Origin: a virus
Taxonomy: Duplodnaviria > Caudoviricetes
Reading direction: 5' to 3' (one strand)
IMG/VR virus record: IMGVR_UViG_3300032092_000112
Location: 1-37,127 of that record
DNA: 37,127 nt
Under the pieces are notes generated by a model. The model was given only the letters and a program-made list of their open reading frames with translations. It made no database searches and was not told the DNA's origin. Positions 1 through 37,127 of the stretch are shown piece by piece (the first letter of the stretch is position 1; every line of letters starts with the position of its first letter). The translations under genes were made by a program, and so were the position numbers.

Positions 1-438
1 CTCGTCGTGCCTGGCCTCGTTGGTGATGCAGATCCAGTCGCTGGGGAGAAATACCGTCTGGAGGAACTTCCTTGTGGCCTCGTAGCCGGTCAGCTCGGTG
101 CTCGGTGCTGGCGCTGGTAATGAGCGCACGATAAACTTGCCGGTGGGCGAGACGCACGATGGCCGGCGCGGGCTGGTGTCGCCGATCAGATGGCCAGGTG
201 GCTTGTCGTGCGGCTTCTTTAGCGCCTCGTCGATCTTGTGCTCGAGTTCTCGGGCGCTCCACGGGGGGACGCAGGTCTGATTGTACTCAGCCATCAATTG
301 AGCCGCCTCAGATCGTGGCAGCGAGAACCCATGCACCAGCGCGACCGCGACAGTGTACGCAGTGGAGTGACCGCCAGCGCCCGAGATGGCGGGCGGGCAG
401 CGCCCAAGGTAGGCTCGGGCGCGGTCAATGGTGGTCAT
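1..438 (-). CDS. Primase(-helicase) N-terminal part, PriCT-1-like helical domain; runs off the left edge
   Basis: Not in the ORF track. Hand translation from ATG at 438, which overlaps the upstream TGA (ATGA): MTTIDRARAYLGRCPPAISGAGGHSTAYTVAVALVHGF...EYNQTCVPPWSARELEHKIDEA. It stays open to base 1. The PPAISG.GGH and N..C.PPW...EL..K motifs resemble primase C-terminal-1 (PriCT-1) domains. Confidence 0.7.
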   Translation of the reverse strand, partial: MTTIDRARAYLGRCPPAISGAGGHSTAYTVAVALVHGFSLPRSEAAQLMAEYNQTCVPPWSARELEHKIDEALKKPHDKPPGHLIGDTSPRRPSCVSPTGKFIVRSLPAPAPSTELTGYEATRKFLQTVFLPSDWICITNEARHDE

Positions 439-929
439 GGAGTGCCTTTTCTGGCGGCAAGCGCAGCCTCGGCTTTCTCGGCCCAGTGTAGGGCGTGAGC
501 TGAGGACGCAGATTCAATGCGTAGTTGTTCTTTCAACCGCTCCACCTCGGCGCGGAGGCGGATTTTATCCAAGTGGACATCCGTCAGTTCATCGCGTAGG
601 CGGGCGAGTTCGGTTTCTAGGTTATCACGTTCGCGCATGACGGCGCGGACTAACGCGGCTCGCTCAAGTATTTGCGTGTTCAACCGCTCCACCTCGGCGC
701 GGAGGCGTGACGCTTCGTTGGCGTTGTGCTCGCGCTCTTGCGACATCTCGGCGGCAACAGTTTTCCATCGCTCCACCTCGGCGCGAAGGCCGGCGAGTTC
801 GCGTTCGAGAGTCGCGCACTCTTCGCGCATTTTGTTCGCAGCATTGCCAGACCAAAAAATATTCAACTCGTCCTCGAATGTTTTCGCCCATGCGGCGTCG
901 GTGCGTGGTGTGGGTGTGGGTGGGTTCAT
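435..929 (-). CDS. Coiled-coil hypothetical protein with LRAEVER repeats
   Basis: 164-aa ORF with GGAGG upstream, coupled to both neighbours, three LRAEVER(L/W) repeats. Confidence 0.8.
   Translation of the reverse strand: MNPPTPTPRTDAAWAKTFEDELNIFWSGNAANKMREECATLERELAGLRAEVERWKTVAAEMSQEREHNANEASRLRAEVERLNTQILERAALVRAVMRERDNLETELARLRDELTDVHLDKIRLRAEVERLKEQLRIESASSAHALHWAEKAEAALAARKGTP
532..785. repeat. Dispersed direct repeat inside the coiled-coil gene
   Basis: TTCAACCGCTCCACCTCGGCGCGGAGGCG is identical at 532-560 and 679-707; a partial third copy lies at 769-785. Confidence 0.9.
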
Positions 930-1147
930 TGTTTGCCCTCCCGTGCTTTGATCATTGCGTCTGCTATTTCATAAGCCGCGTATCCTATCCAAGTACTTGC
1001 TCCGATAGGGTCTTTTTGAGCAATTCCAATCATGGCCTGCCCCGCGAAATAGTCGCGCAGGGTCATGCCCTTGTAACCCGATCCGTATTTTGGTTCAATA
1101 AAAAGAGTTGGAAAAGCTGGTCCGCCGCCGTCGATGATAGTGCTCAT
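926..1147 (-). CDS. Small conserved phage protein (GGPAFP...GMTLRDYFA...AY.IADAM type), function unknown
   Basis: 73-aa ORF with a recognisable widespread phage motif and a strong AAGGAGGTG Shine-Dalgarno upstream. Confidence 0.85.
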   Translation of the reverse strand: MSTIIDGGGPAFPTLFIEPKYGSGYKGMTLRDYFAGQAMIGIAQKDPIGASTWIGYAAYEIADAMIKAREGKQ

Positions 1148-1296
1148 GGTTGCACCTCCTTCTTTGCGGGCTTCCGACCACCTAGCAGGCCATTGGCCCG
1201 CGCTGCTTTGATTTTTGCTGGCGACCGGCTTAGACCGCCGGCGAGTCCGCCGGATCTGCCGAGTTGTACTGCGTGTTTATTTTTTTTCGGTTTCAT
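1144..1296 (-). CDS. Small basic Gly/Lys-rich putative DNA-binding protein (50 aa)
   Basis: Below the ORF-track cutoff. Hand translation MKPKKNKHAVQLGRSGGLAGGLSRSPAKIKAARANGLLGGRKPAKKEVQP. It fills the gap and has an ATGA overlap with the next gene. Confidence 0.75.
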   Translation of the reverse strand: MKPKKNKHAVQLGRSGGLAGGLSRSPAKIKAARANGLLGGRKPAKKEVQP

Positions 1297-1483
1297 AGGG
1301 TGAAAGGGCTTCCTCTAACGCTTTATTGAGCGACGCCTCGACTTCCGTAACGGTCGCAGCGAGTTTTTGGATTTGGTCGTGGAGTTCTTCGGCGCTCCAG
1401 TCTTTTCCGTAGCAGGCAGCCATCTTGATGGCGCCGATCAAGCGCCCCAGCGCGATGCACTGGGCTTTGTCGTAGGGTGTCAT
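1277..1483 (-). CDS. Hypothetical protein (68 aa; start revised to MTPYDKAQ)
   Basis: The ATG at 1483 follows a CAACAACAAC leader. The longer ORF-track start would run through a terminator-like hairpin. Confidence 0.7.
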   Translation of the reverse strand: MTPYDKAQCIALGRLIGAIKMAACYGKDWSAEELHDQIQKLAATVTEVEASLNKALEEALSPYETEKK

Positions 1484-1519
1484 GTTGTTGTTGGCCTCGG
1501 CGGGATGCCTTGGCACCGG

Positions 1520-1551
1520 AAAACCCCGCGCCTCCGAAGAGAGCGCAGGGT
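1520..1551 (-). terminator. Intrinsic terminator-like hairpin with a cUUCGg tetraloop
   Basis: Minus strand CCCTGCGC-T-CTC-TTCG-GAG-GCGCGGGG-TTTT, just downstream of the 1573..1896 gene. The U-tract is short. Confidence 0.6.
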
Positions 1552-1572
1552 GGTTTCGGGTTTGAAGATCGT

Positions 1573-1896
1573 TCAAAAGTTGTAGTCGTAGTAGCTCTGT
1601 GGTTTATCGCTCATGTAGTGTTTTCCGTAAGACGATTTCCAGTGACCGCCCTTGCAAAGACGAGCCTTGGTCACGAATCCATCTTCGTCGCTGCTGATGT
1701 CCCAGCGTTGTTCGTTTTGATTCGTGCAGTGTCCAGCAAATCCACCGCTAACAAATTCTGGTAACCAAGTTCGATCTCGCTCGGCTTTCATTTGGCGGAT
1801 GATCGCCGTCTTCCCGCTTGCGGTAAAACTGAGAACTTCAAAAGGTTTGATGTCGGAATAACCTTGATAGTTGAGGTAGCTTTTCGTGGTCGTCAT
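1573..1896 (-). CDS. Hypothetical early protein
   Basis: 107-aa ORF after an A/C-rich leader, first gene downstream of the 1897-2015 intergenic region. Confidence 0.8.
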   Translation of the reverse strand: MTTTKSYLNYQGYSDIKPFEVLSFTASGKTAIIRQMKAERDRTWLPEFVSGGFAGHCTNQNEQRWDISSDEDGFVTKARLCKGGHWKSSYGKHYMSDKPQSYYDYNF

Positions 1897-1947
1897 TTTG
1901 TTTTATTGTTGTTGTTGTGTCTCGGGCGAACTGCCTCCGACACGATG

Positions 1948-1976
1948 AGACAAACCCAAACCGCTTTGGGTATCAA
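1948..1976 (-). promoter_or_regulatory. Putative promoter with a palindromic operator in the spacer
   Basis: Minus strand TTGATA-N17-TTGTCT (weak -10). The perfect inverted repeat ACCCAAA-CCGC-TTTGGGT at 1954-1971 fills the spacer. Confidence 0.45.
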
Positions 1977-2015
1977 ACACAATCGGTGACTCAAAATTCA
2001 ACCGCTGACCACCAA

Positions 2016-2309
2016 CTACTTGCGCTGCATTTTAGCCGAATAGGATTTGTGAATACCTTTGCACACGCGGCTCACGCAGGCCGGTGAACGCTGCATGCGC
2101 TCGGAGATTGTACACTGCCTCATTCCCGATGCATGCAGCTCGAGAATTTTGTCGTGCTCCTCTCGAGTCAGACAGTCGCGGCGCCTCATAATTTGATCGC
2201 GGTCCACTCGAGGTTTCATGCCAGTGACGTTCGGTCCGTCGGCAAATTTGTCGCAGTATTTTCGGAGGATGAACTCAATGTTTCGCAGGGTTTCAGTTAC
2301 GGAATTCAT
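2016..2309 (-). CDS. Putative HTH DNA-binding protein
   Basis: The C-terminus LTREEHDKILELHASGMRQCTISERMQRSPACVSRV has an HTH pattern. Probable start is MNSVTE at 2309. Confidence 0.7.
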   Translation of the reverse strand: MNSVTETLRNIEFILRKYCDKFADGPNVTGMKPRVDRDQIMRRRDCLTREEHDKILELHASGMRQCTISERMQRSPACVSRVCKGIHKSYSAKMQRK

Positions 2310-2439
2310 TTTTTTTGGGGCGGCCACCTTTCTTGCCGTTGCGCCTTGCGGCGGCAGATTTTTTTTTGGTCACGATTCCACCGAGCAATTGGCCAGCTTC
2401 AGAGGGTGTGATCTTTTTTTTGCAGTGGGGACAATTCAT
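2293..2439 (-). CDS. Small basic protein with CPHC and NGKKGGRP (AT-hook-like) motifs (48 aa)
   Basis: Below cutoff. Hand translation MNCPHCKKKITPSEAGQLLGGIVTKKKSAAARRNGKKGGRPKKNEFRN, with an ATGA overlap on the helicase stop. Confidence 0.75.
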   Translation of the reverse strand: MNCPHCKKKITPSEAGQLLGGIVTKKKSAAARRNGKKGGRPKKNEFRN

Positions 2440-3530
2440 AGTCGTGAAATTTTGTATCCCAACTTTCGATACGTTCTGAGCCGAGCCAGAAATTGGGCGT
2501 GAGCAAGGGCGGCGCCAGCATCGACAAAATCGTGGACGACCCCAAATTCCTTGCCCTCGTGTGCTCGCATCACGCGGCCTGCACGTTGCTCGAGCTTCCC
2601 CGCGGACCTGCCTCCAGCGGCGAGGATCAGGACACTGGCCCGCGGCACGTCGAGTCCCTCGTCAGCCAGACTGGTCGCAATCATGCAGCGTAGTGAGCCG
2701 CTGCGGAATCTTTCGATGGCCTCGGTGCGGCGTTTCTTGCCGATTTTCGCGTGGACGACAACGGAGTCGGCGATGTCAGCCTGGAGTCGCTCACCGTGAT
2801 CGACCGTCGAGACCAGGATGAGAATGCTGCCGGGTTCGCTGGTCGCTAAGTCGATGATCTTGGCGTTACGTCGCCCGTTGGTTTTGACGATATCAGCAGT
2901 GGCCTGCCACCTCGCCCGGCGTTCGTGTTCGCTTCGGTCAATAAATGGAAAGCGCCGGCACCGGCGTGCGGTCTCGGCAACGGTGCTGCATTCAATCTCA
3001 GGGTCGAACTGGCTGGGCAAATCAAGGTTGTGCGCCACGACTGCGCCCTGCGTGATGCTGCCGGTCGCCATGACCTCGGACCTCGGCACGGTATAGAATT
3101 CGCGGAAGAAGTCCTTGAGCCGCAGATCGCGCTCGGGATCCGACCAAGGTGTCGCCGAGAACCCCCAGATGATGCCCTGGCAGCGGCCTATGGTCGAAGC
3201 CCAAGTGGCTGCTGGCATGTGATGGGCCTCGTCTACGATTACAACGTGAGCGGACGAGCAGTCGGGTTGAGCTGCCACGCAGTGGGCCTCGATCTTAATG
3301 CCAAATGTGGTGGCCGCGTCGAGAGCCTGCTGCACCTGCTCACGGGTGTTGGCCAGCCAGACGATGCGAGCCTCGTTCGTAAACGGCGCGGGAGAGTTTG
3401 GGCGCATGCCCTGGCGCAGCGCAGCCGCGGCGATGAAAGTTTTGCCGGCGCCAGCGGGCGCGATGACGAAACCTCTGCTTTTATTCTGCAAGAAATCGAC
3501 GGCGTGTTGTTGATACGGTCGGAGTGTCAT
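2436..3530 (-). CDS. Superfamily 2 DExH helicase (ResIII/UvsW-like)
   Basis: Q motif LRPYQ, Walker A APAGAGKT, DEAHH, SAT, EGLDVP and QRAGRVMR. The true start is MTLRPYQ at 3530. Confidence 0.92.
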   Translation of the reverse strand: MTLRPYQQHAVDFLQNKSRGFVIAPAGAGKTFIAAAALRQGMRPNSPAPFTNEARIVWLANTREQVQQALDAATTFGIKIEAHCVAAQPDCSSAHVVIVDEAHHMPAATWASTIGRCQGIIWGFSATPWSDPERDLRLKDFFREFYTVPRSEVMATGSITQGAVVAHNLDLPSQFDPEIECSTVAETARRCRRFPFIDRSEHERRARWQATADIVKTNGRRNAKIIDLATSEPGSILILVSTVDHGERLQADIADSVVVHAKIGKKRRTEAIERFRSGSLRCMIATSLADEGLDVPRASVLILAAGGRSAGKLEQRAGRVMRAHEGKEFGVVHDFVDAGAALAHAQFLARLRTYRKLGYKISRL

Positions 3531-3570
3531 AAAATTAGTGCGCGTTGCGCAGTCGCGCCCCTGCACCCAA

Positions 3571-3987
3571 TCAGAACGGGTTGGTTTCTGGCAGGTACTT
3601 GCGGATCTTAAGCGTCTTCTTTTCTTCCGTCGTTCCTTCTTTGACCCAAGTCTCTTCCTCGAGCTTGATCTTGCATTTCGCGCCCACGAACCGGCCCAAG
3701 AATTCTTGGAAGATTCTGGCTTTGCTGAAATCCAACTCTTGGCCCTCGGGGATCTCAACAAATGGGCAGGCGGCTAGCAGCGCATTAAGGCGCCACCAGA
3801 CGCTCTCACGGTTCAAGAAGTTATCCGACGCCACGCTGCCGTCAGCGCCACGGAAGATAAGTTTGACGGTGTCTTCGCCTTTGGTGGTGAGCGATGACTC
3901 GGCCTTGATTATCTCGACTGAGTAGATGCCTGGGGCATCGAACGATTTGGTGCTAGCACTTGCGCGGTCTACTTTGAATAATGACAT
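3571..3987 (-). CDS. Putative single-stranded DNA-binding protein (DUF669-like)
   Basis: PGIYSVEIIKAE...TKGED motif, C-terminal PF tip, located beside the RecE/RecT-like genes. Confidence 0.65.
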   Translation of the reverse strand: MSLFKVDRASASTKSFDAPGIYSVEIIKAESSLTTKGEDTVKLIFRGADGSVASDNFLNRESVWWRLNALLAACPFVEIPEGQELDFSKARIFQEFLGRFVGAKCKIKLEEETWVKEGTTEEKKTLKIRKYLPETNPF

Positions 3988-3992
3988 GACTT

Positions 3993-4799
3993 TTACTGGT
4001 TGGGACTATCGTTGTTGTTGGTCGCCCACTTGGGGAGCGACAAGGTTTTGATTTCGTAGCTGTAGGATGGCCAACTGTCGAATGCCTGACAGAAGGCAAA
4101 TCGCGCCAGGTGCTTCTGCCGGTCGGCCTCGGCCAGCATCAGATCCGCCGGATCGAGTTCGTACCGAGCGATGGCGTAAGGCGCCTCCTTTTCGACGGCT
4201 ACGAACACGAACCGTTTCGCGTCCATGCCCAGCTCGCGGGCGAGTGCGAGGTAGTGCGCGGCCTGCACATGGTACCGGTAGTTGGCGATGCTGCGGGCGA
4301 ATCCCGCGGGCGATGCGTCCTCGGTCGTCTTGAGATCCACAATTATGCCATCGACGATGTAGTCGAGGCGTGCTTTGCAGTCCACGCCGCCCTGAGAGGC
4401 GAACAGGCTCACCTCGGCAGCACCCCCAATGATCATCAAGCCGGCATCAGATCCTCGCACCGATGTCGTCATCTCGCGGATCATGTGGTAGTCATCGTGG
4501 GTCACGATGTCCTTGCCCTCGTTCTCGACCTTGAATTGCTCCCAGATCGATTTGCCCTCCTTGGTGCGCCGATCCACAATGGGAGCGACGACGACGCGAG
4601 AGTGGTATAGCTCGGGCTGGAAGACGCTCAGGTGCGTCAGCGTGCCGATCCTCATCGCTTCGGTCTCCTCGCGTTCTGCGGTGAGCCAGTGTCGATAGTG
4701 CGCCGGCGACTTTCGGAACTGGTCGAGGCCGCTCTTGGAGAGCGCCGGGTGCGCGTGGTACTCTGCCGCCGGCATGTCGTGGCGAATTTCATTCTTCAT
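3993..4799 (-). CDS. RecE/exonuclease VIII-like PD-(D/E)XK exonuclease (DUF3799-like)
   Basis: YHAHPALSKSGL, GTLTH, E..LF, CKARLD, IVDLKTT, YHVQAAHY and FVFVAVEK motifs. Confidence 0.9.
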   Translation of the reverse strand: MKNEIRHDMPAAEYHAHPALSKSGLDQFRKSPAHYRHWLTAEREETEAMRIGTLTHLSVFQPELYHSRVVVAPIVDRRTKEGKSIWEQFKVENEGKDIVTHDDYHMIREMTTSVRGSDAGLMIIGGAAEVSLFASQGGVDCKARLDYIVDGIIVDLKTTEDASPAGFARSIANYRYHVQAAHYLALARELGMDAKRFVFVAVEKEAPYAIARYELDPADLMLAEADRQKHLARFAFCQAFDSWPSYSYEIKTLSLPKWATNNNDSPNQ

Positions 4800-5193
4800 T
4801 TTCTTCGTCCTCCATCAGTTCAAGATACTCTTCGACGCGCTCGGAGCTGGCGTTGGCCAGAGCGAGAATGTGGTGCTTGCCGGCCAGGCTGGCTGCTTCG
4901 TACAGCTCCTCGAGTTCCTTTTGGATCTCGCGGTCCATCTCTCTGAGCACGGTGGCTGGGATCGACGGCTGGATGAAGCTTTCCGAGGCGTAGCTGCATG
5001 CCTCCTTCGCGGCGGTTTTGAGGATCGCCTGCATGTCCACCATTTCACCGGTCTCCTGGGTCTCGTGGACGAAGTAAGCCAGAGATTCGGTGTACTGCCG
5101 GTGGGCGTTGGAGAAGACTTCGTCTTCGTTAAGGAGCGCAGCTTGGCCGGCGTAAAGTTGGGCGGTCAGATATTTTTCAATTAGAGTAATCAT
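4789..5193 (-). CDS. Acidic hypothetical protein
   Basis: 134-aa Glu-rich ORF coupled between the recombinase and the exonuclease. Confidence 0.75.
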   Translation of the reverse strand: MITLIEKYLTAQLYAGQAALLNEDEVFSNAHRQYTESLAYFVHETQETGEMVDMQAILKTAAKEACSYASESFIQPSIPATVLREMDREIQKELEELYEAASLAGKHHILALANASSERVEEYLELMEDEENEE

Positions 5194-5960
5194 TTTTTAA
5201 CGGCGTCGAGGAACATTTTCGAGTTGGTTACAATCTTCTTGGCAAAGTCTGGGGCGACATCGCGGAAGGTCTGGCCTTCAGTGATTTGTTTTTTGGTGAC
5301 GAGGTAGGCGTTGACCGCCGGTTCGTCGGCGAGCAGCAGCTCCTCAAGTTTTTCTGTGAATGACTCGACGATTGGCTCGACCTTGATGGGGTCAGGCGCC
5401 GGCGCCGAGTTGTTGCTGTCTTGGATCTCCTCGGGCGTGTAGACGCCGAATACCACCTCGGGTGCAAGGAGCCGCACGGCCTCACTGATGACGCGGGCGG
5501 TGAGCATCTGGCGGGGGAACTTGCGCCAGTTGTCTTTCATTTTCCCGTCGCGGCTGACGGCCACTCCGTTGCTCACGAAGTCCTCGATCTTGGCCGAGAA
5601 CGGCAGCGAGTTGTTCCTCAAGGTGAAGGTGGCCTCAACGACCTTGTCATCGCGCTTCGTCCACTTGACGGTGCCGCCAGACATATGGAATTTGGCCAGC
5701 ATGGCGTCTGCCCGCATCGACAACTTTCCCTCGATCATGTGGTAGGTCTTGGCCAACTCGAGTGGCGGCTTTTTCTCGCTGATGCACTGAAGCGCGAGCA
5801 CCTGGCCCTGCTCGACTTTGGTGCAGCCGAACATGCCTGAGCTGGCGATGATTTCACCGAGGCGCTCGACGGCTGCCAGAGGATCTGACATGCGGTTGTA
5901 AACATCGCCCTCGGTAGGGAGCGCGACGGACTGATTCGCTAACGTATACGTTGTATTCAT
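5190..5960 (-). CDS. RecT/Red-beta-like single-strand annealing recombinase
   Basis: HMIEGKLSM and NWRKFPRQMLTARVISEAVRLLAPEVVFGVYTPEE signature, paired with the RecE-like gene. Confidence 0.8.
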   Translation of the reverse strand: MNTTYTLANQSVALPTEGDVYNRMSDPLAAVERLGEIIASSGMFGCTKVEQGQVLALQCISEKKPPLELAKTYHMIEGKLSMRADAMLAKFHMSGGTVKWTKRDDKVVEATFTLRNNSLPFSAKIEDFVSNGVAVSRDGKMKDNWRKFPRQMLTARVISEAVRLLAPEVVFGVYTPEEIQDSNNSAPAPDPIKVEPIVESFTEKLEELLLADEPAVNAYLVTKKQITEGQTFRDVAPDFAKKIVTNSKMFLDAVKK

Positions 5961-5986
5961 TGTTGTTGCTTTTTGGCCCGCACGTT

Positions 5987-6493
5987 TTATGCGGGAAAGG
6001 GGACTTGGGGAAAGGCGGCGTCGGAGTTGTTGCCGGCGCCGCTATTTTTTGCGAAGTCTAAGATCAGTAACGCATCGGCAGTTTTTAGCGTGACGTTAAG
6101 ATTTGGAAACCGCCTCACTGCCTCGCTCTTCAGCTTGTTCTTCCACTCAGTGGTGCCCGAGCAGTCTTTTTTCGTGCCGAGCTTAAAATGTTTTTGCCAG
6201 TCGTGCGGCTTAACCATGATCACACGCAGACCGAGCGCGGTGGCGGCGCCCTCGATGTAGCCAAAATTGCGGAAGAGCACCGCGGCGCTCGACGCCGGGA
6301 TCGATTTGCCTACAAATTTTGGAATGTCCTCAAGCCATAATTCGGCTTGCAGGTCTCCGCGAGTCAGATCTCGCAGCAAGCCGATCACGTCGGCCACGCT
6401 GGGCGGCATTGGCAGCGCAAATGCGGGGGCATGAGCGTTGGCCCATGCGATGCCGCCAGATGCACCGGGATCGACTGCGATGACGAGGCTCAT
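5987..6493 (-). CDS. RuvC-like Holliday junction resolvase
   Basis: IAVDPGASGGIA, WLE, FRNFGYIEG, P..WQK and ADALLI motifs. Start at 6493 overlaps the lysozyme stop (ATGA). Confidence 0.88.
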   Translation of the reverse strand: MSLVIAVDPGASGGIAWANAHAPAFALPMPPSVADVIGLLRDLTRGDLQAELWLEDIPKFVGKSIPASSAAVLFRNFGYIEGAATALGLRVIMVKPHDWQKHFKLGTKKDCSGTTEWKNKLKSEAVRRFPNLNVTLKTADALLILDFAKNSGAGNNSDAAFPQVPFPA

Positions 6494-6846
6494 AACGCCG
6501 CCTTTACTTTTGCCCAATATTTGTCGGCCAGATGCGCTCGCTTCGGACCAGCGTTCCAGATGCGGGCCTTAAATTCGTCAGACTTACCTTTGCCATAGTG
6601 CTCAGTGTAAATGATAAACATTTCCTTTGATTTCACAGGACAAAATCGGTCGTCGAACGTGTACTTCTTTTTTGAGATCCTGACACAGTCCAACACGGTG
6701 ATTTCCCAAATCTGCCCAACGCCAACAGCACGCCCCTGATCACCGATGGCCCTAGGGTTGTTGTTCGACTCAACCTTGCATATTGCCTGCCAGAGGTCGG
6801 CCTTGAGTGGCGCCGCCAGAGCGACGAGGAGAACGAGGTACTTCAT
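6490..6846 (-). CDS. Lysozyme-fold muramidase/transglycosylase with an N-terminal signal peptide
   Basis: MKYLVLLVALAAPLKA signal-like N-terminus; AICKVES (catalytic Glu), GD.G.AVG..QI and ARIWNAGP motifs of SLT/i-type-like lysozymes. Confidence 0.75.
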   Translation of the reverse strand: MKYLVLLVALAAPLKADLWQAICKVESNNNPRAIGDQGRAVGVGQIWEITVLDCVRISKKKYTFDDRFCPVKSKEMFIIYTEHYGKGKSDEFKARIWNAGPKRAHLADKYWAKVKAAL

Positions 6847-6852
6847 GGCCGC

Positions 6853-6881
6853 ACACTCGGAGCCACAAAACCCAGCGTCAA
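6853..6881 (-). promoter_or_regulatory. Putative sigma70-type promoter, probably giving a leaderless mRNA
   Basis: Minus strand TTGACG (6881-6876)-N17-GAGTGT (6858-6853)-N6-ATG, in the only gap before the replication/recombination operon. The -10 is weak. Confidence 0.45.
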
Positions 6882-6882
6882 G

Positions 6883-7149
6883 TTATTTCTGCTTTTTCCG
6901 GTACCAGACGTTGTGGAACGAGCGACCATGGTTATTTTGCGTCCCTTTAAATTTTTCTAGTAAGTCCTCCTTTAATCCTTGATGCAGGATTTTGAAGGCT
7001 TGACTACGGGACATTTTTAATTTTTGCGCGAACTCTAACGAACTCAACCAGCCCTCGCCTGGGGGCCGATTTTCTTTTCGAATTAGGAGCGATTGCAGCT
7101 CGTGCGCCCAGTCATCCGGTGCCGTAGGTTTTGATTTCGGTCGCGGCAT
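6883..7149 (-). CDS. Small winged-HTH-like protein
   Basis: GWLSSLEFAQKLKMSRSQAFKILHQG HTH pattern, adjacent to the metallophosphoesterase. Confidence 0.65.
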   Translation of the reverse strand: MPRPKSKPTAPDDWAHELQSLLIRKENRPPGEGWLSSLEFAQKLKMSRSQAFKILHQGLKEDLLEKFKGTQNNHGRSFHNVWYRKKQK

Positions 7150-7867
7150 AAAATTGTCCTCCGATGTTGCGTGCCTGAAAAAGTTGATAGGTGCCGTCAG
7201 GAAAAAGAAGACCGTAGGCCCAGCCCTGCGCCCATCTTAATTTGCCCGTCTTCTTATTGATGTAGTCCATGTTTTTTCGACAAAGACACCCGATGCTCCG
7301 AGCCTCTGCCGGCTCACGCGATGCTACGGACGCCATCTCGATACTGTGAATATGTCCGTGCAGACAGCTTCCATAGATCGCAGCGTGTGTGCGACACGCG
7401 CTGACTCCCGCGTGGAATCCGTGCAGCACCGAGAGCTTGCCGAGTTCAAGCACGCCGAGATCGCTGTCATATGGCAGCATCTTCGCTTTGCATCGTTTGA
7501 CCGTGGCCTCGAGTTGCTTGATGCCGTCGTTGGCATAGTCGCGCATCACGCCGGTTGCAGATCCGCGGAAGTCGTAAATGCGCTCGTCGTGATTCCCGCG
7601 CAAAAAGTGATTTGATGTACCACCCTCAAAAAATCGTCGCAGGAAGTCGCTGCCCATCTCCCAATCTTCTGCTAACGATGCCGCCTTCTCGTCGTCGCTG
7701 GCGCCCTTGCGTAAATTCCTTAGATCAAACGCATCGCCTGCGTGCGCCCTAATCTCCGGCTTCCAGTCTCGCATAAAAGACCACAACGCACTCACGCTCG
7801 CAGCGTCAGCCATGTCGCCGTGGTTGTCGCTGACGACAATAAAGCGTTGGCCTCTGTGAGCCATCAT
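7112..7867 (-). CDS. Calcineurin-like metallophosphoesterase
   Basis: SDNH, GDAFD, GNHD, LHG and GHIH metal-binding motifs. Confidence 0.9.
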   Translation of the reverse strand: MMAHRGQRFIVVSDNHGDMADAASVSALWSFMRDWKPEIRAHAGDAFDLRNLRKGASDDEKAASLAEDWEMGSDFLRRFFEGGTSNHFLRGNHDERIYDFRGSATGVMRDYANDGIKQLEATVKRCKAKMLPYDSDLGVLELGKLSVLHGFHAGVSACRTHAAIYGSCLHGHIHSIEMASVASREPAEARSIGCLCRKNMDYINKKTGKLRWAQGWAYGLLFPDGTYQLFQARNIGGQFYAATEIKTYGTG

Positions 7868-10800
7868 GTCGCCGGTGATTTCTTTTCGATCAAGCGCCTT
7901 GCCTGCTCGAGCGTTTCAGTGACGCCGATCATGGCGCCGACCGGCGCGTAGACTCGGTATTTGCCGCCGGTTTTTTGGATGACTCGGTAGTTCATGTTGG
8001 TGCTCCAGGCTTGGCCGTTGGGTAGTTTCTCGGGTGCGGAGAATTTTACCTCAGGCATGAAGCGGATGTCAGGATTTGTAGTGTCAAACGCGCCAGAGTT
8101 GCCGGTCGCGGACTTGATCTGGGTCGGGTCAAAGACGATGAAGCCAGGAAGATCATCCTCAGTAATTCTCACTCCATCGTAGCCCGCCTCTTTAAGAGAA
8201 GCGACAATCTCCTTTTCATGGGTTGCCCAGTTTCCGTCAAAAATGCCGGGGATTCCTGGGCGTTGTTCTTCAGCAAACGAAAGTTCGTCAAGAAGACGGT
8301 TTGGCACTCCGGCATCTGACAACAAAGGTCTGATGTTTTCCCACGGAGTGCGCTCGCTAACTTCCGACAAATCCAGCAGGTTTTGCAGAGATAAAAACGC
8401 CTCCGTGACTTTTCCTCCGTTACCGCCCACTGACCGTCCTCCCGCGGCATAAGAATCTGCAACAGGTCTGGAGACCGTCCAAAATGAAATGGGGCGAAAC
8501 TCGTTCGTCGCACTCCCTCCGTGATACACGACAAGCGGCTTGCCGTCGCCATCGACCACCTTCGACTCACCAAACCACTTTTTGAACGCCGGCGTGTCAG
8601 GCGCGTCCGGCATGAAGTAAGCCAACTGGGAAGGTGATCCAACATCTTTACGCTTCCATTGTTTTCCAGCTTTTGGCGTAGACATGTAGCCAGCGGCTTT
8701 ATTGGAAGCATATGCTTCGGCCAATTGCTTGTCATTAAGCGCCGGCAATTTTTCAAGACCAGGGAACATTGCTTCATGCGGTTCAACGCGCTGACGGATG
8801 CGATCCCAAAGTGTCCATTGAGCAGGAAACACAGCAATTCCCAAATCGTTTGCTCTGCGTTCATTGATTTCCAAAGCAGATCTGTACGCATCAGACATTA
8901 CCTGGAAGTCAGCGGGTGTCTCAACCCACTTTACATCACGAATGTGCTCTGGAGCATTTGCACTGATTTCACCTTTTGCTGTTATGAGTTTTGCTTTACG
9001 GCTACCCATAGCAGCAAAGACTGCTTCGTTTACAAATTCACGGACACGATCTGCACCATACACTTCAGCCTGGCCAAGTACATCATCAAGACTCTTTGCC
9101 TTTGTTGCCGTAGGATCAGGCAATTTGGCCAACTCTTTGTTTCGTTCTTTTAATAGATCCGTTTTAGTTTTATCGCTTGATGCGTTGCTGATTTTTTTAG
9201 CAAACGATGATGAAACTTTTTTAGAGTCAGAAAGTAATTTGTTAAATCTATCAACAATGATGCCTTCAAAACGCTGACGCAATTGAGGATCTCCCAACAA
9301 CTCTTGACCAAAGATTCGCGACATATGGCGATCCATAGCGGAAATTGATGCATTGAGAGGATCCTGCCAAACAGATCCAAAAGATCCTGTTTTGGTTCCA
9401 AAACCGGACACTTGTGTCGTTAATTTATCGACAAAATTAGCCCACGATTCGTTGGGTTGTTTAACAAAAAAATCAGGATTTTTAGAGAAAAGACGCGCAG
9501 CATTTACGATGTTTGATAAGTCAGCAGTAATTGGAATACCAAGACCACCTTTTCCAGCAGCAATAAATCCTAGTTGTTGCTTCAACTGTTGATTCAATTT
9601 TACCAGATTTTCTTTTGTTGGATTGTCTGGATATAAATCAGCAAATTTCTTAATTTCATCCATCGAACCAAAGCGCAAGCGAGCCTGGCCCATTTCATTT
9701 GGCAGCAATGGAGCGTTTGGAGATAGCATTCCAAACACAATAGCGTTAAAGCTGGAAACCTTATCTCCAGGCGCCGGCTCCATTGTGCGGGCCAGCTTTG
9801 CGGTCAATTGACCATGCGTTGTTTCTGGCAACGACTTTACGTCAACTGGATGCGACTTCAGCCAAAGTAAATCGTAGTATGTGAATTTGCCATCTAGGCC
9901 GCCTGGCACTCTCGCAGTATTTCCAGCCACCCCTTGGGAGATTTCTTTGACATCTGAAAGAGGGCCAAGGTTTTCGACGCCGAATCCTTTGCCGTATTCC
10001 GCAAAGTCTTCTGGAGTCCAGTCTTTCGGTTCTTTGTTGCGGAATTTGATGTTACCTTGGTCGTCATATGAAACGTCTTTTGAGCTGGCCATATTGCGCC
10101 GAGGAAGTGCGGCTGCAATCTTGTTTTCCGGCATGAAGCGCGATCCCTCCGCTGAATTTGCATTCTTAAAATTGATCTGGTTCGCCTTTTTCTCTGCCCC
10201 GGCCTGCGTGTCGTAGATGCCGATGCGCTCGCCGGTCGGTGCGTACAAGCTGTGCTTGTTGCCCTTGGCGATAATGCGGAAGCCCTCGTCCGAGTTGTTG
10301 ACCTTTGCGCTGCCAAGGTTTTCAGCCGGTTTGAAATTAACCTGAGACAGACCGTAAGTGCCGTTTTCGTTGAACGAGAATTGACGACCAGTATCAGCAA
10401 TTCGACCAAGACGATCCAACCGCATGGTGCTGACAACTCGAGTGTCTCGGGATCCTTCGTAGGCCGGCTTGCCGATCTGACTTTTGCCGGTGCCAGATTC
10501 AGCAGCGATATTTGTACCTAGCGACGAAATGTTTTTGATGGCGCCCTCAGAGATCTGGGCTTTGGTTGGAACAAATCCGTAGATTTTGTTGATGATGTCC
10601 CGCTTGATCGGCCCAAACAATTCAGCACTCGGTTTTGCGACACCTTCACCGAGGCTTAGATTCTTGGTGTAGGCCATGACATCTTGCCAGGCTGCGTCCT
10701 TATCGCCGCCCCACTGGTCTAAGATCTTAGAGCGAGACATTATGTCGTCGAACCGAGCCTTCAATTGCGTGAGATCAACGTAATCAACCACCACTACGTT

Positions 10801-13254
10801 TTTCTTAGTCGTGCGGATCTTGTACGGAACAAAATCAAGATTGGTCATGCCGCGGCTGGCATAGACTGATGTCTCACCCTTCTTTGCAGTGGCTGGAAAA
10901 TAATCCCCATTCAGCACGTTGCCACTCTTGATCGCCTCGCTTGCAAACGTGAGTTTAAGAAATTGCTCTAGTGGGAAATACTTTTGATAGATGGCCAACT
11001 CGGCATCGTTGGGAGCATTTGTGCCCCGTGGTACGTTGGCAATTTCTTCAGCGGCGCGTGCGTTTGCAGCATCGCGGCCAATGTTAACCTGCTCTTCAGT
11101 CTTAACACCGATAACATCGCCAGTTGTCGGATCCTTTAGTAGCACGTCAGATTGGCCGTGCTCTTTAGCCCAATCTGCCAGCTTTGGTGTCGCCATCTTA
11201 TCAAGCGTAACGGGGGCCAGTGGCTTTCCGTTCTGCGCGATAGATTTGTTGATGTCGGTGCGGGCCTTGATCAGCTCAGATGCCAGCGCATCCATGCCCT
11301 TGTAACCGGTGCCAGTGGCATCGTAATCAATGCCGAGCTTGCTCAACGTGTAATCAATGGCACCCTTGGTAGCTGCAATTAAAGATCCATCCGTTGTCCG
11401 TTGGCCACGGAGCAGGAGGTCGCGATTTTCCCGGCGTTGCAGGAATTCGCGGAAGTATTCGGCGCCGATCTCCTCGGGCAGATTTTGTTTTTCAGCTAAG
11501 TAGTCGCGCAGTTTTTGTTTACCTTCCTCGGTGCCGCCGCGTTTGATGTAGTCCTCGGCAAATTGAACCTTTTCCTCTGGCGTAAATGTCTGATCAATTA
11601 CTTCGGTGAATTTTTTTCCAAATGTCTCACCAAGCGCCGTGCGCATGGCGCCGTGGAATGATTCGTGGAATCCGGTGCCAGGCTTGACGGTATCGACATT
11701 GATGTAGATCGCTGGCTTACCGCCGGTGACAGCAGATGGAAACACGGTAATGCCTTCAAACGATGTGCCGCTAGCCGCCGGCATCGCCTTGGCCTGCTCA
11801 TTGTTGATGAACGAAAAGTAAACGTCACTGCTTAACCAGTTCTTGGCGTCAACCATCTCAGCCACGGCTTCTTGGTTTCCATCTTTGATAAACTGGTCAA
11901 ACAGGCGCGATGCGTTAGCTCGGCTCTCTGGCTCAAGACTAGCAATGCCGCGCAGGGCATCATTTACGATCTTGTTCTGACGAATCATGCCAGATGCTTG
12001 AGCGTAGCCACGGCCAGCGAGGCCGCCAGCGCCGCCTAGCGCAAGACCGGCGCCCATGCCACCAGCAGCACCCTCTTCGCCGTCTGTGATGAATCCGATA
12101 GTGCCACCGATAATAGCACCTTCAGCAGCACCTTGAATGGCTGCGGAAACGTAAGGCGCCACAATGTCAGCGCCAGCAACGGATCCGACACGACCAATCG
12201 CTCGAGCAGCCGTCGATGCGGACAGATCGTTGGCCAGTGACTCAAAAACACCAAGTCGTCCCGCTTTCTTGCCAGCATGTTCTGCAAGTTTCTGCGTAAC
12301 CTCGCCGGCTACTTCCAAGCCCTTTCCAACCGCTTTGGCGCCAGCAATCGTCGTGGCAGCAGTGCTGAGTCCTGGGATGGTAAAGCCACCCAATTGGCCA
12401 GCCGCAAGCCCTGTGGAGCCTGTGGCAACGGCCTTCTCAACTATGCCAGCAACTTGTTCACTTCCTGTGAGTGCTCGAGCCGCCGCGCCGGCAACCTGTT
12501 GTGGCACCTTAGCAGCAGCGGAGGCAGCTTCACCAACAGCTTGAATGCCTTTTCCGCCCATTTGTGCAGCCCTGGCGCCCATCATACCAATACGCTCACC
12601 AACGCCCGCAACTTGAAGCAGAGCCGCACCAGGGAGTGGCGGTTGAGCAACGAGACTGATCGTTTCTGCCATTGCAGGCATTGAAGCCTGCCCTAAGATA
12701 TCCTTTCTGCTCTGTTGCCAGGTTTGCAGTCCCTTAAAGCTTTCAAAATCGCTGTCAATGATACGGTCGTATTCGGCTCGGTTTTCTTGCGTGTCCTTGA
12801 GATCGTTTGCTAGGCGGTATCGGGTGTAGCTGTTGTTGTCGTTTGAATAGCCTTCGAGCACACTAATAAACATGTTCCCGAAATCGCCGGCGGCAACCAT
12901 CGCACCTTGGCCAATGTTGGCGACAAGTGACGCGCCCTTTTCGATTGGGCCAGCCTGTGGATCAAATTTTGGAGCGGTGGTAAACGCATTGCTTACAAGT
13001 TCGCCAATGCCGCCAAACGCCTCGGCCAACTTGGCTAAAAAATCTACTGGTTTATCTTCTTTGTATCTACGCATCTCCATGAAGTCATCACGACTCATGC
13101 GCTGCGCGTAAGATGGATCCTCCGCAATTGATCGGACTACGTCCTCACCACTTACAGGAAACTCCTTCTGGACGATCTGTTGAATTTCTTCATCAGAAAC
13201 ATTGTCATCAAAAGTAATTGTTCCCCTGCCCGCTACGTTTACGGTTGTTGGCAT
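7864..13254 (-). CDS. Large polyvalent internal-virion/ejection protein (Gly/Ala-rich membrane segment, HExxH motif, HhH glycosylase-like and ADP-ribosyltransferase-like domains)
   Basis: 1796 aa, last gene of the virion operon. GAAEGAIIGGTIG...GAGLALGGAGG segment; FHESFH...EEIGAE; GFGTKTGSF...AMDRHM; FKKWFGESKVVD.DGKPLVVYHG...GYDG...QIKSATGNSGAFD. Confidence 0.85.
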   Translation of the reverse strand: MPTTVNVAGRGTITFDDNVSDEEIQQIVQKEFPVSGEDVVRSIAEDPSYAQRMSRDDFMEMRRYKEDKPVDFLAKLAEAFGGIGELVSNAFTTAPKFDPQAGPIEKGASLVANIGQGAMVAAGDFGNMFISVLEGYSNDNNSYTRYRLANDLKDTQENRAEYDRIIDSDFESFKGLQTWQQSRKDILGQASMPAMAETISLVAQPPLPGAALLQVAGVGERIGMMGARAAQMGGKGIQAVGEAASAAAKVPQQVAGAAARALTGSEQVAGIVEKAVATGSTGLAAGQLGGFTIPGLSTAATTIAGAKAVGKGLEVAGEVTQKLAEHAGKKAGRLGVFESLANDLSASTAARAIGRVGSVAGADIVAPYVSAAIQGAAEGAIIGGTIGFITDGEEGAAGGMGAGLALGGAGGLAGRGYAQASGMIRQNKIVNDALRGIASLEPESRANASRLFDQFIKDGNQEAVAEMVDAKNWLSSDVYFSFINNEQAKAMPAASGTSFEGITVFPSAVTGGKPAIYINVDTVKPGTGFHESFHGAMRTALGETFGKKFTEVIDQTFTPEEKVQFAEDYIKRGGTEEGKQKLRDYLAEKQNLPEEIGAEYFREFLQRRENRDLLLRGQRTTDGSLIAATKGAIDYTLSKLGIDYDATGTGYKGMDALASELIKARTDINKSIAQNGKPLAPVTLDKMATPKLADWAKEHGQSDVLLKDPTTGDVIGVKTEEQVNIGRDAANARAAEEIANVPRGTNAPNDAELAIYQKYFPLEQFLKLTFASEAIKSGNVLNGDYFPATAKKGETSVYASRGMTNLDFVPYKIRTTKKNVVVVDYVDLTQLKARFDDIMSRSKILDQWGGDKDAAWQDVMAYTKNLSLGEGVAKPSAELFGPIKRDIINKIYGFVPTKAQISEGAIKNISSLGTNIAAESGTGKSQIGKPAYEGSRDTRVVSTMRLDRLGRIADTGRQFSFNENGTYGLSQVNFKPAENLGSAKVNNSDEGFRIIAKGNKHSLYAPTGERIGIYDTQAGAEKKANQINFKNANSAEGSRFMPENKIAAALPRRNMASSKDVSYDDQGNIKFRNKEPKDWTPEDFAEYGKGFGVENLGPLSDVKEISQGVAGNTARVPGGLDGKFTYYDLLWLKSHPVDVKSLPETTHGQLTAKLARTMEPAPGDKVSSFNAIVFGMLSPNAPLLPNEMGQARLRFGSMDEIKKFADLYPDNPTKENLVKLNQQLKQQLGFIAAGKGGLGIPITADLSNIVNAARLFSKNPDFFVKQPNESWANFVDKLTTQVSGFGTKTGSFGSVWQDPLNASISAMDRHMSRIFGQELLGDPQLRQRFEGIIVDRFNKLLSDSKKVSSSFAKKISNASSDKTKTDLLKERNKELAKLPDPTATKAKSLDDVLGQAEVYGADRVREFVNEAVFAAMGSRKAKLITAKGEISANAPEHIRDVKWVETPADFQVMSDAYRSALEINERRANDLGIAVFPAQWTLWDRIRQRVEPHEAMFPGLEKLPALNDKQLAEAYASNKAAGYMSTPKAGKQWKRKDVGSPSQLAYFMPDAPDTPAFKKWFGESKVVDGDGKPLVVYHGGSATNEFRPISFWTVSRPVADSYAAGGRSVGGNGGKVTEAFLSLQNLLDLSEVSERTPWENIRPLLSDAGVPNRLLDELSFAEEQRPGIPGIFDGNWATHEKEIVASLKEAGYDGVRITEDDLPGFIVFDPTQIKSATGNSGAFDTTNPDIRFMPEVKFSAPEKLPNGQAWSTNMNYRVIQKTGGKYRVYAPVGAMIGVTETLEQARRLIEKKSPAT

Positions 13255-13255
13255 A

Positions 13256-14551
13256 TTATTTACTCTTTTTTGCAGGATCGCGAGTTACCGTGTAGTTAAG
13301 ACCACTTGGAGCTTTAACCGTTACGGGTTCGACTACGGGTGGTGGTGTTGGCTTAATTTGTAACCGAGAAAGATAATCCGCAGCATTTTGGCCAATGCCA
13401 GCGGTCATGCCTTGTATCAATTGATTACGCATCAATTTTTTTTGCTCTATTACGGTTTTCCCATCTCCACCTTGTGGGAAGTATTGTTTATCGTATTTAT
13501 TGTACTCATCTGGGCCAATAGCCGCACCCGATTCTTTACGAAGAGCGGCAGCAATCCAATTATTTTTGGCTGCATCATATGCTTTTTTATCATCACTTGT
13601 TAACCGTTCTGGAGTGAACGACTGATTAAAAAATGCCGTTGCATCATATTTATTGTTATTAATAAAACCTTCGTTTTGAATTAAACGAAGCGAGTAATTA
13701 AGAGCATTAGATTGATCTGCGGTTAATGGTTTTGCTCCACCGCCTTCAGCTTCTTTTTTAACCTGAGCATCAATTTCTTTTTGAATGTCTTCAGCATCTT
13801 TTGATCTTCCAGCAAGCAATGCCTGATCACGGTCAAATTGTTTTTTGCCTAGATCGCTTTGCGGCAAAGGTGTTGCTGCTGCTTTTTCTCTTGGAATAAG
13901 CGTGGCGTTGCCTGGGCCTGTTTGTAATACGTCAACAGACTGACCGCTTTCACCTGTAAGCGTCTTAATTTTTGGCTCAGTGCCAAAATTGATGTTTTGA
14001 ACATTTTTAAGACCTGTAAGAATATCGTTGTTACCAACATTTCCACCCAATTCAGAAAACGTCTGCAACGCAGAAGGTAAATCAAGATTTCCATCCGTGT
14101 CCGTATTCAGCGACATTGCTTCACGGAGGAGCTTGTTGTCGTTTTCTTTTGATTTAAGATAACTTAGCTCCGCTTCGCTGCGTAGATTAGCCAGACGAGA
14201 TGTTTCCGCTTGGGCTTTCCTTTGCTGGAGCATTTGCTCGGTGCTGATATCAGCAAACAGAGCTTTGTGGTCAGCAAGCGTAGCTTTGCCCGACGTATAC
14301 TTTTCAAGCAATTTTGGATCGACCGTTTCAGCCAATTTTGGATCGCTTTTGAAAAACCTTCCAATGGTGCCACCAAGTGCCTGGCGCTCTTCCTCGGACT
14401 TGTAGTACTTATCAATACCTTCTGAAACGCTTGCACCGAGCGCAGCAATGCCGCCACCAATTGAGCGCCCAATGTTAGCAGACGACTGCATGTAGCCCTC
14501 GGGCAAGGGGCTGATGTACTGAACTGGTTGAAAGTATGGACCTTTTTGCAT
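13256..14551 (-). CDS. Internal virion/ejection protein
   Basis: 431 aa, N-terminal IGRSIGGGIAALG segment and C-terminal LRKESGAAI...YFPQGGD motif, middle of three ejection genes, AT-rich. Confidence 0.7.
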   Translation of the reverse strand: MQKGPYFQPVQYISPLPEGYMQSSANIGRSIGGGIAALGASVSEGIDKYYKSEEERQALGGTIGRFFKSDPKLAETVDPKLLEKYTSGKATLADHKALFADISTEQMLQQRKAQAETSRLANLRSEAELSYLKSKENDNKLLREAMSLNTDTDGNLDLPSALQTFSELGGNVGNNDILTGLKNVQNINFGTEPKIKTLTGESGQSVDVLQTGPGNATLIPREKAAATPLPQSDLGKKQFDRDQALLAGRSKDAEDIQKEIDAQVKKEAEGGGAKPLTADQSNALNYSLRLIQNEGFINNNKYDATAFFNQSFTPERLTSDDKKAYDAAKNNWIAAALRKESGAAIGPDEYNKYDKQYFPQGGDGKTVIEQKKLMRNQLIQGMTAGIGQNAADYLSRLQIKPTPPPVVEPVTVKAPSGLNYTVTRDPAKKSK

Positions 14552-14557
14552 GGTAAA

Positions 14558-17500
14558 TTATTTGAGGGTGGCGATGCGCGAATCCATCCAACGCCGGATA
14601 AGATTCTTCGTGCGTGGCTTGTTGCTAATAAACTCGGCGAACTGGGCGCCGTATTTGCAATAAAAGTCATGGAACCACTTTGGAGCGCGAGTGAACAACC
14701 AAGTGCGGAATTCCTTCCACTTTGGATTGCTGGCGCCGTAGACCTCGCGGGCAACCCAGCAGGGAAATGCTTTATTGAATGCCGCCGCGCCCAATGAACC
14801 ACCGGCGAGAGATCCAAAACCCTGCATAGCGCCACCGATAACCGCCGCGTTGGCCTGAGCCGTGGCAATGTTCGCAGCGTTGGTCGCCTGCTGGTTGCCG
14901 CCGTAGATGTTGTTGGCGTAAGACGACTCTGGGTTGAACAAAGCAGGGCCAGCGTTGCTGGTGAGGTTCATCCCTTGGTTGGTCGTGTTCTGCGCAAATT
15001 GACCGGCGGTGCTGCTGCGATTCAGAATTGCTGCGTACGGGTCAAACTGAGTCGCTTGGCGGAGACCTACCAACTGAGCAGCATAGGCGCGATCTGCACC
15101 AAGACCCTGATTGTAGAGTTGGCCGGCTTGGCCTAGGTTTTGAAGGTAATTTTGATTCTGCTGCGCTTGGAATGCACGGTTCGCTTCAGCCGCAGCGATG
15201 TTGGCCTGTTGATTGGCGGCCTGACCTTGAAAGTTGTAGCCGGCGTTGATTTGGGCGGCGCGGAGTGCAGCCTCTTGGTTTGCCATGCCTGCTCTTTGAG
15301 CGGCATCCCTGTTTGCTTGAGCGACGGCGCTCTGGTTTGATGCGTTGAACTGCTGACTCGCCGCATAGTTTTGTTGATTTGCCAGAGCTGCGCGGAGTGC
15401 GGCCTCTTGGTTTGCCATGCCTGCTCTTTGAGCGGCATCCCTGTTTGCTTGAGCGACAGCGCTCTGGTTCGATGCGTTGAACTGCTGACTTGCCGTATAG
15501 TTTTGTTGATTTGCGAGAGCTGCACGCATTGCGGCCTCTTGGTTTGCCAGCCCGCCTCTTTGCGCGGCATCCCTGTTTGCCTGATCGACGGCGCTCTGGT
15601 TCAAGGCGTTGAACTGCTGACTCGCCATATAGTTTTGTTGATTTGCGAGAGCTGCACGCATTGCGGCCTCTTGGTTTGCTAGCCCGCCTCTTTGCGCGGC
15701 ATCCCTGTTTGCCTGATCGACGGCGCTCTGATTTGAAGCATTAAATTGAGCACGCTGAAAATCGGTCTGTTGATTTGCCAAGTCCGCACGAAGCGCGGCC
15801 TCTTGGTTGAGTTGCGCTAGTGTGGTAGCGTTGCTGATATTGTATTGGCCGGTCTGCATGCCGGCCTGTTGGTTGGCCAGTTGGGCTTGCAGGTTCTGTT
15901 GAGCCGAGAACCTGTCTGCCTCAGTTCCAAATTGAGCGGTCTGCGTGGATGCAGATAGCCGTGCCTGTTGGTTGGCCAGTGCTGCGCGGAGTGCGGCCTC
16001 TTGGTTTGCTTGTTGCAACGACGCCTGCGTGCCGACGTTGAATTGCTGGGCTTGAAGCCCTGCCTGTTGGTTGGCCAAGGCAATTCGGTTTTCGGCGTCC
16101 TGATTTGCCAGGCCAGCCTGCAAACCGGTCTGGACGTTAAGCGTGCCGGTTTGGATCCCAGCCTGCTGGTTGGCGAGTTGTGCTCTGAGTAATGCGTCCT
16201 GATTTGCCTGCTGTGCCTCAAGGCTGGTCCGAGCGTTAAATTGGTCGGCGGTTAGACCCGCCTGTTGATTTGCAAGTTGCGATTGGAGACCACTTTGCTG
16301 ATTTAGTTGCTGAAACTGATTAGCCGCCGCTTGGTTTGCGAGCGCGACCTCGAGCGGGGTGCGGGTGTTGAATTGCGCGGCTTCGAATTGGTTGCGCACA
16401 TTCTGCTGCTGTATGCCCACATCGCCGGCTAGCACATTGCCAGCAAAACCACGATTTGCGGCCTGCTCGGCTTGCAACTGTTGATTAATTTGGCCGGCCA
16501 GCCCTAGGTTCTCAATTGCACGCGAGCGTTGGTTGACCAAACGATTTTGAACTTCGGCGCTGATGGCCTGCGGTGACATCGCCATGCCGCGGGCGGCGTA
16601 GGATGCACGCACCTGCTGCTCTGCTTGACGTTGCTCGGCTGCGCTGAGACTGCCATCCGCGGTGAGGTTGTTGAGCACGGCGCTCTCAAGTGCGCTTGAG
16701 ATCCTAGATGGGCCAGCGTTGAGCGCCTGACTGTAGAGGCTGCTTCCCAGCGTGCCCGGCTGAATAAGCCCAGCTTGGATCTGGTCGGGCGTGTAAATTT
16801 GCTGCGCGGTGATGTTCTGCGCGGCGACATCTCGGGCGCCAATATTCTGCGGCGCGTTGATGAGTGCGGCGCCCACGCGATCCGCACCAATTTGCCCCGG
16901 TGCGCCAACTCGGGCTGCGACCGCTTGCTGGGCTGCGACGGAACCTGGTGACATCATCTGCTGCGCTTGCACCTCGTCTGCGGTGACGGCACGACCACTT
17001 ACGCCCTGTCCGGTAACTGCGTCGTAGCCTAGGGTGCCCTGAGAGCCAATGCGCTCGGCGTTGATATCTCGAGCTGAGATGTTGTTGAATCCGGTGTTCT
17101 CTCGGCCTACTATTGATGCGTCGATATCTCGAGCTGAGATGTTGTTGAATCCGGTGTTCTCTCGGCCCACTATCGATGCCTCGATATCTCGAGCAGCAAT
17201 GTTATCAAATCCGGTGTTTTCGCGGCCCATTATCGAGGCGTCGATATCTCGAGCAGCAATGTTATCAAATCCGGTGTTTTCGCGAGCCAACTCAGCGGCA
17301 CCTATCGTCGGCGCGTTGATTTGATTTGGGGTCAGAAATTGAGCGTCTGCTGGGCGTTGGGACAACTCAGCATTTAGCCGGTCGAGGTTGGTATTGCTGC
17401 TGCGCCTGAGATCTTCAGCACGCAATAAATTTTCTCTCAGCTCAGGATTTAGCGCGTTGAATGCATTTTGGCCTTGTTGCCCGAGTGCAGATACGTCAGC

Positions 17501-17773
17501 CAAATCGGCGGTGCGTTGCTGGCGGTTGAGCTGTTCTTGCAGCGTCTGGAGCTGCGGGGCGGCTTCAGCATATTGTTGCATCAATCCCCGCTGCCCATCG
17601 ACGCCGAACATAGTTTGATCGGCTAGTTGCAACGCTAGCTTGTTGTACTGCGGTTGGAATTGAGCCTCAGAAGCATACAGTTCTGGCGCGAGCTTGATCT
17701 GATTGGCCAGCGTGTCGCGTGTCTCGGTTGCGTAGTCACGCTGCGGGGCATTTTGAATTGTGGTAGATCCCAT
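14558..17773 (-). CDS. Gln/Ala/Asn-rich DNA ejection (pilot/tube-like) protein with pentad and hendecad repeats and a C-terminal CWVAREVYG domain
   Basis: 1071 aa, located after the nozzle genes. N-terminal MGS, 11-residue xxLANQxAxLx repeats, Gly-rich hydrophobic segment, then a CFI-box-CTERM-like tail. Confidence 0.8.
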   Translation of the reverse strand: MGSTTIQNAPQRDYATETRDTLANQIKLAPELYASEAQFQPQYNKLALQLADQTMFGVDGQRGLMQQYAEAAPQLQTLQEQLNRQQRTADLADVSALGQQGQNAFNALNPELRENLLRAEDLRRSSNTNLDRLNAELSQRPADAQFLTPNQINAPTIGAAELARENTGFDNIAARDIDASIMGRENTGFDNIAARDIEASIVGRENTGFNNISARDIDASIVGRENTGFNNISARDINAERIGSQGTLGYDAVTGQGVSGRAVTADEVQAQQMMSPGSVAAQQAVAARVGAPGQIGADRVGAALINAPQNIGARDVAAQNITAQQIYTPDQIQAGLIQPGTLGSSLYSQALNAGPSRISSALESAVLNNLTADGSLSAAEQRQAEQQVRASYAARGMAMSPQAISAEVQNRLVNQRSRAIENLGLAGQINQQLQAEQAANRGFAGNVLAGDVGIQQQNVRNQFEAAQFNTRTPLEVALANQAAANQFQQLNQQSGLQSQLANQQAGLTADQFNARTSLEAQQANQDALLRAQLANQQAGIQTGTLNVQTGLQAGLANQDAENRIALANQQAGLQAQQFNVGTQASLQQANQEAALRAALANQQARLSASTQTAQFGTEADRFSAQQNLQAQLANQQAGMQTGQYNISNATTLAQLNQEAALRADLANQQTDFQRAQFNASNQSAVDQANRDAAQRGGLANQEAAMRAALANQQNYMASQQFNALNQSAVDQANRDAAQRGGLANQEAAMRAALANQQNYTASQQFNASNQSAVAQANRDAAQRAGMANQEAALRAALANQQNYAASQQFNASNQSAVAQANRDAAQRAGMANQEAALRAAQINAGYNFQGQAANQQANIAAAEANRAFQAQQNQNYLQNLGQAGQLYNQGLGADRAYAAQLVGLRQATQFDPYAAILNRSSTAGQFAQNTTNQGMNLTSNAGPALFNPESSYANNIYGGNQQATNAANIATAQANAAVIGGAMQGFGSLAGGSLGAAAFNKAFPCWVAREVYGASNPKWKEFRTWLFTRAPKWFHDFYCKYGAQFAEFISNKPRTKNLIRRWMDSRIATLK
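15255..15754. repeat. Tandem repeat of about 3.8 x 132 bp (44 aa = 4 hendecads)
   Basis: CCTCTTGGTTTGC recurs at 15271, 15403, 15535 and 15667; unit QFNASNQSAVxQANRDAAQRxGxANQEAAxRAALANQQNYxASQ. Confidence 0.95.
17045..17284. repeat. Tandem repeat of 4 x 60 bp (20 aa = 4 pentads)
   Basis: GATATCTCGAGC...AATCCGGTGTT recurs every 60 bp; unit RENTGFxNIxARDIxASIxG. Confidence 0.95.
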
Positions 17774-17777
17774 GTGA

Positions 17778-18203
17778 TTAGTCCTTTAAAGTTGTTAACC
17801 TGATGTATTTTGAAGTGATTTCGACGACCCCTTTTGGCCTGAGAGCAAAGACGTGATCAACGGATCCCGGCGGCCATTTTTTGAACATTTCGACGAAGAG
17901 TAACGTGAGGCCGCCGCGCCGAGTGGAAATGATGTCCAGCAGCAAAAGGATTTTGCCTTTGGGATTAGTGCTGCGCCAATCCCAATTGGACGAAATTTCC
18001 CCTACGTCGCACTGCATTGCGGTCCCGAGGGCCACAATCTCATCACGATGTTTGACGAGTGCGAGCGTATTCTGTTGCGAGTGAAAAGCCAGATATTGTC
18101 GGATGGATTCTCGGGGCCAGTTTTGAAAGCATTGCCGTCCGCGGTTGGCCAACGCAAAATCGGTGATGCGCTCGAGCCAATCGACTGGTGGGGCGACGAT
18201 CAT
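17778..18203 (-). CDS. Hypothetical virion-assembly protein (possible GNAT-like fold)
   Basis: 141-aa ORF between the nozzle and the first ejection gene, the slot of T7 gp13/P22 gp14. The fold is a guess. Confidence 0.5.
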   Translation of the reverse strand: MIVAPPVDWLERITDFALANRGRQCFQNWPRESIRQYLAFHSQQNTLALVKHRDEIVALGTAMQCDVGEISSNWDWRSTNPKGKILLLLDIISTRRGGLTLLFVEMFKKWPPGSVDHVFALRPKGVVEITSKYIRLTTLKD

Positions 18204-20005
18204 TCTTCGCTGATGACATTGCGCCCAGGTACGGTTGCGGAGACGCGCAGACCCCGAATGGTTGGCCGGCCAAAGACCGTGTCGAATTTCAGATCTAGGC
18301 CAAAGCCACGTTTGGCGATGGGGAACCTCTTCGTGAAATCTTCGTTGGCCGACGCCGAAAACGCGAAGACCTCCGAGCTGTTGTCTGGGTTTGTCGCCAC
18401 GGCGGTGATGGTCATGGCGTCGTTGCTGTTGCTCAGGATGTCCACCTCCCCCGAGGTAAATCGTTTTGCCGAAAAAGTGTTGAAGAAATATCGCCTGGTG
18501 AGGAGCTGGCCAGCGATCTGATGCTGGATGAATGCGTTGGTGATCTGCGACGGCAGTTGGAACGGAATTGTGGGAGTGCCGGTCGTGGATTGCAGCTCGT
18601 CGAAATTGAGTTCTTCGCTTAGGAAAATGCCGAACTCTTGGTTGATCGCGTACAACCTTTTCTTCTCACCGTAAAGTGCGACGACAAAGTTATCGACAAA
18701 CATGCCGGTGGGAAACTTGTCGATACTCTCCCACGCCTTGTTGAGCAGGGAATAAATCAGCACCACATTGTTTCGAGTCGATCCATCGATTGGGATGGCG
18801 AGGTAGTAGCGGTTGTCAAAAACTTTGCCCACGGCGTTGGCGACCGCGGTGGCGTTGATCCGACCGATGATGTCGTTGACCGGATCGGAGAGCGGCGTGG
18901 TGTTGCCGAGCAGCTTTAGATCAAGCGAAGGGTTGAGCAGGTACACTCCATTGTCGCTCAGAAAAAACATGTACTGGCCGGCGGCGACAATGGTACGGCG
19001 AGCGGAGCAGCCAAATTCGTTGGTCAGAGACTCAATGAAACTCAACGCACCAGGGGGCGATCCCGCGACGTAGGTGTTGGGATCGATGTAGGCGTAGTAG
19101 ATCGAATTCCGCTGGAAGATCAAAAACTTGTCCTCCTGCCACGGCTGAAATCCGACGATAAAATCGTTGGCGCCAAGGTTAATGACGAACTGAGCAAAGT
19201 CGGCGTCGAACGTGTTGTAGTCGAGATAGTCGCTCGCCGCAATGGTGTCTCGGGTCGTTTTGACGATGAGCCGGTTCTTAAAGTAGAGAGCGAAGTCGCT
19301 GGGGGGCATGTTAGCCGTGGCGCCAATAGTTACGCCCTGCGGAACTACCGTGACCGTCGAGGCACCATCCCAAACCAGAGCTGATTTTGCTTTTCGGCAA
19401 ACGATGGTGCCGTGCGCGGGAGTCGCAGGCGTGTTGGCCACCGTGTAGTCGAACGTGTTCGCGGTGACGTTACTGATCACGAACGATCCATTGTAGTCGC
19501 TCTGCGTGGCACCCGAGATGATGACCTCGTTGCCGTTGGAAAATCCGTGCGCGGTGATGGTGACAGTGGCGGTCGCGGACACCCGCGTGATGCTGGTGAC
19601 CGACACCGGATCGCTGCCTTGGCCGCGGAAGATGTACATCACGTTGTTCGCCTGAACGAGATCGACCTTGTCAGTCGAGGTGATGGTGCGCCCGGTCGGG
19701 TAGTTTATCGCGGCGCCAATCGTAAGCGTCGAGGTGTTGAAAACGAAGAGCGAGTTGGCCATCGCCAGCACGATCAACTCGACGCCGCTGGACGAAGAAT
19801 ACACTCCCGAGCCAAAGATTGTGAGGCCGACAATGTCGCCGGCGGTCAGGCGCTTTTGACCCTTGCGGGTGACGGCGATGCCAAGGTCCATGCGCATGTT
19901 TTGCGACATCTGAACGTATCCTGGCTCAAGCTGGAGCGGATTGATTCTGCTCTGCATTCCAAGAAATCCGTTCTCGGCCTCGACCATGTATTGGTTACTG
20001 GGCAT
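18200..20005 (-). CDS. Tail nozzle / tubular protein B-like stabilisation protein
   Basis: 601 aa, beta-rich; F.GM.SR..P, NMR.D.G....RKG, FGCSARRTI and FFLSDNGVY motifs typical of podovirus nozzle propellers. Confidence 0.8.
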   Translation of the reverse strand: MPSNQYMVEAENGFLGMQSRINPLQLEPGYVQMSQNMRMDLGIAVTRKGQKRLTAGDIVGLTIFGSGVYSSSSGVELIVLAMANSLFVFNTSTLTIGAAINYPTGRTITSTDKVDLVQANNVMYIFRGQGSDPVSVTSITRVSATATVTITAHGFSNGNEVIISGATQSDYNGSFVISNVTANTFDYTVANTPATPAHGTIVCRKAKSALVWDGASTVTVVPQGVTIGATANMPPSDFALYFKNRLIVKTTRDTIAASDYLDYNTFDADFAQFVINLGANDFIVGFQPWQEDKFLIFQRNSIYYAYIDPNTYVAGSPPGALSFIESLTNEFGCSARRTIVAAGQYMFFLSDNGVYLLNPSLDLKLLGNTTPLSDPVNDIIGRINATAVANAVGKVFDNRYYLAIPIDGSTRNNVVLIYSLLNKAWESIDKFPTGMFVDNFVVALYGEKKRLYAINQEFGIFLSEELNFDELQSTTGTPTIPFQLPSQITNAFIQHQIAGQLLTRRYFFNTFSAKRFTSGEVDILSNSNDAMTITAVATNPDNSSEVFAFSASANEDFTKRFPIAKRGFGLDLKFDTVFGRPTIRGLRVSATVPGRNVISEE

Positions 20006-20238
20006 TAGCGGTACCTCGCGGTTTTTTTGGCAATTGATTTTGGCTGAGAAACGAACTGTTTGCCAGCCTTCATGCCGGCTCTTTTAGCGGCGTTAGTGGC
20101 AGCAATCTCGGCCTTGGTAAGACCCTTGAACGCCATGTCAGGAAGATACCTTTCGCCGGTTTTAAGCGAGGGCTTGCCAGATGCGGTGCGCCAGTTTTGG
20201 CGACCCCAATCTGATAGACTGCGTTGCGGCGCCTTCAT
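20005..20238 (-). CDS. Small basic protein (C-terminal half of a DUF5872-like family)
   Basis: MKAPQRSLSDWGRQNWRTASGK...GERYLP...KQFVSQPK; ATG at 20238 in a TGATG overlap. Confidence 0.75.
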   Translation of the reverse strand: MKAPQRSLSDWGRQNWRTASGKPSLKTGERYLPDMAFKGLTKAEIAATNAAKRAGMKAGKQFVSQPKSIAKKTARYR

Positions 20239-20414
20239 CAGTTTTTGTAGCCGCCGCCAGCCTTCTTGTAGTTGTTGGCCAGCAGTTGGGCCTTGCGGGC
20301 TGACCACTGGCCTGGGTTGCCGCCCTTGGTGCCAGATTTGATGGCCTGGAACATACGTTTCCGCATGCCGGGTTTGGTGTAGTTGCCAGCAGAATTTACG
20401 GTCGATTTTTTCAT
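20238..20414 (-). CDS. Small basic protein (N-terminal half of a DUF5872-like family)
   Basis: MKKSTVNSAGNYTKP.MRK...KGGNPGQWSARKAQLLA..YKKAGGGYK; start revised to 20414. Confidence 0.75.
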   Translation of the reverse strand: MKKSTVNSAGNYTKPGMRKRMFQAIKSGTKGGNPGQWSARKAQLLANNYKKAGGGYKN

Positions 20415-20415
20415 T

Positions 20416-20658
20416 TTAGCAGGACCAAGCTTTGCGGCTCCAGTAGTTGGACGACAGTTTATTGGATGTGCCCTTGATGCCACCGGATCTGGCACAGTAG
20501 GAGGATTTCCGAGCTGGCTGGCTTTTCTTGATGCTCATGTTGGCATCGCCAAAGCGAATCACTTTGGACTTCCCGTAGGCGCAGGCCCGCACGACGGACT
20601 TTTTGCCGCCGCTTACATCGCGACGCGGACTGTTGCAGGGTAGGTTGCGCGGGTTCAT
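20416..20658 (-). CDS. Small basic conserved phage protein
   Basis: MNPRNLPCNSPRR...KVIRFGDANMSIKK.QPARKSSYCARS...NYWSRKAWSC; start revised to 20658. Confidence 0.75.
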   Translation of the reverse strand: MNPRNLPCNSPRRDVSGGKKSVVRACAYGKSKVIRFGDANMSIKKSQPARKSSYCARSGGIKGTSNKLSSNYWSRKAWSC

Positions 20659-20816
20659 GGCTCTTTTGTCGCCTCGCGGTGCCAGCGCCAAAGCAGAAAC
20701 GCGATGCCGAGCAGCGTGCCGATCAGCGCCGCCACGTCGTTGACCTGGCTGAGTGAGGTCCACGCGACGACCGGAGTCGCAGCGGTGGCAAGGTCTTTGG
20801 CTTGGGTCGGGTTCAT
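20655..20816 (-). CDS. Small membrane protein (holin/antiholin-like, 53 aa)
   Basis: Below cutoff. MNPTQAKDLATAATPVVAWTSLSQVNDVAALIGTLLGIAFLLWRWHREATKEP has one TM segment and ATGA overlaps at both ends. Confidence 0.7.
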   Translation of the reverse strand: MNPTQAKDLATAATPVVAWTSLSQVNDVAALIGTLLGIAFLLWRWHREATKEP

Positions 20817-21220
20817 TTTTTACGCATCTCCATGATCTTTTCCAACGTGCGGCCACCAAAGTAAAAGCTCATAATAAGCATCCCCCATTGACCAAGAAGG
20901 GAGACGTAAGACTCGTTTGCGTTGTGGCCAAACGCCGACATGAAGGCCAGCGTGCAGTAAAGCAGGAGGATCGCAACAAGCGTCATCGGGCGGACGTTTT
21001 TGGACATCCACGAGTCCGACGACATATCCGCTTTAAGCCGATCCGTCAGATTGTTCTGCTCGACCCGATATGCTTCGAGGTCGGCGTTCATCTTCGCCAG
21101 CTCGCCGGACTGCGCCAACTGAGCGAGTTCCAACTGCGCCTTCGCCTTCGCCTCGGGGTCAGGAATTAGTTTGTCGATCAGCTTCGTGCCGATCCCGAGA
21201 ACTTCAGCAAGGGGGAACAT
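20813..21220 (-). CDS. Holin of the 3TM (gene-transfer-agent-type) family
   Basis: KLIDKLIPDPEAKAKAQLEL, DM.SDSW.SKNVRP, two TM segments and FYFGGRTLEK. Confidence 0.85.
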   Translation of the reverse strand: MFPLAEVLGIGTKLIDKLIPDPEAKAKAQLELAQLAQSGELAKMNADLEAYRVEQNNLTDRLKADMSSDSWMSKNVRPMTLVAILLLYCTLAFMSAFGHNANESYVSLLGQWGMLIMSFYFGGRTLEKIMEMRKK

Positions 21221-21222
21221 TG

Positions 21223-21753
21223 TTAAACGGATTTAGGGTTGGTGAGACGACGAAACAGGAAATACGGCCACCAAATGATCTTTGGCACCTTGGTGAAAGT
21301 GACGTTGGTATTCTGCACAAACGGCTCCTCCGCATCCCAGAGCTTCACGCGAATCGGCGAGCCGTCTGGTGAGGTGCAGTCTAGGATGGACACGTTGCGC
21401 GTAGGAGCGCGGCCTTTGGTCCAATAGTTGTCGTATTGCCCAAGCTCAATCGTGCCGCTGATGCAGCAGCCGTAGATCGAAAGCCCGTCGATGGAGCCTT
21501 TAGCCGTAATCGACCCCTGAACGATGCAATGCTGGACGACATAATCGTTGCCGCGCACGAAATCAATCGAGTCCTCCCGCGAGGCTGGAATGGTAAGACC
21601 CGACACGCAGAGATTCGACACGTTCGATCCCTTCAAGAGATCGTCGTAGTTTTCGGGGTCAAGCGGAGCCTGCCACTCAACTGAGTCAACCGTGAGTCCA
21701 TCGTCCTGCGGCCCAACGTAGCTGCGCCAATTGGTGTCGGAGGTTCCGGCCAT
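21223..21753 (-). CDS. Short putative parallel beta-helix (pectin-lyase-like) protein
   Basis: DDLLK.SNVSNL.V.G, EDSIDFVRG..YVVQHC and NVSILDC repeats; amphipathic C-terminus IIWWPYFLFRR. Confidence 0.55.
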   Translation of the reverse strand: MAGTSDTNWRSYVGPQDDGLTVDSVEWQAPLDPENYDDLLKGSNVSNLCVSGLTIPASREDSIDFVRGNDYVVQHCIVQGSITAKGSIDGLSIYGCCISGTIELGQYDNYWTKGRAPTRNVSILDCTSPDGSPIRVKLWDAEEPFVQNTNVTFTKVPKIIWWPYFLFRRLTNPKSV

Positions 21754-21754
21754 G

Positions 21755-21904
21755 TTACTCGGCTTTCGGTTCCTTTGGCTTTAGAGCCTCGGCAATCTGT
21801 TCCGCGCACTTGCGTAGCAAATCGTGGTCGTCGGCCTTTAATGGGGCAAGGCGGCTGGCTGCGTAGAGGTTCTGAAGTGCTTGGAGTGCTTGTTCGGTGG
21901 TCAT
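21755..21904 (-). CDS. Small helical hypothetical protein (49 aa)
   Basis: Below cutoff. MTTEQALQALQNLYAASRLAPLKADDHDLLRKCAEQIAEALKPKEPKAE exactly fills the gap after the tail fibre. Confidence 0.7.
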   Translation of the reverse strand: MTTEQALQALQNLYAASRLAPLKADDHDLLRKCAEQIAEALKPKEPKAE

Positions 21905-21905
21905 G

Positions 21906-24002
21906 TTATTTGGATTCTAAAGCGGCAAGGCGGGCGCGGAGCGACTTGAGTTCTGCGACAAGAATCGGAATTAGTGCCGAGTCACTGCGCTGCCATTGTT
22001 TCGTGATAGTTTCGGAGTCTTCGTCGCCAACGGTCACCGCGCCGATGTGGGCGAAGATTGGGTCGGCGGCGTGTTGTTCTTGAGCAACAAACCCAACGAC
22101 GTTTTTGCCGTTCTCGTCGCTGTTCTTCCAGTCGAACACGCGAGGCTTGAGACTGTCGATTAGACGGCCCGAATCCGTGAAGTCGCGGAGGTTTTCTTTG
22201 AGGCGACCGTCCGAGGTGGTGTTGTAAGCAACTGCGTTGGTCGTGGTGACGCGAGAAATGCTACCAATTACTGAGCCGCTTCCGTTGCGCCATGCCGCGA
22301 ATACCGCGCTGCTCGTGTCTGAGCTGTCGGAAATGTCGATGCCGCTTTTCACTGCAAGCGTGCTGCCTGCGCGGAACCATGCCGAGCCGGTCGCGCCGAC
22401 TGCGCCCGACACGACTTGAGCGGTGGCACTCGCGTCTCCGGTCACGGCTAGGCCGGTGGAGTTGACGACCAGTTTTGGCGTGCTAAACGTAGTGCCGCCA
22501 GCCGTTGTTGATGGCGTAATTTCTAAGCCGTTATCCTGACTGAATTGAGCACCTATTAACCAAGCCGTTTTTGTTGAGCCAGTCCGCAAAATAATGCTGT
22601 TGTCGGCAACGGCGTTCGTAACTTGGCCCAACGTAATTCTAGGGCTTGATGCTGTCGTTCCAAAATCTACATTTCCCGTGCTCGACACCGCCCCAGTCAC
22701 GGCGAGGCCGGTGGAGGAGAAGGTAGCGACGTCAGTTCCTGTCCCGCTCGCGCTGATAAAACCGAGCGTGGTGTTTGACGTAGAAGCCGATCCTACGTTT
22801 AGCCGGATAAACGACGCGCCCACCGAAGTATTCTTGCGCCCGCTCGCGCCGCCCGACGTGCCGAAATAGTTATTCGACAAAATGACGTTGCTTCCAGAAA
22901 TGCCCGGTTCGCCCGATTGAAAGTAAGCGGGTGCTGTGCTCGATGCGCTGTCTGAAATTCGGACGGAGCCGTTAAAGAAATCGGCACCGCCGCCAAGGGT
23001 AACATTGCCTGTTGTACTCAACGCCCCCGTCACGGCAAGGCCGGTGGAGGATAGCCGAGCGACCTCAGTTGTTCCGGCTGAATAGAAGGCAAGGTCCGCG
23101 CTCGCCGATGGCGTCTCAATCTTGAATCGGTTGTTGGAGTTGGTTCGGAACTGCAAGCCAACCGAAGAGATGCCGGGAGACTCAAGAGTGGTTACGCCGT
23201 TGCTTGAGTTAGTCGAAAGCGTCGTAAACGCGCCCGTGCTCGGCGTCGTCGCGCCGATGGCCGTGGAGTTTAGGCCAGTCAAGGTAATAGTGGCAGAGTC
23301 CGTAAAAGTAATTACATTACCGGCAGTTCCAGATGCAACAGTCTGAAACACATGAGAGCCATTCACCTGCCTGTAATTTGTCGCAACGCCGGTTGTTAAA
23401 TAAATGTTAGACGGAGTGCTATTTACATAAACATTTGCGCCTATTTCAGCAAACGGAGCAAGGCCTGTGCTTCCGTTTATATTTGCGCCAAGGCCAAGAG
23501 AGATAACCTTGCGGCTTGAAACCCACGCTGGTTGAGTTGCGCCGATAGAAAGGCCGGTTGTTGCGCTAATCGTCGTCGCCGCCACCGTGCTCGGCGTCGT
23601 GGCTCCCACCGTGCCGTTGATGTTGATCGAGGCCGTGCCAGTCAGGTTCGTGACCGTGCCCGAGCTGGGTGTGCCCAATGCGCCGCCATTAACGACCGGT
23701 GCGCCCGCTGTGCCTACGTTGACCGCCAGAGCCGTTGCGATGCCCGTGCCGAGACCGGAAATTCCGGTGCTGATCGGAATGCCAGTGGCGTTTGCGAACA
23801 CCTGCGTGAGCGTCGATTTGCGCAGTGCCGTGTCCGCGGCGCTGTGGATCAGTACGGTGTCCGCGGCGAGCGGTACGGTTTTAGCGGTCTGATCGGTGAT
23901 GGCGCCTGCCAGTAGAATAGCAGAGTCGGCCAGTGCGTTTAGATTGGCTGCGGTGACCTGGTCGCCGGTGATGTAGGTGGTGCCTTTTTGGATCTGTGCC
24001 AT
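21906..24002 (-). CDS. Tail fibre with a C-terminal intramolecular chaperone (Peptidase S74)
   Basis: N-terminal VTAANLNAL anchor, Thr/Ser/Gly-rich shaft, YNTTSDGRLKEN cleavage motif, GFVAQE and a C-terminal coiled coil. Confidence 0.9.
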   Translation of the reverse strand: MAQIQKGTTYITGDQVTAANLNALADSAILLAGAITDQTAKTVPLAADTVLIHSAADTALRKSTLTQVFANATGIPISTGISGLGTGIATALAVNVGTAGAPVVNGGALGTPSSGTVTNLTGTASININGTVGATTPSTVAATTISATTGLSIGATQPAWVSSRKVISLGLGANINGSTGLAPFAEIGANVYVNSTPSNIYLTTGVATNYRQVNGSHVFQTVASGTAGNVITFTDSATITLTGLNSTAIGATTPSTGAFTTLSTNSSNGVTTLESPGISSVGLQFRTNSNNRFKIETPSASADLAFYSAGTTEVARLSSTGLAVTGALSTTGNVTLGGGADFFNGSVRISDSASSTAPAYFQSGEPGISGSNVILSNNYFGTSGGASGRKNTSVGASFIRLNVGSASTSNTTLGFISASGTGTDVATFSSTGLAVTGAVSSTGNVDFGTTASSPRITLGQVTNAVADNSIILRTGSTKTAWLIGAQFSQDNGLEITPSTTAGGTTFSTPKLVVNSTGLAVTGDASATAQVVSGAVGATGSAWFRAGSTLAVKSGIDISDSSDTSSAVFAAWRNGSGSVIGSISRVTTTNAVAYNTTSDGRLKENLRDFTDSGRLIDSLKPRVFDWKNSDENGKNVVGFVAQEQHAADPIFAHIGAVTVGDEDSETITKQWQRSDSALIPILVAELKSLRARLAALESK

Positions 24003-24005
24003 AAA

Positions 24006-25808
24006 TTAAGGGAGTGAACCGAATTGATAGGTGGTGCCGTTAAGCCGTATAAATGCCGCAGTCGCGCTCGCCCAAACGTCGCCGTTGACCGGCGATGTGG
24101 GATTTGCGCCGGCCAGAATGCGTAGACTAGAGACCGATGTCGTGGAAGCTGCAAGCAGTAGATTAGTCGAGGCCGAACCCGCAGCGCCGACGCCGACCGT
24201 GGAAAGTTGAGGAGACGTTGATAGCACTGTATCGCCGGTGCCGGTCGATGTGGTCACGCCGGTGCCACCATTGGCCACGGGGAGTGCCGTGCCGCTGTAG
24301 GTAATCGCCAGCGTGCCGGCGCCTGTAATTGGACTGCCAGAAATCGACAACACGCTGGGCACCGTTGCGGCCACCGAGGTCACCGTCCCGCCAGACGAGG
24401 GAGAGCTATTTGTAACCGTAAAGCTCGGATAGGTTCCGCTGACAGATATGCCCGTGCCGGCAGCGATGGCCACGGTCTGATCTGGCGCACTATTGGTTAT
24501 AGTAAAATTTGGATATGTGCCACTGGTCGATATTCCGGTGCTGGCCGTTAAGGCCACGGTCTGGTCGGGCGCGGTATTAGTGATGGTGAGCGTGCCTGAG
24601 GTAGTGATAGGACTACCTGATACGCTGATCCCCGTGCCAGCGGTAGCCGCAACAGATGTCACCGATCCACCGGCGTCGGCCACGAAGCTGACGTTGGTGC
24701 CGTCGCTCTGTAGGTTCTTTCCGCTCGCGCCGGCCTGACTTGGCAGGAGGGCATTGAGCGCCGCCTGCGCCGTGACCTGACCAGTGCCGCCCTTCGCAAT
24801 CGGCACCGTGTCCGAAAGCGTAGACCCTGCAGCGGTGACCGTAATCGCTGCGGAGCCGTCAAAGTTTACTCCGTTGATGGCGCGAGCCGTCTGAAGAATG
24901 GTCGCACTCCCAGCGTTGCCTGTGATCGTAGTCTGGTCACCCGTGTTGGTCCCGCTCAGATTTGACCCACTGACCGCCCCAGACGCAGCAACGGATGTCG
25001 GTGTGATGGCGCCGAGCGTCAGGCTGATGGCCGGCGTCGTGGTGGCAGTGGCCACGGTCCCGCTGACGCCATTGGCGGTCGTCACCGATACGCTGGTGAC
25101 AGATCCCACGCCAGCCGCCACCCAAGAGGTGGTCGTGCCGTTTGTCGAGAGCACCTTGCCCGAGTTGCCCGCCTGGCTGGGCGTAAGGTCGTTGAGATCT
25201 GGAGCAGTCCACGAGGCATCGGCTCGCAGAAATTTCTTGGCTGCGGCAGATCCTACGGTGGGCGCCAACACTAGACCCTGAGTGCCGCCGGATCCTGAGT
25301 CGCCCACGAAGACCGGCAGCATAGCGTTGACCGACGCCATGCTCAGATCGGTTGGGGCGCCGGTGCCGCTAGACCGGCCCTTGATTACGGTGCCAGTCAT
25401 GTCGGCCAGCTTCGCGTTGGTCACTACGCCGGCTGCAATGGTCGAAGCGAATGAGCCTGTGCCCGAGCCAGTGACATCTCCGGTCAACGTGATTGTCTGG
25501 TCGCCAGTATTAGTGCCGCTCAGGTTGCTCCCCGAGACGGCCCCAGAGGCGACCACACTGGTCGGCGTAATTGCGCCAAGACCTAGCGCAATTGTTCCGG
25601 TCGATGTAATGGGAGAGCCACTACTGGTGATTCCATTGGATCCGCTTACCGAGACCGAGGTGACCGTACCGCCGCCGGACGCTGCTAACAATTGCGCCAC
25701 CGTGGCCCGCTTGTTGGTCGAGGTTGATCCGTCCACCAAGACCGTGAAGTCGTTGGTGTTGACGCCAGTGGCGACCGGCAACTGAGAGATTTTTTTATCA
25801 ACGCTCAT
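24006..25808 (-). CDS. Fibre/decoration protein with repeated GTVTSV and SGTNTGDQT modules
   Basis: 600 aa, KKISQLP N-terminus, internal repeats and ARAINGVNFDGSAAIT, PIAKGGTG and LPVANGGTG fibre motifs. Confidence 0.8.
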   Translation of the reverse strand: MSVDKKISQLPVATGVNTNDFTVLVDGSTSTNKRATVAQLLAASGGGTVTSVSVSGSNGITSSGSPITSTGTIALGLGAITPTSVVASGAVSGSNLSGTNTGDQTITLTGDVTGSGTGSFASTIAAGVVTNAKLADMTGTVIKGRSSGTGAPTDLSMASVNAMLPVFVGDSGSGGTQGLVLAPTVGSAAAKKFLRADASWTAPDLNDLTPSQAGNSGKVLSTNGTTTSWVAAGVGSVTSVSVTTANGVSGTVATATTTPAISLTLGAITPTSVAASGAVSGSNLSGTNTGDQTTITGNAGSATILQTARAINGVNFDGSAAITVTAAGSTLSDTVPIAKGGTGQVTAQAALNALLPSQAGASGKNLQSDGTNVSFVADAGGSVTSVAATAGTGISVSGSPITTSGTLTITNTAPDQTVALTASTGISTSGTYPNFTITNSAPDQTVAIAAGTGISVSGTYPSFTVTNSSPSSGGTVTSVAATVPSVLSISGSPITGAGTLAITYSGTALPVANGGTGVTTSTGTGDTVLSTSPQLSTVGVGAAGSASTNLLLAASTTSVSSLRILAGANPTSPVNGDVWASATAAFIRLNGTTYQFGSLP

Positions 25809-25918
25809 TCGACAATTATGCGTGATCCGTCCTCGAGGAGAAGCTGTCGATTTTCCTCGGTGTTAAGGAAGGCGATAATGCGAACCACCTTCAGCATGCG
25901 GTTCAGCAGTGCGTGCAT
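25805..25918 (-). CDS. Small peptide with an LLLEDG motif (37 aa)
   Basis: Below cutoff. MHALLNRMLKVVRIIAFLNTEENRQLLLEDGSRIIVE, with an ATGA overlap on the fibre gene. Confidence 0.6.
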   Translation of the reverse strand: MHALLNRMLKVVRIIAFLNTEENRQLLLEDGSRIIVE

Positions 25919-25920
25919 GC

Positions 25921-26226
25921 TTAGTCCGTAAACGGAGAAGCGATAACGCGAGCGGCGGCGCTAACGTAAATAAATTTAGCGGCCTGCGCGGTCTGCCGGC
26001 TGACCATTTCGCGGTATCCCGAGGCGAGCACATGTCCATTGGTCGCGCTTGGTGTGCTGTTGTCAAAAGTGACGTAGACCGAGGCATTTTTGACCTCAAG
26101 CAGAACGTAGTGGGTTTGAAGATTGAACGCGGTGAGCTGAACGACGCTGCCAGCGACTGCAATTTCTTGCAGCGTTTGACCGACATGCGGCTTCGGGTAG
26201 AGGTTGATGGCTTTGGTGAGTTGCAT
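25921..26226 (-). CDS. Hypothetical small virion protein
   Basis: 101-aa beta-rich ORF (VYVTFDNSTPSATNGHVL) in the structural operon. Confidence 0.7.
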   Translation of the reverse strand: MQLTKAINLYPKPHVGQTLQEIAVAGSVVQLTAFNLQTHYVLLEVKNASVYVTFDNSTPSATNGHVLASGYREMVSRQTAQAAKFIYVSAAARVIASPFTD

Positions 26227-26237
26227 AGATTTGAATT

Positions 26238-27008
26238 TTAATAACCAAAAAAGTTAATTCTGCGGACCTGGCCTTGGGTGGTGAGAATTCGCTCGACCTC
26301 TTTTTCACGAGTCTGTTCGGCCTCGGCTTCAGCGATGACGGCCTGATCAAATTGACCCTCGGCGCGGAGGTAGTCGGAGAGAGCGGCACGGGCGACATAG
26401 TCTCCCAAAAAGTAAGGAATTTCTACCAGCGACCAGTTGGCGGTGTTGCTGGTGGGCGACTGGTTGGCGGTGGTCGCGATGATGCACTCGTACAGGTTGC
26501 CGGCGGGCTGCTTGCCGGCGCCAGGCGTAAAGGATCCGGTGTTGCTACTGGTGTCGAAGTAGGCTTGGGCGCCAACAGAGTAGGCCACGGTTGCGCTCCA
26601 GGCGTCGCCGTAGAGTTCTGGGTTTGCAATGCGGTATTCCACAAAAACAGGCGTCGCATTCTGCATGAGGTTGAGGTAGTCATGCGTGCCGTCGTTGTAC
26701 AAAAAGTACTTCAAAATTTTGGCTCGAGTCGTGAGCCGCGGATCCTGGTCATAGACGTTGAGCACCTCGCCCACATCGGTGCCAAGCTGCACGGTGCGGA
26801 TGCCTTGAGCATCGACGGCCACGGTGTCGCCGGGGTACGCCGTGACGCGGATCAGGTCTGGCCACACATCCGACTTCCAGATGCTCTCGATCCGACCGCT
26901 CGCAAAATCACGAAACTGCGCGAACATTTGCGCGGTGATACTCGACCGATCTAGTCCCGCGAGTTGCAGGTATCGGTAGAACACGGTGCTGAGTTCGATT
27001 AGGCGCAT
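26238..27008 (-). CDS. Head-tail adaptor (tubular protein A-like) with an inserted carbohydrate-binding-like module
   Basis: Located after the capsid gene; helical ends (W.SDVWPDL, IPYFLGDYV...ALSDYLRAEGQ) and an insert AWSATVAYSVG...NLYECI...W. Confidence 0.7.
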   Translation of the reverse strand: MRLIELSTVFYRYLQLAGLDRSSITAQMFAQFRDFASGRIESIWKSDVWPDLIRVTAYPGDTVAVDAQGIRTVQLGTDVGEVLNVYDQDPRLTTRAKILKYFLYNDGTHDYLNLMQNATPVFVEYRIANPELYGDAWSATVAYSVGAQAYFDTSSNTGSFTPGAGKQPAGNLYECIIATTANQSPTSNTANWSLVEIPYFLGDYVARAALSDYLRAEGQFDQAVIAEAEAEQTREKEVERILTTQGQVRRINFFGY

Positions 27009-27367
27009 CTTCCAAATTGGTCGAGAATTGAAACCTTGCTGCCATCGCTGGTCGATTTTCCGTAACCGACCTGCATCTTGGTGGCGCCGCCCTTGGTCTC
27101 GAGGCCAGGATTGTCGCGCAAGAATTCGCGGATAAAAGTGTCATTTCTCCAGCATTCGTATCCCAGTTTCTGGCCCCAGAAATGAAAAGAGGAGGCAGGA
27201 ATTCGGGCGCGTAGACGGCCTAAACCGTCCACGCCCCGATGATAGACTTGGTTGAGCGCCGAGGTCTTTTTGGCCTCGATAACACTCAACACCTTTTCCT
27301 TGTGCCAGCCCCGACGAAACTCGGCCAGCAGAGGCTTATAGAGATCGTCGGGGACGGCGGCGATCAT
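26999..27367 (-). CDS. Conserved hypothetical protein downstream of the capsid gene
   Basis: 122-aa ORF, GLGRLRARIP...WGQKLGYECW...FIREFLRDNP. Confidence 0.75.
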   Translation of the reverse strand: MIAAVPDDLYKPLLAEFRRGWHKEKVLSVIEAKKTSALNQVYHRGVDGLGRLRARIPASSFHFWGQKLGYECWRNDTFIREFLRDNPGLETKGGATKMQVGYGKSTSDGSKVSILDQFGRCA

Positions 27368-28362
27368 TAGCTCGAGAAGTCGAACTTGCCGAACGCGAGC
27401 GGATTCTTAACAACGAGACCGGCGACGGCCTCGATCAAGCGGGCTGGACCACCGCCGTAGTCAGGGAGATCCTTAACTTCAGGGAGGCTGGAGTAGCGGA
27501 TTTCGGTGAGGTCGGTCGGGATGACGTAGCCCTTGTAAACCGCGGGCATGAACGCATCTGGGTGCAGACGAATGCGACCAAAGTCGCCCTCGAACACGTC
27601 CACGCTCGACATAAACGTGTCAGCATCGGCCTCGCGATTGAACGTGCGGATCGAAGAAGCGGTGTTGGTGTTGGCGTTCTGGCTGGTCGTGAAGAGCAGG
27701 TTCGTGAAGGCGCGTTTGACGCTGGTGCCGACGATGCCGTCGTAGTCGCGGAACGTACCGGTTTGGCCGTAGATGCTGGTGAGCAGACCCTGCACCATTG
27801 CCTCGTCGAGGGTCGTGGATGCAGCGGAACCACCAACGATGCTGGCGCTCGGGGTGCGGAACGCAGAGGGAACCGTTGGCACAGAGCCACCAGTCGTGCT
27901 GATCCAGACGCCCATCGCCTTGGTGAGGTAAGGAACGGTGCCGTTATCCGCCTGGCCATCGCTGGCCGAGAGGAAGGTCGCTTCCATATCGCGTTTTAGT
28001 GCCGTTATGCCCTTGGCGACCATGCCAGCGAGTTCGTCCTTCAGACCGGCGACGATAGAGACATCGACGGAGAGAGGAGACACGCGCACGGGCCGGCGGA
28101 AGATCTGAACATAGTTGGCCAGAATTGCGCGACCCGAGTTGAGATTTTGATAGTCTGCGGAGGTGACATCAGTGCCGTCCACGGTGCCGGTGATGGCGGT
28201 GGCTGGCATGTTGTCGGCCTGCCATTGCATGAAGGTGTTGCCGGGCTTGGAGCCTTTTGGAGCCATCGCGACGAAGGGGGTGTCCTTCGCATCGACGAGC
28301 GAGATATAGTCAGCGAGGTCTTCGCGTTTACCAACTTGTGAGCGTTCGAATAATTGAGCCAT
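27367..28362 (-). CDS. Major capsid protein (DUF5309/SU10-type, HK97 fold)
   Basis: REDLADYI..VD..DTPF, QWQAD, NYVQIF, LKRDME and VDVFEGDFG motifs; follows the scaffold gene. Confidence 0.9.
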   Translation of the reverse strand: MAQLFERSQVGKREDLADYISLVDAKDTPFVAMAPKGSKPGNTFMQWQADNMPATAITGTVDGTDVTSADYQNLNSGRAILANYVQIFRRPVRVSPLSVDVSIVAGLKDELAGMVAKGITALKRDMEATFLSASDGQADNGTVPYLTKAMGVWISTTGGSVPTVPSAFRTPSASIVGGSAASTTLDEAMVQGLLTSIYGQTGTFRDYDGIVGTSVKRAFTNLLFTTSQNANTNTASSIRTFNREADADTFMSSVDVFEGDFGRIRLHPDAFMPAVYKGYVIPTDLTEIRYSSLPEVKDLPDYGGGPARLIEAVAGLVVKNPLAFGKFDFSS

Positions 28363-28377
28363 GTGAGTGTTTTCCTA

Positions 28378-29436
28378 TTACAAAAATTGTTGTAGAAGAA
28401 GATCCTTTAGATTTGAGGTGGTGGCAGTTTTTCGGAATTTGGCTTCAGCATTTTTTGAGTCCCGCTCCTTGGCGGTGACACTAGCTGGGCCTGAGGTTGA
28501 GCGAGTAGGTTGAACAGGTGCTTTCTTGAGTGGAGCCTTTGCAGCCCCTGCTTTTTGAGCAGCATAATTGTTTTCCCTTTGAGCTGCGCCGCGGATGTAG
28601 TCGCCGATTACCATCTTGTAGTCTGGGAATTTTCTCAGCTCGGGAAAAGCAGTCAGCATGTTTTGTGCGACGGCATATTCTCGGCTGGTCCGATCCTTCC
28701 ACCACTGGTATTCACTTTCGGCCATCGGGTCGATTTGGCTGCGAGTATTTACATACCGGAGCTGCTTCGGCAGATGTTCTTCTAGAGCGTCGAGTGCGTT
28801 GAGCTTAATGCGTCGAACATCTTCTGCTGAGTAGTCGGTTTCCTTGCCCACCTTGTCTTTCACGGTGGCACCGTCAGCATTTTCTTCGCACCAGCGACGA
28901 ACCTTACGCGCTTCCGCGAATGCTAAATCTACCTCGGCTTGCGACTGAAGGTGCAAGTAGGGGTTGTCGGGCGTAGACCGAATCGGAGCATCCGCAATTG
29001 AGGCGGCTTTTGTTTCGAGCTTGAACCTGAGATCAGCAATCTGGGCTTCCAACTGCGTCGCCTTTGCTTCGGCTTCCTTGCGAAGAGCGGTCAGCTTGTC
29101 GATACGCTTTTGGGCGCCCTTGGGCAGTCCCTCTTCAACCGCATCCGTTGACTGTTCAACTTCCGCAAATTTTGAAGTTTCCTCCACAGTTGCCTGTGAA
29201 TTGTCTTCGGTTGCCTCGGCATCTGCCGTGGATTCCTCGGACGTTGATTCCGCTTTTTTGTCAGGTGCTGGTGCCTGTGCCGGCTCGTTCGACAGTGATC
29301 GGCGAAGCAAAGAAGCAAGCTTCTCCTCGCTGATTTTACCGAGCTTATCTGCCACGGAGGTTGTGAGAGGCTTGTCCGCGCTCGTTCCGTTGTCCAAGGG
29401 TGCGGTCTCTTCTATCTGATTTGCTGTATCGGGCAT
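28378..29436 (-). CDS. Capsid scaffolding protein
   Basis: Acidic disordered N-terminus, KRIDKLTALRKEAE coiled coil, immediately upstream of the capsid gene. Confidence 0.8.
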   Translation of the reverse strand: MPDTANQIEETAPLDNGTSADKPLTTSVADKLGKISEEKLASLLRRSLSNEPAQAPAPDKKAESTSEESTADAEATEDNSQATVEETSKFAEVEQSTDAVEEGLPKGAQKRIDKLTALRKEAEAKATQLEAQIADLRFKLETKAASIADAPIRSTPDNPYLHLQSQAEVDLAFAEARKVRRWCEENADGATVKDKVGKETDYSAEDVRRIKLNALDALEEHLPKQLRYVNTRSQIDPMAESEYQWWKDRTSREYAVAQNMLTAFPELRKFPDYKMVIGDYIRGAAQRENNYAAQKAGAAKAPLKKAPVQPTRSTSGPASVTAKERDSKNAEAKFRKTATTSNLKDLLLQQFL

Positions 29437-29577
29437 GGTGTTTTGTGACCGCCAAGAGGTCGTGCAGCGTTGCTCATCGGCGACACGCAGAAAGCCGTTG
29501 ACGCACGATTCCCTAAATTTGTTTTCCAGTCTAGTATCCAGCTAACTTACACCAACTCTACCCACCTTTTTGTGGGA

Positions 29578-29805
29578 TCATAGGTATCGTTTCTTGGCCT
29601 CGTCGCGCAGTTGGTGCAGCGAGATCAAGAAGTCATTGAGCGCCTCGGCCCTGCCGGCGGCGTGGATGCGATACTCACCGAGGGTCTCGCGGTTGATTGC
29701 GGTCTCGACCTCATCTTGAATGCAGTCGCTGGTGTGGGCCAGAACTGCATCCCAGAGCGGGCTGGTGCCGGTGAAAGCAAATGGCTCTAGTTGGTCTGGT
29801 TTCAT
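29578..29805 (-). CDS. Small conserved protein downstream of the portal
   Basis: 75 aa, RIHAAGRAEAL motif, overlapping the portal stop. Confidence 0.75.
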   Translation of the reverse strand: MKPDQLEPFAFTGTSPLWDAVLAHTSDCIQDEVETAINRETLGEYRIHAAGRAEALNDFLISLHQLRDEAKKRYL

Positions 29806-31952
29806 TGAGCAGGCGGAGGAGTGGCCGAGGCCGGCGTGACGCCGATCTTGCCGACCTGTTTATTCTGCTGCTGCTGCATCGAGAACTGCAAATTCTGCAT
29901 GTACTTTTGGAGGAGCTGCTGGAACTGCTGGTCGGTTTTTGACGCCTGCTGGGCCTTCGGATTGCTCTGTAAGACCTGCTGGGCGTACTGCATTTTGGAG
30001 GCCGCGGCAGGATCGTTTTCGACGTAGAGCGCCTCGTTGCCGAGCATCATCATGCCGATGTCGGTCTGCACGTCCTTGAACATTTTCTGTGATGCGCCCT
30101 GCTGGTCGGTGATCATGGTGCGAGCTGCATCCGGCGAGATGGCGGTCATAATGTCGGTGATGAGTTGGTTGCGGTCGATCACGCCGCCGGCGTCGAGCGG
30201 CACGACGAACTGCGAGATGGCCTGCAACTTTTTCATCACATATTCGTTGTCCATGTCGCGCACGTCGTACTTCAGAATGAAGTCGAACTGGCCGGCGATA
30301 TCGCTGATATTCTGCGGCATTGGCGAGTTGACGATGCGCTGGATCTCCTCCGCTGGCATGTACTGGAGGCAGAGCTGGAAAGTCTGGGAGAACACTTTGC
30401 TCCAGACGCCGAACCAGTTGTTGATCTCCTTCTGCATAATCACCTGCTGTTTGGCGGGCGGGACGGAGGCGTGCAGCAGGCCAAAGTAGTTTGCGTGCCG
30501 GCTCTCGACCTGACCGATGACCGCCATCGCCTCGCTGATCGGGGAGCGTGGCGGATCCATGAATTGGTAATCGTCGGCCTGGGTGACAGGAAGCTGCACA
30601 CCGGGACCGATCTTGTTGATCATGCCGATGCGTTTCTTGACGCGGATCGGTGGCAGCGTGGTGAACGCGGTGCGGTCGCGCATCGAGTCGTGCTGGGCCT
30701 TGATCTCATCCTGGTCGGTCATCGACAACTCCGGTACGCCCCGAGAGTCACAGATGGCTCGACGCAGACGCTCGCGCCGGTACTCGACAAATGGATACTC
30801 GCCGTGCGCGTAGTCCAGCAGCTCGTGCTTGGCGTACATGTCCTGACCCAGCTCGGGGCAGAAGACGGTGTAGTAGATCGCCGGCGAACCGTTGTCGCTG
30901 AGTTGGCGCGTGTAGGCGTGGACAATCTCGATCAAGTGATCGTTGCGCACCGTGCCGCTGACGCTCAGGGAGGTGGTGACCAGGTTGGGATTGTTGTACC
31001 AGCTTTGCCGGCCCTGAGTGACCGCGGCCTTCTCGCAGAATTCTGCGCTCCAGCCGGCATCCTTCTCCATCGCCTTCAGCTCGACCTCGGTGAAGTATTC
31101 TCGCCGAAAGATGACGCGGGCGCGTTGGAGGTCGATGGTCTCGGGCGGAAACGCCACCTCGTCGAAAGGTTTCAGCGCGGTGACCGAGGGCAAATTCTTC
31201 TGGATGTATTCCTCGTCGTACTCGCCGGTACCGGTCTCGCGCAGATCTCGCACAAATTTTTTGGCGTCGCGAATGGTGAGATCCGGCAGGAACGTGGTGA
31301 CAATATCTGCCGCCTGCTGTTCGGCCTCGGGGTTCATCACGAGCATGGGTAGCTGCGCGATGATGCTGGCTGGGTTGGTGGCGGCGGCCTGCTGCGATAG
31401 CTGCATGACCTGCTGCATGGTGATCTTCTGTGACCGGATGGCGGTCTTCTGATCCCAGGCCACATGGACGACGGACCAACCGTACTGCTGGGTGTACTGA
31501 GCGAGCAGCTCGGCCTCGCGCTCGAGTTCGACCTTGAGTTTGTTCTGGCGGATCCACGTCATCAGCTCGCTGGCCGCAGCCGCCATCCCGCCGTCCCTGA
31601 TATTGACGCCGGAGATGTTGAGCTGACCGCGGACAAATGAGGTGGTCAGGTTGGCCACCAGTTCATTGATGGTGGAATCGACGAGACGAATGCGCACGTC
31701 GGAGGCGCCCTCGAACGGGAACACCTGGTCGCCGTCTGGACGGGTGGAGCTGTACTTTTTGCCGTCGTCGGTCATGCCCGACCACTTGCAGAATCGCACT
31801 GCGTCGTTGTTATCGACGCGGCTGACATTGTTGCCGGTGTAGAGCGAGCGCTTGAACTCGTAGTTGAGATAGTTTACATCTGGCTTCTCGCTCGCGTTGA
31901 CGAGCTGGTCGGTGTTTGGCGAACCTGGTACTTTTTTATAATCAAGACTCAT
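29802..31952 (-). CDS. Portal protein
   Basis: 716 aa between TerL and scaffold; PFEGASD, HGEYPFV, SRGVPE and a Gln-rich C-terminal barrel (P22-like). Confidence 0.88.
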   Translation of the reverse strand: MSLDYKKVPGSPNTDQLVNASEKPDVNYLNYEFKRSLYTGNNVSRVDNNDAVRFCKWSGMTDDGKKYSSTRPDGDQVFPFEGASDVRIRLVDSTINELVANLTTSFVRGQLNISGVNIRDGGMAAAASELMTWIRQNKLKVELEREAELLAQYTQQYGWSVVHVAWDQKTAIRSQKITMQQVMQLSQQAAATNPASIIAQLPMLVMNPEAEQQAADIVTTFLPDLTIRDAKKFVRDLRETGTGEYDEEYIQKNLPSVTALKPFDEVAFPPETIDLQRARVIFRREYFTEVELKAMEKDAGWSAEFCEKAAVTQGRQSWYNNPNLVTTSLSVSGTVRNDHLIEIVHAYTRQLSDNGSPAIYYTVFCPELGQDMYAKHELLDYAHGEYPFVEYRRERLRRAICDSRGVPELSMTDQDEIKAQHDSMRDRTAFTTLPPIRVKKRIGMINKIGPGVQLPVTQADDYQFMDPPRSPISEAMAVIGQVESRHANYFGLLHASVPPAKQQVIMQKEINNWFGVWSKVFSQTFQLCLQYMPAEEIQRIVNSPMPQNISDIAGQFDFILKYDVRDMDNEYVMKKLQAISQFVVPLDAGGVIDRNQLITDIMTAISPDAARTMITDQQGASQKMFKDVQTDIGMMMLGNEALYVENDPAAASKMQYAQQVLQSNPKAQQASKTDQQFQQLLQKYMQNLQFSMQQQQNKQVGKIGVTPASATPPPAQ

Positions 31953-32158
31953 GGTGAGATGTGGTTAGTGGGTTGTTTAGAAACAAAATTTGCTCCGATG
32001 TGCTCGAGCACTTCGTCCCGATAGAATCGGTGGAGGCCGCCGAGCGTGCGGTAGCAACGCAGTTTCTCGGTGTGCCTGAGCCGATCGAAATACTTTTCGT
32101 CGAGACCAGTCAACTCGCTGGCCTGCTTCCGCGTGATGAGTATCGGGTATTCTTTCAT
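31949..32158 (-). CDS. MerR/excisionase-like (HTH_17, BldC-like) DNA-binding protein
   Basis: Start revised to MKEYPILITRKQASELTG; RCYRTLGGLHRFYRDEV wing motif. Confidence 0.75.
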   Translation of the reverse strand: MKEYPILITRKQASELTGLDEKYFDRLRHTEKLRCYRTLGGLHRFYRDEVLEHIGANFVSKQPTNHISP

Positions 32159-32159
32159 G

Positions 32160-33779
32160 TTAGTAGGAGCCGCCGCCGACCGCCTCGAAGCTGGTGTTGG
32201 TGTAGTGAGTTGGATCCATGACGGCCAGGTAGCGCAGGCAGTCGATGGGATCCTTGGTGGCGCCCTTGTCACCGTCAGCCCCGGTCCACTCGCGCATGGA
32301 AAAAATGAGATTCTGGCAGCGGTCGGAGATGAACAGCTTCGGCTCGTTGACCCGGTTGATCGGCATGTTGAGGTTGAACGCCAGCCAGTCGTTGATTAGT
32401 GTGACGCCCTCGTCCACGCGCATGCCCGCCGCCGGCTCAAAGAACATCGGATCTGGGTCGGAATCGAGCAGGTCCATGAGGCTGGTGCCGCCCTCCTTGC
32501 CCACCGCCTGAGTGCCACCGGCCCGCGGGTCAATGTACCGAGCAAACATCAATTCCTTCTGCTCAAGATCCTTGATGAGTTCTTTGTAGTCGTTGATGCC
32601 TCGACCGGCGCCGTTGCGTTGGCCGATCCCGAGCTTGCCGTCAGCCTTCTCGCTGGGCAGCGCCCACTCGCCGACATTGATGTCGGGCCACTCGCGGTAA
32701 ACAAAGCGCCGCCCCTCCTCGTCCACCCGCATCCAGAGCATGAACCAATTTCGCGATCCAGCCGGATCGACGACCATGTAGTTGGTGCCCTCCGTTGGAA
32801 TCTTCTCGTGCGCGACAATGTTGTGCTGGCCGAATTTCGGGAACTGCGAACCCTGCAAACTCTCGGCCCAGCCGTAGGCGCGGATCTTCAGCTCGTAGCT
32901 GCCGCGGCCATCGAGCGTGCTCTTCATCGTGTTCCAGTCCGAGTACGGATTCAGATCCGAATGAAACCAGATGCAGGCACCTCGCTTGCCGTGACATTTT
33001 GCGGTGTAGGGCATCGTGCCCTTGGGCAGACCCGGCACGTTGATCGTGTCGGGCAGCAGCTCGGCCTTCCGCGCAGTCAGGAACGTCGATCCCGCCACGA
33101 ATTCCTTCACGGTGGGCGAGTAGCCGGTGACCGGCGTGAACGTCAGCAGCAGCACCCCGTTGCGCGTGACCAGCCGGTAACGCAGCGTCTCGACCCAGTC
33201 GAGCGGCACCAGCTCGTCGCACCAGATCATATCACACTCGCCGCCCTCGATGACCTTCTTGTCCTGGGCGTAATTCATAAAAAAGCACTGAGACTTATTC
33301 GGCAACACGAACGTGTTTTCCGAGAACCCATTTTTCTGGGTGTAGGCCACGTTGGTGATCTTGGTTTTTCTGGCCAGCTTGTACTCGGGCGGCATGTACT
33401 TCCAGATCACACCCTGCTGCATCTGAATCGACGACATGTTCGTCGTGTGCAGGCACCACACCCGCGACTCGGGTCTGGCCACCAGCAAATTGATCGCCCG
33501 CTTGGCCGCGTACTCGGTCTTGCCCGCCCGGTTACCGCCGGATACCAGCAGCTCTCGGTGCTTCAGCAGCAGCTCGTCGGCGGTCTTCCAGTGCTTTGGC
33601 TCGTAGCCGTGCCGGTACGGATCCAGCCTTTCGGCCACGATCTTGTCCTCACGCAGTTGCAGCCGGCGTGCCGTCTCCTCGGCGCCGTGCTCGGACACCA
33701 TCCGCCGGATATCCTCAATGCTCGGCGAGTGGAGCACCGGGTGCGGGGCGGGAACGTAGCCTTTGAGCAGGTCGGCCAT
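32160..33779 (-). CDS. terL: Terminase large subunit
   Basis: Walker A SGGNRAGKT, Walker B IWCDE, coupling motif TFTP, nuclease VVDP and C-terminal KDPIDCLRY. Confidence 0.95.
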   Translation of the reverse strand: MADLLKGYVPAPHPVLHSPSIEDIRRMVSEHGAEETARRLQLREDKIVAERLDPYRHGYEPKHWKTADELLLKHRELLVSGGNRAGKTEYAAKRAINLLVARPESRVWCLHTTNMSSIQMQQGVIWKYMPPEYKLARKTKITNVAYTQKNGFSENTFVLPNKSQCFFMNYAQDKKVIEGGECDMIWCDELVPLDWVETLRYRLVTRNGVLLLTFTPVTGYSPTVKEFVAGSTFLTARKAELLPDTINVPGLPKGTMPYTAKCHGKRGACIWFHSDLNPYSDWNTMKSTLDGRGSYELKIRAYGWAESLQGSQFPKFGQHNIVAHEKIPTEGTNYMVVDPAGSRNWFMLWMRVDEEGRRFVYREWPDINVGEWALPSEKADGKLGIGQRNGAGRGINDYKELIKDLEQKELMFARYIDPRAGGTQAVGKEGGTSLMDLLDSDPDPMFFEPAAGMRVDEGVTLINDWLAFNLNMPINRVNEPKLFISDRCQNLIFSMREWTGADGDKGATKDPIDCLRYLAVMDPTHYTNTSFEAVGGGSY

Positions 33780-33780
33780 G

Positions 33781-34290
33781 TCACCACTTCCCAGGGAACC
33801 GCGGCTGGCGTGCAGCCATCAAAATGTTGTCGTACCTACGCACCGGAATCACCATGTGCGTCGCAAAATTGAGCGAATCCTTCACCCGGCAAATCATCTT
33901 CTTGCCCTCAAATTCCACATAAATCGCCTTCCGATTCCCGAACTTAGTGGCCACCACTTTCGCCTCGTCCGCCGTCCACCAAGCAGGCCGACCATGCTCC
34001 AAAATCAGCCCATTCTGCGGCAACCTCGGAATGTCCGCATCCGCATATCGGTGACCAGATCCCGCCTCCCGCGCCCGAATTTCCACCGGTACCGGTGCCA
34101 CCGCCTCTGGCTGCTGGCCCAGCAAAGCCTCGAACGCACTCACCCCAGCCGCCGTGTACCAGACCGCCCTTGGACTGCCCTCATAACCCCAGTGCAGATC
34201 CACGGTCAGCCGCTCCCGCAGTTTCTTAACCTCCACCCGGCTCAGGCCGACCTGGTTGGCCAGTTCTATTTCTCGAATTTGGTAGTTCAT
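33781..34290 (-). CDS. Hypothetical protein with an N-terminal HTH-like segment
   Basis: 169 aa, REIELANQVGLSRVEVKKLR; directly upstream of terL. Confidence 0.7.
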   Translation of the reverse strand: MNYQIREIELANQVGLSRVEVKKLRERLTVDLHWGYEGSPRAVWYTAAGVSAFEALLGQQPEAVAPVPVEIRAREAGSGHRYADADIPRLPQNGLILEHGRPAWWTADEAKVVATKFGNRKAIYVEFEGKKMICRVKDSLNFATHMVIPVRRYDNILMAARQPRFPGKW

Positions 34291-34369
34291 TTAATAGGTT
34301 TTGCAAGGGAGGCTCAAACTCCCATCCTCAGTATGGCCCCAGCGTCGTCACGCCAGCAGCACTGAAATG

Positions 34370-34993
34370 TTATTCTTTGACACCATTGCAAAAAGTATTC
34401 CGGTCCGCATTACGCCCCAACTCCGCGTGCCACGTCTGGTCCGGCATCACCCGGTACTCCTGCAACGTCGTCGGGTTGGGATGGACAAAACTGTCGTCCC
34501 GCCACAGGATCCGGTTGTTTGGTTGGGCGGCAATTTGGCCGCTTCCGTCGTCCAAGAGGAGCAGGTGGTAGCACTTGTGCTCCGGCGGGTACTGGCTGTA
34601 ACCATTGTCGGTGTGGTCAAGCGTGAACCAGTAACTCGCCGGCACCATGATGCCGTCCCTCGTCCGGTACTCGCAGGCCATCTCCCGCAGGTACTCATAG
34701 GCGGTGACGCTGAAATCCCAGCCGTGACAGTCCCAACTCTGCAACTCCGGCAACATGTGCCGCGGACCCCCTTCCACCGGCTCCGTATGCCGCAACTTGT
34801 GCAGCGGAATCCGCGCCCACTGGCTCCCAGCCTCCGTCATAATCGAGAAATGCAGCGCCCGCGACGGGATCGAGGTCACTCCAAAGATCACGCACTTGTC
34901 AAAGTCGTCGCCATCCTCCACCCGTCCACGCAAAATCCCCCCGTCAACCAGACCATAAAGGTGCTGCGGAATGCTGGAATTCATTGTAGCCAT
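34370..34993 (-). CDS. Conserved phage hypothetical protein
   Basis: 207 aa; N.SIP, FGVTSIPSRALHF, LQSWDC, Y.FTLD, EHKC and AAQPNNRILW motifs seen widely in aquatic phages. Confidence 0.8.
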   Translation of the reverse strand: MATMNSSIPQHLYGLVDGGILRGRVEDGDDFDKCVIFGVTSIPSRALHFSIMTEAGSQWARIPLHKLRHTEPVEGGPRHMLPELQSWDCHGWDFSVTAYEYLREMACEYRTRDGIMVPASYWFTLDHTDNGYSQYPPEHKCYHLLLLDDGSGQIAAQPNNRILWRDDSFVHPNPTTLQEYRVMPDQTWHAELGRNADRNTFCNGVKE

Positions 34994-35050
34994 TTTATAA
35001 AAAAAATTTCGGTGGTAGAACCCGTCGCAGTTGCGTCGCCGGCGGGCCGA

Positions 35051-35068
35051 CCCCCCCTCCCCCCCCCC
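35051..35068. repeat. Poly-C/poly-G tract (C7-T-C10), candidate packaging or terminus signal
   Basis: Homopolymer in the intergenic region just downstream of the putative TerS, near an A9/T run at about 34999-35009. Confidence 0.6.
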
Positions 35069-35122
35069 TGTTTTGGATGACGTACAATAACCATTATGTT
35101 TAATGTTTCCGGCTTCAGTTTC

Positions 35123-35677
35123 CTAAGTGGCGGACATCGAGTGGGTTACGTCGATAACGTCGGCTTCGGAACGCTTGGAATTGGCGAGCAATTCGTTAAC
35201 GGCTGCGGTGTCGATGGTTAGGCGATGCTCGACGACGGTTGTGGGCACATCGCCGTTCAAAAGTGCCTGTTTATCAATTAAGATTCCTAGTGCGACGGAT
35301 AACCCGGTCAGCTGTCCGAGTTTGATATCCTGATCTTCCATATTGTCTAAGCCACGTTCGATGGTGGAAGCAGCCTTGTTGGCCAGGCGTTGGAGGGCGC
35401 CGGACATGTGGGCCTTGAAGAGGGTGGGTTCGCGCTCGAGCAGGCGATCACGGATGGTGCGCACGGTGGAGTTGCTGGAGTGAGTATCGGCAGCAATTCT
35501 GGTGAGTGGAGCGCCCTTCTTGATCAGATCCTCGATCAGTTTTACCTTCTCGGGATCGACGTGGGTGGCCTTGAAGTTAGCTTGATTTGAACCCCTGGCG
35601 AGCTTTTGGCTGACGGTCATCAGAGACGTGTCGTCAACTCTACCAACATGTGCTTCGGTTATCATCGCTTCGCCCAT
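35123..35677 (-). CDS. Putative terminase small subunit
   Basis: N-terminal HTH (LIKKGAPLTRIAADTHSSNSTV), helical middle, LGILIDK..LL.G..T..VEH tail and position upstream of terL. Confidence 0.6.
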   Translation of the reverse strand: MGEAMITEAHVGRVDDTSLMTVSQKLARGSNQANFKATHVDPEKVKLIEDLIKKGAPLTRIAADTHSSNSTVRTIRDRLLEREPTLFKAHMSGALQRLANKAASTIERGLDNMEDQDIKLGQLTGLSVALGILIDKQALLNGDVPTTVVEHRLTIDTAAVNELLANSKRSEADVIDVTHSMSAT

Positions 35678-35967
35678 GTTCGACTTTTTAGCACAGGAGC
35701 GTTTCCGAACCTAGAGTTTATTTGTGGGCCAGAGTTCGTTGCTGCAATGGGGCTGGCACGCCATCCTGCGTGATTTGCGGGCCTTTCGACGCCGGTCTGG
35801 GTCAACACCGCGGAATCCAGATTTTTGGAATTTTTTTGAATTCAATCCAAACAATCCCTCGTGGTCGCTGATCCTCGCCGTCAGGCGAAGGAGCAACGCG
35901 ACCCTGTGCTTTAGTACAAGCAGCCCCCATGCATAGCCCCCAAAAGCATCCGTTCGTCACCCTATTA

Positions 35968-36336
35968 TCATCCTATTTTGTCATGCACGATCTTGGCGAG
36001 TGCGTTGTGCTGCTCAACCACCTGATTGAGTAGGGCTTGCATCTGCTTAATCTTGGCCAACGACTCGCGCACCTGGCGCTTGAGGTCGGCCATCTCGCCG
36101 GCAACCCTCATCCTGTTCTCATCCTCGGTCTCGAAAGGGACGTGCTCGGCGCCCTGCCAGATGCGGCCTCGGGTGGTGAAGACCAGGTGGCCCTTGTTGC
36201 GCAAGTAATGGAACGTGCGCTGGGCGGCTGACAGGTCGCCGCCGGTGACCTCGCAGATGTAAGCGAGCACGGCGCTGAGTGCCGGGTCACGGTCGTGCCG
36301 GCGAGGCTCCATGCGTCGGAAGATGTCGGCGGTCAT
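35968..36336 (-). CDS. Hypothetical protein (wHTH-like N-terminus, C-terminal coiled coil)
   Basis: 122-aa ORF with an ATGA overlap on the helicase stop. Confidence 0.7.
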   Translation of the reverse strand: MTADIFRRMEPRRHDRDPALSAVLAYICEVTGGDLSAAQRTFHYLRNKGHLVFTTRGRIWQGAEHVPFETEDENRMRVAGEMADLKRQVRESLAKIKQMQALLNQVVEQHNALAKIVHDKIG

Positions 36337-37127
36337 TTCCTGATAGTGGCTGGGATGGGCTTGAAGACCGTTGACGGCGCGTACTCCCAGCAGATGCCGG
36401 CGGTGGCGTGGCGCAGCCGGATGGAGTTGGCTGGGTTGCCCATGAGATCGACCATGCCCGAGCGCTTGCCGCGCTTGGTGAGCGTGAAGGTGAACGTCGG
36501 ATCGTCGCCCTGGCGTTGCAGCACACCGACCTCGCGTGACCAGTTCGTGAGATCTGCGGATCCGGCGCCGGCGTAGGCCAAGTCGCTGATGTTCCCCTTG
36601 GCCTGCTCACCTCGAGGTGGCTTGGGCATGTGGTGCAGCCAGATCCAAACTGCGCCGGTCTCCTGTAGCACCGGGTTGAGGTGGTTACGCAAGAACGTGG
36701 ACATGAATTTCTGCTCACTGATGTCGTCGCCGGCGTAGGATAGCAGCGGGTCGGCGATCAGGATGTCGGCTCGGTGGGAGACGATGATGGACCTGGCCAA
36801 CCGAATGAACTCGATGCCGGTCTTCACGGTCTCGTCGTAGAATCGGATGTTGGTGTTGAGCGTGGCGAGATCCTCACCGCTGAACCGCATGGCCTCGACG
36901 ACGCCGCGGAATGCCTCGGCCATGTCGCCGGTATCGTTCTCGGCCTGCACGAATGCGACGCGCAGGGGCCGAGTCGGTTTGATGCCAAAGAAGTGCCGCC
37001 CGAGTCCAAAGGTGAGACCGAGCTGCATGGCGAAGGATGACTTCCCGACGCCCGACTGGCCCACGATGGTGAGCGAGCCGCCGCGGCAGAGCCAACGCTT
37101 GCCCAGCACGTTGTTCGGGTCGTTCGC
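36333..37127 (-). CDS. RecA-fold (AAA_25/RepA-type) replicative helicase domain; 5' end lies beyond the right edge
   Basis: Walker A GQSGVGKS, QAEND, Walker B LIADP, HHMPK and GSADLTNWSR. The frame is open to base 37127 (ANDPNNVLGKRWL). Confidence 0.88.
   Translation of the reverse strand, partial: ANDPNNVLGKRWLCRGGSLTIVGQSGVGKSSFAMQLGLTFGLGRHFFGIKPTRPLRVAFVQAENDTGDMAEAFRGVVEAMRFSGEDLATLNTNIRFYDETVKTGIEFIRLARSIIVSHRADILIADPLLSYAGDDISEQKFMSTFLRNHLNPVLQETGAVWIWLHHMPKPPRGEQAKGNISDLAYAGAGSADLTNWSREVGVLQRQGDDPTFTFTLTKRGKRSGMVDLMGNPANSIRLRHATAGICWEYAPSTVFKPIPATIRK

Follow-up and report, generated by a model that had tools for sequence, protein, structure and literature searches.

Mirrored pentad and hendecad repeats in a candidate first-ejected protein of uncultured podophages

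Introduction

Why would a phage protein carry a run of short repeats on one side of a central segment and a run of 11-residue repeats on the other, in nearly equal numbers and with their irregular units in mirror order? This question is raised by a 1071-aa protein encoded in a tailed-phage sequence of 37,127 nt (the window), which also encodes a terminase and an SU10-type capsid protein. We propose that the protein is probably a first-ejected protein, like gp7 of P22 or gp14 of T7, whose two arms fold back antiparallel with 1:1 pairing of their units, and that several copies would form a DNA tube of about 60 nm that links the hub of the tail with the outer membrane. Below, we describe the repeats, the relatives, and the gene neighborhood that led us to this view, along with the alternatives.

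Results and Discussion

Two repeat arms in mirror order

Re-parsing the protein recovered the layout that a first-pass annotation of this DNA had described (Table 1). Residues 151–340 (the N arm, 190 aa) split into 37 units, of which 32 are five-mers and five are six-mers. After a centre of 113 aa, residues 454–871 (the C arm) form 38 uninterrupted 11-mers, or hendecads, with asparagine at position 5 in 36 of the 38. The N-arm units have a large hydrophobic residue at position 2 and a small residue at position 4. The annotation described the pentads as xIxAx; the repeat is real, but this wording overstates its regularity, as strict xIxAx occurs in 14/32 pentads and x[ILVM]xAx in 19/32. The annotation's length of 627 Å for both arms follows from assumed rises of 3.3 and 1.5 Å per residue.

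Table 1. Features of the armed protein and of its neighboring genes (positions in the window)
Feature	Position	Strand	Basis
Whole gene, 1071-aa protein, P22 gp7 / T7 gp14 slot	14558..17773	-	ORF, gene order, likeness of armless relative to P22_gp7 clusters
N-terminal helical domain (aa 1–150), common to armless relatives	17324..17773	-	Sequence comparison, model
N arm (aa 151–340), 32 five-mers and 5 six-mers	16754..17323	-	Unit parse
60-bp tandem block x3.7, each copy with 4 pentads; paired with the 132-bp block	17058..17278	-	Tandem repeat
Centre (aa 341–453), 113 aa	16415..16753	-	Near-constant length across armed homologues
Most conserved helix-turn-helix (aa 376–412), AARG motif	16538..16648	-	Invariant alignment columns
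C arm (aa 454–871), 38 hendecads, Asn5 in 36	15161..16414	-	Unit parse
132-bp tandem block x3.5–4.1, 4 hendecads per copy	15264..15808	-	Tandem repeat
C-side base (aa 872–960), DP..ILGR and LFNPES motifs	14894..15160	-	Conserved in armless relatives
Gly/Ala-rich, most hydrophobic segment (aa 961–1003)	14765..14893	-	Kyte-Doolittle 19-mer
Optional C-terminal CWVAREVYG module (aa 1005–1071)	14561..14761	-	Weak CFI-box-CTERM likeness
601-aa gene upstream, likely gp10-like tail hub	18200..20005	-	Homologue matches to phrog_578
431-aa gene downstream, gp20/gp15 slot	13256..14551	-	Position only
1796-aa gene, gp16 slot, ART-PolyVal domain	7864..13254	-	Position, domain match

Counting outwards from the centre, the irregular ("special") units lie at 3, 7, 10, 13, 19, 22, 26, 30, and 34 in the N arm and at 2, 6, 9, 12, 18, 21, 25, 29, and 33 in the C arm, which reproduces the positions in the annotation. 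Each of the nine irregular units in the N arm has a mirror partner among those of the C arm, at an offset of 1. No shuffle gave a 9/9 match, whether the offset was fixed (0 of 200,000) or free (0 of 20,000), so shuffled controls do not reproduce the shared spacing that the annotation had pointed out. In parallel (non-mirror) order, the best overlap is 6. Our rules for special units were set post hoc, after the sequence had been seen. They also flag C unit 16, where position 4 is phenylalanine; its partner is neither a six-mer nor a TGF unit. This unit is absent from the annotation's series.

The outer four-unit blocks of both arms are recent tandem duplications (Table 1). The inner, non-tandem part by itself gives 5/5 mirror matches (p = 0.005–0.015). 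In the best-matching public sequencing run, which may be that of the source sample, the contigs show no differences from the window in the 8 pieces listed. These contigs end at the tandem blocks, and reads also fail to span them, so the copy number of the blocks is without confirmation from a single contig.

At the DNA level, we found no long inverted repeats between the arms. The inverted pairs in the gene number 11, are 14–22 nt long, and are scattered over the gene, and we ruled out an inverted repeat as the origin of the mirror. Because there is no mirror at the DNA level, the arms are coupled at the level of the protein, and fold-back pairing is likely. It is very improbable, and already largely refuted, that the pattern is due to chance, misassembly, or a DNA-level mirror: no single independent contig spans the tandem blocks, and the unit rules are post hoc, but the shuffles, the lack of long inverted repeats and, across relatives, phylogenetically independent contrasts and paired indels outside the tandem blocks all argue against it.

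The arms change length together across relatives

Members of the family range from 259 to 1071 aa, and armless relatives have 259–426 aa. With a cutoff of E ≤ 1e-30, a profile search gave 776 representatives; with E ≤ 0.001 it gave 3304, the weaker of which may include low-complexity matches.

Across 70 unique homologous arm pairs, the unit counts of the two arms have a slope of 0.96 (r = 0.990), and 69 of the 70 are within 1.5 units of 1:1. (Of 136 sequences, 41 were left out because they are armless, truncated, or fail the anchors, or, in two cases, are the wrong ORF.) Pentad and hendecad counts thus co-vary 1:1 across homologues, not independently, as expected from the unit-by-unit pairing in the annotation. 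Among 147 new representatives, 82 could be anchored, and the Spearman correlation between their arms is 0.98; control lengths showed no correlation in this set, which includes one truncated protein with a false anchor (P0070). Four of the anchored representatives (P0187, P0094, P0052, and P0183) lie off the 5:11 line. Phylogenetic contrasts over 148 taxa gave r = 0.975 and a slope of 1.99, and 102 of the 104 non-trivial contrasts had the same sign in both arms. In residues, the slope is 2.08 for long inserts (2.1–2.2 is expected) and 1.24 for short ones. In contrast to the length of the arms, which varies, the length of the centre between anchors is 100 aa in 46 of 47 armed homologues and 101 aa in the other. 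The length of the downstream gene does not track that of the arms (Spearman 0.15, n = 11).

Indels usually agree in size and in mirror position. For instance, there are paired indels of 7 units at rows 4/5 and of 6 units at rows 15/15. Net indels were equal to within one unit in 22 of 25 hand-picked pairs. One unbalanced homologue clearly breaks the pattern. Compared to P0025, the N arm of P0027 is shorter by 2 units and its C arm is longer by 4 hendecads, and P0046 is missing 2 hendecads with its N arm unchanged; such imbalances are either tolerated or assembly errors.

Of 13 additional proteins, 12 also showed a significant mirror match (p < 0.05); among them is a second subfamily, which keeps the register with different motifs (GY against QFG). 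The special-unit test failed for L050 (3/5, p = 0.26), and parallel order matches as well as mirror order in P0045 and L034. When unit pairs were pooled, mutual information was highest at mirror offsets 0 and 1 (10.1 and 9.9), versus 7.0–7.7 at other mirror offsets and 4.4–5.1 in parallel order.

The gene lies in the slot of P22 gp7

The order of genes (hub, small gene, armed protein, mid-sized gene, large gene) is kept across loci and is the same as in P22, with the small and downstream genes assigned by position only. For the hub, we compared 17 homologues of the 601-aa gene with phrog_578, a family that P22 gp10 itself matches at 3e-227. Seven of the 17 match it at E ≤ 0.01; the window's own copy has no match to it at E ≤ 0.001. 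The 431-aa downstream gene has no significant match to gp20.

A protein language model also links the family to gp7. For the armless relative L058, the nearest named clusters in the Atlas are P22_gp7 (score 0.96, 192/256 features); this comparison was made with the named-cluster filter on, and PF25688 is on 46% of the cluster. The likeness of an armed relative (P0026; 0.87, 143/256 features) is a lead only. The gene slot and the likeness to P22 gp7 back the terms "ejection protein" and "DNA conduit" in the annotation.

Profile comparisons did not link the family to gp7. The whole protein matched nothing in Pfam, PHROG, or NCBIfam. More specifically, PF25688 and phrog_598 had no match to the window protein, none at E ≤ 0.05 in 37 mostly armless members, and none among 25 of the 27 families listed for 62 members; the Pfam set that was searched includes PF25688. 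With hhalign, profile-profile scores against gp7 were at the level of shuffles, and none of the tests against gp7, gp10, gp14, gp20, and gp26 reached significance (for gp10, the alignment covers 161 columns at 24% identity, with E = 0.12). We therefore rejected membership in PF25688 by profile. Among longer homologues of gp7, 19 of 21 rows carry a second Pfam family.

We found no match to the gene family in GenBank phages, hence no cultured carrier there, nor in GTDB genomes with the one pattern that was used.

Structure predictions

AlphaFold2 predicts the C arm to be a long helix, and residues 1–150 are predicted to be the outer layer at the hairpin's base. In the full-length monomer (pTM 0.26), the N arm is non-helical and of low confidence (pLDDT about 30), and strand-helix contacts are absent; direct contacts between the arms were not seen because the model left the N arm at this level. 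We infer that the N arm is an extended strand. A prediction with three copies each of C arm residues 454–640 and N arm residues 246–340 scored 0.23 and 0.28 (mark 0.32) and weighs neither for nor against pairing. Three copies may be the wrong stoichiometry. That the long arms form an antiparallel hairpin is likely given their co-evolution, not the model.

The armless form is predicted to be a helical hairpin around the centre (pLDDT 70.5, pTM 0.38). Residues 91–197 of this model align with generic helical hairpins (best Z of 7.8), and a fold search found no PDB match at E ≤ 0.001. The P22 gp7 entries 13EF and 12BO were absent from the PDB results and may be newer than the searched copies. In BFVD, the four significant rows are all uncharacterised phage proteins, and two rows for "DNA transfer protein" are not significant (E = 0.08 and 0.71).

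The arms probably lie outside the cell

The annotation placed the conduit across the cell envelope, which is probably wrong. In P22, gp7* is a hairpin whose turn is docked on the hub, and it forms an extracellular channel (bioRxiv 10.64898/2026.09.03.749273). T7 gp14 and Ar-KM gp41 are described as antiparallel hairpins, in which the turn sits in the nozzle and the two termini point outward (PMC11784390; bioRxiv 10.64898/2026.05.18.726046; PMC8954989). By analogy, the helix-turn-helix at residues 376–412, which we liken to residues 90–126 of P22 gp7, would be a "fingertip" that docks on the tail hub. In the armed protein, the Kyte-Doolittle 19-mer maximum is 1.09 in residues 961–1003, a modest value for the putative outer-membrane anchor, and 0.58 in the centre. 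Among 174 family members, 154 have their most hydrophobic window in the C-tail, past the C arm, and the medians are 1.17 for the C-tail versus 0.41 for the centre. Since the hydrophobic segment lies beyond the C arm, the arms are more likely outside the outer membrane, and they are likely an extension of the tail rather than a periplasmic tunnel. From the annotation's interpretation, then, fold-back pairing (given the counts, the indels, and the shuffles) and the DNA conduit are supported, and the trans-envelope part is probably wrong.

Could the same fold-back tube instead run through the outer membrane and then a wide periplasm as far as the inner membrane, just as the tube of phiX174 H traverses the cell wall? 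The Gln/Asn-rich hendecads do resemble H, and 60 nm is near the length of the whole 50-nm P22 channel. However, the arms have no hydrophobic belt (19-mer maxima of 0.63 and 0.41), and armless relatives of 259–274 aa would be too short for the periplasm. Also, proteins in the gp7/gp14 slot build the extracellular and outer-membrane part of the channel and the product of the next gene builds the periplasmic part. The window contains a gene in that next slot, and its 431-aa product would, from position only, be the periplasmic tube. We consider an envelope-crossing tube to be unlikely.

A proposed mechanism

In our proposal, the protein would dock on the gp10-like hub through its conserved centre, its extended N arm would run alongside the helical C arm in antiparallel orientation, and several copies would assemble into a DNA tube that connects the tail hub with the outer membrane. 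The hendecad helices would pack laterally via an alanine stripe (positions 1, 4, and 8) and a Leu/Met stripe (positions 3 and 10) on opposite faces. The strand would occupy the groove between neighboring helices, where residue 2 of its units would lie between positions 10 and 5 of the hendecads, and Asn5 of the hendecad would bond to the strand's backbone. The Gly-rich C-tail would anchor in the outer membrane, perhaps after cleavage of the optional C-terminal module, whose place is taken by Hint-like or S74 domains in relatives.

The vectors for Ala (351°) and for Leu/Ile/Val/Met (172°) show that the two stripes are about 180° apart, so a ring of many helices fits better than a trimer. This bears on another explanation, in which the protein is a thin closed bundle, a trimer-of-hairpins needle or tether that reaches or pulls on the cell surface with no DNA inside. 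Such a bundle has a precedent in coronavirus fusion cores, where antiparallel extended chains lie in the grooves of a coiled coil with side-chain-to-main-chain bonds. But a trimer core should have a single stripe, and the gene slot and the Atlas likeness indicate a channel former, so we doubt that the protein is a closed bundle.

Alternatively, pairing might act before or during ejection: the strand might keep the long helix soluble, or unassembled, within the capsid, or its zipping might drive extrusion, and the final tube might be of helices alone. Ejection proteins do refold strongly between their stored and ejected states, and unbalanced arms occasionally occur. On the other hand, the gp14 and gp41 hairpins are the post-ejection state, and the head of a 37-kb phage would hardly have room for a straight 60-nm hairpin. 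We rate this explanation as improbable too.

If the arms do pair in the final tube, then the number of units would set its reach: 8–40 units would add about 13–66 nm to the armless base. Each 1.65 nm would cost 16 residues for strand on helix, as opposed to 22 for helix on helix. The proposed tube of about 60 nm would be several times longer than known tubes of its kind, and it would let the phage bridge a barrier that we guess to be a thick capsule, an S-layer, or a polysaccharide coat. More tentatively, and with somewhat more doubt than belief, we speculate that these phages are a large family of uncultured podophages with a telescoping tail: the strand would zip onto the helix as the protein leaves the hub, and the mirrored repeats would set the length of the extracellular tube (about 7 to over 70 nm), tuned to how thick the host's capsule or surface layer is. 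A single chain would then combine tape measure and tube, with a readable code for strand-helix pairing.

If so, podophages would grow, at infection, a tail as long as that of a small siphophage, and for uncultured phages one could predict from the repeat count how thick the host's surface is. The 5:11 mirror code is also a clear example from nature of a helix and a putative extended chain that co-evolve unit by unit, and it could serve as a template when protein tubes of a set length are designed.

Comparison with known systems

In the literature that we searched, mostly open-access papers and preprints, we found no phage protein with mirrored pentads and hendecads. In class I fusion cores, where HR2 lies on HR1, an extended chain runs antiparallel within the groove of a coiled coil, its hydrophobic residues sit in pockets, and there are side-chain-to-backbone bonds (PMC11946484). 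These cores are closed trimers of about 6 nm, without a lumen and from eukaryotic viruses, so this is a structural analogy only.

The DNA tube of phiX174 H is a decamer of Gln/Asn/Arg-rich hendecad helices, and the predicted helix of the C arm is likewise a Gln/Asn-rich hendecad helix. H has three hendecads plus heptads, is 170 Å long, and belongs to a microvirus with single-stranded DNA, and the available text mentions no bracing strand (PMC7354561). PDB searches found no sequence match to H, and the window is from a tailed phage, so we ruled out an H homologue or a microvirus context.

In T7, the "molecular tape" of gp16 (residues 157–228) is an extended chain that cements the helices of the gp15 tunnel. 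There, strand and helix are in two separate periplasmic proteins, and the available text mentions neither repeats nor unit-for-unit coupling of lengths (PMC8954989). T7 gp14 and Ar-KM gp41 are first ejection proteins, as the armed protein probably is, but they are hexamers of short helical hairpins. The gp14-like proteins have 181–240 aa and are described in a review as the most size-conserved ejection protein (PMC8954989); in contrast, the family that we describe spans 259–1071 aa. In the current view, short-tailed phages reach the cell by means of a gp14/gp7 hairpin of about 200 aa, which is small and conserved in size.

Also among the closest known systems are P22 gp7* and Sf6 gp11 (PF25688, phrog_598; bioRxiv 10.64898/2026.09.03.749273), which are encoded in the same slot, after the gene of a gp10-like hub and then a small gene. 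The armed protein shares with gp7* the Gln/Asn-rich arms, the Gly-rich hydrophobic C-terminus and, we infer, the fold-back around a central hub-docking segment. P22 gp7 has 229 aa, packs helix on helix, and bridges a gap of about 6 nm (same preprint), whereas the window's protein has 1071 aa, would pack a strand on a hendecad helix, and would reach about 60 nm, with a length that varies across relatives. In this family, the length of the protein in the gp7/gp14 slot varies between 259 and 1071 aa through the addition of matched units in its two halves.

Mirror register of the two repeat arms

The first-pass annotation had divided the 1071-aa protein, a likely ejection protein, into 37 N-terminal units (32 five-mers and 5 six-mers), a 113-aa centre, and 38 hendecads (11-residue units). 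We recovered the same parse, with Asn at position 5 in 36 of the 38 hendecads. The proposed five-mer pattern xIxAx is present but loose: just 14 of the 32 fit it strictly.

Counting outward from the centre, all nine special N units (marked variants) are matched, at offset 1 (N unit i facing C unit i-1), by a special unit of the C arm, as had been claimed from their spacing; one extra special C unit (16) is unpaired. With rules for special units that were set after the sequence had been seen, this match was equalled in 0 of 200,000 shuffles at the fixed offset and 0 of 20,000 at any offset. In parallel order, the best overlap is 6 special units. The outer blocks of both arms are tandem duplications of four units (60 bp x3.7 and 132 bp x3.5-4.1), and the inner non-tandem part by itself gives p = 0.005-0.015 in shuffles. 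At the DNA level, no long inverted repeat connects the arms.

Co-evolution of arm lengths

Our homologue set comprised 46 proteins and 89 viral loci. We could anchor 95 of 136 sequences (41 were dropped), which left 70 unique arm pairs with 8 to 40 units. As a fold-back would predict, pentad and hendecad numbers match 1:1 (slope 0.96, r = 0.990), and 69 of the 70 pairs are within 1.5 units. Searching 1.84 billion representatives with a profile, we obtained 776 matches at E <= 1e-30 and 3304 at the looser cut-off of E <= 0.001. Among the 147 new proteins listed, a few of which resemble loci already in use, 82 were anchored; their N and C insert lengths are strongly correlated (Spearman 0.98), and two control lengths in the same set are uncorrelated. 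Phylogenetic contrasts, on a 148-taxon tree made from the non-repeat segments, gave r = 0.975 and a slope of 1.99, with the same sign in 102 of 104 non-trivial contrasts. The slope is 1.24 for short inserts, as for helix on helix, and 2.08 for long inserts, as for 5-6 residues on 11.

The net indel is equal within one unit in 22 of 25 pairs (which were hand-picked and are not independent). In simple cases, the indel positions are mirrored too: compared with its homolog P0023, P0015 lacks 7 units at rows 4/5 and a further 6 units at rows 15/15. The register is kept in a distant subfamily whose marks differ (pentad position 2 has Tyr/Phe, opposed by Phe at hendecad position 4), and the mirror match reached p < 0.05 in 12 of 13 further proteins; locus L050 failed this test. 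Two period-2 proteins fit mirror and parallel order equally well. Pooled mutual information between units is maximal at mirror offsets 0 and 1. After correction, its highest values pair pentad position 2 with hendecad position 10 and with position 5 in the following unit.

A few proteins have unbalanced arms when compared to close relatives: P0027 (N -2, C +4 versus P0025) and P0046 (C -2). These are possibly evolutionary intermediates or misassemblies. P0187, P0094, P0052, and P0183 are off the line. In P0183, N-side repeats of ~16-18 residues are matched by C-side repeats of 18; helix-type repeats on both sides are apparently a second way of lengthening the same hairpin. On co-evolution alone, we consider it very likely that the arms pair by folding back.

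Gene neighborhood

The 37,127-base virus record is 99% complete (CheckV). Its minus strand encodes, in order, terminase, a 716-aa gene that occupies the portal slot, scaffold, an SU10-type capsid protein, fibres, and genes of 601, 141, 1071, 431, and 1796 aa. The order from the 601-aa gene onward (hub, small gene, 1071-aa gene, mid-sized gene, large gene) is that of P22 10-(26)-14-7-20-16. Among homologs of the 601-aa gene, 7 of 17 match phrog_578, the family of P22 gp10.

Features of the virus record and of related loci
Feature	Location	Strand	Remark
1071-aa gene	14558-17773	-	carries both arms
Last 67 residues	14561-14761	-	weak CFI-box-CTERM likeness, 17.8 bits (cut-off 40)
gp20-slot gene	13256-14551	-	431 aa; 597 aa in close relative L013 (ORF downstream)
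gp16-slot gene	7864-13254	-	1796 aa; ART-PolyVal ADP-ribosyltransferase-like domain at aa 1568-1723, E = 2e-14
Hub-like gene	18200-20005	-	582 to 921 aa with homologs
Tail-fibre-like gene	21906-24002	-	Peptidase_S74 chaperone at C-terminus
Second fibre-like gene	24006-25808		600 aa
Hint-like domain	L034:4353-4787		replaces C-terminal module
S74 chaperone	L068:6054-6308		replaces C-terminal module
Unassigned Cys-Cys type module	L075:6015-6299		replaces C-terminal module

Some hub-like homologs have small inserted domains (E1_FCCH-like or endosialidase barrel-like, all below cut-off), and some relatives have EPTP propeller-like repeats. Given its ART-PolyVal domain, the gp16-slot protein may be an enzyme that the phage injects along with its DNA. 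The length of the gp20-slot gene does not track arm length.

The 1071-aa protein as a whole had no match in Pfam, PHROG, or NCBIfam, and its gene was not found in a search of cultured phages (GenBank) and, with a single pattern, of prokaryote genomes (GTDB). Ten sequencing runs contain at least one fifth of the sequence words; they are labelled as freshwater metagenome (7), fungus metagenome (2), or metagenome (1). The run with the largest share may be the sample from which the record came.

Armless relatives and predicted structure

Armless relatives of 259-426 aa occupy the same gene slot, so the arms are an optional, symmetric insertion flanking the centre. A separate optional insertion of ~60 aa, near aa 58 in the N-terminal domain of P0001, P0002, P0004, and others, has no evident C-side partner and is absent from the 1071-aa protein.

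The armless model is all helical (pLDDT 70.5, pTM 0.38), and its residues 91-197 align with helical hairpins that bend around a short helix in the middle. In the full-length model, the C arm is helical; the N arm is unplaced (pLDDT ~30), without arm-arm contacts. On an 11/3 wheel of 395 unique hendecads, Ala dominates at positions 1, 4, and 8, with Leu/Met on the opposite face (3 and 10). Asn takes position 5 in 80% of the hendecads; Gln and charged residues cluster at 7 and 11. This suggests that the helices pack side by side in a ring, with the strand in a groove that has positions 5 and 10 on its sides, and that positions 7 and 11 would face the lumen.

The most hydrophobic stretch is the Gly-rich C-tail, not the centre, in 154 of 174 proteins. 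Beyond it, the C-terminal module is interchangeable: it is of the CWVAREVYG type (weakly CFI-box-CTERM), Hint-like, Peptidase_S74, Cys-Cys type, or missing. Domains of the Hint and S74 types are released by self-cleavage. Our guess is that the module of the 1071-aa protein is cleaved off as well; possibly it serves the hydrophobic tail as a removable cap.

Comparison with known ejection proteins

For the armless form, the closest named Atlas clusters are P22_gp7 (score 0.96). Profile tests did not place the 1071-aa protein in PF25688 (P22 gp7), so we describe it as working like gp7/gp14 and not as a member. P22 gp7* is described as a dodecamer whose chain doubles back as two helices, with residues 90-126 as a fingertip wedged into gp10; the bundle is an extracellular channel bridging a gap of ~6 nm, the C-terminal helices insert in the outer membrane, with gp20 as the component that crosses the periplasm (10.64898/2026.09.03.749273). 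T7 gp14 and Ar-KM gp41 are also described as hairpins, in the nozzle (PMC11784390; 10.64898/2026.05.18.726046). If the turn sits on the hub and the anchor lies beyond the C arm, the arms would be placed between the tail and the outer membrane. Compared with the armless form, the C insert of the 1071-aa protein has 472 extra residues (533 versus 61), or ~70 nm of helix. Where the first-pass annotation had proposed a trans-envelope conduit, we lean towards a DNA tube formed extracellularly.

A literature search did not find a mirrored, length-tunable form of such an ejection protein; a review gives 181-240 aa for gp14-like proteins (PMC8954989). The separate elements do have precedents. Extended chains on helical assemblies are described for the "molecular tape" of T7 gp16 (PMC8954989) and for coronavirus HR2 (PMC11946484). 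Hendecad, Gln-rich helices form the DNA tube of phiX174 H (PMC7354561), and in the DEV gp72:gp73 tube, antiparallel chains are contributed by two proteins (PMC10925440).
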